From the IMG/VR virus record IMGVR_UViG_641736116_000024: a stretch of DNA of 25,340 nt; one strand, written 5' to 3'. The number at the start of each line of letters is the position of its first letter. Within the stretch, counting starts at the first letter, position 1. This document shows positions 1-25,340 of the stretch, in pieces. Both the position numbers and the translations under genes were made by a program. The notes under the pieces are model-generated. The model ran no database searches. It worked only from the letters and a program-made list of their open reading frames with translations, and was not told the DNA's origin. The DNA comes from a virus (Duplodnaviria; Heunggongvirae; Uroviricota; Caudoviricetes).

Positions 1-702
1 ATGACTTTAAAGCGTTTGCAACTGATCGAAATGCCAATGTTATGTCGCAGGAGGAATGGGAAGCGTTGCGTGCGCTTATATCCGGGATTTACAGCAGGGA
101 AAGCATCCAGTGCGCAAGTCAATAAGGTTATTCGGCAGGCCAGCTTTATTGCTGCAGCTCTGGCCCAGTTTGTAAGTGATAAAACGCAACGGGATGTGCT
201 TGATAATGGTGATCTGCCCGGTTTTGTTGAATTGCTGGGATCGGGGTTTGCTGTTGAATACCTGAGCCGCAAGAATCCGTTTGGCGATATCAAATCGGAC
301 GGCACGGTGAAAACGGCTTTCATAAACGTTGGTTTGGGAGAAGCGGCAAAACGGGATGTGGGGACAGGGGAAAATCAGATACCGGACATGGCCTCTTTTG
401 CCAGTGGTGATGGATGGATGAAATTACCCAACGGTAAAATCCTGCAATATGGTCGTGGTGCGGTTACGCCGACATTATCGACGCAAACAATGAGAATTAC
501 ATTCAGCATCCCTTTCCCCAAAAAAGCGGACTGCGCCATGCTTACTCATTCTGGTGATGGCGGTGCGCCTTTAGGCGCTGGGCGAGGGTTCGTGATGACT
601 GCAGAAGGCCCAACGTTAACCGGCTTTAATTCTGCTTACAGAACGTCATCAACCAGCGACACGGTATCGATGAATTACAGTTGGTGGGCTGTTGGTGAGT
701 AA
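1..702 (+). CDS. Silent (promoterless) alternative tail-fibre C-terminal cassette; the part from about 344 to 702 would fuse to the H N-terminus after inversion. Upstream part (1-343) may be a decayed remnant.
   Basis: Frame 1 is open from position 1 to the stop at 700-702 with no start context. It is followed immediately by its own tail-fibre assembly gene and lies opposite and convergent to H-G. It shares an in-frame GLGE-coding 15-mer with H at the proposed crossover site. Confidence 0.5.
317..342. promoter_or_regulatory. Candidate serine-invertase crossover site (cix/gix/hix-like), outer copy
   Basis: CTTTCATAAACG-TT-GGTTTGGGAGAA. The inner arm plus centre (329-343) is a perfect 15-bp inverted copy of 2219-2233; the outer arm is degenerate. 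Confidence 0.5.
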
Positions 703-722
703 TTTTATTCAGGGTGATTTAT

Positions 723-1166
723 ATGAACGAATATGTTTATAGCGCAAGGCATAATGCTTTTTTCCCTGTGGATATGATTGATAAATATAAATCAGAGGGA
801 TGGGATTTATCAGACGCTAAGGAAGTAAATCAAAATATTATCAGTGAGTTTATGGCTGAACCGCCACAAGGAAAAATCCGTATTGCCGGAGATGATGGGC
901 TGCCTGCGTGGGCAGATATTCCTCCACCCACGCATGAAGAACTTATTGAAATTACTGAATCAGAAAGACAGCTACTAATTAACCAGGCCAACGAATACAT
1001 GAACAGTAAGCAATGGCCCGGTAAAGCCGCTATTGGTCGTCTGAAAGGTGAGGAACTGGCACAATATAATTTGTGGCTGGATTATCTGGACGCACTGGAG
1101 CTGGTCGATACCGCCAGTGCGCCAGATATTGAATGGCCTACGCCTCCGGCAGTTCAGGCCAGATGA
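723..1166 (+). CDS. Tail fibre assembly protein (alternative copy, Tfa')
   Basis: C-terminus NLWLDYLDALELVDTASAPDIEWPTPP is the conserved Tfa/gpG-type tail. The ATG at 723 has AGGGTG upstream. Its 3' end overlaps the convergent G gene. Confidence 0.8.
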   Translation: MNEYVYSARHNAFFPVDMIDKYKSEGWDLSDAKEVNQNIISEFMAEPPQGKIRIAGDDGLPAWADIPPPTHEELIEITESERQLLINQANEYMNSKQWPGKAAIGRLKGEELAQYNLWLDYLDALELVDTASAPDIEWPTPPAVQAR

Positions 1167-1740
1167 CATCCGGCGCGGTGCTGGTATCTGTTGCCGTCAC
1201 CGCGTCAATGTAATCCAGCACCGTGTTAAGTCGGTTGGTTTCTGCCTGCGTCAGCTTCCGTCCGGCCTGTAATTTCAGCTGAATCAGACTAATGGAAGCC
1301 ATTGCAGTATCAATCAGCGACTGGCGTTGTGTTTCTGCCGCTTCTACTGCGGCGCTATGCTGTGCTTCGGTATCCGTCACCCATTTCTCACCATCCCATT
1401 TATCGTATGGCGTTAACGGGGCGATAGTGGTTGTATTATCAGGGTAATCACCCGGAGCGGTGATTTCTTTTGATTCTCCTGTTTCGGTGCTAAAGACGAT
1501 TTCACCGCGATGGTCTGGCACATATTCCCATGAGTTAAAATCTGCAGAACGGCAGATTGCATAACCAGCTTTGTATGCGCCTGGGGCATCTAAACAGGAA
1601 TATGCCGGAATGCCGACACCAATAGCAAGATATTCAGTTGAAGCTGAAATATATTCCCGACTCATGACATCAAAGTTATAAACAGTAATTTCTCCTGCCA
1701 TAGTGGCAATTAATTCACTGTTTAATTCTGCGTTATTCAT
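1138..1740 (-). CDS. G: Tail fibre assembly protein (P2 gpG-like)
   Basis: 200 aa; C-terminus LNTVLDYIDAVTATDTSTAPDVIWPELP is Tfa-type. Start overlaps the H stop by 1 nt. Confidence 0.85.
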   Translation of the reverse strand: MNNAELNSELIATMAGEITVYNFDVMSREYISASTEYLAIGVGIPAYSCLDAPGAYKAGYAICRSADFNSWEYVPDHRGEIVFSTETGESKEITAPGDYPDNTTTIAPLTPYDKWDGEKWVTDTEAQHSAAVEAAETQRQSLIDTAMASISLIQLKLQAGRKLTQAETNRLNTVLDYIDAVTATDTSTAPDVIWPELPEA

Positions 1741-3059
1741 TATGCAGCCCTCACAATATAGTTAAAAGCGACATTTCGTGGGCGTGTTTCATTCGCACCT
1801 GCAGGTTTAGTCGTTGCCGCAACAACACCACCCTCTGTAATAGCCGGGTTGGGAATTGGGTAATTATCGAAGTTAATGGCCGGAGACAGGGGCGTGATTT
1901 GTTTTAAAATCGTGGTGCCTGTAAAACTTTCCAGAGTCTGGTCGTTAGTTCGTGAAGTCCAGATTCCCCAATAGTGGTTATGACTGACAATCGCACCGTC
2001 CTGAAGCGTCAATAATCCCCTTCCGTTATCCACTCCACGTCCGTCATCCCAGCCACGAATAAACTCACCACGTAAATCAGGCAATTTATTTGTCGGGTAA
2101 ACCTTTGCCAGTTCCGGGTATTCTTCAGCAGAAAAAGCCGCCCCGTTGCATTTCAGCCAGCCTGTCGGCGGAGTGGCTGAAGGCCACGGAACAGGCACAC
2201 CAACGGGTAATGCCGAACCTTCTCCCAAACCAAGGTATGCGAGAAGACCGGCAACATCCTTTCCACTCAAATGAGTCAGCGTCTCATCCAGTGGCTGCTT
2301 ACCTGACAGCGCATTGTTAATGGTGGTGCTGAATTTCGGGTCATTGTTAATGGCCGCGGCAATTTCTTTCAGTGTGTCCAGCGTGTCTGGCGCGCCGTTA
2401 ATCAGAGCGGTAATAGCGGTCTGAACAAACTCAGTGGTCGCAATCCGCGTGGTGTTATTTCCTGCGGCAGGCGTTGGCGCTTTTGGTTCTCCGGTAAATG
2501 TCGGATTATGTTTCTGCGCATACTGGGTATGAGGATCCTGTGCGGCAATGTGGTTTCTCATCTGGTCATCCACATACAGCCTTAATTCCAGGACTTTATC
2601 ATCCACGTATTTACGGGTCGCCAGTACCACCGACGGGTCGATTTTCAGCGTGATGGCTTCGGTATTCGTGACAACCAGAATCATGCGGATAGTCTGGGTA
2701 CGACCGCTGCCTTCCTGTAACTGCGGTTTGTACGTTTCCGGGCAGTTCGCCACCGCAATGAGTACGCCTTCATCATCATAAAGCCCAATCTCACGGATCC
2801 AGAATCCGCCCTCGTTCTCAGGGATGATTTGCTCCGCAATAATCTGGCTCTGGTTGTTCGGGTCAACACTCAGAAGATTCAGCGGCGCGATGCGTTTCTG
2901 GTTAATAAGTTTTGTCTGTGCCGGGTCAGGTGTCGGCAAGACACCATTTGCATCACCAACGGCCATTTGCGTCAGATTCAGCTTACTGCCGAGCATCGTC
3001 GCGTTAGCCAGCCGTGCCGCGCCCTGATTAGTCAGAATGGCGTAGTATTTCACTGTCAT
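1740..3059 (-). CDS. H: Tail fibre protein H: P2-H-like N-terminal domain with a different C-terminal receptor-binding region carrying a phage tail-collar-like motif
   Basis: 439 aa. N-terminal about 150 aa follow the P2 gpH pattern (MAVGD, GGFW.RE.GLYDD.G.LIAVAN, YKP.L.EGSGR, YVDDK). C-terminal region contains GWLKCNGAAFSAEEYPELAKVY...LPDLRGEFIRGWDDGRG. Confidence 0.9.
   Translation of the reverse strand: MTVKYYAILTNQGAARLANATMLGSKLNLTQMAVGDANGVLPTPDPAQTKLINQKRIAPLNLLSVDPNNQSQIIAEQIIPENEGGFWIREIGLYDDEGVLIAVANCPETYKPQLQEGSGRTQTIRMILVVTNTEAITLKIDPSVVLATRKYVDDKVLELRLYVDDQMRNHIAAQDPHTQYAQKHNPTFTGEPKAPTPAAGNNTTRIATTEFVQTAITALINGAPDTLDTLKEIAAAINNDPKFSTTINNALSGKQPLDETLTHLSGKDVAGLLAYLGLGEGSALPVGVPVPWPSATPPTGWLKCNGAAFSAEEYPELAKVYPTNKLPDLRGEFIRGWDDGRGVDNGRGLLTLQDGAIVSHNHYWGIWTSRTNDQTLESFTGTTILKQITPLSPAINFDNYPIPNPAITEGGVVAATTKPAGANETRPRNVAFNYIVRAA
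2220..2245. promoter_or_regulatory. Candidate serine-invertase crossover site inside H (26-bp imperfect palindrome)
   Basis: TTCTCCCAAACC-AA-GGTATGCGAGAA; arms match 10/12 as inverted repeats. Close to the recalled hixL/gix pattern TTCTTGAAAACC-AA-GGTTTTTGATAA. Lies in frame at the YLGLGE codons of H. Confidence 0.55.
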
Positions 3060-3667
3060 GCGTTTACTCTCAGGTTATCAATTAAATGAATGGCCGAGGC
3101 CGGGAAATAATCCCCTCCGACAATAATGGCCTCCGGGGTGTAGGGATAAACCGTCAGGGCGTCGCCGTGATAGCATCCCGCACCGGCAAAAATGTTGCCG
3201 GTTGTACTTAAACTGATAGCCAGTCCCGTCAGATGGCGGCTTGCAGGTTTTGCATCAGCAACGAGACGCTCCAGCTCCTGATACATTTCCTCGGTAATAC
3301 CCTGCTCAAGCACGCCAACAACGATGCGGAACGTCCCCGGCTCCTCGTTGAGCTGCCACCACTCCCTCACCTCAATCAGATAGCCGAGCGGCTCCACCAC
3401 ACGGCGAATCGCACCAATAGTGCCCTTATGGCAGTGAATGAAATACGCATCGCGGATAACAGCGCGTTTTGTCGCTTCCGGCCACTTATCATCCCAGCGG
3501 TCAACCGAAAATGACCACGCCAGCCACGGCAGCAGATTTGCCGGACAGGTATCCGGGTTCCACAGCTCACGAATACTGACCGGCGTTTTTTCAATTTCCG
3601 CACAGGCTCTTGCGGCGGCGACTTCAAGCGGTGATGAGCCGGTCGGCAGCAGGCGCGAATCACTCAT
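3056..3667 (-). CDS. I: Baseplate assembly protein gpI
   Basis: 203 aa, N-terminus MSDSRLLPTGSSPLE typical of P2 gpI; position between J and H. Confidence 0.9.
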   Translation of the reverse strand: MSDSRLLPTGSSPLEVAAARACAEIEKTPVSIRELWNPDTCPANLLPWLAWSFSVDRWDDKWPEATKRAVIRDAYFIHCHKGTIGAIRRVVEPLGYLIEVREWWQLNEEPGTFRIVVGVLEQGITEEMYQELERLVADAKPASRHLTGLAISLSTTGNIFAGAGCYHGDALTVYPYTPEAIIVGGDYFPASAIHLIDNLRVNA

Positions 3668-4568
3668 CCGAGCCTCCGGTCACGACGCTGTATTCGGTGC
3701 AGAAAGACGCCTGCGTACTGTTGAGCACAATGTCAGCCAGAGGTGCAGTCAGTTCGACACGTTGCACGCCTTCCACATGCAAAGCGGCATAAATGGCAGA
3801 CAGACGGATGTCGCGCCCAAGCCGGTGCTGTGCCGTGATGTACGCTTCCAGTTTTTTCACGGCAGCAGCGCGGATGGGTTCGCTTTCGGGACCTGGGTAA
3901 AGGTAAAGCGTGGCGTTTATCTGATATTCAACAATGGCGGCAGACTGCACGGTCACGCGGTCGGCCACCGGCCTGACGTCCTCGCCATTAAGGGCGTTAC
4001 GCACCACGGCCAGCAGGTCTTCGGATGCGACGCCGTTATTTTCACGTGACAGCACGGAGATAGTGACGCAGGCCGGAGACGGACTGGTGACAGAGATATC
4101 CGCGACACGCCCGTCAGCACTGCGACCATGATACTGATAGGCTCCCACCGACCCGGCGACGCTTAAGCCCTCAAACGCCTGCTGAATACGCAGACGATAA
4201 TCGGTGTCAGACTCCATCACTGCCGGTGTCGGCGGGATAGTCGAATCATCTGCCGGGGTGATAATCAGGCGTGTGGTGTTGTAATTGGCACCAATCACAT
4301 CAAGGTCATTACCGGCGGCACAGGCCAGCATCACCGCCCGTGCGGCCTCATTCACACGCTGACGCCAGATAAGCTCACGATAAGCATTTTCCTCCAGAAG
4401 TTTGACGAGAGGCTCGGATTCCAGCGTCAGGGTACGGGCGACCGCCTCCTGCTGGTCTTCCGGGTAAAGGGAAATCAGTGTCGCCTTGCGTTCGGCAAGA
4501 ATGGTTTCAAAGTCCAGCTCCTCGACCACATCCGGTGCGGGTAGCTGGTTCAGGTCGATAATCGGCAT
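3660..4568 (-). CDS. J: Baseplate assembly protein gpJ
   Basis: 302 aa, same length as P2 gpJ; synteny W-J-I. Confidence 0.9.
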   Translation of the reverse strand: MPIIDLNQLPAPDVVEELDFETILAERKATLISLYPEDQQEAVARTLTLESEPLVKLLEENAYRELIWRQRVNEAARAVMLACAAGNDLDVIGANYNTTRLIITPADDSTIPPTPAVMESDTDYRLRIQQAFEGLSVAGSVGAYQYHGRSADGRVADISVTSPSPACVTISVLSRENNGVASEDLLAVVRNALNGEDVRPVADRVTVQSAAIVEYQINATLYLYPGPESEPIRAAAVKKLEAYITAQHRLGRDIRLSAIYAALHVEGVQRVELTAPLADIVLNSTQASFCTEYSVVTGGSDE

Positions 4569-4572
4569 GGTT

Positions 4573-4920
4573 TCAACTCACAGGGATGGTTAACGAAAGT
4601 GGCTGGCCGGTGTCGTTGTGCTGGCCGGTTAACGTGACCGTCATTCGCCCGTCAAAACTGCGCTCAGTAGTGACGGATGACAGGGTGACGCGGGGTTCCC
4701 ATTTCAGCACCGCCATGTAACAGGCGACCTTAATCTGCAACTCAAGCGCCGGGGTCTGCGGCTGGTCAATCATTAATGCCAGCAACGAGCCGTAATCACG
4801 ACGCATCACCCGTGAGCCGACCGGTGTACGCAGGATATCGCCGATACTCTGGCTGATATGCTCAAGGTCAGTGACAGTCAGGCCATCACTGCGATTCATT
4901 CCGAGATAACGCGCTGTCAT
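4573..4920 (-). CDS. W: Baseplate protein gpW (gp25/GPW family)
   Basis: 115 aa, same length and position as P2 gpW. Confidence 0.9.
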   Translation of the reverse strand: MTARYLGMNRSDGLTVTDLEHISQSIGDILRTPVGSRVMRRDYGSLLALMIDQPQTPALELQIKVACYMAVLKWEPRVTLSSVTTERSFDGRMTVTLTGQHNDTGQPLSLTIPVS

Positions 4921-5552
4921 AAAGGACTCCCGGTTGTGCCGCCGCTGTCGCCGGGGTGTTTATGGGTATGCAGTACCTTACCGTTTGATGAGAGTTCACC
5001 ACCGGTGTGTTCAATGTTGCCGCGCATCGTCCCGCCCTTCTGTACTTCCAGCGTGCCGGTAATCAGCCTGTTGGTGCAGACCACCTCCGGTGTGTCCAGG
5101 GTGATGCGGGTTGACGCTTTCACCATGACCACCGGCACCGTGGCAGTAACAGAATCAGAAGCCGTCACGCTGGCCGTTTTAATTCCGCTTACCGTCAGTG
5201 CACTGGTTTCAGGTTCATACTCAATCACCGCCCCGTCAGGGAAACGGATATGCAGGGCATCCGCCGACGCAGACGGCGCGGGGTTATCGCCGGAATAAAT
5301 CCCCGGCAGAACAAACGCTGTGTCAAGTTCACCGCCCACGGCCAGAATCAGCACCTGCTCCCCCACGGAAGGTGCCCACCATGTGCGCGAACGCCCGGCA
5401 CGACAAGTCAGCCACTGAAGCCAGTCGGTGCACATGCCGCCGGTCTGCACACGGCAGCGACCGGCGTTAAGGTCGGTTTCGACGACAAGGCCGGTGCGAA
5501 TCATGTTGCGCAGTGCGCGCGCGAGTTCCTGGATATTTGCGAGAGTGTTCAT
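4917..5552 (-). CDS. V: Baseplate spike/assembly protein gpV
   Basis: 211 aa, same length and position as P2 gpV; C-terminal HTHKHPGDSGGTTG motif. Confidence 0.9.
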   Translation of the reverse strand: MNTLANIQELARALRNMIRTGLVVETDLNAGRCRVQTGGMCTDWLQWLTCRAGRSRTWWAPSVGEQVLILAVGGELDTAFVLPGIYSGDNPAPSASADALHIRFPDGAVIEYEPETSALTVSGIKTASVTASDSVTATVPVVMVKASTRITLDTPEVVCTNRLITGTLEVQKGGTMRGNIEHTGGELSSNGKVLHTHKHPGDSGGTTGSPL

Positions 5553-5618
5553 AACGGGAAGGATGCCGCCGGGTCATACCGGCGGCAATGTGACGATGAG
5601 GTGCCAGGAATGGCACAA

Positions 5619-6071
5619 CTAACGGTCGAGGTGAGCCAGGATAATCTCTTCAATCATCTGCACATCCTCACCGGTAAAGCCGAGCAGAGGACGCGCCGGA
5701 TAATCAATTTTCTTACCGTCTTTCCGGTTTTCTTCCGACAGACCGAACTGATGCACGCTGGCGATTTTCGGTGACTTCCCGCCGTAAAACTCCATTGATG
5801 CCTGTTCCTGGCTGGCACGGATATGCAAAAAACGACTGGTAATAAGTTTCGCAAACATTTTTCGCTTAACGCGACCGGTCTTTTTTCTGACGCTCTGCTG
5901 CTGGCGTGGCGCGTAGGGTGTGCCGTCCGGGGCTTTCTGTGTCATCACCCGACGCTGCTGACTCTGCCGCAGACGTTTCGCCAGTTCGGCGCTCAGTCGT
6001 CGACGCCCTGACGGTGACAGCGATTCAGTCAGTCCGGTCAGCCGGTCTTCAAAACGCTTAAACTCATTCAT
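5619..6071 (-). CDS. S: Tail completion protein gpS
   Basis: 150 aa, P2 gpS length and position. Confidence 0.9.
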   Translation of the reverse strand: MNEFKRFEDRLTGLTESLSPSGRRRLSAELAKRLRQSQQRRVMTQKAPDGTPYAPRQQQSVRKKTGRVKRKMFAKLITSRFLHIRASQEQASMEFYGGKSPKIASVHQFGLSEENRKDGKKIDYPARPLLGFTGEDVQMIEEIILAHLDR

Positions 6072-6531
6072 CCCACTTGCTCACCAGTTCGCCATTGATA
6101 TAAAGCTCCATCGGGCGGGTGACCGGCTCCGGCGGCGGAGGTTCCGGGATATTCTTCACATGCAGTGCGCCGACCACCTCACTGACCAGCGTGCGCTCGG
6201 TCAGCATCAGGCTGATGCTGATATCAAAGCTGCTGTCATTGTTGATGTCTGCATAAAACGTGAAGCCCTTTTTCTGGCCTGCGTCGGTGGTCATGATGTC
6301 GGGCTGATTTTCCCGCAGCCACGCCAGCACCGGCACGATGAGCAGGTCAAAATCACCGGTAAAGTCGGTCACAATGACATTGAGCGTGTAACGCTTTTCG
6401 AATGACAGCGACGCCGCCAGTGTGGAGGCAATACTCCCGTTATCCACGAATATCCGCAGCATATCGGGGTTAGTTTTCAGCACCGTGACGGCATCAGTCA
6501 GCGCCCTGCGCAGGCTGTCGGGTTTGAGCAT
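6064..6531 (-). CDS. R: Tail completion protein gpR
   Basis: 155 aa, P2 gpR length and position. Confidence 0.9.
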   Translation of the reverse strand: MLKPDSLRRALTDAVTVLKTNPDMLRIFVDNGSIASTLAASLSFEKRYTLNVIVTDFTGDFDLLIVPVLAWLRENQPDIMTTDAGQKKGFTFYADINNDSSFDISISLMLTERTLVSEVVGALHVKNIPEPPPPEPVTRPMELYINGELVSKWDE

Positions 6532-6551
6532 CGTTTTCGTCCTGACAGTGT

Positions 6552-6785
6552 TTAATCATTTTTAACCTGGCTGGCACAGCGTGCCAGCGCGTTCTCAAGC
6601 TGCCGGATATCAGCACTTAAATCGCCGTTCGTCTGCGGGTCACTGCCCGGCATCGGGCAAAGGCTCACTTTCGGGCAGGCGTTGGCGACAATCACTGGCG
6701 TCTGCGCAGGCGGGGCGCTGGTGCAACCGGCGCACAGCATCAGGCAGGTCAGTGCCGTACCAGCGGCGAAAATCTTCGTTTTCAT
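6552..6785 (-). CDS. lysC: LysC, Rz1-like outer-membrane lipoprotein spanin, overlapping lysB in another frame
   Basis: Internal start MKTKIFAAGTALTCLMLCAGC gives a signal peptide plus lipobox (LCAGC). Gene overlaps the 3' part of lysB and extends beyond it. Confidence 0.8.
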   Translation of the reverse strand: MKTKIFAAGTALTCLMLCAGCTSAPPAQTPVIVANACPKVSLCPMPGSDPQTNGDLSADIRQLENALARCASQVKND

Positions 6786-7065
6786 TGAGTAACCTCGTGA
6801 TGGCTTTCTCGCGCTGTGCTTCACGCTTCGCGGCGTTCTCCAGCTCCTGACGCAGTGCCACCTGCGCCATCTCGTTTTTGTCTGCCCTGGTGAGGGCAAC
6901 ATGAAGCTGATTTTTCAGCATGATGATGGTCGTCTGCTGCCCACTGGCGACATTGTTTGCCCTGTCCAGCGAGGCGCGCAGGCTGGCGTTTTCATGCTTC
7001 GCCAGAAACAGACCGGCCACCGCCAGTGATAACAACACAACCAGCACAATCATCAGCTTTGACAT
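6640..7065 (-). CDS. lysB: LysB, Rz-like inner-membrane spanin
   Basis: 141 aa; N-terminal transmembrane anchor MSKLMIVLVVLLSLAVAGLF followed by a charged helical region; P2 lysis cassette position. Confidence 0.85.
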   Translation of the reverse strand: MSKLMIVLVVLLSLAVAGLFLAKHENASLRASLDRANNVASGQQTTIIMLKNQLHVALTRADKNEMAQVALRQELENAAKREAQREKAITRLLNENEDFRRWYGTDLPDAVRRLHQRPACADASDCRQRLPESEPLPDAGQ

Positions 7066-7478
7066 GGTTCCCGCCCCTCAAAACGCTGACGGCAGGCCGT
7101 ACGTATCAGCCGGAAAAACAGCGACGCCACAAGATAAATCAGCGCGGTAAAAATCCACCCGGCGGCGACCAGCGAGATAAACGTCGCCACCATCACCACC
7201 AGAGCCGCCGCCCGTCTGCGCCACGGCACCGGCTGCAAAAACAGCGACGTGACAATCTTCACGGCCAGCGATTCCGGCGGCAGCTCCCGCCCGTAGCGTT
7301 CCAGTACATACTCTGTGGCATACACCCCGACACCACCGGCAACCACACAGATAACCGTCGCCAGAATCGCCCAGGCAGCGACAAAACTGACGGCCACGCT
7401 CTGCGGATAAATCAGGGACAGTGCCAGCATCAGCGCCAGCGACACGTGCAGCATCAGTGAAAGGGATAATTTCTTCAT
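7053..7478 (-). CDS. lysA: LysA, membrane protein affecting lysis timing
   Basis: 141 aa with multiple hydrophobic helices; P2 lysA length and position. Confidence 0.85.
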   Translation of the reverse strand: MKKLSLSLMLHVSLALMLALSLIYPQSVAVSFVAAWAILATVICVVAGGVGVYATEYVLERYGRELPPESLAVKIVTSLFLQPVPWRRRAAALVVMVATFISLVAAGWIFTALIYLVASLFFRLIRTACRQRFEGREPCQS

Positions 7479-7492
7479 GGTGTTTACTCCGT

Positions 7493-7990
7493 TTAAGCCG
7501 GTACGCCGCCAGCGGTACGCCAGACGGTGACCAGTTTTTCCAGTGAATGCTCACGCTGACCGTAACCGGCACCCGGCAGGGACGCCCAGATATTGCGACA
7601 GCGTGAAATGGCACGCTCAATGCGTCCCGCCCGGATGTCATCCAGTGCACCGCGTTCGCGGATCAACTGAATGGCGAGCCTGTCCTGTGACAACGGACTG
7701 AAATCCGGCAGGGCAAGCTGTTTGCGGTAATGCGGCCAGAACAGGTAAAGCTGCTGATAGCGACCGGAGGCCGTGGATTTTTCACCGCGACGGTTAAACA
7801 CCTTCGCCGGTCGGCCATGCGCGAACGGGTGGTCACTGTAGTCGGTGAAAATTTCCGGCTTTCCGTCCAGTCCGGTGACTATCACGTCATAGCCCCGGTT
7901 TTTCGTCAGCGGATGATTCGCCGTCCCTTCGGACACGGCCAGCATGTCGAGAAAGGCGGCGATATTCTGATGCGTGTTAATTACCGGCAT
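7493..7990 (-). CDS. K: Endolysin (P2 gpK lysozyme)
   Basis: 165 aa, P2 gpK length and position. Confidence 0.9.
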   Translation of the reverse strand: MPVINTHQNIAAFLDMLAVSEGTANHPLTKNRGYDVIVTGLDGKPEIFTDYSDHPFAHGRPAKVFNRRGEKSTASGRYQQLYLFWPHYRKQLALPDFSPLSQDRLAIQLIRERGALDDIRAGRIERAISRCRNIWASLPGAGYGQREHSLEKLVTVWRTAGGVPA

Positions 7991-8271
7991 TACGGTTTCC
8001 CCCTGCCCTTAAAGCGGCGCTGAATGGCAATCTCAATCACCTGATAACCGGCGATACCCAGCATGGAGCCGATACCGCACACCGCAGGCAGTGACAGGTC
8101 AGGAAACTGCACCAGAACAACACCGGCAACCATCGAGACAAAACCACCGAGCAACATGCGCCCGATAAACAGACGCGGGGTGATGGGTTCACCACCGGCA
8201 AGCACCTTGCCGACAACAATCAGCACTCCAATCATGAAAAGCGACAGGACGCTTTTTTCTTCTGCTGTCAT
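7990..8271 (-). CDS. Y: Holin (P2 gpY)
   Basis: 93 aa with hydrophobic helices and a basic C-terminus (RRFKGRGKP); P2 gpY length and position. Confidence 0.9.
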   Translation of the reverse strand: MTAEEKSVLSLFMIGVLIVVGKVLAGGEPITPRLFIGRMLLGGFVSMVAGVVLVQFPDLSLPAVCGIGSMLGIAGYQVIEIAIQRRFKGRGKP

Positions 8272-8274
8272 GCG

Positions 8275-8478
8275 TTACTCCCACAGATTGACAGTTTCAG
8301 CCACGGGCGCGGTCTGAACGTCGGGCAGTTCGACGGCGGTGCCGTGCGGCAGCATCGCACCCAGTTCAGCCAGTCCCGGATTTGCGGCGAGCACGGTCTC
8401 AACCACGCCCTCAGTGCGCCCGTAATACCGGACACAAATGGCGTCGAGCGTGTCGCCCTGTAGCGCAAAGGTCTTCAT
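8275..8478 (-). CDS. X: Tail protein gpX
   Basis: Internal start MKTFALQGDTLDAICVRYYGRTEG gives 67 aa, the P2 gpX length; start overlaps the L stop by 1 nt. The ORF track extends further upstream in frame. Confidence 0.85.
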   Translation of the reverse strand: MKTFALQGDTLDAICVRYYGRTEGVVETVLAANPGLAELGAMLPHGTAVELPDVQTAPVAETVNLWE

Positions 8479-8987
8479 CAGATTTGACTCACGATGCAGC
8501 GCGGCTTGTCCTGGATACGTGCCACCGCCCAGCGCATATCCCGCCACAGTTCATCAATGGTGCTGTCAATGCTGTCGGCCTTCTTGTCGCCCTTGGCACT
8601 GGCATCCACGCCGCGATAACGCTCATAAAGCGATGCGGTCGCCATCGCACACACGGCGCGCTCGTAGTAAAAAACTTTGATGCTTTCACCGTCGATGTCG
8701 TCCGCCGGGACGTCCGCCAGACGCGTAAAACCGGCAGCAATTTTCTGTTCGCGGTACTCGTACAGCTCCGCATTCGTTTCCGCCATGCCTGACTTGATGG
8801 CCTCACGCAGACGGGCGGGGGCGACGGTCTGCTCAAGGCGCATACGTTCCCGGACGCGCTTCGGGTCGATATCGGGAAAAAAGAACGTGTTTTTAATCAC
8901 CGGCTCGTCGCCTGCCGGTTGCGGGATGACCACCGTACCCTCACCGGACACGGGAGCCTCCTTTCGCGGAATAATCAGCGTCATCAT
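8478..8987 (-). CDS. L: Head completion/stabilisation protein gpL
   Basis: Start MMTLIIPRKEAPVSGEG gives 169 aa as in P2 gpL. Start coordinate is derived from the ORF-track frame and may be off by 1-3 nt. Confidence 0.85.
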   Translation of the reverse strand: MMTLIIPRKEAPVSGEGTVVIPQPAGDEPVIKNTFFFPDIDPKRVRERMRLEQTVAPARLREAIKSGMAETNAELYEYREQKIAAGFTRLADVPADDIDGESIKVFYYERAVCAMATASLYERYRGVDASAKGDKKADSIDSTIDELWRDMRWAVARIQDKPRCIVSQI

Positions 8988-9086
8988 GACTACCTCTGAA
9001 AAGTCGGGCGGTGGACGCCGGTGCAGTGTCAGGTGATTCACCCTCACTGACCGGCGTGCCGCCCTGGCGCGGGGCGCATTCGGTTG

Positions 9087-9830
9087 TTAACTGGCTTTCT
9101 TTTTCGGGCGTCCACGTTTTGCCGGTGTCACGCTCCGGGTCTTACGCGGGGCGCGGGTGGCCGCTTTGGGCTGCGGCTCCGGCTTCGGTTTCAGCTCCCG
9201 CTCCAGTCGTTCAATCTCTTTTTTGACGCCTGCCTGACAGTCGAGCTGTGTCGCACGTTGCAGGTGAGCCAGCGCACCGGCGGCATCACCAGCGTCACGC
9301 AGAAACAGACCGGTGATTTTGTGCAGCTTTGCACGCACTTCATCAGGCATGTCTGCCGTGGCGGTCAGTGCAAGGGTCTCCGTCAGCAGGCGGGTATCCA
9401 CAGACTCACCGGCAGCGTGGGCGCGCATGGCCGCGAGCGCCACCTCCTCGGTGAACATATACGGCGGGGTGCGGCGGTGTTTACCCGGCATGGTCAGACC
9501 GTACTTCAGGGCATAACGGGCAATCTCCAGCGCACCGGCAATATCGCCGGTATCCAGACGCCACAGCATGACCGTCATCAGAATGTCATCCTGTGCACCT
9601 TTGCCCTGCTCCAGCACGCCGTTCACCCACGGCAACCAGAACGGCAGCAGTTCGCGTTTTTTCGCGGCCTTCAGCTCTTTTGAATAAATCGCTTTCAGTG
9701 TGCGCTGGTCTGCGGCCAGCTTGACCAGCATCTGCTCATAGACAGTTGCATGTCGCAGCGGGGCGGCGTCCCGCTGCGCGGTCATCGCTGCCGAGACCCG
9801 CATCATGTGGCGCTGTGCGGGACTCGTCAT
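9087..9830 (-). CDS. M: Terminase endonuclease (small) subunit gpM
   Basis: 247 aa with a basic C-terminal tail, P2 gpM length and position. Confidence 0.9.
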   Translation of the reverse strand: MTSPAQRHMMRVSAAMTAQRDAAPLRHATVYEQMLVKLAADQRTLKAIYSKELKAAKKRELLPFWLPWVNGVLEQGKGAQDDILMTVMLWRLDTGDIAGALEIARYALKYGLTMPGKHRRTPPYMFTEEVALAAMRAHAAGESVDTRLLTETLALTATADMPDEVRAKLHKITGLFLRDAGDAAGALAHLQRATQLDCQAGVKKEIERLERELKPKPEPQPKAATRAPRKTRSVTPAKRGRPKKKAS

Positions 9831-9833
9831 CGG

Positions 9834-10907
9834 TTACGCTCCCGGCTCTGCGGTCACTTTAGTCGGTGTGGAGAAGTCACCGACCTTAATTTTTTCCACC
9901 AGACAACCGGCGGCGTAGTCTTCCACCACGTAATCAATGTTCATTGACTCGTAGTTCTCCACGCGGTCGAGTTTCGGGTTTTCCACAATCACGCGGCGAT
10001 GGCTGTCATCCATGTAGTAGATGGACAGGTTTTCCAGCTTCGTGATGAGCATCGCATCCGCCGGGAAGTACGGGACGCGTACCGCCGGCAGGTTACCGAT
10101 GCGTTTCTGGCTGATGATGACGTCAGCGGCCAGCATCTCGCTGTTGTCCTGCTCCCTGTTGACGATGGGAAAATACTTGTCCGCCAGCAGCTGACGCCCC
10201 ACAATCACCACAAGGTCAGGGTCTTCCTGATACCACGGCTCAATCAGGTTGTTGGTCGCATCCATCACCAGTGCATCGAGGCTGGCATAATCACCGCCCT
10301 TACCCACGCGGATGACCTCAGAGGTCGTGTGACCTTCCTCGTCAGTAACCTTGCTCATCACGCGCGCCGGGGCTTCATTGCGGTATTTCTGCAGCCAGCC
10401 GACCGCCACATCCTGCAGCATCTGGTTACTGCTGCGGTCAGAGGTTTCGGCACGCCTCACGCCGTTAAAACCGGCCATGATTAAATCAAGGGACTGGCGT
10501 TTGATAATGGCGTTACGGACACGGAGCTGGAAATCCTGATAACGCGCCCACAGGTCAAGCGTTTTGTAGCGGATATAAAAATCGAAGTTAATCTGGTCGC
10601 ATTCGTACTTGTTTGACGCCAGCTTCGAGAAGTCCTTCGGCTGACGCTCGGTGCCACCGGCGGTGTCTGTGGTGCTGGCGATGGAGCCGGTGACACCAAT
10701 ACCAATTTTTTCCCCTTTCATTTCGCTGACCGGCACAATGTTGATGCGGGTCAGAAAGTCAGAGGACTCCTGCATGGTGTTCATCAGGGTCTGGGTGACC
10801 GACGGTTCAACGGTGAATTTTTTCGACACATCACCGGCGTCGATGCCGTTCAGTTCGGCAACACGGGACAGGTAGGCATTAAATTTAAAGCGGGTTTCCT
10901 GGCGCAT
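9834..10907 (-). CDS. N: Major capsid protein gpN
   Basis: 357 aa, P2 gpN length and position. Confidence 0.95.
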   Translation of the reverse strand: MRQETRFKFNAYLSRVAELNGIDAGDVSKKFTVEPSVTQTLMNTMQESSDFLTRINIVPVSEMKGEKIGIGVTGSIASTTDTAGGTERQPKDFSKLASNKYECDQINFDFYIRYKTLDLWARYQDFQLRVRNAIIKRQSLDLIMAGFNGVRRAETSDRSSNQMLQDVAVGWLQKYRNEAPARVMSKVTDEEGHTTSEVIRVGKGGDYASLDALVMDATNNLIEPWYQEDPDLVVIVGRQLLADKYFPIVNREQDNSEMLAADVIISQKRIGNLPAVRVPYFPADAMLITKLENLSIYYMDDSHRRVIVENPKLDRVENYESMNIDYVVEDYAAGCLVEKIKVGDFSTPTKVTAEPGA

Positions 10908-10965
10908 AGTTTTTCCTGAAATTAAGGGTTAATCGTGAAGGTTTTCCCGGACTGGCTGACGCCGG

Positions 10966-11820
10966 TCAGCAGTTCGTCATCAGGGCGTCACCGCCACCGC
11001 CGGTGGCCTTGCTGCGGCGCTGCTGGGTCAGACTTTCGGTGTGGTCGAGACTGTTTTTCAGGCGGCTGAATGCCTGGCTGGTTTCATCCGCCCTGTCAGT
11101 CACCTCCTGCTTAAGTGCGGAAAAGGCGGTTTCCATCTCAGCGAGTCGCTGCTCAGTGGCGCTCAGCTTTTCCTGCACATGTTCAGCAACAGCGGTCACC
11201 GCTTCATGCACGTCATTCAGACGGGCGTCATCGCTGGCCTGTTTGCGGCCAAAAATGGATTTCACCTTTTCGGTCAGGGCGGTGAACACGGTTTCAGGCA
11301 GGTCTTCAAATTCCAGCTCAACAGGCGTTGCTACTGAAATCAGGTTTTCAGGGCTTAATTTGAAGCGGTTCAGGGGGTTGTGTTTTGCCGTGCGGCAGAA
11401 TTCCAGGTATTCCGTGCCGAGGCTTGCCGGGTCATCGGTGACGGCCAGACCCACCAGATAACATTTGCCGGTGTTGGCAAAGTTCGGCTGAATTTCCATT
11501 GAGGTGTAGACCTTCTGCGCGGCCTTGTTCATCGCGATAAGGTCATCGGTCGGGGTGATTTTCGCAAACAGCGCCCATTTGCCTTTCAGCGCCGAATCGT
11601 CATCAATCTTTTCGGCCTTCAGTTCGGCCACATCGCCATAACGTTTAAAAATACCGTCAGGCAGGATGCCGCGCAGATGTTCCAGGTTAATGCGGCAACC
11701 ATAGACACGCGGGTCAAAGGTTTCGGCCATTTCCTGAATATCCTGCGCACTGATGACACGCCCGTCACAGGTGTCACCCTCAACGCCGATACGAAAGAAT
11801 TTTGAGACTTTTTTTGCCAT
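10966..11820 (-). CDS. O: Capsid scaffolding protein gpO
   Basis: Start MAKKVSKFFRIGVEG gives 284 aa as in P2 gpO; AGGAG-like Shine-Dalgarno upstream. The ORF track extends 22 codons further upstream. Confidence 0.9.
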   Translation of the reverse strand: MAKKVSKFFRIGVEGDTCDGRVISAQDIQEMAETFDPRVYGCRINLEHLRGILPDGIFKRYGDVAELKAEKIDDDSALKGKWALFAKITPTDDLIAMNKAAQKVYTSMEIQPNFANTGKCYLVGLAVTDDPASLGTEYLEFCRTAKHNPLNRFKLSPENLISVATPVELEFEDLPETVFTALTEKVKSIFGRKQASDDARLNDVHEAVTAVAEHVQEKLSATEQRLAEMETAFSALKQEVTDRADETSQAFSRLKNSLDHTESLTQQRRSKATGGGGDALMTNC

Positions 11821-11993
11821 TGTCAGGAGTCCTGAATAGTGATTAGAAGAGTCACATGTCGGCATCAGTTTCCCGACGATGCGCATCCTCCGCCATCAGT
11901 CCCGGATGGCTTATCACTGACACAACAGCACCTTAGCGAATCGCGGGGCGCGACTCAGTAGCCTTGCCGTGTATTCATCACGGCGAGGTATTC
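11821..11993. promoter_or_regulatory. Divergent late promoter region between O and P
   Basis: Intergenic region between divergently transcribed O (minus) and P (plus), as in P2. No clean TGT-N12-ACA activator site was identified by eye. Confidence 0.35.
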
Positions 11994-13766
11994 ATGACCA
12001 TCACCACAGACACCACTCTTTTACACGACCCGCGTCGTCAGGCGGCGCTGCTGTACTGGCAGGGATTTTCCGTGCCGCAGATTGCCGCCATGTTGCAGAT
12101 GAAACGCCCGACGGTGCAGAGCTGGAAACAGCGCGACGGCTGGGACAGCGTTGCCCCCATCAGCCGTGTCGAAATGAGTCTGGAAGCGCGGCTGACCCAG
12201 CTCATCATCAAACCGCAGAAAACCGGCGGTGACTTCAAGGAAATTGACCTGCTCGGACGCCAGATTGAACGACTGGCACGGGTAAACCGCTACAGCCAGA
12301 CCGGCAACGAGGCAGACCTTAATCCGAACATCGCTAACCGCAACAAAGGCGGGCGGCGCAAACCGAAAAAGAATTTTTTCAGTGACGAGGCTATCGAAAA
12401 GCTGGAGCAGATTTTCTTTGAGCAGTCTTTCGAATATCAGTTGCACTGGTATCGCGCCGGGCTTGAGCACCGCATCCGCGATATCCTGAAATCCCGCCAG
12501 ATTGGCGCGACGTTTTATTTTTCCCGCGAGGCGCTGCTGCGCGCCCTGAAAACCGGTCATAACCAGATTTTTCTGTCGGCCAGTAAAACGCAGGCGTATG
12601 TGTTCCGCGAATACATCATCGCCTTTGCCCGGCTGGTTGACGTTGACCTGACCGGTGACCCGATTGTCCTGGGCAATAACAGCGCAAAACTGATTTTTCT
12701 CGGCACCAACTCCAACACCGCGCAGAGCCATAACGGCGACCTGTACGTCGACGAGATTTTCTGGATACCGAATTTTCAGGTACTGCGTAAGGTGGCATCA
12801 GGTATGGCCTCACAGAGTCACCTGCGCTCGACCTATTTCTCCACCCCGTCCACGCTGGCGCACGACGCCTACCCGTTCTGGTCGGGTGAACTGTTCAACC
12901 GGGGACGCGCCAGCGCCGCCGAACGCGTGGAAATCGACGTCAGTCATAACGCTCTTGCCGGTGGGCTTCTCTGTGCGGACGGTCAGTGGCGGCAGATTGT
13001 CACCATTGAGGACGCCCTGAAAGGTGGCTGCACGCTGTTCGACATTGAGCAGCTTAAACGCGAAAACAGCGCCGACGATTTTAAAAACCTGTTCATGTGT
13101 GAATTTGTTGACGACAAGGCGTCGGTGTTCCCGTTCGAGGAGCTGCAACGCTGCATGGTCGACACGCTGGAAGAATGGGAAGACTATGCGCCGTTTGCCG
13201 CGAATCCGTTCGGCTCCCGCCCGGTCTGGATTGGTTACGACCCGTCACACCGTGGCGACAGTGCCGGATGCGTGGTGCTGGCACCGCCGGTGGTGGCCGG
13301 TGGCAAATTCAGAATACTTGAGCGTCACCAGTGGAAAGGCATGGACTTTGCCACCCAGGCTGAATCCATCCGCAAACTCACCGAAAAATACAACGTCGAA
13401 TACATCGGAATTGATGCCACCGGCCTCGGTGTCGGCGTGTTCCTGCTCGTTCGCTCGTTCTATCCCGCCGCACGCGATATCCGCTACACGCCGGAAATGA
13501 AAACCGCAATGGTGCTCAAGGCAAAAGACGTTATTCGCCGTGGCTGTCTGGAATATGACGTCAGCGCCACCGACATCACCAGCTCGTTTATGGCTATCCG
13601 CAAGACCATGACCAGCAGCGGACGCAGCGCCACCTATGAGGCCAGCCGCAGCGAGGAAGCCAGCCACGCCGACCTCGCCTGGGCGACCATGCACGCCCTG
13701 TTAAATGAGCCACTCACCGCCGGTATCAGCACCCCGCTGACATCCACCATTCTGGAGTTTTACTGA
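11994..13766 (+). CDS. P: Terminase ATPase (large) subunit gpP
   Basis: Start MTITTDTTLLHDPRRQAALLYWQGF with GAGGT upstream gives 590 aa; stop overlaps the Q start. Confidence 0.9.
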   Translation: MTITTDTTLLHDPRRQAALLYWQGFSVPQIAAMLQMKRPTVQSWKQRDGWDSVAPISRVEMSLEARLTQLIIKPQKTGGDFKEIDLLGRQIERLARVNRYSQTGNEADLNPNIANRNKGGRRKPKKNFFSDEAIEKLEQIFFEQSFEYQLHWYRAGLEHRIRDILKSRQIGATFYFSREALLRALKTGHNQIFLSASKTQAYVFREYIIAFARLVDVDLTGDPIVLGNNSAKLIFLGTNSNTAQSHNGDLYVDEIFWIPNFQVLRKVASGMASQSHLRSTYFSTPSTLAHDAYPFWSGELFNRGRASAAERVEIDVSHNALAGGLLCADGQWRQIVTIEDALKGGCTLFDIEQLKRENSADDFKNLFMCEFVDDKASVFPFEELQRCMVDTLEEWEDYAPFAANPFGSRPVWIGYDPSHRGDSAGCVVLAPPVVAGGKFRILERHQWKGMDFATQAESIRKLTEKYNVEYIGIDATGLGVGVFLLVRSFYPAARDIRYTPEMKTAMVLKAKDVIRRGCLEYDVSATDITSSFMAIRKTMTSSGRSATYEASRSEEASHADLAWATMHALLNEPLTAGISTPLTSTILEFY

Positions 13767-14800
13767 TGAGCAAGAAAAAAGGGAAAACACCGCAACCTGC
13801 GGCAAAAAAAATGACCGCCAGCGCCCCGAAAATGGAGGCATTCACCTTTGGTGAACCGGTGCCGGTACTCGACCGCCGTGACATTCTGGATTACGTCGAG
13901 TGCATCAGTAACGGCAGATGGTATGAGCCACCGGTCAGCTTTACCGGTCTGGCAAAAAGCCTGCGTGCTGCCGTACATCACAGCTCACCGATTTACGTCA
14001 AACGTAATATTCTGGCTTCAACGTTTATTCCGCACCCGTGGCTTTCCCAGCAGGATTTCAGCCGCTTTGTGCTGGATTTTCTGGTGTTCGGTAATGCGTT
14101 TCTGGAAAAGCGTTACAGCACCACCGGTAAGGTCATCAGACTGGAAACCTCACCGGCAAAATATACCCGCCGTGGCGTGGAGGAGGATGTTTACTGGTGG
14201 GTGCCGTCCTTCAACGAGCCGACAGCCTTCGCGCCCGGCTCCGTGTTTCACCTGCTGGAGCCGGATATTAATCAGGAGCTGTACGGCCTGCCGGAATATC
14301 TCAGCGCCCTTAATTCTGCCTGGCTGAATGAGTCGGCCACGCTGTTCCGCCGCAAGTATTACGAAAACGGCGCTCATGCCGGATATATCATGTACGTCAC
14401 CGATGCCGTGCAGGATCGCAACGATATCGAAATGCTTCGCGAAAACATGGTCAAGTCGAAAGGCCGCAACAACTTTAAAAATCTGTTTCTCTATGCCCCG
14501 CAGGGGAAAGCCGACGGCATTAAAATTATCCCGCTCAGTGAAGTGGCAACGAAGGACGATTTTTTTAATATCAAAAAAGCCAGCGCCGCTGACCTGCTGG
14601 ACGCGCACCGCATCCCCTTTCAGTTGATGGGCGGCAAGCCGGAGAACGTCGGGTCGCTGGGTGATATTGAGAAAGTGGCAAAGGTCTTTGTCCGCAATGA
14701 GCTTATCCCGCTACAGGACAGGATCCGCGAGATAAACGGCTGGCTCGGTCAGGAGGTCATCCGCTTTAAAAACTACTCACTGGACACTGACAACGGCTGA
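13766..14800 (+). CDS. Q: Portal vertex protein gpQ
   Basis: 344 aa, P2 gpQ length and position. Confidence 0.95.
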   Translation: MSKKKGKTPQPAAKKMTASAPKMEAFTFGEPVPVLDRRDILDYVECISNGRWYEPPVSFTGLAKSLRAAVHHSSPIYVKRNILASTFIPHPWLSQQDFSRFVLDFLVFGNAFLEKRYSTTGKVIRLETSPAKYTRRGVEEDVYWWVPSFNEPTAFAPGSVFHLLEPDINQELYGLPEYLSALNSAWLNESATLFRRKYYENGAHAGYIMYVTDAVQDRNDIEMLRENMVKSKGRNNFKNLFLYAPQGKADGIKIIPLSEVATKDDFFNIKKASAADLLDAHRIPFQLMGGKPENVGSLGDIEKVAKVFVRNELIPLQDRIREINGWLGQEVIRFKNYSLDTDNG

Positions 14801-14803
14801 ACA

Positions 14804-14828
14804 TCGCCGCCTGCGGGCGGCTTTTTTA
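14804..14828 (+). terminator. Rho-independent terminator after Q
   Basis: GC stem GCCGCC-TGC-GGGCGGC followed by a run of six T immediately after the Q stop. Confidence 0.6.
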
Positions 14829-14969
14829 CACCCCGTCATCACGCCCTCACACGCTCACCACCGCACAAAACACCCCGCAGACACACCAACGCCTCAACGG
14901 GCAGACTAAGCGCCATCACGACGCGCTCAGACGCTGAAAAAATAAAATCAGCACCACCGCCAGCGCGCA

Positions 14970-14988
14970 GTGCTTTCCCCGCCTCGCC
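14970..14988. other. cos: cos site (19-nt cohesive end sequence)
   Basis: GTGCTTTCCCCGCCTCGCC is the exact reverse complement of the P2 cohesive end GGCGAGGCGGGGAAAGCAC as I recall it; it lies between Q and the cargo region, as in P2. Confidence 0.8.
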
Positions 14989-15117
14989 CGCCCGCTTCAT
15001 GTGGCGATTTTAATGCGGTTGCATTTTTATCGAAAGTCTCGTCTCACAAATCCCTCCCTTCACTAAATAGACTCATTATCCACATGCAATCTAATTCAAA
15101 AAAATGCATGTATAGTA

Positions 15118-17088
15118 TTAAAGGTCATCAATTAAACCTAAAGGCAAACCGTCCTCACCAACCGAGCTATAATGAGCGATAATATTCGAAAGTTCACCAG
15201 TAGAAAACGAATTAGGCAAATCATTATCAACTAATATAATCTGGCACGGAACATTTTTTCTTTCTGCTTTTTGAACTGTATTCAATAGTTGTTCATAAAT
15301 ATTTTGATACTTCATCGGATCTGACATTCCCTCAAGGTCATCCTCGAATGCAAGAGTTTCTTTTGAATATTTTTCCTTGGTCTGTTTCCCTAAATATTTG
15401 CCAACCGTATCAAATATCAAAAGTAAAGGATGGTTAACATTATGATCTATTGCATAATCAAGAATAGACAAAAGATACCCAATAGAAGAAATAGTTCTCA
15501 AACCTCCGGATGTTATTTTAAAATATTCTTTTTCTCTTATAACAGGAATGTAATAGCTTTCAGAGATTTTTATCCCCGTTCTGTTTTTGATATTAATACC
15601 CTTCAAATACTGACTAAATCTATCACCCAAACCTTGTAAAATGCCCTCCATGCTAGGTGCGTTTTTCTTTAACGCCTCCAAGCGTTCAGTTAATGCTTCA
15701 ATATCTTTTCTCAGTACCTGATACTTTTCAAGCAGTTCCTCTTGCTGGTTTCTAACCTTCAAATCTTTTACTAACTGCTCCCTAACCTTCTCATTTTTTG
15801 AGATCTCTTTAATATAAAAATCTCTCTGAGTCAAGAATGGTGTAATCATTGACTGGCTTTCTTCGTCAATCAATTCTCTCAACTCGTCAAGTCGTTCATC
15901 TAATTCCTTTTTATAACCTGATTCTTTTTTTAATTTAAATGACATTTCTGAGATCATGTCATTAATATTTCGTCTACGTCGACTAAGTGAATTCAACTCT
16001 TCATTAAGATCTTTTTCTGATGAAATTTCAAATGGAAAATCAGAATCATCTATTTTAATGTGGCTATCACAGACTGGACAGGAAAATACTTCCTTATCCA
16101 ATACACCAATGCGAGAATTTGCTGTTTTAATCGCTTTGAGTTTTTCAATATCATTATCATAGTCATTTTTTAACCGCGAATATTTATCAATCTTATCCTC
16201 AAGCGCAGTAATATTTAATATGCACTCTTTGTATTTAAGCGAAATAAAATTGTGAGCATCTTTCAATTCTGTATACTGTATGGAATCCGCTTTCATATTT
16301 TTATCGAGAGCAGACAAACCTGCAACAAGTTCTTCTAAAACAAGATCTATCCTATTAATCTCATCATCAATTGATTCAATCGTTTCATAGTCTGTATCGC
16401 GAAGAAATTCAGATATTATCTGATACTTCCTATTTAATTCCGTTACTAAACTACTTTTTGCAGATATTTCACCTTGGAGTCTGGCGATGCTTTCATCCAA
16501 CACATTGAACATGTATTTAAAAACTTCTTTCGTAAATGCGTAGCGGGACCAATCACCCAATCGCAAGAAAGATTTACTACCAATATCATCCTGACTTACA
16601 TAAACAAATTTATATATATTTCTAAAACTTAACCTGCGCATCTGTGAATGAGCTTTAGAAGGAGACACCTTAATTTCAATCTTTGGAAAATTAAGACTAT
16701 CAAGTAAAAACTCCGAAAAAACACCATCAACATTTGATAATGGGCTATAATTAGGAGCGTATTTTTTCGGAAAATGTTTATGTAAATCATCAAACTTACA
16801 ACGATAAACTTCTATTGCTTTTTTATGATCATAGATATCTCTTACGATTGTGAATACAGTATCATTGATCACTACTTCAAGAGCAGCATAGTTTACTGAT
16901 GTTTTTATTTCATCTGCTAAATCTATAGAGCTAGCACCTAAAAGATAATTAATAAACTCCAGAATGCTTGACTTACCTGTGTCAGAGTCTCCGTAGATAA
17001 CATTGAGACCTTTATAAAAAGTAGTGACGTAGTTTTTACGAACGCCAACAAGAATCAAACTATTGATATTGAGATATGATTTCATCAT
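15118..17088 (-). CDS. ABC/SMC-Rad50-like ATPase with central coiled coil and CxxC zinc hook; ATPase component of an ABC-three-component (Lamassu-like) system
   Basis: 656 aa. Walker A GDSDTGKS (aa 33-40); long charged, heptad-rich middle containing CPVCDSH; C-terminal signature-like KITSGGLR; Walker B/D-loop LLLIFDTVG. No TOPRIM or nuclease domain recognised. Start overlaps the upstream stop (ATGA). Confidence 0.75.
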   Translation of the reverse strand: MMKSYLNINSLILVGVRKNYVTTFYKGLNVIYGDSDTGKSSILEFINYLLGASSIDLADEIKTSVNYAALEVVINDTVFTIVRDIYDHKKAIEVYRCKFDDLHKHFPKKYAPNYSPLSNVDGVFSEFLLDSLNFPKIEIKVSPSKAHSQMRRLSFRNIYKFVYVSQDDIGSKSFLRLGDWSRYAFTKEVFKYMFNVLDESIARLQGEISAKSSLVTELNRKYQIISEFLRDTDYETIESIDDEINRIDLVLEELVAGLSALDKNMKADSIQYTELKDAHNFISLKYKECILNITALEDKIDKYSRLKNDYDNDIEKLKAIKTANSRIGVLDKEVFSCPVCDSHIKIDDSDFPFEISSEKDLNEELNSLSRRRRNINDMISEMSFKLKKESGYKKELDERLDELRELIDEESQSMITPFLTQRDFYIKEISKNEKVREQLVKDLKVRNQQEELLEKYQVLRKDIEALTERLEALKKNAPSMEGILQGLGDRFSQYLKGINIKNRTGIKISESYYIPVIREKEYFKITSGGLRTISSIGYLLSILDYAIDHNVNHPLLLIFDTVGKYLGKQTKEKYSKETLAFEDDLEGMSDPMKYQNIYEQLLNTVQKAERKNVPCQIILVDNDLPNSFSTGELSNIIAHYSSVGEDGLPLGLIDDL

Positions 17089-17597
17089 TTCTCCTTGAAG
17101 ACTTGATTTATAACAGAGTTTAACTTAGAGGTAGGCAATGCTTGTAGCGGTAACAATGCTTCGGATAGTCGTTTTATTTCTTTAAAATATCCATCAGTCA
17201 ATGAGCTAGCAAATTCCTTACCTTTTTCAGATAAAAATAATTTAACACTCTCATTATTTTTTTTCTCAGCTGAGAGCAATCCCCGCAATGACATAATTTT
17301 TATAAGATATTTCACTTTGGAATTGTCGAATAAGATATCTACATTTGTTGAAAAACTCTTTATTGTATAAGTTAACTGGGACTCGACACAAGCAGGCTTT
17401 TTCCCCGAAACTGTAAGAGCATAATCAATTTTTGATGGGTTTTTTATCAGATACATAAAAATTTGTATTTTATTAATATCTAATGATAACACTCCTTTTT
17501 TGCTATGAGATAATATAGATATAGCAATGGCAAGCATAGCAAAATTCAAGCTATACTCTTCATCAAGAGGAATATACGGCAAGTTATTTTTCTTCAT
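17085..17597 (-). CDS. Small middle component of the three-gene system (LmuC-like position)
   Basis: 170 aa with no recognisable motifs; AT-rich; translationally coupled on both sides (14-nt and 4-nt overlaps). Confidence 0.5.
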   Translation of the reverse strand: MKKNNLPYIPLDEEYSLNFAMLAIAISILSHSKKGVLSLDINKIQIFMYLIKNPSKIDYALTVSGKKPACVESQLTYTIKSFSTNVDILFDNSKVKYLIKIMSLRGLLSAEKKNNESVKLFLSEKGKEFASSLTDGYFKEIKRLSEALLPLQALPTSKLNSVINQVFKEK

Positions 17598-18807
17598 GAT
17601 TACCTCGCCGTAATTGCTCCAAAGTTTCTACGCTGGTTTCAGATGACCAGACAATATCCCTGTCATTTTTGTTAGCCAGTTGATGCAACATTCCTTTCTT
17701 ATGTATCGTTTCTAAACTTTTTATAAGAGAATCTAACGACGACTTATCCTCTTGGGCTATTCGTCTATGAACAGCAGCAATAAATTTATCTGGGGAAATT
17801 GAATTCGCGATATATTGCTCATACTCTTCCTGGTAAATCTCCCTTATTTTAGAATACAAATGACCAAGTAGTTTCCTATCGTAATCACTCGTAAAAATAT
17901 TTCTCGCAAGCTCAGCATTATAATAATATTCCTTTGCATGCATAGCGATATCCTGATGTATATCTGCGACAATCATTTTTAAGACGAAATACTCATTATC
18001 ATATTGTTTCTCATCAGAAAAACGCTCAACACATATCTTCTTGGGTGCTTCTAAATTTATCTGCTGAATAAATTGCTTTACCGCAACAAACACTGTAGAC
18101 GAGCTGTTTTCGGGCTTGCAAATTGAGCTATGCCCTTCATTAACTGCAATTGAGTTATTTCGTTCACTATCCATCGGTAATGCGCTTTTTTTATCAACTA
18201 TAGTGTCATGAGAACCATAAACATATCTAGTGATAGGAAGTTTTTTGCTACAATTTATCCAGCGCCTATTCAACGTATCGGTCGCTTCACTTAACAATCC
18301 AAGATCTACTAACTGAGCATTTGAAGATACCATTGAAGTTATATTCGCCAATTTAGCACCAAAGTGAGGGACTGCTAACGAAATGAATCCAATTATATTA
18401 GATTGTTCCTCATGCTCAACTTTTTTTAGAATTAGATTTTTTGATATTACCCCCCCCATACTATGGGCGATTATTATAATTCGAGAGTAATCACTTAGCG
18501 TTACCCTAATCTCAGTATACAATAACTCAGCTATTTCATCAGTTGGTAAATTTCTCTCTAACTTATTTTTCTTAGAGAAAATACGAGCCCATAATCCTGA
18601 CGTTTTAGCATACGTTTGTGTAAATTTGGTGAAATAATTGAAACATGCAATATCAAATACATTGCCAATGTCTTCATCTTCTGCTAATAGTTTTGGAAAT
18701 GAAGTTTCTTTATTAAAGTTCCATGTTTCCAAACCACCATTTAATCCATGTACAAATAGTATCAGGCTATCTTTTTTCTCGTGGCTTATCCATTCAACCA
18801 TGCTCAT
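17584..18807 (-). CDS. Alpha/beta-hydrolase (lipase/esterase-like) effector with a C-terminal helical domain; LmuA-like effector position
   Basis: 407 aa. Oxyanion-hole LILFVHG (His20-Gly21), nucleophile elbow IIIAHSMGG (Ser116), downstream YVYGSHDTIVD and NEGHSS as candidate Asp/His. C-terminal about 180 aa is helical and charged. Confidence 0.7.
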   Translation of the reverse strand: MSMVEWISHEKKDSLILFVHGLNGGLETWNFNKETSFPKLLAEDEDIGNVFDIACFNYFTKFTQTYAKTSGLWARIFSKKNKLERNLPTDEIAELLYTEIRVTLSDYSRIIIIAHSMGGVISKNLILKKVEHEEQSNIIGFISLAVPHFGAKLANITSMVSSNAQLVDLGLLSEATDTLNRRWINCSKKLPITRYVYGSHDTIVDKKSALPMDSERNNSIAVNEGHSSICKPENSSSTVFVAVKQFIQQINLEAPKKICVERFSDEKQYDNEYFVLKMIVADIHQDIAMHAKEYYYNAELARNIFTSDYDRKLLGHLYSKIREIYQEEYEQYIANSISPDKFIAAVHRRIAQEDKSSLDSLIKSLETIHKKGMLHQLANKNDRDIVWSSETSVETLEQLRRGNHEEK

Positions 18808-18896
18808 ATGCTTTTCTGCCGTGTATAAAAATTAAACTATAACAAACAATTCCTCAACAATAACATATTGTTACCCCGTTTGACCGTTTTTTTCAA
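18808..18896 (-). promoter_or_regulatory. Putative promoter region for the cargo operon
   Basis: AT-rich intergenic spacer between the A stop and the hydrolase start, with TATAGT and TATACA -10-like hexamers on the minus strand. No experimental support. Confidence 0.3.
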
Positions 18897-21179
18897 CTAC
18901 CACTCACGCTGTCTGTCAAAAAAGTCGATATCGTTATCAAATTTAAAACGCTTATGCCCAAAATCCAAAACAGCTCCGCGAGCGAGAGCTTCAAGCTCCC
19001 AATAACTAGCCTGAATGTCACTTTGTGCAAGAAGAACCTTAATTTTCGGGATAGTCTTTCTCTCCTGCCTTGTCAACCGGGCGGATGGGGCAGGAAAGTA
19101 GCTTCGACCATTGAAAGGGGTAAAGCTCTGCTGTGAACGATTACTGCATTTCAGTTCATTACTCAATAAGTCTCTAAGTACCTTCATAATGCCTGGCTCG
19201 GTCCAACTTAGAATCCCTTCATCTATTAAATTTAACACCGCTGCAGCATGCTCAGTCGGTGTGGGAGCCGGTAACGAAGTATCACCACCGGTGAGTTTTC
19301 CACAGTTATTGACAGGACTCCGAGGCGCGGCGATGCCGCTTTTTAAAGTCAAAGGCTCAACGACCGGAACTTTCGGCACAATGCGCCAGTCCGTCGTTCT
19401 GGTGATATGAATATGACGCGCGCCGAGATGCGGCGCGTAAATGCCGACCACTCTCTCGACTTCTTCCTCGTACTCGTTAACGTCATCCGACGGGCTACGG
19501 GCGACCCTGACAGTCTGACAATCGCGCGGGACATTTGCCCCACCCTGCGCGCTGATATACAACGCAAAATCACCACTGTCTGCGGCAGCGCGAGCAGCCT
19601 CGACGCGTTCGTCAAACTCATCAGCAATACTGACGCCGCGAGGCAATTTGCGTAGTTCACGGTAAGCCCCCATTGTCGGCAGTCCAACCGTTTTAAATTG
19701 CGGAATGCGCCACGTTGACGCCCATGCGGTAACAGCCGCGGCAGTATCTTTAAGCGGCTTACCGGTATCGTTATCGAGCTGACCATCCAGTGCATAGCCG
19801 TCGATGTTTTTTGAAATGTATTTCGCGATATATCCCGCAGCACCGCCCCGGTTAAGGTGTTTTGCCTGAAAACGGTTTCGCGCAGCTCCTCTTTCGTCTC
19901 CATCCTCTTTGAGCGCGTAGCGACGCATGATTTCGATAATCTGGTTACGCTGGCGTGGATTACAAAAAAGCATCATATGCCAGTGCGGCGTTCCGTCGTG
20001 GTGTGGCTCGACGACACGCAAACCGTAGACCTGTAAATCATTATCCTTGAATGCCGTGCGCATCAGGCTCCAGATGCGGCAGAGATAACGCTGCGCATCC
20101 TTTGGATTAAATGCCTCATCGTTCCAGCCGTGATTAAGCTGAACGGTTTTACTTTCGCCTTTTCTGACCTGACGTGTCGGGTGATACTTTGACGGCGCGG
20201 TCAGCGTGATAAACATCCCCACATCACCCTCTGCGGCGGCGTAACGCTCAATACCGGCAATGGTGTTCATCAGCTCCATCCGGCGAATTTCAGGATTAGA
20301 AATACTGCCCATCACCTTACTGATAAGGTCGATGCGCTCGCCGGTTTCCCTGTTTTCAAGGTCACACGATTTAAGAAATTCCAGATTTGCCTGGCGGCGC
20401 GCACGCACATCACGAATGGCGTGTTTACTGGCATAAGGAGAACGGTCTTTATTGACCTCCCCGACAGCTATCAGTAACGCTTCATGCCAGCGCATACGCT
20501 GGCCTTTAAGCTGATGAGTCCACCACTCATCGTTAAACAGACGGGCAATGGCAGAATATGCCTGCCTCGTGGTCATCTGCCCTTTACGGTATATTTTCCA
20601 GTAGAGAGGGGAAATATTGAAAGCACGTGCAGCGCCAGCAACATGACCATAGAGGTGAGCCTGCGCCTCATCCGTAAACAGCGATTCTTTTTCGCCATGC
20701 GCATCCACCCAGGCATCACTGAGTTCCCCATACATCATGAAAAGCTGCGATGAGATACGGGCAGCAAACTTTTTCAGCTCCTTGTCATTCATTCCCGGCA
20801 GGCGCGCATAGTGGTCACGCTCTGCCAGAAACAGTAACGACGCGTCGGTGTTCATTTCATGGCGCTGATTCACACGCTCAATGCGCGGCCATAAACGACG
20901 CTGAAAAGTGGATGTGAGGAAATAAAACCCGTGCACCGGGCTTTTATTGCGCCGGATGTGGTCATAGCGTGAAGTAAACAGCGAGCGCAAAAAGTAAGGC
21001 AGGCGGTTAATCGTGGATAAAACACCTTGCACCTGACGCATCTCGTCACGTGTAAGGGGTCTTTCGCGCCCGACGGCCTCGCGTGGCGCGTTCCATGCAT
21101 AAGCACCGGTAAACGCCTTACCGGTGCCTGCAGCAAATGCTGACGGAGGGACAAAACGCCCGGAGGCTTTAACGGCCAT
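18897..21179 (-). CDS. A: Replication initiation endonuclease gpA (rolling-circle initiator)
   Basis: Start MAVKASGRFVPPSAFAAGTGK as in P2 gpA, giving about 760 aa. The ORF track extends 14 codons upstream. The C-terminal region of about 100 aa is AT-rich and appears to diverge from P2 gpA as I recall it. Confidence 0.9.
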   Translation of the reverse strand: MAVKASGRFVPPSAFAAGTGKAFTGAYAWNAPREAVGRERPLTRDEMRQVQGVLSTINRLPYFLRSLFTSRYDHIRRNKSPVHGFYFLTSTFQRRLWPRIERVNQRHEMNTDASLLFLAERDHYARLPGMNDKELKKFAARISSQLFMMYGELSDAWVDAHGEKESLFTDEAQAHLYGHVAGAARAFNISPLYWKIYRKGQMTTRQAYSAIARLFNDEWWTHQLKGQRMRWHEALLIAVGEVNKDRSPYASKHAIRDVRARRQANLEFLKSCDLENRETGERIDLISKVMGSISNPEIRRMELMNTIAGIERYAAAEGDVGMFITLTAPSKYHPTRQVRKGESKTVQLNHGWNDEAFNPKDAQRYLCRIWSLMRTAFKDNDLQVYGLRVVEPHHDGTPHWHMMLFCNPRQRNQIIEIMRRYALKEDGDERGAARNRFQAKHLNRGGAAGYIAKYISKNIDGYALDGQLDNDTGKPLKDTAAAVTAWASTWRIPQFKTVGLPTMGAYRELRKLPRGVSIADEFDERVEAARAAADSGDFALYISAQGGANVPRDCQTVRVARSPSDDVNEYEEEVERVVGIYAPHLGARHIHITRTTDWRIVPKVPVVEPLTLKSGIAAPRSPVNNCGKLTGGDTSLPAPTPTEHAAAVLNLIDEGILSWTEPGIMKVLRDLLSNELKCSNRSQQSFTPFNGRSYFPAPSARLTRQERKTIPKIKVLLAQSDIQASYWELEALARGAVLDFGHKRFKFDNDIDFFDRQREW

Positions 21180-21444
21180 ATGAGCCAAAAGCCTCTGAGC
21201 AACGCTTGCTGAGTTGCTCAACCTGCGCGTTTAAATCAGCAAAAGACTTTGCGCTTCCGGTCAGAATATCGTGATGCATCAGGCCGGAAACGAGCTGGCT
21301 TAATTTCGGGTAATAACCAACCACCGCCAGCCATTCCTGACCGGCGTTTTTACCGCTTTCCGCTCTCTTTTTCTCGTGGAGAATAAACTGAAAGCTGTCA
21401 CTGGTAACGACATAACGTTCGCCAATTTCAATACGAATACTCAT
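21169..21444 (-). CDS. Small early-operon protein (P2 orf83 position)
   Basis: 91 aa, in the early operon immediately upstream of A. Confidence 0.6.
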   Translation of the reverse strand: MSIRIEIGERYVVTSDSFQFILHEKKRAESGKNAGQEWLAVVGYYPKLSQLVSGLMHHDILTGSAKSFADLNAQVEQLSKRCSEAFGSYGR

Positions 21445-21665
21445 GCCGTTCTCCGGTAACGTTTGTTTTTTGCTTCAAAGACTGACTGACAGGAAACACA
21501 ACGCGTGGCTGACGGGTAAGCCGCACGACGGGCAGCAGGTATTGGCGCGTCACACTCTTCGCAAACCAGCGCAGAAGCACCGCAATGTTTTACCCTTGCC
21601 GCGTTAATCTGGCGCTCCAGTAATTCAGCCTGTTGTTCCTGAATAAAATCTACGTTGTCCGGCAT
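21441..21665 (-). CDS. TraR/DksA-family C4 zinc-finger protein (P2 orf82 position)
   Basis: 74 aa with CGASALVCEECDAPIP...RCVSCQ, i.e. two CxxC pairs. Confidence 0.7.
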   Translation of the reverse strand: MPDNVDFIQEQQAELLERQINAARVKHCGASALVCEECDAPIPAARRAAYPSATRCVSCQSVFEAKNKRYRRTA

Positions 21666-21667
21666 TA

Positions 21668-21970
21668 TCAGCTCCTTTTATCGTTAAGTTTCCTGGATAC
21701 ATCAGCGCAATAACTGGCAAGTTCTGTCGTTAATTTTGTCAGTTCATCCACTGAGGAAATTTGCTTGTGGAATACAGCGCGTTTAACAAGTAAATTGACC
21801 ACATCAGACAGGAGGTTTAATTCATTCTGATAAATCGCGATAACAGATTCAGTTATGTCGCGTTTTTCTTTATCAAGGCAAAGTTGAATAAGAGACAAAT
21901 CGCCATTTTTCATAACGGCGATTTTTAAGGCGTTATTCAGTAATACAACTGAATGAGAACAGGACATCAA
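21668..21970 (-). CDS. Hypothetical early protein (P2 orf81 position)
   Basis: 100 aa ORF in the early operon. Confidence 0.55.
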
Positions 21971-22191
21971 AGCACCTCCCCGCGAGACAATCCGATATTG
22001 TGAAATTTTTCCGACTCCTGACTGAGCAGCTCGACTATCTCCACGCGGGATAACTCCGCCTTTGTGATATGGCGAATCATGGCGTCAAGATGAGAAGAAA
22101 AGCGTGTCGCTGCGTCGGCCTGTGCTTCGGCTCTGGCCTGTTGCAGCAGTAATGCGTATTTACCGCACTTGTTTTCAGAAACTGTATGCAT
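21967..22191 (-). CDS. Hypothetical early protein (P2 orf80 position)
   Basis: 74 aa ORF in the early operon. Confidence 0.55.
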
Positions 22192-22254
22192 GACTTTCTC
22201 CAGGCAAAAAGAAGCCCCGCACGATTAAGTGCGTTAAAAACTCTGGTTAATTAT

Positions 22255-22755
22255 TTAATGCAGATATTGCTCTGGTTTTACCGACGTCAGAATTGTCGGT
22301 GCATACTCAAACAGGCTGAATAATTCACGTAATGCACGGAATAAAGCATCACGCCAGTAACATGATTCTTCATTAATTCGCCAGTATGGCTGGTTGAATT
22401 CTTTTTCAGTCAATCCGGCATGCATAAATAAAGTACGACGCTGACTGACTGTTAAAAAACTAATATATGCATACTCACTTGCGCCAACCTGACGGCGTTT
22501 TGAGAATGCCCCACGCAATTCATCAATTGCACAAACCAGCCGTTCACGTTCGACGTCGTTCATTTCTTCAAAACGCATCGTTGCGTGACGCTGTTTTAAC
22601 TGCGCATGGAAGCAAACCGTTAGCCGTTCGCGTTCCATCATCTGATTATAATAATCACATGTATCCTGCCAGCGAGGGACGGCAAGATGCTTGCCAATTA
22701 TCCGGCGCATAGCTGCTGGCTGTTTTTCAACGAGATTGAGCGTCATCACTGTCAT
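22255..22755 (-). CDS. B: Replication protein gpB (helicase loader)
   Basis: 166 aa, P2 gpB length and position. Confidence 0.9.
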   Translation of the reverse strand: MTVMTLNLVEKQPAAMRRIIGKHLAVPRWQDTCDYYNQMMERERLTVCFHAQLKQRHATMRFEEMNDVERERLVCAIDELRGAFSKRRQVGASEYAYISFLTVSQRRTLFMHAGLTEKEFNQPYWRINEESCYWRDALFRALRELFSLFEYAPTILTSVKPEQYLH

Positions 22756-22946
22756 TTCCAGACCCTCCGGCTTTTCAGAAAGGTCAGAGCCTTTTTTAAC
22801 GGACTCTGTTTTTTGGTGCGGATAATGATTCCCTTACGCCCCTTACCGTGGGTGATGGTGAAGTCAATCGCCCTGGGGCTTTCGTTACGCAATAACTGAG
22901 CAATACAACGAGGCTCATTCATACGGTTCTCCTTAACGTGGTTCAC
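22752..22946 (-). CDS. Hypothetical protein (P2 orf78 position)
   Basis: 64 aa basic ORF between cox and B. Confidence 0.5.
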   Translation of the reverse strand: MNHVKENRMNEPRCIAQLLRNESPRAIDFTITHGKGRKGIIIRTKKQSPLKKALTFLKSRRVWK

Positions 22947-23208
22947 CGAGACCTAACCACATCAACCAGCCGTCACGAATCTCTTTAGGACGGCTTTCAT
23001 AAGCCAGTTTTAGTCCGTTATTCCATGCCGGAAGGTATACCCAATATTCACCAGCACGCCCCGATACTGACTGAGGGTCAGTAATCTCAATAACTGGTAA
23101 TTTCCCTTTCTCAATCATGCCCCTTACAGCTCTTGGAGTTTTACCAATGAGTTTTGCAAACTCCTGATAAGGCACGGCATCAGTCACGCTTACAAGCTGT
23201 CTATTCAT
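22933..23208 (-). CDS. cox: Cox: excisionase and repressor of the lysogenic promoter
   Basis: 91 aa; contains IPYQEFAKLIGK...GKLPVI...GRAGEYWVYLPAWNNGLKLAYESRPKEIRDGWLMWLGLGEPR matching P2 Cox; first gene of the early operon. Confidence 0.9.
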   Translation of the reverse strand: MNRQLVSVTDAVPYQEFAKLIGKTPRAVRGMIEKGKLPVIEITDPQSVSGRAGEYWVYLPAWNNGLKLAYESRPKEIRDGWLMWLGLGEPR

Positions 23209-23233
23209 CTGCTACGATTCTCCCTTAGTGCTT

Positions 23234-23252
23234 CTAATGGCTCCTAATGGCT
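23234..23252. promoter_or_regulatory. Tandem direct repeat CTAATGGCT x2 in the cox/C switch region (candidate repressor operator half-sites)
   Basis: CTAATGGCT at 23234-23242 and 23244-23252, 10 bp apart, between divergent cox and C. P2-type repressors bind directly repeated half-sites. Confidence 0.4.
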
Positions 23253-23329
23253 AATTATTGCCTAAAAGGATAACTCCAGAAGCACAACATTTCACACTAT
23301 CAGCAAGAAATTACGCAATCGGAGTAATT

Positions 23330-23629
23330 ATGTCAATAGACGTTTCGGAGAAGTTGAAGCTAATCCGTGAATCTGAAAGGTTAAACCGTAAAGAATTCAG
23401 TGAATTAACTGGTGTAGCCTACAGCTCACTTTCGAGCTATGAGAGCCGGTCAAAAAACGCTGGAGTTGAAGCCATAATGAAGGTCTTACAACATCCTAGA
23501 TTTACTAAATATACTTTGTGGTTCATGACTGATCAGGTAGCTCCAGAAGCCGGGCAAATTGCGCCCGCTCTCGCACACTTTGGGCAAAACGAAACAACGT
23601 CGCCCCACTCCGGTCAAAAGACTGGTTAA
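23330..23629 (+). CDS. C: Immunity repressor C
   Basis: Start MSIDVSEKLKLIRESERLN with GGAG upstream gives 99 aa; C-terminus PRFTKYTLWFMTDQVAPEAGQIAPALAHFGQNETTSPHSGQKTG matches P2 C. The ORF track extends 24 codons upstream. Confidence 0.9.
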   Translation: MSIDVSEKLKLIRESERLNRKEFSELTGVAYSSLSSYESRSKNAGVEAIMKVLQHPRFTKYTLWFMTDQVAPEAGQIAPALAHFGQNETTSPHSGQKTG

Positions 23630-23744
23630 CAATTTATCGTGAATATATTCATCACAAGTGCCTACTATTGGTGGCTAAATTTCAGCCACCACGAAAAAAG
23701 CGATTAGTAGTAGCAAAAAAAAGTACCACTCGGAGGGTTTTCTG

Positions 23745-24758
23745 ATGGCAATCAAAAAACTCGATGATGGTCGATATGAAGTGGACATCCGCCCTACTGG
23801 ACGTAACGGAAAACGCATCCGTAGGAAGTTTGATAAGAAAAGCGAAGCTGTCGCTTTCGAAAAATACACGTTGTACAACCACCACAATAAAGAATGGCTA
23901 TCAAAACCAACAGACAAACGACGTCTGTCGGAACTGACACAGATCTGGTGGGATTTAAAGGGTAAACACGAAGAGCATGGGAAATCTAATCTTGGAAAAA
24001 TTGAAATCTTCACAAAAATAACGAATGACCCATGCGCATTTCAAATCACGAAATCCCTTATCAGCCAGTACTGCGCCACCCGAAGAAGTCAGGGTATTAA
24101 ACCTTCGAGTATCAATCGTGATTTAACATGTATTAGCGGCATGTTTACAGCCCTGATTGAAGCGGAGTTATTCTTTGGTGAGCATCCTATCAGAGGGACA
24201 AAGAGGCTTAAGGAGGAAAAACCAGAAACAGGCTATCTCACACAGGAAGAAATAGCCTTACTGCTTGCAGCACTTGACGGCGACAATAAAAAGATTGCGA
24301 TTCTTTGCCTAAGTACAGGAGCACGTTGGGGAGAAGCAGCTCGTTTGAAAGCAGAAAATATCATCCATAACCGCGTCACGTTTGTTAAAACGAAAACAAA
24401 CAAACCACGCACCGTCCCGATCTCAGAGGCTGTTGCCAAAATGATCGCGGATAACAAACGAGGTTTTTTATTCCCTGATGCTGATTACCCTCGCTTCAGA
24501 CGAACAATGAAAGCAATAAAACCGGATTTGCCAATGGGGCAAGCCACACATGCACTAAGGCACAGCTTTGCCACTCATTTCATGATTAATGGAGGAAGTA
24601 TTATCACGCTACAACGGATACTAGGTCACACGCGGATTGAGCAAACTATGGTTTACGCTCATTTTGCGCCAGAGTACCTTCAGGACGCCATTTCTCTTAA
24701 TCCGCTAAGAGGTGGTACTGAGGCCGAGAGTGTCCACACAGTGTCCACAGTAGAGTAA
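23745..24758 (+). CDS. int: Tyrosine integrase (P2 Int)
   Basis: 337 aa; catalytic region HALRHSFATHF...LGHTRIEQTMVYAHF gives the R-H-R-Y signature. Confidence 0.95.
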   Translation: MAIKKLDDGRYEVDIRPTGRNGKRIRRKFDKKSEAVAFEKYTLYNHHNKEWLSKPTDKRRLSELTQIWWDLKGKHEEHGKSNLGKIEIFTKITNDPCAFQITKSLISQYCATRRSQGIKPSSINRDLTCISGMFTALIEAELFFGEHPIRGTKRLKEEKPETGYLTQEEIALLLAALDGDNKKIAILCLSTGARWGEAARLKAENIIHNRVTFVKTKTNKPRTVPISEAVAKMIADNKRGFLFPDADYPRFRRTMKAIKPDLPMGQATHALRHSFATHFMINGGSIITLQRILGHTRIEQTMVYAHFAPEYLQDAISLNPLRGGTEAESVHTVSTVE

Positions 24759-24837
24759 CGTTTAAGGGCTTTCAGTGGTAATTTATGCCGCTCAAACCCG
24801 CATTGTACCGTTGAAAGCCCCTACTGGTGACACCCTA

Positions 24838-24864
24838 AATCTCCCTTACACGGGCTTATTTTTT
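24838..24864. other. P2 att core (prophage/host junction)
   Basis: AATCTCCCTTACACGGGCTTATTTTTT is the reverse complement of the 27-nt P2 core AAAAAATAAGCCCGTGTAAGGGAGATT as I recall it; it lies just downstream of int. Confidence 0.75.
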
Positions 24865-25022
24865 ATGCATAAGCCCTATCCCTGATAACCGTCTTCCATT
24901 GACCACATCGATAGAATCTCCCTTCATAGCACGATGCCTTTCACGTAACGGCATCGTGCTCGCACAGGTTCCGGCTAAGCACAACCAGAACGCGCATGTT
25001 TGACGCTTACCAAAAAATATTC

Positions 25023-25340
25023 TCACTCTCCACATTTGAATGTCAGACGAGCGACGCCATGTAATCCTGCACCTTCTGTCTTCAGGTCAACTATCTGCAT
25101 TTTTTTGCCCTGAGTAACACAGAAATGGGCTGCATCATTTTTTACTATATTTTCTGCACCAGATATTCTGCCCCTGGCTAAAGAAGCTTCGGCTTCGGTG
25201 TAGTATTGGTTATCGAGTTTACGCTGAATATTACTTTTATATGCAAGACCAAATTTACCGATACTTGTCTCATCATTATGCACAGCACAACCAGACATAA
25301 GAAAAACACTAATTAATGATATAGCAGCTATCTTTTTCAT
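25023..25340 (-). CDS. Host lipoprotein flanking the prophage
   Basis: 105 aa; signal peptide with lipobox (FLMSGC). Lies beyond the att core; the window ends at its start codon. Confidence 0.6.
   Translation of the reverse strand: MKKIAAISLISVFLMSGCAVHNDETSIGKFGLAYKSNIQRKLDNQYYTEAEASLARGRISGAENIVKNDAAHFCVTQGKKMQIVDLKTEGAGLHGVARLTFKCGE

Follow-up and report, generated by a model that had tools for sequence, protein, structure and literature searches.

The G segment of phage Mu (Gin), the C segment of P1 (Cin) and the Hin system of Salmonella share one mechanism class, with a serine invertase, 26-bp crossover sites and a 2-bp core, to which the locus described here also belongs. As in Mu and P1, the parts exchanged here are fibre C-termini with their chaperones, swapped in frame. 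This type of switch is well known and its mechanism is textbook material; among P2-like elements it has been annotated in phage pro483 and shown experimentally in prophages (PMC4272514). Inversion in the P2-like prophages of EPEC E2348/69 was demonstrated by sequencing and PCR (Goldberg et al. 2014, PMC4272514), and 26-bp crossover sites together with trans action have been described for prophages of EC958 (PMC4134206). Trans action is also known for PinQ of the Qin prophage, which inverts the P segment of e14 (PMC12529663). Canonical P2 differs from these elements: fun(Z) occupies the place between FI and the terminator of the V operon, which ends with G, and there is no invertible segment, as the first-pass annotation of the present DNA had rightly stated.

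The window, that is the whole stretch of 25,340 nt analysed here, is 99.992% identical over positions 318-25340 to the P2-like prophage inserted at yegQ/yegR in E. coli O157:H7 TW14359; the yegQ-yegR site of strain Sakai is empty and carries no prophage. The best overall explanation of positions 317-2245, and one in which we place high confidence, is that a P2-like E. coli O157:H7 prophage carries here an invertible tail-fibre segment of the Pin/Gin family, about 1.9 kb long. Its crossover sites, their in-frame geometry, the two natural orientations and the invertase beside the segment in relatives are all established directly, and more than 100 public genomes hold the same element, in both orientations. 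A described phage counterpart is the Peduovirus pro483, whose segment is 97.4% identical, likewise lies between H and FI and adjoins a gene annotated as a DNA invertase; the deposited pro483 sequence shows the flipped state, opposite to that of the window.

The sites enclose two mirror-image pairs, each consisting of a fibre tip and its chaperone, and the window as given holds the segment in the H::Hc state. The fibre gene H (1740-3059, minus strand) encodes 439 aa with Pfam Phage_tail_fib and Collar domains. Its constant N-terminal part (2246-3059, minus strand; Phage_tail_fib N-terminal domain, E=2e-62), which is not moved when the segment flips, anchors the fibre to the baseplate; the constant portion amounts to 280 residues, about 271 of them beyond the site. 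The variable C-terminus now expressed, Hc (1740-2219, minus strand), is 159 aa long, contains the Collar domain and matches PHROG tail-collar fibre families. It is followed by tfa (1138-1740, minus strand), a G-like gene for a 200-aa chaperone of the current tip (Caudo_TAP, E=1e-32). On the plus strand lie H'c (343-702; 119 aa and a stop codon; Gp53-like_C), an alternative fibre C-terminal cassette that is not joined to H here, and tfa' (723-1166; 147 aa; Caudo_TAP, E=8e-31), its paired chaperone gene. The two tfa genes are convergent and overlap at their 3' ends, as had been noticed earlier, by 29 nt (1138-1166). H'c had been taken at first for a promoterless, silent cassette; this does not hold, and H'c is no orphan here, since its reading frame is open as far as the first base of the window (ORF 1-702) and is fused to the N-terminal part of another fibre gene. 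A scan of positions 1-3300 for promoters and terminators was uninformative, with matches no commoner than in shuffled sequence.

The left crossover site (317-342) is a 26-bp sequence, CTTTCATAAACG TT GGTTTGGGAGAA, with its core dinucleotide at 329-330. The right site (2220-2245) lies inside H and reads TTCTCCCAAACC AA GGTATGCGAGAA on the plus strand, with its core at 2232-2233; on the coding strand of H (2245-2220) it is TTCTCGCATACC TT GGTTTGGGAGAA. The two are thus inverted relative to each other, with the same 12-2-12 layout, a shared TT/AA core and an identical inner arm, and both encode GLGE in frame. The first-pass annotation had recognised the 26-bp site within H at these coordinates and an inverted 15-bp copy of its arm at 329-343; the inverted copy is indeed there, as part of a full 26-bp site (317-342) and not as an arm alone. 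The best inverted repeat within 1-3200 pairs 326-343 with 2219-2236 (18 nt, one mismatch). The 14-mer TTCTCCCAAACCAA occurs exactly twice in the 25 kb, on opposite strands, and allowing two mismatches still yields only two copies of the arm, for a chance expectation of about 0.23. A chance repeat is ruled out by these two sole occurrences in the window, both in frame, and by natural breakpoints that fall at the arms; a shufflon or multiple-inversion system of the p15B Min type, with more than two sites, is ruled out by the presence of two sites only in 25 kb. The locus differs in this respect from the EPEC E2348/69 prophage that carries three repeats and four variants in a shufflon-like array (PMC4272514).

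Flipping the segment in silico joins H 3059-2234 to 329-702 and gives an uninterrupted ORF of 399 aa, in which 280 residues are constant and 119 come from the alternative tip. This agrees with the earlier proposal that inversion supplies H with an alternative C-terminus of about 120 aa, and the product exists in nature: 76 complete E. coli genomes, EC4115 among them, have H'c joined to H and match the synthetic flipped junction over its full length at 99.8-100% identity. The 399-aa protein of the flipped state also appears in the gene calls of pro483 and of further assemblies (loci L006 and L008). The junction of the window state is found in 49 complete genomes. TW14359 has the orientation of the window and EC4115, with essentially the same prophage, the opposite one: its entire segment is inverted, its flanks are unchanged and its invertase protein is the same (WP_000905094.1). 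The EC4115 breakpoints, seen as matches to 326-2233 and to 2219-3200, lie within the common arm of 15-18 nt (2219-2233 at the right site). Such occurrence of both orientations in complete genomes upholds the initial view of a segment of the Gin/Cin/Hin type offering two H C-termini, each with its own chaperone.

Orientation differences among genomes mean that inversion happens; they speak neither to its rate nor to the enzyme. As they leave the enzyme unnamed and the identity between the sites is short, the repeats could be regarded as a relic of mosaic tail-fibre evolution, with opposite orientations arising through rare RecA-dependent recombination and no dedicated invertase involved. This account is most improbable. 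Efficient homologous recombination requires far more identity than 15-18 nt, and a split close to 40:60 among O157:H7 genomes that are nearly clonal implies that the segment flips often. Moreover, the sites are pix/gix-like in sequence, have the 12-2-12 layout and are adjoined by an intact Gin-like invertase.

Among known systems, the P segment with PinE of the defective prophage e14 (E. coli K-12) and its copy in the O157:H7 remnant CP-933H are close to the present one. Both have the same inner arm and TT core as the present locus, and the same mirror order of fibre tip, chaperone, chaperone, fibre tip and invertase. The invertase-side site of e14 is identical at 26 of 26 positions to that of the P2-like relatives, and 11 of the 12 flanking bases agree too. 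Similarity between the variable parts is uneven: TfaE of e14 is 86% identical to tfa, whereas TfaP shares only 53% with tfa' and the C-terminal tip of StfE only 57% with Hc; the CP-933H segment is 97% identical to half of the P2-like one. The segments differ in length (about 1.9 kb here, 1,797 bp in e14; PMC12529663) and, above all, in the constant part to which they are attached, a P2-type H (Phage_tail_fib) in an otherwise complete P2-like prophage here but a short fibre of the SfV/e14 type in e14 and CP-933H. Mu is more distant: its segment is about 3 kb long, has no DNA similarity inside to that of the window, and is bounded by gix sites with different arms (TTCCTGTAAACC GA GGTTTTGGATAA).

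In all near-identical relatives examined (TW14359, EC4115, pro483 and the loci L005, L006 and L008), a serine invertase gene stands next to the segment. The 197-aa protein, whose gene starts 55 bp outside the left site, has Resolvase and HTH_7 domains and matches Mu Gin (PDB 3UJ3) with E=1e-93; it is 89% identical to PinE of CP-933H, 86% to PinE of e14 and 77% to Gin, and Ser9 is conserved. Matches to the Fis consensus, a degenerate motif, occur at gene positions 30 and 78, exactly 48 bp apart, in all four invertase genes compared, pinE and gin included; the pair has the same place in the Mu gene. The window itself contains no invertase gene (tblastn, best E=5) and no copy of the two enhancer-like sequences within its 25 kb. 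The first-pass annotation had expected the invertase and a Fis-dependent enhancer just left of the window; the normal arrangement would instead put the start codon and the enhancer-like sites inside it, at about 261, 232 and 184, where they are absent and positions 1-317 hold a fragment of a fibre gene.

This left flank sets the window apart from all its relatives, which carry the invertase-side flank, and has no match at this position in TW14359. Positions 1-316 (plus strand) correspond to the 5' constant part of a short tail-fibre gene of the SfV/e14 type, resembling those of SfV, SfI and SfII; it matches PHROG tail-fibre families, and its nearest counterpart is the "gp53-like" gene (236 aa) of CP-933H, the remnant located at thrW. 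The fragment is foreign to the P2-like prophage. Compared with CP-933H of strain F7386, positions 1-317 show two differences, a substitution at 70 and an extra G at 84 that causes a frameshift. Other donors are less close than CP-933H: locus L007 is only 95% identical, and SfV-type phages reach about 94% over roughly half of a 146-nt query. The CP-933H fibre gene also occurs on the "plasmid" pAR-0428-2, but this proved to be a piece of ordinary chromosome in which CP-933H has its normal layout. At the crossover site itself, the outer arm belongs to the invertase-proximal type (e14 pix-type), and 318-342 shows no difference from the invertase-side sites of TW14359, CP-933H, L007 and e14. An invertase-mediated crossover between the fibre site of CP-933H and the invertase-side site of the P2-like prophage was rejected as the origin of 1-317, for it would have left a CP-933H-type outer arm (CTCTTCAAAACC) and the two sites are direct repeats 2.4 Mb apart; nor does any inversion among the four sites, enumerated on paper, yield the arrangement of the window.

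It seems rather more probable than otherwise that the left junction is an artefact, in which 1-317 was joined by misassembly or consensus polishing to a locus whose true organisation is that of TW14359, where the invertase gene starts 55 bp outside the left site. Its cause would be a stretch of about 1.1 kb, 97% identical, common to the CP-933H and P2-like invertible segments. The junction lies at the outer edge of the site (317/318), with 1 nt of microhomology, and not at the TT core (329-330) where the invertase exchanges strands. A genuine join between direct repeats so far apart would delete 2.4-3.0 Mb, and 5,426 complete E. coli genomes, INPHARED phage records, PLSDB, IMG/VR, GTDB representatives and JGI metagenomes gave no instance of the exact junction. 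The 317 nt contain two private differences, one of them a homopolymer indel, against only two in the other 25,023 nt, and draft-assembly contigs often break inside the segment (as at loci L009-L012). Against an artefact, junction k-mers cannot be invented by a de Bruijn assembler, so that an overlap-consensus or polishing step must be assumed; and both ends of the window fall on gene boundaries, from which it follows that the source extends leftward and was annotated as one sequence. An artefact of this kind would touch the left flank only and is compatible with the invertible-segment explanation.

A genuine left junction is possible but rather unlikely. The segment would then have been parted from the invertase, the enhancer and the tail genes from FI to ogr, and the 5' part of the CP-933H fibre gene would now abut it; the prophage would be defective, and the switch would be either frozen as H::Hc or served by an invertase acting in trans, such as PinE, with no enhancer in cis. 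The sequence as given does read so, 25 kb contain neither invertase nor enhancer, and pinE is present at CP-933H in O157:H7 genomes. Furthermore, the left site keeps 25 of its 26 positions, its first base being C as in the fibre-gene sites of CP-933H and e14. Such a junction nevertheless lies away from the crossover core, has no second instance in the databases searched, and would require the multi-megabase loss from a single-copy chromosome. If it were real, it might have come about through a multi-megabase duplication that was only transient, or through illegitimate joining at the border of the crossover site. The segment might then lie between the constant parts of two fibre genes, the P2-type H to its right and the SfV/e14-type short fibre of CP-933H to its left, so that one inversion would swap tips reciprocally between unrelated fibre genes and the junction would record an exchange between Pin systems normally 2.4 Mb apart; we consider this improbable.

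For the invertible segment as such, the expected mechanism is that of its class. Dimers of a serine DNA invertase would bind the two inverted 26-bp sites, cut at the central TT/AA dinucleotide and exchange strands, inverting all of 331-2231. We infer that catalysis is due to the adjoining invertase, to PinE in trans or to both, and inversion presumably depends on Fis and the enhancer. The constant N-terminus of H (280 residues), which the late operon transcribes together with V-W-J-I, would continue into Hc, a collar-type tip of 159 aa with tfa behind it, or into H'c, a gp53-like tip of 119 aa with tfa' behind it. Of the two tip and chaperone pairs, just the one facing the constant part would be expressed, and a lysogen population would therefore release virions with one of two receptor-binding tips, a form of host-range bet-hedging in which the two tips may confer different host ranges. 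Since 1-317 is unlike every relative and the window has neither invertase nor enhancer, any activity of this particular sequence is putative.

As a standard host-range flip-switch, the segment has little importance beyond correct annotation: Hc and H'c are alternative ends of a single gene, not separate or partial genes, and in assemblies of O157:H7 the segment often causes contigs to break or to be joined into chimeras. Strains of this O157:H7 lineage carry two Pin-type systems, that of the P2-like prophage and that of CP-933H; their inner arms are identical, which makes cross-talk between them likely. Trans-acting Pin enzymes have been reported to invert segments of cryptic prophages and thereby to block phage adsorption (PMC12529663), and possible cross-talk between the two Pin systems bears on this trans inversion.

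The tail-fibre gene H (1740-3059, minus strand) encodes a 439-aa protein with Phage_tail_fib N-terminal and Collar domains (Pfam), and its chaperone gene tfa occupies 1138-1740 on the same strand. Opposite H, on the plus strand, lie an alternative fibre C-terminal cassette, H'c, which ends at 702 and carries a Gp53-like_C domain (Pfam), and a second chaperone gene, tfa' (723-1166). Both chaperones belong to the Caudo_TAP family (Pfam) and their genes overlap by 29 nt. H'c and the tip currently joined to H (Hc) were both assigned to tail-fibre families (PHROGs). The top inverted repeat within positions 1-3200 pairs 326-343 with 2219-2236 (18 nt, one mismatch), and the 25 kb contain exactly two copies of the 14-nt arm, one on each strand. 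On the coding strand, the right site (2220-2245, inside H) reads TTCTCGCATACC TT GGTTTGGGAGAA and the left site (317-342) reads CTTTCATAAACG TT GGTTTGGGAGAA; both follow the 12-2-12 layout known for invertase crossover sites, with ...GLGE encoded in frame. When H is joined in silico at the core to 329-702, the reading frame stays open for 399 aa, of which 280 are constant and 119 new, in agreement with the fusion to a C-terminus of about 120 aa proposed in the first-pass annotation. The description of the fibre genes, repeat and in-frame GLGE given there is confirmed as accurate, except that the left repeat, correctly described as inverted and in frame, is a complete 26-bp site and not a 15-bp copy of one arm.

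The proposal of a two-state invertible segment is supported by natural variation. A synthetic 939-nt flipped junction, in which the constant part of H is joined to H'c and tfa', has full-length matches of 99.8-100% identity in 76 complete E. coli genomes, including that of EC4115, and the equivalent 939 nt of the window orientation is present in 49. In EC4115 the flanks are unchanged and the entire segment between them is reversed; the breakpoints fall within the shared arm (window 326-2233 and 2219-3200 align in opposite orientations). TW14359 and EC4115 are presumably isolates of one 2006 outbreak and, if so, the flip between them is recent. In the gene calls of other assemblies, H is 399 aa long when the segment is flipped and 439 aa long when it is not. 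Phage pro483 (Peduovirus) carries a flipped segment 97.4% identical to that of the window. In the flipped EC4115 locus (L004, 3642-4841), PGAP annotates H as a 'partial' pseudogene together with a separate gp53-like gene, probably an annotation problem given the single 399-aa call elsewhere. Contigs of several draft assemblies (L009-L012) stop inside the segment or at its edges (window ~564-676 and 2170-2214), and some of these drafts isolate the segment as a ~1.5-kb contig; such ends fit repeat or inversion heterogeneity.

The window from 318 to 25340 is 99.992% identical to the P2-like prophage of E. coli O157:H7 TW14359 (NC_013008.1, 2813864-2838885), located in the yegQ-yegR interval, from which it differs by one substitution and one single-base indel. 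Its right end is exactly the yegR start codon; the yegQ-yegR site of strain Sakai is empty. Read from the right, the genes follow the P2 order: int, C/cox, replication genes, a three-gene insert, Q P O N M L, lysis genes and R S V W J I H G. The substitution, private to the window, is at 5604, and an additional A at 6564, relative to TW14359 and five other prophage copies, causes a frameshift close to the 3' end of lysC. The three-gene insert (15118-18807, minus strand), between portal gene Q and replication gene A, matches a Lamassu defence system (PADLOC: LmuA, E=4e-108; LmuC, E=2e-52; LmuB, E=2e-235) and is labelled by PGAP as 'ABC-three component system' and AAA ATPase.

Immediately beyond the left site, TW14359, EC4115, three other loci (L005, L006 and L008) and pro483 carry a 197-aa gene, after which comes FI, the tail sheath gene; 55 bp separate the site from the start codon of the 197-aa gene in TW14359. 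Its product combines Resolvase and HTH_7 domains, is similar to Mu Gin (PDB 3UJ3, E=1e-93), retains Ser9, and is 89, 86 and 77% identical to PinE of CP-933H (the O157:H7 prophage remnant at thrW), PinE of e14 and Gin, respectively. Two degenerate Fis-consensus matches exactly 48 bp apart, centred at gene positions 30 and 78, are identically placed in the relatives' invertase gene, both pinE genes and gin. The Hin and Gin enhancers occupy this same place; the motif is weak, and the matches are at most consistent with an enhancer. The first-pass annotation had proposed to look for a serine invertase gene and a Fis-dependent enhancer just left of the window. A serine invertase does adjoin the left site in relatives; neither its gene nor a copy of the enhancer-like sites was found in the window, although the normal layout would put the invertase start and these sites at ~184-261.

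Bases 1-317 may reflect a chimera or a real rearrangement. They have no match in TW14359. They match the 5' part of a 236-aa short tail-fibre gene of CP-933H, apart from a substitution at base 70 and a frameshifting G inserted at base 84; in tail modules of the SfV/e14 type (including that of locus L007) this gene is the complete fibre. A Pin segment and a pinE gene of its own are present in CP-933H. P2-like sequence replaces CP-933H-like sequence at 317/318, on the outer boundary of the left site, with 1-base microhomology, and the outer arm belongs entirely to the invertase-side type. Had strands been exchanged at the core, the arm would instead be that of CP-933H, CTCTTCAAAACC, and none of the inversions among the four sites that we enumerated produces the junction. 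Where a genome has both loci, the two sites involved are direct repeats ~2.4 Mb apart, which makes this a deletion-type junction. It has no exact match in 5,426 complete E. coli genomes, phage and plasmid records, IMG/VR, GTDB representatives or JGI metagenomes, and no ORF product peculiar to the window is on record. Bases 1-317 hold two private differences, as against only two in the remaining 25 kb. Because of its position at the edge of the site, not at the core as strand exchange requires, its deletion type, its absence from databases and this clustering, the junction is probably a chimeric consensus across the ~1.1-kb, 97%-identical repeat common to both segments; a real rearrangement is the less likely cause.

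CP-933H, as in F7386 (L002, 7316-9808), carries a second Pin-type segment with pinE in the same genomes as the P2-like prophage. This segment shares identical inner arms and an identical invertase-side site with the P2-like one, and half of it is 97% identical, which makes cross-talk between them likely. A 46.9-kb linear record (NZ_CP044147.1, 'plasmid pAR-0428-2') is a chromosomal fragment (fadE...proA, thrW, CP-933H) with a P4-like satellite (ogr/Delta-like, Psu-like, primase) next to CP-933H.

The invertase-side site is identical in e14, CP-933H, L007 and the P2-like prophage, and 11 or all 12 flanking bases agree. TfaE, the StfE tip and TfaP of the e14 P segment are 86, 57 and 53% identical to tfa, Hc and tfa', respectively; the window's segment is a mosaic relative of that segment. 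The Mu G segment is without DNA similarity to it, and canonical P2, rightly said to lack such a segment, carries fun(Z) there without an invertase. Inversion has been demonstrated in EPEC P2-like prophages by sequencing and PCR (PMC4272514), and 26-bp sites with probable trans action have been described in EC958 prophages (PMC4134206). The e14 segment is inverted in trans by PinQ of the Qin prophage (PMC12529663), and in systematic surveys of inversions tail-fibre genes form a leading class (PMC9881135). Our literature search found no paper on the switch of this O157:H7 prophage; public genomes nevertheless contain the element in both states, and it is annotated in pro483.

The mechanism would be that common to Mu G/Gin, P1 C/Cin and e14 P/Pin. 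The invertase would exchange strands at the TT core and reverse 331-2231, presumably assisted by Fis on a cis enhancer, as is established for the Gin/Pin/Hin-type family. The late-operon transcript V-W-J-I-H would then read either Hc and tfa or H'c and tfa', and individual lysogens would release phage with one of two tips, with a predicted effect on host range.

Follow-up and report, generated by a model that had tools for sequence, protein, structure and literature searches.

The first 343 bases of the 25,340-nucleotide viral sequence analysed here (the whole stretch, referred to throughout as the window) raise the question of what occupies the position immediately upstream of the outer crossover site of an invertible tail-fibre segment. 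An open reading frame runs through this position and across the site, and the original prediction took it to be either the decayed 5' remnant of a donor fibre gene or part of a multi-cassette system extending to the left. The remainder of the window is readily placed. Positions 318-25340 correspond to the P2-like prophage of Escherichia coli O157:H7 TW14359 (NC_013008.1 2813864-2838885), and over these 25,023 bases the two sequences differ at only two places, by a substitution (5604) and a single-base insertion (6564). On its right the window ends in yegR, a host gene, hence the prophage sits in its usual chromosomal site. The window starts exactly at the ATG of the frame-1 ORF and ends exactly at the start codon of yegR on the minus strand; it seems to have been cut at the boundaries of called genes, and base 1 is therefore no evidence of a contig end. 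The features of the inversion segment are as follows.

Positions 317-342, plus strand: outer 26-bp crossover site (table of nine loci, alignment, BLAST block boundaries, inverted repeat).
Positions 343-702, plus strand: alternative fibre C-terminal cassette with a gp53-like C domain, unjoined to H in this orientation (Pfam PF21882, E = 5.5e-12).
Positions 723-1166, plus strand: tail-fibre assembly chaperone of the 343-702 cassette (Pfam Caudo_TAP, E = 9e-31; TW14359 annotation).
Positions 1138-1740, minus strand: tail-fibre assembly chaperone of the currently expressed cassette (Pfam Caudo_TAP, E = 1.3e-32).
Positions 1740-3059, minus strand: P2-like H tail-fibre gene, with its constant part at 2234-3059 and its current variable part at 1740-2219 (Pfam Phage_tail_fib and Collar; translation).
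Positions 2220-2245, plus strand: inner 26-bp crossover site inside H, TTCTCCCAAACC AA GGTATGCGAGAA (inverted repeat, site table, pattern scan).

The Pfam matches place two alternative C-terminal cassettes head to head, each with its own chaperone. The cassette at 343-702 is 100% identical to that of TW14359 and is fused to H in genomes of the other orientation. Both orientations occur among public genomes, which carry either an H of 439 aa together with a silent 136-aa gp53-like ORF, or an H of 399 aa that includes the gp53-like cassette. The outer site consists of an outer half, CTTTCATAAACG, at 317-328, a TT core at 329-330 and an inner half, GGTTTGGGAGAA, at 331-342. An 18-nt inverted repeat (326-343 and 2219-2236) marks both sites, which are inverted relative to each other, have the 12-2-12 structure and share identical inner halves and the same core (TT/AA). 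In TW14359 the outer site is preceded by the invertase gene, encoding a 197-aa serine recombinase (Resolvase and HTH_7 domains), and then by the tail-sheath gene, and all copies of the P2-like prophage examined in detail have the invertase, with the sheath gene beyond it, at the same place. Its absence from the window, already noted in the original prediction, was borne out by a tblastn search with the TW14359 invertase, which detected no homologue and returned only a 26-residue match (E = 5); hence no serine invertase gene adjoins the distal site here. The surrounding segment is a standard Din-family fibre switch, without its invertase in this window. The two-site model is right for the P2-like phage. 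The left piece is foreign to that phage, and the earlier observation that a two-site scheme leaves it unexplained holds good.

The feature of the left piece that had suggested kinship with H was a similarity between the translations upstream of the two sites. These do resemble each other: FINVGLGE precedes the outer site (319-342), and LLAYLGLGE the inner one. The resemblance does not extend to protein homology: only (V/L)GLGE is shared, and it is encoded by 15 bp that the two crossover sites have in common (TTGGTTTGGGAGAAG), and a BLASTP comparison of the 117-aa constant part with the 439-aa H protein found no similarity (best E = 13). A search for further copies of the site likewise gave no sign of a larger system. 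The pattern TTCTCCCAAACCAA occurs only twice in the window, at 329-342 and 2220-2233, and no third site was found across the 25,340 bases when up to two mismatches were permitted.

The identity of the left piece is instead clear from alignment to known tail-fibre genes. Window 1-343 matches 436 E. coli records at 98.5% identity (E = 7e-170) within an annotated tail-fibre gene, and those of the records that were listed are mostly O157:H7. The expectation that the piece belongs to a second tail-fibre gene was therefore correct. Within it, 315 of the 317 bases at 1-317 (99.4%) are identical to ECs_0280 of strain Sakai, a gene of the cryptic lambdoid prophage Sp1 (CP-933H), which adjoins thrW. In Sakai this gene is followed by tfaE, yfdK, yfdL and pinE, a Pin-type invertible fibre module, and the gene is a homologue of stfP/ycfK of e14. 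The features of the left piece are as follows.

Positions 1-317, plus strand: constant (N-terminal) part of a short tail-fibre gene of Sp1/CP-933H type, Sakai ECs_0280 family (alignment, two differences to Sakai Sp1).
Position 70, plus strand: private substitution, C to G, changing Pro to Arg in the native frame and creating a GTG in frame 1 (alignment).
Positions 84-86, plus strand: one-base insertion, GG to GGG, causing a +1 frameshift (alignments and translations).

By these alignments, window 1-317 comprises nearly all of the constant part of the short tail-fibre gene in Sp1/CP-933H, a cryptic prophage of O157:H7. The size of the gene in related prophages bears on its class: intact relatives have baseplate J and DUF2612/Wedge1 genes preceding the fibre gene, and their fibre product is only 236-264 aa, so that window 1-343 represents almost all of the constant part of a short fibre, rather than a fragment of a long one. 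Proteins of the 236-aa family are 97-99% identical to the constant-part product, and once the frameshift is corrected, the product of 1-702 is 98% identical to a natural flipped-state Sp1 fibre protein (P0005) carried by at least 1000 contigs. A Pfam search of the part encoded by 1-317 gave no match; in the frame-1 product, only the C-terminal gp53-like domain was recognised (residues 140-231). The Sp1-type constant part probably attaches the fibre to its own baseplate. The lack of similarity to P2 H, and the different baseplate genes of its relatives, suggest that it could not serve the P2-like virion. A native Sp1 left piece would continue to the left of base 1 as ...ATGGCGAAAA, with Sp1-like or baseplate genes beyond. 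The left piece is a fragment of an annotated, widespread gene, and nothing here represents a new kind of system.

An apparently intact prophage of non-P2 type was also observed (L016, JAKUCU010000001.1, 3270-6120), in which genes for a spike, a sheath initiator, baseplate J and Wedge1 are found together with a 236-aa fibre and pin. Its 147-aa chaperone is exactly the same in sequence as the P2-like chaperone, and these cassettes are thus common to unrelated tail types.

The unusual reading frames of the left piece were also examined. Frame 1 stays open from base 1 until it meets the TAA at 700-702 (233 codons), with about 114 open codons upstream of the outer site, and a protein-like frame-3 peptide runs to a stop at 121-123; both had been described correctly from the sequence alone. 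Translation of the native gene begins at an ATG 10 nt to the left of the window and follows frame 3 as far as base 84; from base 85 onwards the native reading continues in frame 1. As a consequence of the extra G at 84-86, the native frame ends at the TAA at 121-123 and frame 1 continues; the succession of a frame-3 peptide and a frame-1 open frame therefore arises because one gene carries a +1 frameshift. The 233-aa ORF therefore opens with 28 codons of out-of-frame noise, and no intact frame extends from the native ATG through the crossover site. The gene is dead here because of this frameshift, and the left piece is a pseudogene in the window. Neither the change at 70 nor that at 84-86 was found in the alleles of Sakai, strain 9000, TST3, A1_136 or LR-46.

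These findings leave little of the donor-relic and multi-cassette models, both of which are largely refuted. It is true that the frame is open and related to fibre genes, and P2-like segments with more than two sites exist, such as that with three inverted repeats in enteropathogenic E. coli (EPEC) E2348/69 (PMC4272514). Yet a relic that had arrived with a cassette, or the edge of a Min- or shufflon-like system with several cassettes, is very improbable here, because the piece is a constant N-terminal part and not a variable C-terminal cassette, only two sites are present in 25 kb, and the place is taken by the invertase gene in the P2-like copies described above. Furthermore, the near-identity to a living allele in Sp1, 2.5 Mb away in the same serotype, argues against an old or decayed remnant.

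The anatomy of the join itself was studied by comparing crossover sites across nine loci. All six of the tabulated fibre-proximal sites of the Sp1/e14 gene family have the outer half CTCT(T/C)(C/G)AAAACC, which encodes LQNL or LENL, while every tabulated invertase-facing site has TTTTCATAAACG. The window lacks the fibre-proximal form: C+TTTCATAAACG faces the Sp1 constant part and encodes FINV. Apart from base 317, the outer half at 317-328 is of the invertase-proximal type; in none of the eight other tabulated loci does this type face a fibre constant part. The switch from Sp1-type to P2-like sequence occurs between 317 and 319, on the outer margin of the 26-bp site, with 11-12 bp separating it from the 2-bp core, and base 318 is the last to which both half-sites align if indels are allowed (GGCTCTTCA-AAACC against GGCT-TTCATAAACG). 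The Sp1 constant part abuts the P2-like outer site with both register and frame preserved.

The invertase-proximal form of the site (GCATTTTCATAAACG...) was also seen at both ends of a segment, in inverted orientation, in two IMG/VR contigs (L039, 23-51 on the plus strand and 1917-1945 on the minus strand; L096, 2345-2373 on the plus strand and 6441-6469 on the minus strand). This arrangement is absent from the loci studied here.

It was considered whether the join might represent a distinct natural allele, in which a fibre constant part would ordinarily continue through a half-site of TTTCATAAACG type. The same frame does stay open across the invertase-proximal half-site (IFINVGLGE), and strain K5609 has an intermediate form, AFQNLGLGE. 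However, no FINV-type form was present among the top proteins retrieved from 4,346 homologues, the 27-nt junction was absent from all collections scanned, and both flanks are O157:H7 sequences, all of which makes such an allele hardly credible.

Comparison with characterised systems shows how closely the two parts of the window resemble standard modules, and where they depart from them. The Sp1/CP-933H module has the same family of 26-bp sites and a 1.1-kb cassette in common with the P2-like segment at 97% identity, in addition to the near-identical constant part. The difference is that in Sp1 the fibre-facing outer half is CTCTTCAAAACC and the segment ends at pinE, whereas in the window the half-site is of the invertase-proximal type, the segment continues into the P2-like H and the fibre gene is frameshifted. 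The P segment of e14 in E. coli K-12 (stfP/ycfK, tfaP, tfaE, stfE, pinE) is alike in architecture and site family, and the last stretch of its ycfK constant part shows 91% identity to window 265-343; by contrast, the upstream constant region of e14 is another allele, and its invertase is in cis. Inversion of the e14 segment fuses alternative C-termini to one constant part (PMC4272514). The fibre switch of TW14359 and its relatives matches the window in having two sites, two cassettes and two chaperones, but to the left of its outer site lie the invertase and then the sheath gene, where the window has the head of an Sp1 fibre gene. Similar P2-like switches are present in EPEC E2348/69 (PMC4272514).

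The logic is that of the G segment of Mu (Gin) and the C segment of P1 (Cin), where the reading frame of a constant fibre part crosses a 12-2-12 site and is completed by either of two cassettes. In the Gin and Cin systems the invertase adjoins the far site, and members of the Din family complement each other in trans. These systems have one constant part facing the segment, whereas the window has a second one, foreign and dead, and no invertase in cis.

The most probable explanation for the join, held with moderate confidence, is an assembly chimera between the two 97%-identical modules, which is favoured over a genuine recombinant between prophages. The starting point would be the 1.1-kb cassette common to the Sp1 and P2-like inversion modules: in its flipped state, Sp1 would read from Sc through the site and into that same cassette. 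As flipped Sp1 runs into a 97%-identical sequence, an assembler could pass from the head of the Sp1 fibre gene to the P2-like copy. At the site, Sp1 reads would be outnumbered by those of the P2-like and pinE sides, whose half-site would replace that of Sp1 as far as alignment is possible (base 318), while the Sp1 tip would stay thinly covered and rich in errors.

The distribution of private differences in the window is counted towards this artefactual reading. Two are found in the left 317 bases, against two in the remaining 25,023. At the right-hand rate only 0.025 would be expected in 317 bases (P ~3e-4, Poisson calculation). Both private indels, at 84-86 and 6564, are one-base insertions, a typical signature of consensus error.

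Other draft assemblies show irregularities in the same 1.1-kb repeat. In two of them the Sp1 fibre module is a mosaic of Sp1 and P2-like alleles across it (K5609 contig JHIA01000078, L011 3755-5260; and the Logan contig of SRR5410064, L012), with the alleles distinguished at diagnostic positions 319, 409, 435, 941 and 1112-1116, and K5609 having the P2-type 319T. This patchwork reflects either assembly blending or real gene conversion between the modules of the two prophages. A further draft (L018) breaks inside the cassette. Where a polylysogenic E. coli carries several paralogous fibre modules of Din type, these have sites and near-identical cassettes in common, so that blending or cross-joining can occur in draft assemblies. 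The K5609 and Logan contigs serve as examples of blended modules, and the result mimics extra cassettes or missing invertases.

Several considerations argue against an artefact. The 30-odd diagnostic positions between 319 and 1419 are all P2-like, with no mosaic, a pattern that a single real crossover would also give, and the exact join in register and in frame counts in the same direction. Hybrid k-mers such as those at 310-330 cannot be created by a de Bruijn-graph assembler, so junction molecules must have existed if the sequence comes from a pure short-read graph assembly. Large prophage-to-prophage rearrangements are also said to be common in O157:H7.

The main alternative to the chimera is a genuine recombinant between the Sp1 fibre-proximal and P2-like invertase-proximal site regions, aligned in register, which would have joined the Sp1 fibre head to the P2-like segment. 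Candidate routes are the trans action of a Din-family invertase, RecA-dependent exchange within the 97%-identical cassette accompanied by conversion as far as homology extends, and template switching. In the product, two fibre constant parts would converge on a single invertible segment from either side, with gross rearrangement of the chromosome. Such a recombinant is possible but unlikely. In its favour, both modules coexist in O157:H7 genomes with common sites and cassettes, both segments flip in nature, the sequence to the right of 318 is cleanly P2-like, the join keeps register and frame, and the K5609 mosaic could be real gene conversion between the modules.

The position of the switch, however, is difficult to reconcile with the expected routes of recombination. 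Serine invertases of the Din family cut at the core. A canonical invertase crossover at that point would have kept the Sp1 outer half, CTCTTCAAAACC, and a RecA crossover in the identical 80-bp block at 329-408 would likewise have kept it; the window has TTTCATAAACG, and both routes were rejected on these grounds. If the junction were real, the location of the crossover at the site's margin would suggest that it arose non-canonically, for example by conversion or template switching within synapsed sites. A further candidate, the integration of a circular P2-like genome into Sp1, was rejected because the window runs from int into the host yegR, and not into attP/ogr.

The chromosomal context of the two prophages is a second obstacle to a genuine recombinant. 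In all nine complete genomes cross-checked (TW14359, 272, Rafaela_II, F7386, F6667, ERL05-1306, 149, 2010C-3142 and 7386WT), Sp1 and the P2-like prophage have the same orientation and are 2.4-2.5 Mb apart. This implies that the join would be the deletion-type product of direct sites spanning that distance, which is inviable unless an earlier inversion had flipped one of the prophages. The excess of private changes in 1-317 would also be left unexplained.

Neither was the junction seen elsewhere. It was absent from 5,426 complete E. coli genomes searched with 3.1-kb, 201-nt and 54-nt queries, in which the best matches were to flipped Sp1 at 94.5-98% or to the P2-like prophage from base 318 onwards. 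Exact scans with 40-nt and 27-nt junction sequences found no instance in IMG/VR, the GTDB species representatives (185,579 genomes) or the JGI metagenomes, although the normal invertase-proximal site, used as a positive control, gave at least 120 IMG/VR loci. Look-ups of the exact product of the junction ORF, using four possible starts, found no gene on record. A predicted inversion product of Sp1 and the P2-like prophage, comprising the Sp1 head, its own half-site and an H-type cassette, had best matches of 96-97%, in non-O157 strains, and no perfect match to the predicted viable O157 inversion junction was found, a result that carries no diagnostic weight for either reading. Nothing specific was found in the literature on invertase-mediated rearrangement between prophages in O157.

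The full scenario for a real junction is unlikely. It would entail recombination between the Sp1 and P2-like site regions, leaving a cassette segment between convergent fibre genes of unrelated virion types, uncoupled from its invertase, with megabases of the chromosome rearranged. In the Gin, Hin and Cin systems, the invertase gene itself contains the Fis-dependent recombinational enhancer. A real join would therefore have deprived the segment of its invertase in cis, and presumably of the enhancer too; it would be largely locked, with any switching dependent on Pin-type enzymes acting in trans, and inefficient, and the left-hand gene would remain dead. Were the junction confirmed by reads, the fibre-switch modules of two prophages would constitute a substrate for large chromosomal rearrangement, and the switch would have been orphaned from its recombinase.

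Some minor observations were made elsewhere in the P2-like prophage. Between the portal and replication genes, three genes occupy 15118-18807 on the minus strand, annotated in RefSeq as an AAA family ATPase (656 aa), 'ABC-three component system middle component 4' (170 aa) and 'ABC-three component system protein' (407 aa). They form a cargo or defence-type insert at the position at which P2 carries old/tin. The insertion at 6564 (A to AA after a T5 run) is shared neither by TW14359 nor by any of the best-matching genomes. It would shift the frame of the embedded lysC (Rz1-like) gene, in which it lies, and is probably a consensus error. The substitution at 5604, a private C where TW14359 has T, is intergenic, lying between the baseplate V and virion morphogenesis genes.

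What the first reader, a model, noticed from the sequence alone, without database searches (positions are those of the whole stretch)
14989..19250. AT-rich island with one boundary at cos and the other inside the 3' end of gene A
The sequence shifts visibly from the GC-balanced phage backbone to AT-rich sequence right after cos and stays AT-rich through the three cargo genes. The AT-rich character continues into the last 100 or so codons of A, where the encoded C-terminus also seems to differ from P2 gpA as I recall it. This suggests the cargo was acquired by recombination that replaced the C-terminus of the replication initiator.
Basis: partly seen in the sequence, partly recalled or inferred. 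Interest (0 to 1): 0.5.

Follow-up and report, generated by a model that had tools for sequence, protein, structure and literature searches.

The report
Defence cassette swap reaching into gpA
An AT-rich three-gene Lamassu anti-phage cassette sits in the well-known variable slot between the replication gene A and cos of a P2-like E. coli O157:H7 prophage. It arrived by recombination that also swapped in a divergent but homologous last 120 codons of gene A, so this is a clear example of a known hotspot rather than a new kind of element.

Summary
GC falls from about 53% to 33% just after cos (14970-14988) and stays low through three minus-strand genes. The last 361 nt of gene A are intermediate at 44%.

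The cargo is a short, lipase-type Lamassu (ABC-3C) system, lmuA-lmuC-lmuB. Rousset et al. 2022 already catalogued and cloned it from the P2 gpA-gpQ hotspot as "Hydrolase + SMC".

gpA is about 98% identical to P2 gpA up to window position 19258, 64 nt past the ori nick. It then drops abruptly to about 50% nt and 45% aa identity, but stays colinear and keeps the conserved residues of the domain.

The same AT-richer C-terminal allele family accompanies related Lamassu cassettes in P2-like prophages attributed to Klebsiella and Enterobacter, and in a metagenome contig. These backbones differ, and the breakpoint is the same.

Among 81 P2-type loci, 51 have their homology boundary inside the A 3' end. 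The A tail co-varies with the cargo; sequence upstream of ori does not.

Best explanation: homologous cassette exchange between P2-like phages, anchored on the conserved ori core and on cos, with the post-ori part of A hitch-hiking.

Novelty is modest.

The parts
14970..14988 (.). cos: the 19-nt cohesive-end sequence (GTGCTTTCCCCGCCTCGCC, reverse complement of P2 GGCGAGGCGGGGAAAGCAC)
   Evidence: Read directly from the sequence. It aligns with the annotated cosR of P2 AF063097.
14989..15024 (.). cos-proximal block shared with P2, STYP1 and L-413C. Sequence homology with phages carrying other cargo ends here on this side.
   Evidence: Alignment. The block is conserved at more than 90% across 83 cos flanks.
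15025..15117 (.). AT-rich spacer followed by a position-conserved TGCAT/ATGCA array (15084-15110), ending 8 nt before the lmuB stop codon
   Evidence: The TGCAT position histogram over 64 distinct flanks peaks 100-129 nt from cos whatever the cargo. Function was not tested.
15118..17088 (-). lmuB: SMC/Rad50-like ATPase of Lamassu. It has a Walker A motif (GDSDTGKSS) and a CPVC zinc-hook motif.
   Evidence: PADLOC LmuB, E=1.5e-235 over the full length. Weak Pfam SMC_N/AAA_23 matches. Motifs read from the translation.
17085..17597 (-). lmuC: ABC-3C middle component 4, 170 aa, intact
   Evidence: Pfam MC4, E=5e-27, above the curated cut-off. PADLOC LmuC, E=1.5e-52.
17584..18807 (-). lmuA: effector with an N-terminal alpha/beta-hydrolase (DUF676/PGAP1, lipase-like) domain and a C-terminal ABC-3C CTD8 domain
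   Evidence: Pfam CTD8, E=1.7e-35; DUF676, E=4e-9. PADLOC LmuA, E=3.5e-108.
18808..18896 (-). 89-nt, 30% GC intergenic region between the A stop codon and lmuA. It is the likely promoter region of the cassette.
   Evidence: Composition. There is one weak sigma-70-like match on the minus strand, 18896-18867, but the scan found no more matches than in shuffled sequence, so this is an inference only.
18897..19257 (-). Divergent 3' allele of gene A (codons 641-760 plus stop). It is homologous to the P2 gpA C-terminal domain, at about 50% nt and 45% aa identity, with 44% GC.
   Evidence: In E. coli complete genomes it is always contiguous with lmuA (96 of 96 matches).
19257..19258 (.). Recombination junction. 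The last base of the P2-identical run (...GGCTCCCACACC) is 19258. This is 64 nt downstream of the position homologous to the P2 ori nick.
   Evidence: Alignments. The nick position comes from the P2 annotation.
19298..19362 (-). ori core inside gene A (GTTGAGCCTTTGAC.TTAAAAAGCGGC...GCCGCGCCTCGGAGTCCTGTCAATAACTGTGGAAA). The position homologous to the P2 nick is about 19321.
   Evidence: The 23-nt anchor is identical in seven backbones whose A genes otherwise differ by up to about 25%. P2 rep_origin annotation.
19258..21179 (-). P2-type part of gene A (codons 1-640): the HUH rolling-circle initiator domain, with the HWH motif and the YIAKY tyrosines
   Evidence: 98% aa identity to P2 gpA. Pfam Phage_GPA, E=8e-122.

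Best explanation
**What it is.** The window is a P2-like prophage of E. coli O157:H7. The AT-rich island is the occupant of the known cos-adjacent gpA-gpQ hotspot of P2-like phages, the 'TO region'. The occupant is a short, lipase-type Lamassu (ABC-3C) defence operon, lmuA-lmuC-lmuB, transcribed towards cos.

**How it got there.** The cassette was installed by homologous recombination with another P2-like phage.
- One crossover lay at or next to cos.
- The other lay within about 65 nt downstream of the ori nick inside gene A.

The ori core and cos are both cis-acting sites. They stay almost invariant between P2-like phages whose genes are otherwise about 25% diverged, so they provide the homology for exchange.

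**Consequence for gene A.** Everything between the two sites travels as one unit: the last 120 codons of A, the intergenic promoter region and the cargo. The prophage therefore carries a chimeric gpA. It has a P2-type catalytic part and ori, joined to a donor-type, AT-richer C-terminal domain that is still a homologue of the P2 one.

**Shown:** the composition shift; the sharp breakpoint; homology of the replaced domain; the same allele family and breakpoint with related cassettes in other backbones; co-variation of the A tail with cargo.

**Inferred:** homologous recombination as the process; ori and cos as its anchors; activity of the chimeric gpA and of the Lamassu system.
For: **Composition and coordinates:**

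**Cargo identity:**. The same cassette is listed as the P2-hotspot system 'Hydrolase + SMC' (pFR106, from REL606) in Rousset 2022, and its cloning primer ends in this variant A stop codon. The hotspot is described in PMC9122126 and PMC13586616.

**Breakpoint:**

**Tight linkage in E. coli:** 96 complete genomes carry the island. All 96 matches to the lmuA/A-3' junction fragment cover both parts, and no genome has one part alone. The same five IMG/VR contigs carry both.

**Module less diverged than its flanks:** in three carriers the cargo and A-3' allele are 99.2-99.7% identical to the window, against about 97% for both flanks.

**Cross-backbone evidence:** related cassettes (LmuB 83-87% aa identity) occupy the same slot in prophages attributed to K. 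aerogenes and E. asburiae and in a metagenome contig. The gpA N-terminal/C-terminal identity matrix gives:
- window-P2 98/45
- window-E. asburiae 77/63
- NDM6-E. asburiae 90/38
- E. asburiae-L106 93/79

The E. asburiae versus NDM6 nucleotide profile breaks at the same place.

**Invariant ori core:**

**Generality:**
- Breakpoints against P2 in 81 loci: 7 just after ori, 44 in the last ~100 nt of A, 30 with none.
- The last 20 codons of A match in 79% of locus pairs with the same cargo start, against 3% of pairs with different cargo.
- The 600 nt upstream of ori are equally similar in both groups, 97.0% against 96.8%. The pairs are not independent, so the P value from that call should not be taken at face value.

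**No sign of another insertion route:** there are no flanking direct repeats and no recombinase or transposase gene in the island.
Against: - No donor with a near-identical A-3' allele was found. The best relatives are 55-63% aa identical, so the actual donor lineage and the date of the event are unknown.
- All E. coli carriers share one junction and about 98% similar prophages. Linkage within E. coli could therefore be a single inherited event.
- The related cassette in a Rouxiella prophage (LmuB 72%) has an unrelated A C-terminal allele. In a 186-like element (LmuB 75%) it sits beside a quite different A end. The cassette has thus also moved without this allele.
- Recombination itself, and the role of ori and cos as anchors, are inferred from sequence patterns only.
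- The only experimental test of this cassette, on the REL606 copy, found no defence, although the LmuC listed for that copy is truncated.
Confidence: 0.8

Rival explanations
1. The exchange is driven by programmed DNA breaks. The gpA nick at ori and the terminase cut at cos create recombinogenic ends, so the segment between them is swapped preferentially. Under this view, conserved homology at the two sites is not the main cause.
For: The swapped unit is bounded by exactly these two cleavage sites. No breakpoint lies upstream of the nick in 81 loci, and 7 lie within about 60-125 nt downstream of it. Rousset 2022 already speculated that cos ends promote recombination.
Against: Most boundaries (44 of 81) lie in the last ~100 nt of A, 330-420 nt from the nick. 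That fits ordinary crossovers in a flanking gene. Breakpoints close to ori are also expected simply because the ori core is the only highly conserved stretch between diverged donors.
Confidence: 0.25
2. The gpA C-terminal allele is functionally co-adapted with the Lamassu cassette, and this rather than physical adjacency explains their linkage. For example, the allele might keep the phage's own replication from triggering a sensor of replication intermediates, or it might carry regulatory signals for the cassette.
For: The allele family accompanies related Lamassu cassettes in at least three different backbones. Lamassu is reported to sense DNA ends and phage replication origins (PMC12663957). 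The allele shows very few differences among carriers, 1-3 in 361 nt.
Against: The two features are only 89 nt apart, so hitch-hiking is sufficient. A tails co-vary with unrelated cargos of every kind. The Rouxiella and 186-like carriers lack this allele. Other cargos come with truncated A ends of 707 and 723 aa, which argues that the domain tolerates change rather than being matched to cargo.
Confidence: 0.08
3. The A 3' end diverged in place through relaxed or diversifying selection or local hypermutation, without any exchange.
For: The A C-terminal tail is the fastest-varying part of the gene across P2-like phages.
Against: The change from about 98% to about 50% nt identity occurs within a few bases. 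GC3 shifts from 55% to 42%. The same allele family and breakpoint occur in other backbones. Among carriers the segment is more conserved than its flanks.
Confidence: 0.04
4. Foreign DNA was inserted by illegitimate or site-specific recombination or by a transposon, overwriting the end of A with unrelated sequence that happens to stay in frame.
For: Some other cargos do come with novel, non-homologous or truncated A tails: VG35A2 with SIR2 cargo (707 aa), and L033 and L040.
Against: In this window the replaced segment is colinear with gpA and keeps the conserved residues of the domain. The island has no flanking direct repeats, integrase or transposase.
Confidence: 0.03

Closest known systems
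P2 'TO region', the cos-adjacent gpA-gpQ defence hotspot of P2-like phages (Rousset et al. 2022, PMC9122126; PMC13586616)
   Same: Same slot between gpA and cos/gpQ. The cargo is AT-rich and unrelated to that of near-identical backbones (old/tin in P2; Fic, CDT, retron, DUF4238 and SIR2 in relatives). This very cassette is listed there as 'Hydrolase + SMC'.
   Different: Those studies define the locus gene by gene, between gpA and gpQ, and treat GpA as a core gene with little linkage to defence genes. Here the boundary is inside gpA, just past ori, and the last 20-120 codons co-vary with the cargo. I could not read Nilsson 2004 or Odegrip 2006, which may already mention this.
Short Lamassu with a lipase effector and zinc hook ('Lamassu Ec-Lipase', PMC12663957); ABC-3C systems
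   Same: Three components with the same domain set: LmuA hydrolase/lipase with a C-terminal ABC-3C domain, LmuC middle component, and LmuB SMC-like ATPase with Walker A and CxxC motifs. A relative protects against lambda-vir.
   Different: It is not the same protein set. The published mutant positions (LmuB K42, LmuA H215) do not match the residue numbering here. Activity of this copy is untested, and the REL606 copy gave no defence in one panel.
Hitch-hiking of flanking-gene alleles during homologous replacement of variable loci (for example, genes flanking bacterial O-antigen or capsule loci). This comparison rests on my general knowledge, not on a tool result.
   Same: Divergence rises sharply in the conserved flanking gene towards the variable locus. 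Flank alleles co-vary with the cargo.
   Different: Here the flank is the replication initiator of a phage. The inner limit of hitch-hiking coincides with its origin of replication, which lies inside the gene.

Membership tests
P2-like phage gpA-gpQ (TO region) hotspot occupant | Lies between the replication gene A and the portal gene Q, next to cos | tested here: met
   Q at 13766-14800 (+), cos at 14970-14988, cargo at 15118-18807, A at 18897-21179 (-). Gene order matches P2 AF063097.
P2-like phage gpA-gpQ (TO region) hotspot occupant | Cargo is unrelated to that of phages with near-identical flanks, and has a lower GC content | tested here: met
   100 phage records match only the flanks, at most 21% of the query. 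Cargo GC is 32-42% in 81 loci, against about 56% upstream of ori.
Lamassu / ABC-3C | LmuB: SMC/Rad50-like ATPase with a coiled coil | tested here: met
   PADLOC LmuB, E=1.5e-235, profile positions 3-641 of 643. Walker A and CPVC motifs are visible in the translation.
Lamassu / ABC-3C | LmuA: an effector domain fused to an ABC-3C C-terminal domain | tested here: met
   Pfam CTD8 at 122.5 bits (cut-off 27.6) plus DUF676 at 36.7 bits (cut-off 20.3). PADLOC LmuA, E=3.5e-108.
Lamassu / ABC-3C | LmuC: the middle component | tested here: met
   Pfam MC4 at 95.3 bits (cut-off 28.1). PADLOC LmuC, E=1.5e-52.
Lamassu / ABC-3C | Confers anti-phage defence | not testable with these tools
   The REL606 copy gave no defence in Rousset 2022, with LmuC listed as 50 aa. 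A related E. coli lipase-type Lamassu protects against lambda-vir.
P2 gpA (HUH rolling-circle initiator, Pfam Phage_GPA) | Phage_GPA domain with the HUH motif and the paired active-site tyrosines | tested here: met
   Pfam Phage_GPA at 406.7 bits. PHWHMM and GYIAKYISK are identical to P2 in the alignment.
P2 gpA (HUH rolling-circle initiator, Pfam Phage_GPA) | ori and nick site lie within the coding sequence | tested here: met
   The 23-nt sequence around the annotated P2 nick is identical at window 19303-19325. Nicking itself was not tested.
P2 gpA (HUH rolling-circle initiator, Pfam Phage_GPA) | P2-type C-terminal domain (residues ~641-761) | tested here: inconclusive
   The segment is homologous and colinear but only 45% identical. 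The conserved residues are kept. The model shows two helical parts and a helix-helix-hairpin with pLDDT 78, and has no significant PDB match. Function is unknown.
Transposon or site-specific insertion (considered and rejected) | Flanking direct repeats or att-like duplication, and a recombinase or transposase gene | tested here: not met
   No bounding repeats beyond chance 14-16-mers. Only the three Lamassu genes lie in the island.

The most novel reading that the evidence does not exclude
The post-ori C-terminal domain of gpA is more than a passive hitch-hiker. It would be a cargo-matched module, with initiator-tail alleles co-adapted to the adjacent defence system. For a Lamassu system, reported to sense replication origins and DNA ends, the linked allele could keep the phage's own rolling-circle replication from triggering its cargo. 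The unit of exchange would then be 'initiator tail plus immune system'.
Probability: 0.08. Interest if true: 0.65.

Novelty: new member of a known kind. Interest (0 to 1): 0.3.

Why it matters
The island itself is ordinary: a catalogued Lamassu cassette in the well-studied P2 defence hotspot.

The useful part is the anatomy of the boundary.
- The exchanged unit runs from just past the origin of replication, inside gene A, to cos.
- The tail of the replication initiator changes together with the cargo.
- The same breakpoint recurs in different phage backbones.

This gives direct sequence evidence for the homologous-recombination route of defence-system turnover, which recent papers left as speculation. 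It points to two conserved cis-acting sites as the anchors.

It may also partly explain why gpA is so often annotated as a pseudogene or looks poorly conserved at its end. And it shows that the gpA C-terminal ~120 residues tolerate replacement or truncation.

Tried and rejected
**Searches for the donor of the A-3' allele**
- blastn at 'distant' sensitivity against 50,697 phage records: no match.
- tblastn against the same records: only P2-type alleles, 44-50% identical.
- Word-indexed protein search: one 122-aa fragment at 50% identity.
- Scan of one genome per species: only a spurious Clostridia hit.
- Exhaustive search of cluster representatives: fragments at 50% identity or less, plus one 49-residue stretch at 76%.

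No close donor was found.

**Other checks that led nowhere**
- Plasmids: no close copy of the cargo. The best hit is 64.5% identical over 39% of the query, in a Klebsiella chromosome-sized record.
- Foldseek of the modelled C-terminal domain against the PDB: nothing with E below 2.
- Rfam over the whole window: no match.
- Repeat search: no bounding repeats.
- Promoter and terminator scan of the island: no more promoter-like sites than in shuffled sequence. It found the expected terminator after Q.

**Literature I could not read**
- Nilsson 2004, Odegrip 2006 and Christie & Calendar 2016 are not held. I therefore cannot exclude that the sub-genic boundary in A was already described.

**Explanations rejected**
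- Divergence in place.
- Non-homologous overwrite of the end of A.
- A composition artefact.

The reasons are given under the rival explanations.

Full report
**Setting.** The window is a P2-like prophage. The 5.3 kb around the finding is 100% identical to many E. coli O157:H7 chromosomes, for example TW14359. The gene order is tail genes, terminase P (11964-13766, +), portal Q (13766-14800, +), cos, three minus-strand cargo genes, replication gene A (18897-21179, -), early genes, and integrase (23745-24758, +). cos is GTGCTTTCCCCGCCTCGCC at 14970-14988, the reverse complement of the P2 cohesive end.

**Observation.** The composition shift is real and large.
- All 400-nt windows between 15001 and 19000 have 30-37% GC. 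No window elsewhere is below 40%.
- The island is 33.3% GC, against 53.1% for the rest.
- The drop occurs within about 50 nt after cos.
- On the other side GC rises in steps. The last 361 nt of A are 44.3% GC (GC3 41.7%). The rest of A is 53.5% (GC3 54.6%), and the homologous 361 nt of P2 are 52.4% (GC3 50.8%).

**Cargo.** The three genes form a Lamassu (ABC-3C) system.
- lmuA (17584-18807): an alpha/beta-hydrolase of the DUF676/PGAP1 type plus CTD8.
- lmuC (17085-17597): middle component 4.
- lmuB (15118-17088): an SMC-like ATPase with Walker A and CPVC motifs.

Rousset et al. 2022 list this cassette among P2-hotspot systems as 'Hydrolase + SMC'. They cloned it from REL606 as pFR106, and their reverse primer ends in the variant A stop codon seen here. 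It appears among the constructs with no activity against their panel. The LmuC they list is only 50 aa, whereas the window's is 170 aa. A related E. coli lipase-type Lamassu with a zinc hook protects against lambda-vir, and Lamassu is reported to sense DNA ends and replication origins.

**Gene A.** gpA here is 760 aa.
- Against P2 gpA it is 98% identical up to residue 640 and 45% identical afterwards.
- At nucleotide level, identity to P2, STYP1 and L-413C is about 97-99% up to ...GGCTCCCACACC (window 19258). It then falls at once to about 50%.
- The annotated P2 nick site maps to about 19321, so the junction is 64 nt downstream of the nick.
- The replaced segment is colinear with P2 gpA and keeps the invariant and nearly invariant residues of an alignment of 15 diverse C-terminal domains (PSARLT..E...I..I...L......WELEALARGA).
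- An AlphaFold model (pLDDT 78) shows two helices, a disordered linker, and a confident helix-helix-hairpin unit. It has no significant PDB match.

The C-terminus was therefore replaced by a homologous allele, not by unrelated sequence.

**Linkage within E. coli.** 96 of 5,426 complete genomes carry the island. A query spanning the lmuA 5' end and the A-3' allele gives 96 matches, and every one covers both parts. The same five IMG/VR contigs carry both.

The carriers are about 98% similar prophages at the same integration site next to yegR, so this linkage alone could reflect a single event. However, in three carriers the cargo and A-3' allele are 99.2-99.7% identical to the window, while both flanks are about 97%. 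The module and the backbone therefore have partly separate histories.

**Evidence from other backbones.** The closest LmuB relatives lie in the same A-cos slot of other P2-like prophages:

| Carrier | LmuB identity |
|---|---|
| K. aerogenes | 87% |
| E. asburiae | 86% |
| Metagenome contig L106 | 83% |
| 186-like element | 75% |
| Rouxiella | 72% |

The first three have A genes whose N-terminal parts are only 76-80% identical to the window. Their C-termini nevertheless belong to the same allele family (…WTEP…KC..RSQQ.F.PF.G.SY.PAPSARLT…IPKIK…YWELEALARGA.L.FG…FFDR..EW) and are 55-63% identical to the window. P2 and NDM6 reach only 44-45%.

The E. asburiae A gene is about 90% nt identical to that of E. 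coli NDM6, which carries different cargo, until just past ori. It is then about 45% identical. The protein figures are 90% for the N-terminal part and 38% for the C-terminal part. This is the same breakpoint in an independent backbone.

The allele family is AT-richer in all four carriers, at 44-46% GC against 52-53%.

The Rouxiella and 186-like carriers have other A ends, so the cassette has also moved without this allele.

**Anchors.** A stretch of about 65 nt around the nick is nearly invariant in seven backbones whose A genes otherwise differ by up to about 25%. Within it, a 23-nt anchor is identical in all seven. On the other side, cos plus about 36-55 nt is likewise conserved. These two cis-acting sites are the obvious homology available for crossovers between diverged P2-like phages. 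This step is an inference.

**Generality.** I collected 80 IMG/VR loci with a P2-type ori region. With the window and P2 added to these, 81 loci had ori, cos and 600 nt of upstream sequence and were analysed.
- Homology to P2 ends just after ori in 7 loci: 3 Lamassu, 2 SIR2, 2 other.
- It ends within the last ~100 nt of A in 44 loci.
- It does not end within A in 30 loci.
- No locus has a boundary in between.

The gpA tails form many alleles that track cargo size. The last 20 codons are the same in 79% of locus pairs sharing the cargo start, against 3% of other pairs. The 600 nt upstream of ori show no such difference, at 97.0% against 96.8%. The pairs are not independent, so the P value from that call should not be taken at face value.

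Other cargos come with shortened or novel A ends:
- 723 aa with DUF4238 in TOK-001.
- 707 aa with SIR2 in VG35A2, where the annotation pipeline calls A a pseudogene.

A boundary inside the 3' end of A is therefore the rule for this hotspot. This island is one of the deep cases.

**Alternatives.** Divergence in place does not fit the abrupt junction, the GC3 shift, or the shared allele in other backbones. Transposition or site-specific insertion is not supported, because there are no bounding repeats and no recombinase. Break-stimulated exchange, from the ori nick and the cos cut, and functional co-adaptation of the A tail with Lamassu both remain possible and were not tested.

**Comparison with what is known.** The TO region, or gpA-gpQ hotspot, is established, as are its AT-rich and rapidly exchanged cargo and this cassette. 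The papers I could read define the locus between whole genes. They report little linkage between defence genes and GpA as a whole, and they leave the recombination route open.

The sub-genic boundary just past ori and the cargo-linked gpA tail are a refinement I did not find there. The older primary papers could not be read.

**Verdict.** The feature is a well-resolved example of a known phenomenon, and interest is modest.

Noticed in passing
window 15084-15110, and the same position in 83 related loci: A phased TGCAT/ATGCA array lies on the cargo side of cos. In 64 distinct cos flanks, TGCAT starts 20-29 nt from cos in 60 flanks, 100-109 nt in 59, 110-119 nt in 35 and 120-129 nt in 33, and almost nowhere else within 400 nt. 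This holds whatever the cargo, and a variable spacer of about 55 nt lies in between. In P2 the distal array lies next to the mapped starts of the old-tin transcript. It could be part of the packaging signal or a promoter/operator.
   Followed up: partly
window 1-1166 (+) next to 1138-3059 (-): A second tail-fibre C-terminal segment (Gp53-like_C) and a second tail-fibre assembly gene lie in inverted orientation beside the tail-fibre gene and its assembly gene. This layout is typical of an invertible host-range segment. No invertase gene is visible inside the window.
   Followed up: no
gpA residue ~641 (window ~19257); proteins P0001, P0125, P0126, P0130, P0137, P0144: Many database ORFs of 100-130 aa begin with Met exactly at the post-ori domain boundary of gpA (MTPTPSEQAAAVLNL...). 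They are probably fragments or leftover A 3' ends, such as the N-terminally truncated A in E. coli YJ1. An internal start was not excluded.
   Followed up: no
Rousset 2022 Table S2 (pFR106), compared with window 17085-17597: The only experimental test of this cassette used the REL606 copy, whose LmuC is listed as 50 aa. The window's LmuC is 170 aa, and other B-strain records annotate an intact gene. The negative defence result may therefore not apply to this copy.
   Followed up: partly
L012 (E. coli VG35A2) 4436-6454; L014 (E. coli YJ1) 5999-6406: The annotation pipeline labels gpA as 'incomplete' where the cargo came with a novel A tail (VG35A2, SIR2 cargo; the ORF reads through to 707 aa), or where only the 3' end of A survives (YJ1). 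This may contribute to the reported excess of 'primase' pseudogenes in P2-like elements.
   Followed up: no
L016/L017 (prophage attributed to K. aerogenes) ~4940-4950: In this carrier, the Lamassu-linked gpA C-terminal allele is interrupted by two consecutive in-frame stop codons (…NRS**NFNS…), while the cassette is intact. This looks like a decaying prophage that retains its defence genes.
   Followed up: no
window 21600-22000 and 23000-24400: There are further, milder low-GC stretches (40-42%) in the early and immunity-integrase region. They were not examined.
   Followed up: no

Follow-up and report, generated by a model that had tools for sequence, protein, structure and literature searches.

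The operon lying between the cos site and gene A in the window analysed here (25,340 nucleotides) is best read as an intact short type II Lamassu system (ABC-three-component, ABC-3C) of the lipase/CTD8-MC4 subtype, which a P2-like prophage of Escherichia coli O157:H7 carries as cargo in its gpA-gpQ hotspot, close to cos, a reading to which we attach a probability of about 90%. The operon comprises three genes, each of whose products is matched by the corresponding PADLOC profile: (i) the effector LmuA by PDLC03851 (E 3.5e-108, near full length), (ii) the middle component LmuC by PDLC03869 (1.5e-52, near full length), and (iii) the ATPase LmuB by PDLC03862 (1.5e-235, 781 bits, residues 2-656). 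All three reading frames are intact, with the catalytic and ATPase motifs preserved. The locus is organized as follows:

14970-14988, minus strand: P2 cos cohesive end, left landmark of the hotspot, exact 19-nt match to GGCGAGGCGGGGAAAGCAC
15025-18896, no strand: low-GC cargo island of 3.9 kb, GC 0.331
15118-17088, minus strand: lmuB, Rad50/SbcC-like ABC ATPase of 656 residues, a 'short' LmuB
17085-17597, minus strand: lmuC, middle component of 170 residues, MC4
17584-18807, minus strand: lmuA, effector of 407 residues, N-terminal alpha/beta-hydrolase and C-terminal ABC-3C CTD8
18808-18896, minus strand: AT-rich intergenic segment of 89 nt from the gene A stop to the lmuA start, possibly containing the operon's own promoter
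18897-19232, minus strand: final ~110 codons of gene A, diverged in sequence; recombination joint on the right-hand side of the module, GC 0.435

The three genes are translationally coupled: lmuA and lmuC overlap by 14 nt (17584-17597), lmuC and lmuB by 4 nt in an ATGA-type arrangement (17085-17088), a GAGG Shine-Dalgarno sequence precedes lmuC, and the Shine-Dalgarno sites of both lmuC and lmuB are strong. As in other short Lamassu systems, lmuC takes the middle position, with lmuA ahead of it and lmuB behind. No convincing promoter of the operon's own was found, since the promoter-like matches (13) do not exceed the number expected from shuffled sequence (16.6); the weak sigma-70-like element TTGAAA-18-AACAAT at 18896-18867 is a consensus match only, not significant against shuffles.

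The position of the operon corresponds to an accessory slot of P2. The cos 19-mer GGCGAGGCGGGGAAAGCAC, which had no match in 100 shuffles, carries the cosR annotation at the right end of reference P2 (NC_001895); on the two flanks lie the portal gene Q, ending at 14800, and the replication endonuclease gene A (18897-21179). In reference P2 the corresponding interval is filled by orf91, tin and old, and the gpA-gpQ locus has been described as a defence hotspot (Rousset et al. 2022, PMC9122126). The boundaries of the module are visible in both composition and homology: the GC content of the cargo is 0.331, versus 0.554 for positions 1-15024 and 0.474 for 19233-25340; at the left joint, homology to sequenced P2-like phages ends at about 15024, and at the right joint megablast homology restarts only at 19232, the segment 18808-19240 giving no distant blastn match. 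The A protein is near identical to that of P2 up to about residue 650 and about 50% identical thereafter by visual estimate, with an overall identity of 89%. The preliminary description of this DNA had reported three tightly coupled minus-strand genes of 407, 170 and 656 codons, overlapping by 14 and 4 nt, far more AT-rich than the phage backbone and situated between cos and gene A in the old/tin slot of P2, all of which was reproduced.

LmuA displays the two-domain architecture typical of these effectors, an N-terminal enzyme joined to one of the C-terminal domains of ABC-3C systems (CTD1-12), with the following features:

18043-18807, minus strand: alpha/beta-hydrolase (lipase-like) domain, residues 1-255, defined by Pfam, AF2 and Foldseek
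18460-18462, 18205-18207 and 18130-18132, minus strand: codons of the catalytic triad Ser116, Asp201 and His226, respectively, located by homologue alignment
17641-18015, minus strand: CTD8, residues 265-389, defined by Pfam PF20284, all-helical in a low-confidence AF2 model

The hydrolase part (residues 10-208) matches the Pfam families DUF676 (4e-09, 36.7 bits; cutoff 20.3), PGAP1 (3.6e-07, 30.6 bits; cutoff 24.3) and Abhydrolase_1 (26.7 bits; cutoff 25.8), and the core is modelled as an alpha/beta-hydrolase fold with a pLDDT of 85-95. The Ser116-Asp201-His226 triad, whose nucleophile sits in the motif AHSMGG, a nucleophile elbow of the form Sm-x-Ser-x-Sm, is invariant among 24 LmuA homologues, down to 41% identity. 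A profile search against PDB sequences retrieved the 'putative lipase' 7x2p_A (3e-07), and Foldseek returned 521 PDB matches at E<=1e-3, all of them alpha/beta-hydrolases among the matches listed; esterases, thioesterases and monoacylglycerol lipases stand there side by side with one membrane phospholipase A (6i8w), and the search does not favour any of these activities; because only such generic serine hydrolases are returned, the substrate is not assignable by fold. The C-terminal domain matches CTD8 (PF20284; 1.7e-35, 122.5 bits; cutoff 27.6) and is all-helical in the AF2 model, at a pLDDT of 35-62. By analogy with related effectors, it may act as a docking and oligomerization module; sequestration and oligomerization of LmuA are likewise proposed by analogy, the domain being modelled at low confidence.

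The middle component LmuC belongs to the MC4 family (Pfam PF20290; 5e-27, 95.3 bits; cutoff 28.1). LmuB, with its 656 residues, falls inside the range of short LmuB proteins (~550-700 residues) and below that of the long ones (~800-1000 residues), and carries the following motifs:

16969-16992, minus strand: Walker A, GDSDTGKS (residues 33-40; K39), from the homologue alignment
16069-16080, minus strand: zinc-hook motif CPVC (residues 337-340) at the coiled-coil apex, from the alignment and AF2
15496-15516, minus strand: ABC signature, ITSGGLR (residues 525-531), from the alignment
15406-15423, minus strand: deviant Walker B, LLIFDT (residues 556-561; D560-T561), from the alignment

Among 24 LmuB homologues the invariant residues comprise G33, D34, S35, T37, G38, K39 and S40 of Walker A, Q166 of the Q-loop, C337, P338 and C340 of the hook, T526, S527, G528, G529, L530, R531 and T532 of the signature region, and D560 and T561 of Walker B. 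The latter fits the short Lamassu consensus hhhhD[Q/S/T/E] given in PMC12663957. The AF2 model (pLDDT 85.9) displays a split Rad50-like head and an antiparallel coiled coil with the hook at its apex (residues 327-357), as in many LmuB clades, flanked by helices 199-326, with the stretch 270-326 bordering the apex, and 358-476. In Foldseek it is closest to the solved LmuB chains of Lamassu systems (9uxh_F, 1.9e-20; 9hqx_B, 5.9e-20; 9nyg_B, 5.1e-17), with Rad50, SMC, JetC and MukB ranking below them, and the profile search against PDB sequences aligned the CPxC motif with that of S. enterica LmuB (9hqu_A, 2.5e-10). Two other families were considered and rejected: an OLD-family nuclease (P2 Old, Gabija GajA), with only a P-loop-level match to GajA (E 6e-4, residues 19-57) and no TOPRIM domain, and Wadjet JetABCD, for which JetC profiles match coiled-coil segments only (E 6e-4 or weaker) and JetA, JetB and JetD are absent.

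The order of effector, middle component and ABC ATPase, which the preliminary description had likened to ABC-3C/Lamassu, is thus borne out by the PADLOC LmuA, LmuC and LmuB assignments and by Pfam CTD8 and MC4, the profile searches it had proposed placing all three proteins in this family. Its alpha/beta-hydrolase effector likewise stands, as do K39 and Ser116, both correctly named, and the ATPase groups with solved LmuB chains rather than with an unrelated family. Its suggestion that the combination may not be characterised does not hold: lipase/CTD8 Lamassu has been described, a different E. coli Lamassu-Lipase validated, and PGAP names exist. The operon is an already catalogued anti-phage system and not a novel one, because identical O157:H7 copies, RefSeq ABC-3C names, the described lipase/CTD8 Lamassu and the tested Ec-Lipase system all precede it. 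In particular, alpha/beta-hydrolase (lipase) effectors are listed for the Lamassu/ABC-3C family, which works by abortive infection, and 10.1101/2025.03.14.643221 explicitly refers to lipase LmuA proteins carrying CTD8. The literature searched contained no experiment on this allele.

Comparison with known systems highlights both shared and distinctive features. Against the ABC-3C classification (Krishnan, Burroughs, Aravind 2020; CTD8 PF20284, MC4 PF20290) the profile matches lie above the gathering thresholds and no difference was found, the operon corresponding to a catalogued architecture. The closest tested system is Ec-Lipase, which according to Haudiquet et al. (PNAS 2025, PMC12663957) is likewise a three-gene short Lamassu from E. 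coli, with a Ser-Asp-His lipase-type effector and a LmuB that combines a deviant Walker B with a CxxC hook. It protects against lambda-vir, and this protection depends on both the lysine of Walker A and the histidine of the lipase. As the mutants reported there are LmuB K42A and LmuA H215A, whereas the equivalent positions here are K39 and H226, the residue numbering sets Ec-Lipase apart as a different protein set. The S. enterica LmuACB and V. cholerae DdmABC/LmuABC systems (9HQU/9HQX, 9NYG, 9UXH) share gene content and LmuB architecture with the present operon, but rely on Cap4/PD-(D/E)xK nuclease effectors with CTD7 rather than an alpha/beta-hydrolase with CTD8, and their solved LmuB proteins are only ~15% identical in sequence to LmuB here. 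The zinc hook is present in S. enterica LmuB too; in V. cholerae LmuB it is lost, as stated in PMC12663957, whereas the CPVC hook is kept here. The middle components differ as well, VcLmuC belonging to the MC3 type and LmuC here to MC4. The P2 old/tin genes occupy the same cos-proximal gpA-gpQ slot, with a presumed common role in excluding competing phages from the lysogen, and Old is an ABC-type ATPase as well; nevertheless, the proteins are unrelated, Old being an ATPase-TOPRIM nuclease and the present operon having no TOPRIM domain, and the two sets of genes are read in opposite directions, the Lamassu operon from A to cos and old/tin from near cos to A.

The proposed mechanism is modelled on V. 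cholerae DdmABC/LmuABC, S. enterica LmuACB and E. coli Ec-Lipase, and follows the published scheme of LmuA sequestration, liberation and oligomerization, in which CTD8/CTD9 lipase LmuAs are predicted to oligomerize (10.1101/2025.03.14.643221). In the resting state, a LmuB dimer and LmuC would grip the C-terminal domain of LmuA in a complex of composition LmuA1-LmuB2-LmuC1, keeping the effector monomeric and inactive. Upon infection, the LmuB heads would dock onto DNA ends or onto intermediates of phage replication and engage with ATP, whose hydrolysis is expected to be slow because Walker B reads D-T rather than D-E. The freed LmuA would then oligomerize through CTD8, switching on the Ser116-Asp201-His226 hydrolase, which would most probably cleave an ester substrate, a membrane phospholipid being the likeliest. 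The infected cell would die or arrest before the competing phage finishes its cycle, and such abortive infection would shield the resident prophage together with the population of lysogens. Protection of this kind, against phages or plasmids, would depend on the ATPase, the effector and LmuC. The effector is the least explored part: to our knowledge, neither substrate nor mode of activation has been established for any lipase of the Lamassu family. There is a small chance that the CTD8-linked hydrolase targets something other than bulk phospholipid, such as a lipoprotein, LPS, an acyl-carrier thioester or a phage component, and/or is activated by an assembly unlike the nuclease tetramer. Moreover, the operon is co-directional with the rolling-circle gene A and lies immediately downstream of it, which raises the question of how a DNA-end sensor tolerates the replication of its own carrier phage; this adjacency and the 97% identical copy in E. 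coli B/REL606 make the effector question testable.

Dozens of E. coli O157:H7 chromosomes contain the cassette at 100% identity, and PGAP/RefSeq attach the name 'ABC-three component system' to two of its three genes. Other genera keep the gene order, both in P2 hotspots and in defence islands: a P2-like prophage of Serratia marcescens has the three genes in this order between gpA and the portal gene (LmuA identity 63%), and in Pseudomonas aeruginosa the operon adjoins a Gabija-like pair of OLD-TOPRIM ATPase and UvrD helicase, together with Fic and NERD genes.

The intact sequence could in principle conceal a decaying or silent remnant, with genes unexpressed or non-functional in O157:H7. The lack of a significant promoter would agree with this, as would a few O157 records in which the copy is 1 nt shorter and an extra 'hypothetical protein' is annotated, suggesting occasional frameshifts, and the heavily deleted carrier prophage of E. 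coli B. Yet the cassette of E. coli B is still intact although the surrounding prophage has lost capsid and terminase genes, the three open reading frames keep all catalytic motifs and strong Shine-Dalgarno sites for lmuC and lmuB, and comparison of the O157 allele with that of E. coli B gives dN/dS values of 0.13 for lmuA, 0.21 for lmuC and 0.11 for lmuB (dS ~0.05-0.10), which at the sequence level demonstrate purifying selection on all three genes; decay is therefore highly improbable. An equally doubtful proposition is that LmuB is an SbcC/Rad50-type DNA-repair ATPase with accessories, serving P2 replication or recombination rather than defence. Several NCBI homologues are indeed named 'exonuclease SbcC' or 'double-stranded DNA repair protein Rad50', LmuB is weakly similar to Rad50 (NCBIfam, PDB sequences), and Lamassu is proposed to descend from SbcCD in PMC12663957. 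However, NCBIfam Rad50, SMC and RecN reach 13-26 bits against cutoffs of 172-1000 (e.g. 22.7 vs 1000), compared with 781 bits for the LmuB-specific profile, and solved LmuB chains beat Rad50 structurally by about nine orders of magnitude in E-value. The operon has no SbcD/Mre11 partner, Pfam detecting no phosphoesterase domain in either partner of LmuB, these being an ABC-3C MC4 protein and a CTD8-bearing hydrolase. Furthermore, reference P2 lacks the cassette, as do, by both cargo nucleotides and LmuA protein, all 50,697 sequenced phage records, which implies that the phage does not need it.

Within the Lamassu assignment, the same machinery might serve mainly against plasmids and other mobile DNA, or as a prophage-stabilizing addiction module, instead of in phage exclusion, which we regard as unlikely. 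E. coli B is a classical permissive host on which T phages plate well, so that, given its 97% identical copy, either T phages escape detection or expression of the system is weak in this host. In the same direction, DdmABC of V. cholerae restricts plasmids as well as phages, and LmuB-type sensors are described, in PMC12663957, as detecting DNA ends and replication intermediates and not phage proteins. The two roles are not mutually exclusive, and an anti-phage role is favoured by the locus itself, the P2 site housing old and tin, which exclude lambda and T-even phages, by the lambda-vir protection reported for the E. coli Lamassu-Lipase in the same paper, and by the Gabija-like neighbour of the P. 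aeruginosa cassette.

The cassette comprises three minus-strand genes:

17584-18807, minus strand, lmuA, ORF of 407 aa, hydrolase effector
17085-17597, minus strand, lmuC, ORF of 170 aa, middle component
15118-17088, minus strand, lmuB, ORF of 656 aa, Rad50/SMC-like ABC ATPase

The genes overlap by 14 nt (lmuA/lmuC) and by 4 nt of the ATGA type (lmuC/lmuB), with good Shine-Dalgarno sites 5' of lmuC (GAGG) and of lmuB (AAGGAG), and the cargo island that holds them (15025-18896) displays a GC content of 0.331 with sharp edges, the left and right flanks being at 0.554 and 0.474, respectively. The ORF and composition check reproduced every detail of the preliminary description, which had listed these ORFs and coordinates, the two overlaps and the low-GC island, and the two residues it had singled out, K39 in the Walker A motif of LmuB and Ser116 in the AHSMGG motif of LmuA, are both present as stated. 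The promoter and terminator scan gave no match above shuffled expectation, and scanning the entire window with Rfam models and for tRNAs returned nothing. The 89 nt that separate the stop of gene A from the start of lmuA contain a short AT-rich palindrome, AACAATA TGT TATTGTT (18840-18860, minus strand), which, judged from its sequence, may serve as an operator or form a weak hairpin.

LmuB is matched near full length by the PADLOC profile PDLC03862 (1.5e-235), and its scores against the NCBIfam Rad50, SMC, RecF and RecN models fall far under the cutoffs.

LmuB positions invariant among 24 aligned homologues (43-87% identity)
G33-D-S-x-T-G-K39-S40, Walker A
Q166
C337-P-x-C340, hook motif
T526-S-G-G529
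D560-T561, Walker B

Segments of the LmuB AlphaFold model (pLDDT 85.9)
aa 1-195, N-terminal head half
aa 199-326 and 358-476, long helices
aa 327-357, apex with the CPVC motif
aa 480-656, C-terminal head half

The best Foldseek matches of this model are solved Lamassu LmuB chains, followed by Rad50 as the best non-Lamassu match, with SMC, JetC and MukB ranked lower still.

Foldseek matches of the LmuB model
9uxh_F, type II Lamassu LmuACB with DNA, E 1.9e-20
9hqx_B, S. enterica LmuACB bound to DNA, E 5.9e-20
9hqu_A, S. enterica LmuACB, sequestration state, E 6.1e-19
9nyg_B, LmuABC-DNA, E 5.1e-17
9ux7_A, type I LmuAB-DNA, E 4.2e-14
7zr1_C, Rad50, E 5.6e-11

The LmuB family sequence profile also retrieves 9hqu_A (2.5e-10), with the CPxC motifs aligned. 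The link to the solved Lamassu structures needed the profile and the fold search because the single-sequence search of PDB chains was too weak, returning nothing at E<=0.01 and 9hqu_A at 0.057 once the limit was set to E<=10. The outcome that the preliminary description had named as speaking against a defence operon, an ATPase from an unrelated family, is answered by the profile and structure searches, which give Lamassu LmuB instead. The D-T Walker B fits the consensus hhhhD[Q/S/T/E] published for short Lamassu (PMC12663957), and a size of 656 aa with one CxxC likewise puts the protein among the short, hook-bearing LmuBs.

LmuA is matched near full length by PADLOC PDLC03851 (3.5e-108) and combines N-terminal DUF676/PGAP1/Abhydrolase_1 matches with the ABC-3C C-terminal domain CTD8 (Pfam, aa 265-389, 1.7e-35), whereas LmuC is matched near full length by PDLC03869 (1.5e-52) and by the ABC-3C middle component MC4 (Pfam, 5e-27), all Pfam matches of both proteins being above gathering thresholds. 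The residues S116, D201 and H226 of LmuA, together with the entire HSMGG elbow, are invariant in 24 aligned homologues (41-92% identity). AlphaFold models the hydrolase core of LmuA with confidence (pLDDT 85-95) and the C-terminal domain poorly, so no structural conclusion was drawn on CTD8. The Foldseek neighbors of the LmuA model are exclusively alpha/beta serine hydrolases, including FphH, carboxylesterases, monoacylglycerol lipases, thioesterases and one membrane phospholipase A, which confirms the predicted alpha/beta-hydrolase fold and does not single out a substrate. Against PDB chains, the LmuA sequence found one weak esterase match only (E 0.083), and LmuC gave no match even at E<=1.

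The Lamassu/ABC-3C identity first read from gene order is thus upheld by profile HMM searches (PADLOC LmuA, LmuC and LmuB; Pfam CTD8 and MC4), and in all computationally testable features the operon is a type II short Lamassu (ABC-3C) system. Three other ATPase-containing assignments are ruled out by gene and domain content, including (i) SbcCD, by the lack of an SbcD partner; (ii) Old/Gabija, by the lack of a TOPRIM domain; and (iii) Wadjet, by the lack of JetABD. A similar system is Ec-Lipase, a published E. coli short Lamassu with a lipase effector that protects against lambda-vir, is toxic if over-expressed, and depends on K42, the Walker A lysine of LmuB, and on H215, the histidine of the lipase (PMC12663957). 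The corresponding residues are K39 and H226 here, so that, by residue numbering, Ec-Lipase is not this allele; in two other E. coli LmuB variants (P0160 and P0227) the Walker A lysine stands at 38, not 42.

The cassette occupies a defined slot in a P2-like prophage. To its left, the terminase and portal genes end at 14800, followed by the P2 19-nt cohesive-end sequence at 14970-14988 (none expected by chance); to its right lie the replication gene A (18897-21179), early genes, cox, the repressor, the integrase and the host gene yegR. Reference P2 (NC_001895) carries orf91, tin and old in the A-cos interval, and the cos match together with this comparison bears out the siting proposed in the preliminary description, between cos and gene A in the slot of old/tin. 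The orientation differs: P2 old/tin (NC_001895 30684-33426) have a mapped transcription start near cos and are read towards A, whereas the Lamassu operon runs from A to cos, co-directional with A. The P2 old promoter region is missing here because homology to sequenced P2-like phages ends at ~15024, ~36 nt past cos, returning only at 19232 inside gene A. The A protein is near-identical to P2 A up to ~residue 650, and its last ~110 residues are far more diverged, still homologous (~50% identity over the last ~110 codons vs ~99% upstream, by visual estimate); the corresponding 3' end of the gene (18897-19232) shows an intermediate GC of 0.435 and has no nucleotide match in the phage collection, distant blastn included. 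The right-hand recombination joint therefore lies inside the essential gene A and not in intergenic DNA. Given the homology gap (15024-19232) and the diverged, intermediate-GC end of A, the cargo appears to have been exchanged jointly with the 3' end of gene A, the outcome expected of recombination within conserved hotspot flanks.

Positions 318-25340 of the window match E. coli O157:H7 str. TW14359 (NC_013008.1) at 99.99% identity. Of 5,426 complete E. coli genomes, 96 carry the cassette, each in a single chromosomal copy. At least 99% identity is displayed by 84 of the 96 copies, essentially all from O157:H7 among those listed, and the other 12 are ~97.3-97.4% identical, E. coli B and REL606 included. 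PGAP annotates the products as 'ABC-three component system protein', 'ABC-three component system middle component 4', and 'AAA family ATPase' or 'SMC family protein'. The phage collection of 50,697 records lacks the cassette both at the DNA level (nucleotide search) and at the LmuA-protein level (tblastn), so it is accessory cargo and not P2 core, seen only in prophages and chromosomes. E. coli B retains an intact cassette inside a P2-like prophage that has undergone heavy deletion and occupies the same insertion site, yegR; since the operon persists in the E. coli B/REL606 prophage stripped of capsid and terminase genes, the defence cassette has outlived its carrier phage. E. coli B is a classical T-phage host, and its intact copy suggests that the system either fails to restrict T phages efficiently or is poorly expressed natively.

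The E. coli B-DidR prophage (NZ_CP115968.1 1761791-1778287) has lost the capsid, terminase and part of the portal genes, and the REL606 cassette maps to NC_012967.1 2112706-2116397. The NZ_CP018245.1, NZ_CP038380.1 and REL606 copies differ in length by 1-2 nt and have an additional 'hypothetical protein' annotated within the matched stretch, which suggests that frameshifts have occasionally disabled one gene of the three.

Evidence that the operon works and is tied to defence comes from selection and from genomic context. Selection was gauged from the O157 and E. coli B alleles, with dS about 0.05-0.10: dN/dS is 0.13 for lmuA, 0.21 for lmuC and 0.11 for lmuB, and no disrupted ORF was found between the two. 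The architecture recurs beyond E. coli, with ATPases of 656-670 aa in the same-order operons. Serratia marcescens displays the order hydrolase-CTD8, MC4 and ATPase, with 63% LmuA identity, flanked by gpA and the portal gene in a P2-like prophage; Pseudomonas aeruginosa has the same three-gene order (42% identity) in an island beside an OLD-TOPRIM ATPase and UvrD helicase pair (Gabija-like), Fic and NERD proteins.

By analogy with published Lamassu systems, we infer a course of sequestration, DNA sensing, oligomerization, membrane attack and abortive infection, in which the LmuB dimer and LmuC would grip the C-terminal domain of LmuA, keeping the effector monomeric and inactive. ATP-driven head engagement, together with DNA ends or replication intermediates of the phage, would cause LmuA to be let go, and the freed effector would oligomerize, become active and kill the infected cell. 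The P2 carrier itself replicates by rolling circle. Lipase-type LmuAs with CTD8 or CTD9 have been predicted to form dimers and cyclic oligomers of higher order (10.1101/2025.03.14.643221).

The suggestion that this combination may not be characterized did not hold, the architecture of a CTD8-bearing lipase LmuA, MC4 and a short zinc-hook LmuB being catalogued, the hotspot well described and the operon recognized by PADLOC, Pfam and PGAP. Alpha/beta-hydrolase effectors in Lamassu/ABC-3C, a lipase LmuA with CTD8 (10.1101/2025.03.14.643221), 'Lipase' as an effector class confined to short Lamassu (PMC12663957), the P2 gpA-gpQ defence hotspot with SMC-containing cassettes among its cargo (PMC9122126), Lamassu-family members in P2 prophage hotspots, and PADLOC detection of Lamassu in O157:H7 collections are all published; the operon was therefore identified correctly, as a defence system of a kind known before. 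No experiment on the O157:H7 allele was found in the literature. A natural, intact Lamassu-lipase is present in the clinically important O157:H7 lineage (TW14359 and EC4115 genomes included), where it could therefore affect host range in phage therapy or biocontrol, and also in the laboratory strains E. coli B and REL606, making the operon a convenient native-context model for the question of the substrate and switching-on of lipase-type Lamassu effectors.

At the other end of the window, the first 317 bases have no match to TW14359, the other 25,023 bases being 99.99% identical. The junction adjoins an 18-nt inverted repeat (326-343 / 2219-2236, ACGTTGGTTTGGGAGAAG / CTTCTCCCAAACCAAGGT) within tail-fibre coding sequence, and TW14359 carries a 'recombinase family protein' gene just upstream; this looks like a Hin/Gin-type invertible tail-fibre segment in an alternative arrangement.

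Follow-up and report, generated by a model that had tools for sequence, protein, structure and literature searches.

What kind of ATPase is encoded beside the cos site of this P2-like prophage of E. coli O157:H7, and what might it do there? The window, the whole stretch of 25,340 nucleotides that was analyzed (IMG/VR record IMGVR_UViG_641736116_000024), contains on its minus strand an open reading frame at exactly 15118..17088, whose 656-residue product a sequence-only reading had described as an ABC ATPase of Rad50/SbcC-type hook architecture. We consider it highly probable that this protein, an SMC/Rad50-like ABC ATPase whose coiled coil carries a zinc hook, is LmuB, the sensor subunit of a complete Lamassu (ABC-3C) anti-phage system of the short class (type II), in its subtype with a lipase effector, CTD8 and MC4, and that it acts by the mechanism proposed below. 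The gene was assigned as lmuB by PADLOC, Foldseek and profile comparisons. As judged from the consensus of homologs, which starts with MKSY, the second ATG, at 17085, is probably the true start.

The elements of the ABC head were found where they had been placed from the letters alone, with Walker A at the N-terminus, TSGG and LLLIFD at the C-terminus, and CPVCDSH between them. Their conservation was assessed in an alignment of 42 homologs (43-87% identity). Walker A (the P-loop GDSDTGKS; residues 33-40; 16969..16992, minus strand) contained four invariant residues (G33, G38, K39, and S40), and the ABC signature (TSGG; residues 526-529; 15502..15513, minus strand) three (S527, G528, and G529). 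In the deviant Walker B (LLLIFD-T; residues 555-561, with LLLIFD at 555-560; 15406..15426, minus strand), D560 and T561 were invariant, and LLIFD was followed by Thr, not by the catalytic Glu; Q166 was also invariant. A deviant Walker B of the form hhhhD[Q/S/T/E] and a LmuB of ~600 residues are hallmarks of short Lamassu (PMC12663957), and both were present here: LLIFD-T fits this consensus, and the protein has 656 residues. The absence of a fused nuclease, also part of the sequence-only reading, was borne out by the domain-profile (HMM) searches: no TOPRIM or other nuclease domain was detected in LmuB, including the C-terminal region, with Pfam, NCBIfam, and PADLOC at E≤0.01. A nuclease hidden in the C-terminus was also considered and rejected; the residues there make up the C-terminal half of the ABC head and can be aligned with LmuB structures.

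Between the two halves of the head, the AlphaFold2 (AF2) model (pLDDT 86.5) contained an antiparallel coiled coil, with CPVC in the turn between the up- and down-going helices. The ascending arm (residues 199-326; 16111..16494, minus strand) consisted of three helices (199-230, 237-264, and 270-326), with breaks near residues 231-236 and 265-269, and had a heptad z of 4.3; the descending arm (residues 358-476; 15661..16017, minus strand) was a single helix (358-476) with a z of 3.4. The observed periodicity was reached by none of 500 shuffles for the ascending arm and by two of 500 for the descending arm, while the two head halves did not exceed shuffled sequence in the same test (z of 1.0 and 0.4). 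The apical hook region (residues 327-357; 16018..16110, minus strand) was a non-helical turn with a pLDDT of 58-66. CPVC (residues 337-340, within CPVCDSH at 337-343; 16069-16080, minus strand), in which C337, P338, and C340 were invariant in the 42 homologs, was the sole CxxC in a protein with five Cys in total, and is predicted to bind zinc; phmmer aligned it with CPMC of the Salmonella LmuB (9hqu). A coiled coil was therefore present around the CxxC motif, both as AF2 helices and as heptad periodicity, and the Rad50/SbcC-type architecture (ABC head, antiparallel coiled coil, and apical CxxC) proposed earlier was upheld by the model and the periodicity. The heptad-rich spacer between the head motifs had been given as ~450 residues: its heptads stood, since both arms exceeded shuffles, but its length did not, the coiled coil comprising about 280 residues (two arms of about 120-128 residues) and the rest of the spacing from Walker A to the signature being mostly globular head, chiefly the N-terminal half.

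This architecture raises the question of whether the protein is a genuine DNA-repair homolog of Rad50/SbcC, paired with an Mre11/SbcD-type nuclease encoded elsewhere in the genome. Rad50/SbcC and LmuB have the same arrangement of ABC head, coiled coil, and hook, several homolog entries in the databases are titled 'exonuclease SbcC' or 'Rad50', and a descent of Lamassu from SbcCD has been proposed (PMC12663957). The profiles separated the two: the PADLOC model of LmuB (PDLC03862) matched residues 2-656, the full length of the product, with an E-value of 1.5e-235, whereas the NCBIfam Rad50 and SMC equivalogs scored 15-26 bits against cutoffs of 567-1000 (15-23 against 700-1000 for the Rad50 models). 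In a Foldseek search with the AF2 model, the best match was 9uxh_F (1.6e-19), followed by 9hqx_B and 9hqu_A, and the top eight were all Lamassu LmuB chains or a Bacillus relative (9uxh, 9hqx, 9hqu, 9nyg, 9ux7, and 9a6c); Rad50, Smc, and JetC ranked below them. Rad50 chains were the next-best matches behind LmuB in both sequence and structure, but those in the PDB sequence search spanned only ~66 residues around the P-loop. In that search, the single LmuB sequence gave a marginal match (E 0.057), and a profile built from the 42 homologs reached 9hqu at 1e-11. In addition, SbcC and Rad50 have far longer coiled coils, and the Walker B of this protein lacks the catalytic Glu. No Metallophos/SbcD gene was found in the operon or in three other genomic contexts, in which the partners were always MC4 and lipase-CTD8. 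Membership in Rad50/SbcC, with scores far under the cutoffs and no SbcD partner, was rejected, and we regard the repair role as very unlikely. In both Rad50-Mre11/SbcCD and Lamassu, an antiparallel coiled coil with a CxxC zinc hook at its apex interrupts the ABC head, and DNA ends are recognized; the two differ in output: end resection in the former and release of a toxic effector in the latter.

The neighboring genes agree with LmuB. The operon lmuA-lmuC-lmuB is intact and spans 15118-18807, with lmuB as the last gene and overlaps of 14 and 4 nt; the stop codon of lmuC overlaps the start of lmuB (ATGA). The middle gene, lmuC (17085..17597, minus strand), encodes the putative bridging subunit, a small component of 170 residues of the MC4 type (PADLOC LmuC PDLC03869, E 1.5e-52; Pfam PF20290 MC4, E 5e-27), for which a sequence search of the PDB gave no match even at E≤10. 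The first gene, lmuA (17584..18807, minus strand), encodes the effector of 407 residues (PADLOC LmuA PDLC03851, E 3.5e-108), composed of an N-terminal alpha/beta serine hydrolase or lipase domain (residues ~10-256; Pfam DUF676 4e-9, PGAP1 3.6e-7, and also Abhydrolase_1) and a C-terminal CTD8 domain (residues 265-389; Pfam CTD8 1.7e-35), the latter putatively functioning in docking and/or oligomerization. Ser116 (in AHSMGG), Asp201, and His226, the catalytic triad, were invariant in 39 homologs. The AF2 model of the hydrolase core resembled monoacylglycerol lipases, esterases, and the phospholipases PlaF and PlaB, all of which are generic alpha/beta hydrolases; the CTD8 part was modeled with low confidence (pLDDT of about 37-70), and a single-protein sequence search of the PDB gave nothing useful for LmuA. 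From these domain matches and models, LmuA is predicted to be the separate effector of the LmuB system, acting as a serine hydrolase or lipase rather than a nuclease. The same order, lmuA-lmuC-lmuB, was found among unrelated neighbors in Pseudomonas syringae, Enterobacter kobei, and an ICE of Erwinia pyrifoliae. The window therefore contains the sequence features of a Lamassu: the LmuB ATPase with the hallmarks of the short clade and a CxxC hook, LmuC between lmuA and lmuB, and LmuA with an effector domain and a CTD. The name LmuB, the three-gene operon, LmuA as the effector, an output by a hydrolase rather than a nuclease, and the hotspot described below had all been missed in the sequence-only reading.

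Among characterized systems, those of Salmonella enterica (LmuACB; 9hqu/9hqx) and Vibrio cholerae (DdmABC/LmuACB; 9ny5, 9nyg, and 9uxh) resemble this one in the fold of the entire LmuB (Foldseek E 1e-18 to 1e-19), in the deviant Walker B, and in having a short lmuC gene placed between lmuA and lmuB. Sequence identity between their LmuB proteins and the protein in the window is, however, only about 14-16%, and they are of the Cap4-nuclease/CTD7/MC3 type, in contrast to lipase/CTD8/MC4 here. The CPMC hook of the Salmonella LmuB aligns with CPVC, whereas the V. cholerae LmuB has lost the hook. The solved Lamassu complexes in the PDB are all Cap4/CTD7/MC3 or type I, and no lipase/CTD8/MC4 complex is among them. 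A closer counterpart in terms of the effector is Lamassu Ec-Lipase, an E. coli short Lamassu of clade H (Haudiquet et al., PNAS 2025, PMC12663957); a CxxC hook is found in some short clades, including this lipase clade (PMC12663957). Both systems consist of LmuA-LmuC-LmuB in E. coli with a short LmuB, one CxxC zinc hook, and a lipase-type LmuA. Ec-Lipase protects against lambda-vir, and this requires the Walker A Lys of LmuB and the catalytic His of LmuA (PMC12663957). The mutants concerned are LmuB K42A and LmuA H215A, in contrast to K39 (K38 when counted from the second ATG) and H226 here; in this comparison, which was of residue numbering only, Ec-Lipase is likely to be another, related system.

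The operon constitutes a 3.7-kb cargo in a P2-like prophage of E. coli O157:H7, the lmuACB island having a GC content of 33% against 53% in the remainder of the window. A P2-type cos 19-mer, GGCGAGGCGGGGAAAGCAC, is present at 14970..14988 (minus strand), 130 bp from the stop codon of lmuB, as an exact single match (none expected in shuffles); we take this 19-mer to be the P2 cohesive end. On one side, the island is bounded by the gene for the P2 gpA replication endonuclease (18897..21221, minus strand; Pfam Phage_GPA, E 8e-122; 'replication endonuclease' in RefSeq), and on the other by that for the P2 gpQ portal protein (13766..14800, plus strand; Pfam Phage_portal; 'phage portal protein' in RefSeq). 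An apparently full P2 gene set surrounds the operon across the window, as judged from RefSeq names. The cassette thus occupies the variable position between gene A and cos/gene Q, which corresponds to the P2 defense hotspot between gpA and cos/gpQ, adjoining cos (Rousset et al. 2022, PMC9122126); the accession of LmuA, WP_000063136, is present in the hotspot table of that study (PMC9122126).

P2 old and tin occupy the same genomic position, and LmuB had weak matches to GajA and AriA, which would be consistent with an OLD-, Gabija-, or PARIS-type ABC ATPase that lost its nuclease domain or uses a nuclease in trans. These matches, however, were confined to the P-loop (about 30-55 residues at Walker A, E 6e-4 to 0.05), and no TOPRIM was found with Pfam; in OLD-family ATPases there is no long antiparallel coiled coil capped by a CxxC, and the operon partners, MC4 and CTD8, are specific to Lamassu. 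Kinship with OLD, Gabija, or PARIS was rejected on the P-loop-only matches and the lack of TOPRIM, and we regard its probability as negligible. The comparison with P2 Old, made in the sequence-only reading, is one of position (the shared gpA-cos hotspot), not of architecture: P2 Old (with Tin at the same locus) shares with the system the cos-proximal hotspot between gpA and gpQ, phage exclusion, and an N-terminal ABC-type ATPase, but in P2 Old one polypeptide also contains the TOPRIM nuclease, at its C-terminus, a hooked coiled coil is absent, and homology to LmuB stops at the P-loop.

Given a Lamassu at this locus, is the allele in the window functional? A near-identical island, with 97.3% DNA identity and at the same P2 locus, is that of E. 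coli B REL606, listed as 'Hydrolase + SMC' and carried by plasmid pFR106 (Rousset et al. 2022, PMC9122126). No other near-identical copy is known to have been cloned; 396 of 407 residues of LmuA and 638 of 656 of LmuB are identical between REL606 and the window. pFR106 is absent from the systems reported to be protective (PMC9122126). The lmuC gene of REL606, which lies in a degraded prophage, contains a 2-bp insertion (TG) that cuts the protein after residue 50, whereas lmuC in the window is intact; the copy in the widely used E. coli B lineage is thus a frameshifted lmuC pseudogene, and this frameshift may have been behind an earlier negative defense assay. The truncated lmuC, the degraded prophage, and the lack of reported activity of the cloned system would all fit a Lamassu by descent that is decaying, non-functional prophage cargo also in the window, as it apparently is in E. 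coli B. A 522-residue truncated form of LmuB, with 100% identity to the query in the aligned part (80% of its length), points in the same direction, as it stands for 1268 database sequences. In the window, on the other hand, the three open reading frames are full-length with all catalytic and hook residues intact, the coupled gene overlaps are kept, and the surrounding prophage has its apparently full gene set. Moreover, the island was found at ≥99% identity in 84 of 96 E. coli genomes. We consider decay of this allele unlikely. In deposited phage genomes, the island was not found by megablast, and no close LmuB homolog by tblastn (E≤1e-10).

The mechanism proposed for this Lamassu was derived from homology to the solved Cap4-type complexes (9hqu, 9ny5, and 9uxh) and from the published E. 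coli lipase Lamassu, from which we infer the stoichiometry, trigger, release, oligomerization, lipid substrate, and activity of this allele. Two LmuB protomers would dimerize via their coiled coils and the CxxC hook, and the dimer, together with one LmuC, would keep one LmuA monomer inactive, with the C-terminal domain of LmuA bound near the hook. On infection by another phage, the LmuB heads would bind DNA ends or replication intermediates, ATP-dependent engagement of the heads would open the complex, and the LmuA freed in this way would oligomerize. Its Ser-Asp-His hydrolase domain would then attack a cellular ester substrate, most likely a membrane lipid, and the cell would be killed or arrested before the invader finishes its cycle (abortive infection), protecting the lysogen population and the resident prophage. 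[quoted passage not shown] The suggestion, made from the letters alone, that a dimeric clamp may sense DNA ends or replication intermediates of phages agrees with this published work on LmuB (PMC12663957; 10.1101/2025.03.14.643221).

If the intact O157:H7 allele is an active lipase-type Lamassu, the prophage would have to avoid triggering its own system on induction, because the sensor gene lies 130 bp from cos, and the phage makes cohesive ends and a gpA-nicked rolling circle. We put this forward as a speculative and rather doubtful proposal. Such avoidance might involve expression restricted to lysogeny, ends protected by terminase, or a trigger that responds only to theta-type origins or hairpins. 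Activation of a lipase, not a nuclease, by oligomerization in response to DNA sensing would be mechanistically new, if true, and an intact natural allele is suited to asking by what route the sensor of a Lamassu switches on a lipase effector.

As a discovery, the assignment adds little, since the family, zinc hook, DNA-end sensing, lipase subtype, and location in the P2 hotspot are all already published, and the exact sequence is already annotated: the genes of the identical DNA in RefSeq are named "ABC-three component system". Its use is more in naming, as the genes labeled 'AAA family ATPase / exonuclease SbcC' in O157:H7 prophages are properly LmuB of a complete Lamassu. Concerning expression, promoter-like sites were no more numerous than expected in a promoter and terminator scan of the island (13, against 16.6), and a single weak site was located upstream of lmuA, at 18896-18867.

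The open reading frame at 15118..17088 (minus strand) encoded a protein of 656 aa, in exactly the position assigned by the sequence-only reading, and the motifs quoted there were all present: Walker A GDSDTGKS (aa 33-40), signature TSGG (aa 526-529) Walker B LLLIFD (aa 555-560), and CPVCDSH (aa 337-343), which contained the sole CxxC of the protein. The residue following Walker B was Thr, not the catalytic Glu. In an alignment of 42 homologs (43-87% identity, drawn from many Gammaproteobacteria), several residues were invariant: C337, P338, and C340 of the hook; G33, D34, and T37-S40 (including K39) of the P-loop; Q166, the candidate Q-loop residue; S527-G528-G529 and D560-T561. Two in-frame ATGs were found at the start (17083-17088; ATGATGAAA), and RefSeq starts the protein of E. 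coli O157:H7 TW14359 at the first (656 aa) but that of E. coli B REL606 at the second (655 aa). The second, which shares 1 nt with the TGA stop of the upstream lmuC gene, was favored since the homolog consensus begins with MKSY. A truncated, 522-aa form of the protein (P0005, which stands for 1268 database sequences titled 'exonuclease SbcC [Escherichia coli]') matched the query at 100% identity along the 80% of its length that aligned, corresponded to 15523-17085, and ended directly ahead of the signature motif; such entries may reflect frameshifted alleles, fragments at contig ends, or miscalled genes.

The AlphaFold2 model, for which the 42-homolog alignment was used as input, was confident (mean pLDDT of 86.5) and consisted of a split globular head (aa 1-195 and 480-656), a helical arm that ascends with two short breaks (aa 199-326), an apical non-helical segment carrying CPVC (aa 327-357), and a descending arm formed by one long helix (aa 358-476). 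When heptad a/d hydrophobicity was compared with that of 500 shuffled sequences, both arms exceeded the shuffles (z of 4.3 and 3.4, with the score reached by 0/500 and 2/500, respectively), and the two halves of the head failed this test (z of 1.0 and 0.4). The coiled coil around the CxxC motif was therefore borne out, as was the heptad-rich character of the stretch, but its length was ~280 aa and not the ~450 aa originally estimated; each arm comprised ~120-128 aa, or roughly 18-19 nm. The proposed absence of a fused nuclease also held: no nuclease or TOPRIM domain was found by Pfam, NCBIfam, or PADLOC.

In comparisons of the model with the PDB, the eight best matches were LmuB chains from solved Lamassu complexes or their Bacillus relative YydD (top matches: 9uxh_F (1.6e-19), 9hqx_B, 9hqu_A, 9a6c_A, 9nyg_B, and 9ux7_A), followed by Rad50 (7zr1, 4e-11), Smc, and JetC. 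A profile built from the 42 homologs detected Salmonella LmuB (9hqu; E 1e-11), and CPVC of the query paired with CPMC of 9hqu even in a single-sequence alignment. PADLOC assigned the protein to LmuB over aa 2-656 (E 1.5e-235), while Pfam matches to SMC_N and AAA_23 were weak and under the curated cut-offs. Rad50/SbcC is an architectural, and probably an evolutionary, relative; however, membership in this family was rejected on the basis of family models far under threshold, the short coiled coil, and the deviant Walker B, and no SbcD/Mre11 partner was present. Likeness to OLD, Gabija, and PARIS was confined to the P-loop, and these candidates were also rejected; the only link with P2 Old was the common hotspot.

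The gene is the last of a three-gene operon on one strand, with overlaps of 14 and 4 nt, that forms a sharply low-GC island (33% vs 53% in the remaining window). The first gene, lmuA (17584-18807, 407 aa; PADLOC LmuA, E 3.5e-108), encodes an N-terminal DUF676/PGAP1/Abhydrolase_1 domain and a C-terminal CTD8 (Pfam, E 1.7e-35), and the second, lmuC (17085-17597, 170 aa; PADLOC LmuC, E 1.5e-52), ABC-3C Middle Component 4 (MC4; Pfam, E 5e-27). All testable defining features of Lamassu were found in this operon. In the AF2 model of LmuA, the hydrolase core was confident (the CTD8 half was poorly modeled in isolation) and matched monoacylglycerol lipases, carboxylesterases, and the bacterial phospholipases PlaF and PlaB. 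Since Ser116 (AHSMGG), Asp201, and His226 were, in addition to this lipase-like core, invariant in 39 homologs with identity down to 39%, the 'missing' effector is a separate polypeptide, LmuA, and belongs with the serine hydrolases or lipases, not with the nucleases.

In solved Cap4-type Lamassu complexes, an LmuB dimer is associated with one LmuC and one LmuA. In the published work, the C-terminal domain of LmuA is kept close to the hook and the coiled coils, LmuA is set free when DNA ends are bound and the heads engage in an ATP-dependent manner, and freed LmuA oligomerizes into the active effector; defence depends on the zinc hook of LmuB, on its binding of ATP, and on engagement of its heads (10.1101/2025.03.14.643221; 10.1101/2025.06.23.660979). 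Haudiquet et al. defined short and long Lamassu, the short LmuB having ~600 aa, a Walker B of hhhhD[Q/S/T/E], and at most two CxxC motifs, and listed lipase among the short-type effectors (PMC12663957). Their E. coli 'Lamassu Ec-Lipase' (lipase and Zn hook, clade H) was validated against lambda-vir, and its defence requires the Walker A lysine of LmuB and the catalytic histidine of the lipase (PMC12663957). The published residue numbers (K42 and H215) differ from those of the window allele (K39 and H226), and Ec-Lipase is probably a related system, not the window system itself. At the sequence level, the window operon carries every feature by which the lipase subtype of short Lamassu is recognized, and the same logic is therefore proposed. 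By homology, a hook-dimerized LmuB/LmuC sensor would sequester LmuA, its release would be triggered by foreign DNA ends or replication intermediates, and the Ser-Asp-His hydrolase would then damage the cell, probably at membrane lipid, and abort infection.

The identification of lmuB was already known: the sequence-only inference was good, yet a rediscovery of a described system. The gpA-gpQ hotspot was defined by Rousset et al. 2022, whose supplementary table contains the LmuA accession WP_000063136 as 'DUF676/PGAP1 + hypothetical + hypothetical' (PMC9122126); the ABC-3C nomenclature (MC4, CTD8) is already in Pfam, and the zinc hook and lipase subtype were described in 2025 papers (10.1101/2025.03.14.643221; PMC12663957). 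The three-gene 'Hydrolase + SMC' clone pFR106 came from the P2 hotspot of REL606, and is absent from the three further P2 systems for which protection was reported (PMC9122126). This REL606 system was a 97.3% identical copy of the window island, located in a degraded prophage. LmuA (396/407 residues matching) and LmuB (638/656) were intact, but in lmuC (L007:4968-5482, the REL606 locus; NC_012967 2114673-2115187; homolog of 17085-17597) codon 50 was followed by an inserted TG (2 bp) and immediate stop codons, and RefSeq splits the gene into separate ORFs of 121 and 50 aa. This disruption of lmuC may plausibly explain why pFR106 was not reported as protective. The O157:H7 allele in the window was intact, and would be the better one for testing.

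The flanks of the island were P2-type by Pfam: gpA replication endonuclease (18897-21221; Phage_GPA, E 8e-122) on one side, and portal gpQ (13766-14800) and terminase gpP (11964-13766) on the other. The exact 19-mer of the P2 cohesive end (cos), GGCGAGGCGGGGAAAGCAC, was located at 14970-14988, 130 bp past the lmuB stop. A defence system predicted to sense DNA ends is thus encoded directly beside the place at which the phage generates such ends itself, and this proximity raises the question of self-immunity. The window was 100% identical to a P2-like prophage adjoining yegR in O157:H7 strains such as TW14359, in which RefSeq names the three proteins 'AAA family ATPase', 'ABC-three component system middle component 4', and 'ABC-three component system protein'. 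Since the TW14359 prophage abuts yegR/yegS, the attachment site adjoins yegR; the integrase occupied the right end of the window (23745-24758 and beyond; 23946-25541 in locus L001).

Among 5426 complete E. coli genomes, 96 carried the island, as a single chromosomal copy, and identity was >=99% in 84 of these; none of the deposited phage genomes contained it or a close LmuB homolog. The LmuA(DUF676/PGAP1+CTD8)-LmuC(MC4)-LmuB operon recurred in three other genera: beside T6SS Hcp/DUF4225 genes in Pseudomonas syringae, in a recombinase (resolvase-flanked) island in Enterobacter kobei, and in an ICE of Erwinia pyrifoliae FP236842 (L005:4293-7965), where it lies within the transfer region with TraC on one side and TraU on the other. 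Because its neighbors were entirely different, the lipase-CTD8/MC4/LmuB operon is a self-contained mobile module. In the Erwinia locus, a 726-aa HATPase_c_3 protein, which may be another defence gene, was encoded immediately upstream of the operon. At the left end of the window (1-1740; L001 1-1942), the window start truncates a gene of the recombinase family (DNA invertase-like). It adjoined a gp53-like fragment of a tail fibre and genes for tail-fibre assembly, in opposite orientations, and this region of the P2-like prophage resembles an invertible segment of the Gin/Cin type that would switch tail fibres and thereby host range.

Follow-up and report, generated by a model that had tools for sequence, protein, structure and literature searches.

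A probable lipase-type Lamassu operon carried as low-GC cargo by a P2-like prophage of Escherichia coli O157:H7

The 25,340-nucleotide stretch of viral DNA analysed here (the window) contains a minus-strand operon of three genes, and the 5'-most of them raises the question of what kind of effector it encodes, and how such an effector would work with its two partners. PADLOC calls all three genes, as LmuA, LmuC and LmuB, at 15118-18807:

17584..18807, minus strand: lmuA, Lamassu/ABC-3C effector, alpha/beta-hydrolase plus CTD8, 407 aa (ORF, PADLOC, RefSeq)
17085..17597, minus strand: lmuC, middle component MC4, 170 aa (Pfam MC4 PF20290, E 5e-27, 95.3 bits)
15118..17088, minus strand: lmuB, short SMC/Rad50-like ABC ATPase, 656 aa (PADLOC; SMC_N and AAA_23 matches)

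The lmuA gene starts with ATG, and its product matches PADLOC LmuA PDLC03851 with an E value of 3.5e-108 over aa 3-406. The corresponding RefSeq entry, WP_000063136.1 ('ABC-three component system protein'), starts at Met1; in the largest LmuA database cluster (P0001, 100% identical) the protein begins at Met3 and has 405 aa, and all LmuA residue numbers given below would drop by 2 if Met3 were the true start. Full-length HMM coverage and 194 homologs rule out a spurious ORF. Adjacent genes overlap, lmuA and lmuC by 14 nt and lmuC and lmuB by 4 nt, with the start of each downstream gene lying inside the end of the preceding one. The PADLOC matches of LmuC (E 1.5e-52) and LmuB (PDLC03862, E 1.5e-235, residues 2-656) are likewise strong. 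Single-sequence searches of the PDB yielded no match for LmuC and nothing significant for LmuB (best 9hqu, 'DUF3732', E 0.057).

The first-pass annotation had placed an alpha/beta-hydrolase signature in the first gene, with HG at aa 20-21, AHSMGG containing Ser116, and downstream SHD and GHS. Each motif was located exactly there in the 17584-18807 ORF, with the following assignments:

18043..18807, minus strand: N-terminal alpha/beta-hydrolase (DUF676/PGAP1-like lipase) domain, aa 1-255
18745..18750, minus strand: His20-Gly21, oxyanion-hole dipeptide after strand E14-19 (109/109 conserved, model placement)
18451..18468, minus strand: AHSMGG nucleophile elbow, aa 114-119, with the Ser116 codon at 18460-18462
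18205..18207, minus strand: codon of Asp201, candidate catalytic acid, in SHD, aa 199-201 (109/109)
18130..18132, minus strand: codon of His226, candidate catalytic base, in GHS, aa 225-227 (109/109)

Residues H20, G21, H115, S116, G118, G119, D201 and H226 are each conserved in 109/109 homologs, at identities down to 39%, and the motifs exceed chance because of this invariance, which for the triad and the oxyanion HG spans Gammaproteobacteria and Bacteroidota. In the canonical alpha/beta-hydrolase topology the Ser, the acid and the His occur in this order in loops after successive core strands, and the oxyanion HG follows an early strand. The secondary structure of the predicted LmuA model has this same order and HG placement: the nucleophile elbow lies between strand 109-115 and helix 117-132, Asp201 in the loop after strand 192-198, and His226 in the loop after strand 219-222. 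The three sites align with AHSRGG, the Asp of 'KEDAI' and the His of 'HGHLSI', respectively, in RavL (7x2p). Block-mean pLDDT values are 88-95 around His20-Gly21, Ser116 and His226; Asp201 is at the start of a block with a mean of 67. In the model, pLDDT falls below 50 in both lid regions (aa 61-85 and 150-171), the parts that usually determine substrate specificity.

Comparison with DUF676/PGAP1-like and lipase folds gave significant family and fold matches. The curated Pfam cut-offs are passed for DUF676 (36.7 bits against 20.3), PGAP1 (30.6 against 24.3) and Abhydrolase_1 (26.7 against 25.8). A single-sequence PDB search with LmuA found nothing significant (best E 0.083); the significant PDB matches came from the family profile only, the best being the RavL putative lipase, the BlEst2 lipase, LPLA2, GPI inositol-deacylase, LCAT and PlaB. 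All listed matches of the whole-LmuA fold searches are alpha/beta-hydrolases, as are the generic matches that alone were returned by the BFVD viral fold library. The best Foldseek matches include thioesterases, NDRG proteins and dehalogenases, and the fold and profile matches together leave lipase, thioesterase and general esterase unseparated. Among the Pfam, NCBIfam and PADLOC matches of LmuA at E <= 1 there is no nuclease family, which bears out the earlier claim that the effector is not a nuclease. A nuclease-type LmuA (Cap4, PD-(D/E)xK, Mrr or HNH) was rejected, no such domain being present, and so was a pseudoenzyme, the triad being invariant. As judged from its sequence, LmuA is a lipase-like serine hydrolase with Ser116-Asp201-His226 as the candidate triad.

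The charged, helical C-terminal domain described previously is indeed helical and charged, with 23 K/R and 27 D/E in the last 153 residues; its size, given as about 180 aa, is instead about 150 aa (about 255-407). It contains two features:

17641..18015, minus strand: CTD8, aa 265-389, all-helical docking/oligomerisation module (Pfam PF20284, E 1.7e-35, 122.5 bits)
17671-17703, minus strand: conserved HKKGMLHQLAN motif inside CTD8 (alignment of 109 homologs)

Within this motif K370, G372 and M373 are invariant in the 109 homologs, and conservation is 90% or higher at H369, H375, Q376, L377, A378 and N379. The helices (272-400) reach a pLDDT of about 75 in a second model, built with the 109-sequence alignment, and 27-71 in the first. 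A CTD-only sequence search and Pfam scans connect CTD8 with CTD7 and Cap4 proteins: a distant CTD8 protein also matches CTD7, and Cap4 was found only in two distant CTD8 relatives, P0165 and P0168. The reading of LmuA as a non-nuclease effector that may dock through its C-terminal domain is supported.

LmuB contributes the following motifs:

16969..16992, minus strand: Walker A, GDSDTGKS, with Lys39
16069..16080, minus strand: CPVC, aa 337-340, a zinc-hook CxxC at the coiled-coil apex
15502-15510, minus strand: SGG signature motif, aa 527
15409..15423, minus strand: Walker B-like LLIFD (aa 556), deviant in being followed by Thr, not Glu

Between these motifs, residues 191-500 consist of 52% E/K/R/D/L/Q, and NCBIfam reports partial SMC/Rad50 matches on the coiled coil. 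A deviant Walker B in LmuB has been noted before (bioRxiv 10.1101/2025.03.14.643221), and the zinc hook is stated to be a feature of lipase clade H (PMC12663957).

Thus the hallmarks of type II Lamassu are found together here: SMC/Rad50-like ATPase motifs and a central coiled coil in LmuB, lmuC between lmuA and lmuB, a variable N-terminal effector joined to an ABC-3C C-terminal domain in LmuA, and a co-directional, tightly coupled operon conserved across taxa, whose lmuA-lmuC-lmuB order and overlaps are repeated at Pseudomonas aeruginosa and Methylomonas loci. Most probably the operon is a complete type II 'short' Lamassu (ABC-3C) system with a lipase-type effector, which would act in abortive infection by sequestration and release. 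Observed directly are the identities of the domains, a triad that is invariant and canonically placed, the conservation of the operon and its prophage setting. Lipase-type Lamassu is already known: the genes are named in RefSeq, and DefenseFinder has a subtype Lamassu_Lipase. Anti-phage activity (abortive infection) dependent on the LmuB ATPase, on LmuC and on the active site of the effector has been established for other members only (10.1101/2022.05.11.491447; PMC12663957), and the literature searched yielded no experiment on exactly this O157:H7 prophage Lamassu.

The setting of the operon is defined by these features:

18897..21221, minus strand: flanking P2 replication endonuclease GpA
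18867..18896, minus strand: promoter-like TTGAAA-18-AACAAT, 60-90 nt 5' of lmuA (weak, consensus match only)
15000..18900, no strand: low-GC cargo island, 33% GC, GC3 0.28-0.30, in surrounding prophage of 47-55% GC
14970..14988, minus strand: exact 19-mer GGCGAGGCGGGGAAAGCAC, about 130 nt past the lmuB stop codon (0 expected by chance)
14951..14966, minus strand: terminator-like hairpin 3' of lmuB (consensus match only)
13766..14800, plus strand: flanking P2 portal protein GpQ

Scans of the region found promoter and terminator sites no more frequent than in shuffled sequence, and the operon bounds therefore rest on the gene overlaps and the GC island. The 19-mer at 14970..14988 is presumably the P2 cos (cohesive end). 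The Lamassu operon is low-GC cargo of a P2-like E. coli O157:H7 prophage. It occupies the GpA-cos-GpQ defence hotspot, and the GpA-GpQ locus is documented as an anti-phage hotspot (PMC13586616). Identical copies occur in 96 of 5426 complete E. coli genomes, every one of them in a chromosomal prophage. Searches of 50,697 INPHARED phage records, by megablast and by tblastn, with the operon and with LmuA gave no match, which leaves no sequenced free phage for comparison.

The working model for such a system comes from structures of Cap4-type Lamassu complexes and from mutational work on a different E. coli lipase Lamassu. An LmuB dimer and LmuC would form a core that binds the CTD of a single LmuA and keeps the enzyme inactive. 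When a phage invades, LmuB would sense its DNA ends or replication intermediates, and ATP-dependent head engagement would then release LmuA, which may self-associate through its CTD and so become an active hydrolase. The active enzyme would hydrolyse esters, with membrane (phospho)lipids as the most likely substrate, and the infected cell would be killed or arrested, by abortive infection, without DNA cleavage. We infer the LmuA1-LmuB2-LmuC1 sequestration and the subsequent release and oligomerisation of LmuA from the CTD7 and CTD12 cryo-EM structures and the relatedness of CTD8 to CTD7. Activation driven by oligomerisation is established for nuclease LmuAs only; for the lipase type, AF3 models suggest it (10.1101/2025.03.14.643221). 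Nearest-family annotations point to lipids as the LmuA substrate, short of proof.

The same Lamassu might instead act on a substrate other than membrane lipid, a soluble ester, thioester or amide (acyl-ACP, acyl-CoA, an acylated protein, lipoprotein, peptide or small metabolite), with arrest following from metabolic or proteolytic damage. This is conceivable though unlikely: the Pfam families above threshold (DUF676, PGAP1 and LCAT) and the best PDB matches are annotated as lipases or lipid-acting acyl hydrolases, and the first lid (aa 57-88), with 7 K/R and 10 hydrophobic or aromatic residues, may fit interfacial binding. Two bolder readings, which we hold to be quite unlikely, are that LmuA hits a specific target and not bulk phospholipid, and that the P2-like prophage spares itself from its own Lamassu on induction. 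The target may be a lipid carrier, an acyl chain of a lipoprotein or of LPS, or acyl-ACP, and such an enzyme would represent a novel killing mechanism among defence systems. If DNA ends or replication intermediates are sensed, the proximity to cos and gpA in a cos-end phage with nick-primed rolling-circle replication means that the P2-like prophage would need such self-sparing, which might rely on timing, on an inhibitor or on a structural blind spot.

It is improbable that the main role of the operon is the exclusion of plasmids or competing prophages, or the benefit of P2 itself by addiction or maintenance. DdmABC-type Lamassu clears plasmids in addition to phages, the operon lies close to cos and adjoins a replication gene, and the E. 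coli copies (96/96) are all in chromosomal prophages; against this, the locus is the anti-phage hotspot cited above, and a lipase Lamassu protects against Lambda-vir (PMC12663957). Such a role would nevertheless be compatible with the main explanation, because the machinery is the same. Finally, a catalytically dead hydrolase scaffold, with toxicity or defence arising from LmuB/LmuC or an unrecognised CTD activity, is most improbable: LmuA-less and effector-less Lamassu clades are reported (clade O, PMC12663957), but the Ser, Asp, His and oxyanion HG are invariant (109/109) and a catalytic His mutant of the related Ec-Lipase loses both defence and toxicity (PMC12663957).

This operon confirms that P2-like prophages carry and spread Lamassu effectors other than nucleases within E. 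coli O157:H7, an important lineage of pathogens. The system type, the domains and the hotspot location are already documented and current understanding is otherwise unchanged; the operon provides a cleanly delimited natural example for the question of the lipase-like LmuA substrate and of its release and oligomerisation.

Among known systems, the ABC-3C classification (Pfam PF20284 CTD8, PF20290 MC4) is matched directly and strongly, with no difference found, and alpha/beta-hydrolases are a listed ABC-3C effector class (PMC10586767). The Ec-Lipase of E. coli (Haudiquet et al., PNAS 2025, PMC12663957), whose catalytic His is needed for defence and toxicity, and the Lamassu_Lipase subtype share the three-gene short Lamassu layout, in which a lipase-type LmuA and LmuC accompany a short LmuB that carries a CxxC zinc hook. 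The DefenseFinder Lamassu_Lipase example has components of 413/183/627 aa, compared with 407/170/656 aa here. The effector residue is the catalytic His of the lipase triad in both Ec-Lipase and this system, but the mutants tested there are LmuA H215A and LmuB K42A, whereas the equivalent residues here are His226 and Lys39 (residue 215 is Glu and 42 is Ile). Identity with the tested Ec-Lipase was therefore rejected, by comparison of residue numbering only, and the two are different members of the same subtype; unlike Ec-Lipase as the tested member, the copy studied here is prophage-borne.

The Cap4-nuclease Lamassu systems (V. cholerae DdmABC and Salmonella LmuACB; NTD-Cap4, CTD7 and MC3; cryo-EM) have the operon logic in common with this one, as well as the LmuB family (PADLOC cross-matches E 1e-57 to 1e-74) and an effector whose N-terminal enzyme is followed by a helical docking domain from a related CTD family. 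They differ in effector chemistry, a PD-(D/E)xK DNA endonuclease rather than a serine hydrolase, and in having CTD7 and MC3 in place of CTD8 and MC4; the Vc-Cap4 clade lacks the zinc hook seen in LmuB here. AF3 predictions suggest that active lipase LmuA is not a tetramer (10.1101/2025.03.14.643221).

BlEst2 (6wpx, Bacillus licheniformis) and the Legionella effector RavL (7x2p), compact lipases of the DUF676/PGAP1 type, share only 14-17% identity with LmuA, whose hydrolase domain is likewise compact; they are secreted or translocated, have neither CTD8 nor ATPase partners, and the LmuA substrate is not deducible from either. CBASS CapV is a patatin-fold enzyme that uses a Ser-Asp dyad, is activated by a cyclic dinucleotide, and leads to abortive infection by proposed or shown degradation of membrane lipids. 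LmuA is not a member of that group and its likeness to CapV is functional only, since it is an alpha/beta-hydrolase with Ser-Asp-His that would be held on an SMC-like sensor.

The genes lmuA, lmuC and lmuB are consecutive minus-strand ORFs that overlap head to tail, and together they constitute a complete type II 'short' Lamassu system whose effector is an alpha/beta-hydrolase.

17584-18807, minus strand: lmuA, 407 aa, ATG start (ORF listing)
17085-17597, minus strand: lmuC, 170 aa, 14-nt overlap with lmuA
15118-17088, minus strand: lmuB, 656 aa, 4-nt overlap with lmuC
18897-21221: GpA replication endonuclease gene, flanking the operon
13766-14800: GpQ portal gene, on the other flank

PADLOC returned full-length matches for LmuA (3.5e-108), LmuC (1.5e-52) and LmuB (1.5e-235), and LmuC is an ABC-3C middle component 4 (Pfam, E 5e-27). 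LmuB exhibits a Walker A motif, GDSDTGKS, with Lys39, a charged coiled coil in its middle with a CPVC zinc-hook motif (aa 337-340), an SGG signature motif at 527, and a Walker B-like LLIFD in which the next residue is Thr instead of Glu. LmuB with a deviant Walker B has already been noted (bioRxiv 10.1101/2025.03.14.643221). Every sequence-checkable feature, both of Lamassu/ABC-3C and of an active alpha/beta-hydrolase, was found.

The first-pass annotation had recognized an alpha/beta-hydrolase signature in LmuA from four motifs, and translation places all of them at the residues it named.

LmuA aa 20-21, minus strand: HG, after strand 14-19 in the model
LmuA aa 114-119, minus strand: AHSMGG with Ser116, at the turn joining strand 109-115 to helix 117-132
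LmuA aa 199-201, minus strand: SHD with Asp201, after strand 192-198
LmuA aa 225-227, minus strand: GHS with His226, after strand 219-222

Because short motifs could occur by chance, the signature was tested by Pfam, conservation and structure. Judged by the curated thresholds, the N-terminal 210 residues scored above the cut-off (in parentheses) for DUF676 at 36.7 bits (20.3), PGAP1 at 30.6 (24.3), Abhydrolase_1 at 26.7 (25.8) and LCAT at 22.2 (21). A database search yielded 194 homologs, and in two alignments comprising 43 and 109 of these, down to 39% identity, H20, G21, H115, S116, G118, G119, H148, D201 and H226 are the same in every sequence. The canonical alpha/beta-hydrolase topology served as the reference for placing the oxyanion HG, Ser, Asp and His, and both AlphaFold2 models, with a hydrolase core pLDDT of ~90, put HG, Ser116, Asp201 and His226 at the canonical sites; the lids are poorly modelled. 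Thus, Pfam thresholds, invariant residues and predicted structure all back the signature, and the observation on LmuA is confirmed with two small corrections, to the length of the C-terminal domain and to the residue numbering. A further motif, SLAVPH.G (aa 143-150, window 18358-18381), is preceded by strand 138-144 and is invariant at all positions except 149. Its counterpart in the DUF676/PGAP1-like lipases BlEst2 (6wpx) and RavL (7x2p) is G.P(H/F).G.

The numbering depends on an ambiguous lmuA start (window 18799-18807). The protein starts at Met1 (407 aa) in RefSeq and the ORF list but at Met3 (405 aa) in P0001, the largest database cluster (374 member sequences, 100% identical); the most distant homologs also begin at the Met3 position. 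No clear Shine-Dalgarno sequence was found 5' of either ATG. If Met3 is the true start, all LmuA residue numbers are two lower. The 89-nt gpA-lmuA intergenic region also contains a 7-nt inverted repeat with a 3-nt spacer (AACAATA-ACA-TATTGTT, plus strand, window 18856-18872) that overlaps the -10-like hexamer of the sole promoter-like site 5' of lmuA; the repeat could be an operator or mere chance.

The helical C-terminal domain that the first-pass annotation described is present and all-helical, with a length of ~150 rather than ~180 aa; residues 265-389 match Pfam CTD8, 'C-terminal domain 8 of the ABC-three component systems' (E 1.7e-35). It contains HKKGMLHQLAN (aa 369-379, window 17671-17703), in which K370, G372 and M373 are invariant and H369 and H375-N379 are conserved to at least 90%, a candidate LmuB/LmuC interface or self-association surface. 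A search of 1.84 billion representative proteins with this domain alone gave 55 clusters, nearly all full-length members being 396-416 aa with the domain at ~260-405. Ten of the most distant CTD8 proteins were scanned against Pfam, and eight carry a DUF676/PGAP1/LCAT-type domain. Two proteins, P0165 and P0168, have a Cap4 dsDNA endonuclease domain ahead of CTD8 in place of the hydrolase, and a shorter one, P0164 (319 aa), matches both CTD8 and CTD7. These proteins indicate that CTD8 is related to CTD7 of the structurally solved nuclease Lamassus and that effectors are swapped on a common docking module, the lipase being one such effector on CTD8. Among the sequence data presented, this apparent swap argues most strongly for the earlier proposal that the effector is not a nuclease, and LmuA, LmuC and LmuB matched no nuclease family among the Pfam, NCBIfam and PADLOC profiles.

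The three genes form a low-GC island with sharp borders (~15000-18900, 33% GC, GC3 0.28-0.30); outside it, GC is 55% on the left flank, and GC3 is 0.53 in the adjacent gpA. A 2026 survey identifies the GpA-GpQ position as the principal hotspot for defence genes in P2-like phages (PMC13586616). The island is carried by a P2-like prophage that looks intact and makes up the rest of the window. The island shares 100% identity with the chromosome of E. coli O157:H7 strains, e.g. TW14359; among 5426 complete E. coli genomes, 96 have it, in each case as a single chromosomal copy. An exact 19-nt match, GGCGAGGCGGGGAAAGCAC (window 14970-14988, minus strand; 0 expected by chance), falls in the interval separating lmuB from the portal gene, ~130 nt past the lmuB stop codon. 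We take this 19-mer to be the P2 cohesive end, which puts the Lamassu cargo at the very edge of the packaged genome, with a DNA-end-sensing system encoded ~130 nt from a DNA end of the phage itself. No match to the operon DNA or to the LmuA protein was found in 50,697 deposited phage genomes, so the family seems to be known solely from prophages.

Elsewhere in the prophage, window 1-2240 (670-3240 of locus extract L001) is an invertible tail-fibre segment.

To nt 262, minus strand: 'recombinase family protein' gene of the Gin/Cin/Pin type, truncated by the start of the window
293-703, plus strand: alternative fibre C-terminal fragment
724-1167, plus strand: tail-fibre assembly gene
1139-1741, minus strand: second tail-fibre assembly gene, in opposite orientation
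1741-3060, minus strand: tail-fibre gene

An 18-nt inverted repeat (94%, ACGTTGGTTTGGGAGAAG) has its arms at 326-343 and 2219-2236, one within the fibre gene. The arms probably serve as the crossover sites by which host range is switched.

Pseudomonas aeruginosa and Methylomonas have LmuA homologs of 42-43% identity. Behind each comes an MC4 gene and then a gene for an ATPase of 662-670 aa; gene order and overlapping junctions match those of the present operon. The P. aeruginosa operon (CP199231.1, L002 1-9747) adjoins a Gabija-like pair, an OLD-TOPRIM ATPase and a UvrD helicase, with a Fic protein and a NERD/zinc-ribbon protein as other neighbours, a typical defence island.

The operon composition and the invariant active site are observed here, and relatives suggest the remaining mechanism. 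In Cap4-type Lamassu, which senses DNA ends or phage replication intermediates, cryoEM shows one LmuA monomer kept docked through its CTD onto the LmuB dimer's coiled coils, with LmuC; LmuA is released and then becomes active on CTD oligomerisation (PMC12663957; bioRxiv 10.1101/2025.06.23.660979; 10.1101/2025.03.14.643221). The last of these, a Gruber-lab preprint, names CTD8 and CTD9 lipase LmuAs and predicts their oligomerisation, with activation still to be established. By analogy, LmuA would at first be sequestered, then set free upon sensing, and would then hydrolyse ester bonds. Its fold matches also take in thioesterases and general esterases. The most probable substrate is membrane phospholipid, since the nearest families are lipases or lipid-acting hydrolases by name or annotation and lid 1 (aa 57-88) has many basic and aromatic residues; abortive infection would then proceed without DNA cleavage. 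The first-pass reading of LmuA is supported.

The system type is already known. Pfam, PADLOC, DefenseFinder and RefSeq all have models or names covering the operon, the RefSeq names being 'ABC-three component system protein', 'ABC-three component system middle component 4' and 'AAA family ATPase'; alpha/beta-hydrolase is a listed ABC-3C/Lamassu effector class (PMC10586767); and mutational evidence for catalysis by a lipase effector was published in 2025 (PMC12663957). PHROGs v4 has full-length dedicated families for the three proteins (phrog_1846, 1894 and 1637), all of 'unknown function', which is an annotation gap rather than a knowledge gap. The locus brings no new question of its own; it could serve as a test case for the substrate of a lipase LmuA, its mode of activation, and how a P2 prophage avoids setting off its own DNA-end sensor. 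Ec-Lipase, another E. coli lipase-type Lamassu, protects against Lambda-vir; LmuB K42A or LmuA H215A abolishes its defence, whereas only the LmuA catalytic mutant removes its overexpression toxicity (PMC12663957, PNAS). Compared by residue numbering, the present LmuA has its catalytic His at 226 and Glu at 215, and the present LmuB has its Walker A Lys at 39 and Ile at 42; the two LmuAs are not the same protein. The architecture is that of DefenseFinder 'Lamassu_Lipase', an example of which has LmuA/LmuC/LmuB of 413/183/627 aa, compared with 407/170/656 aa here.
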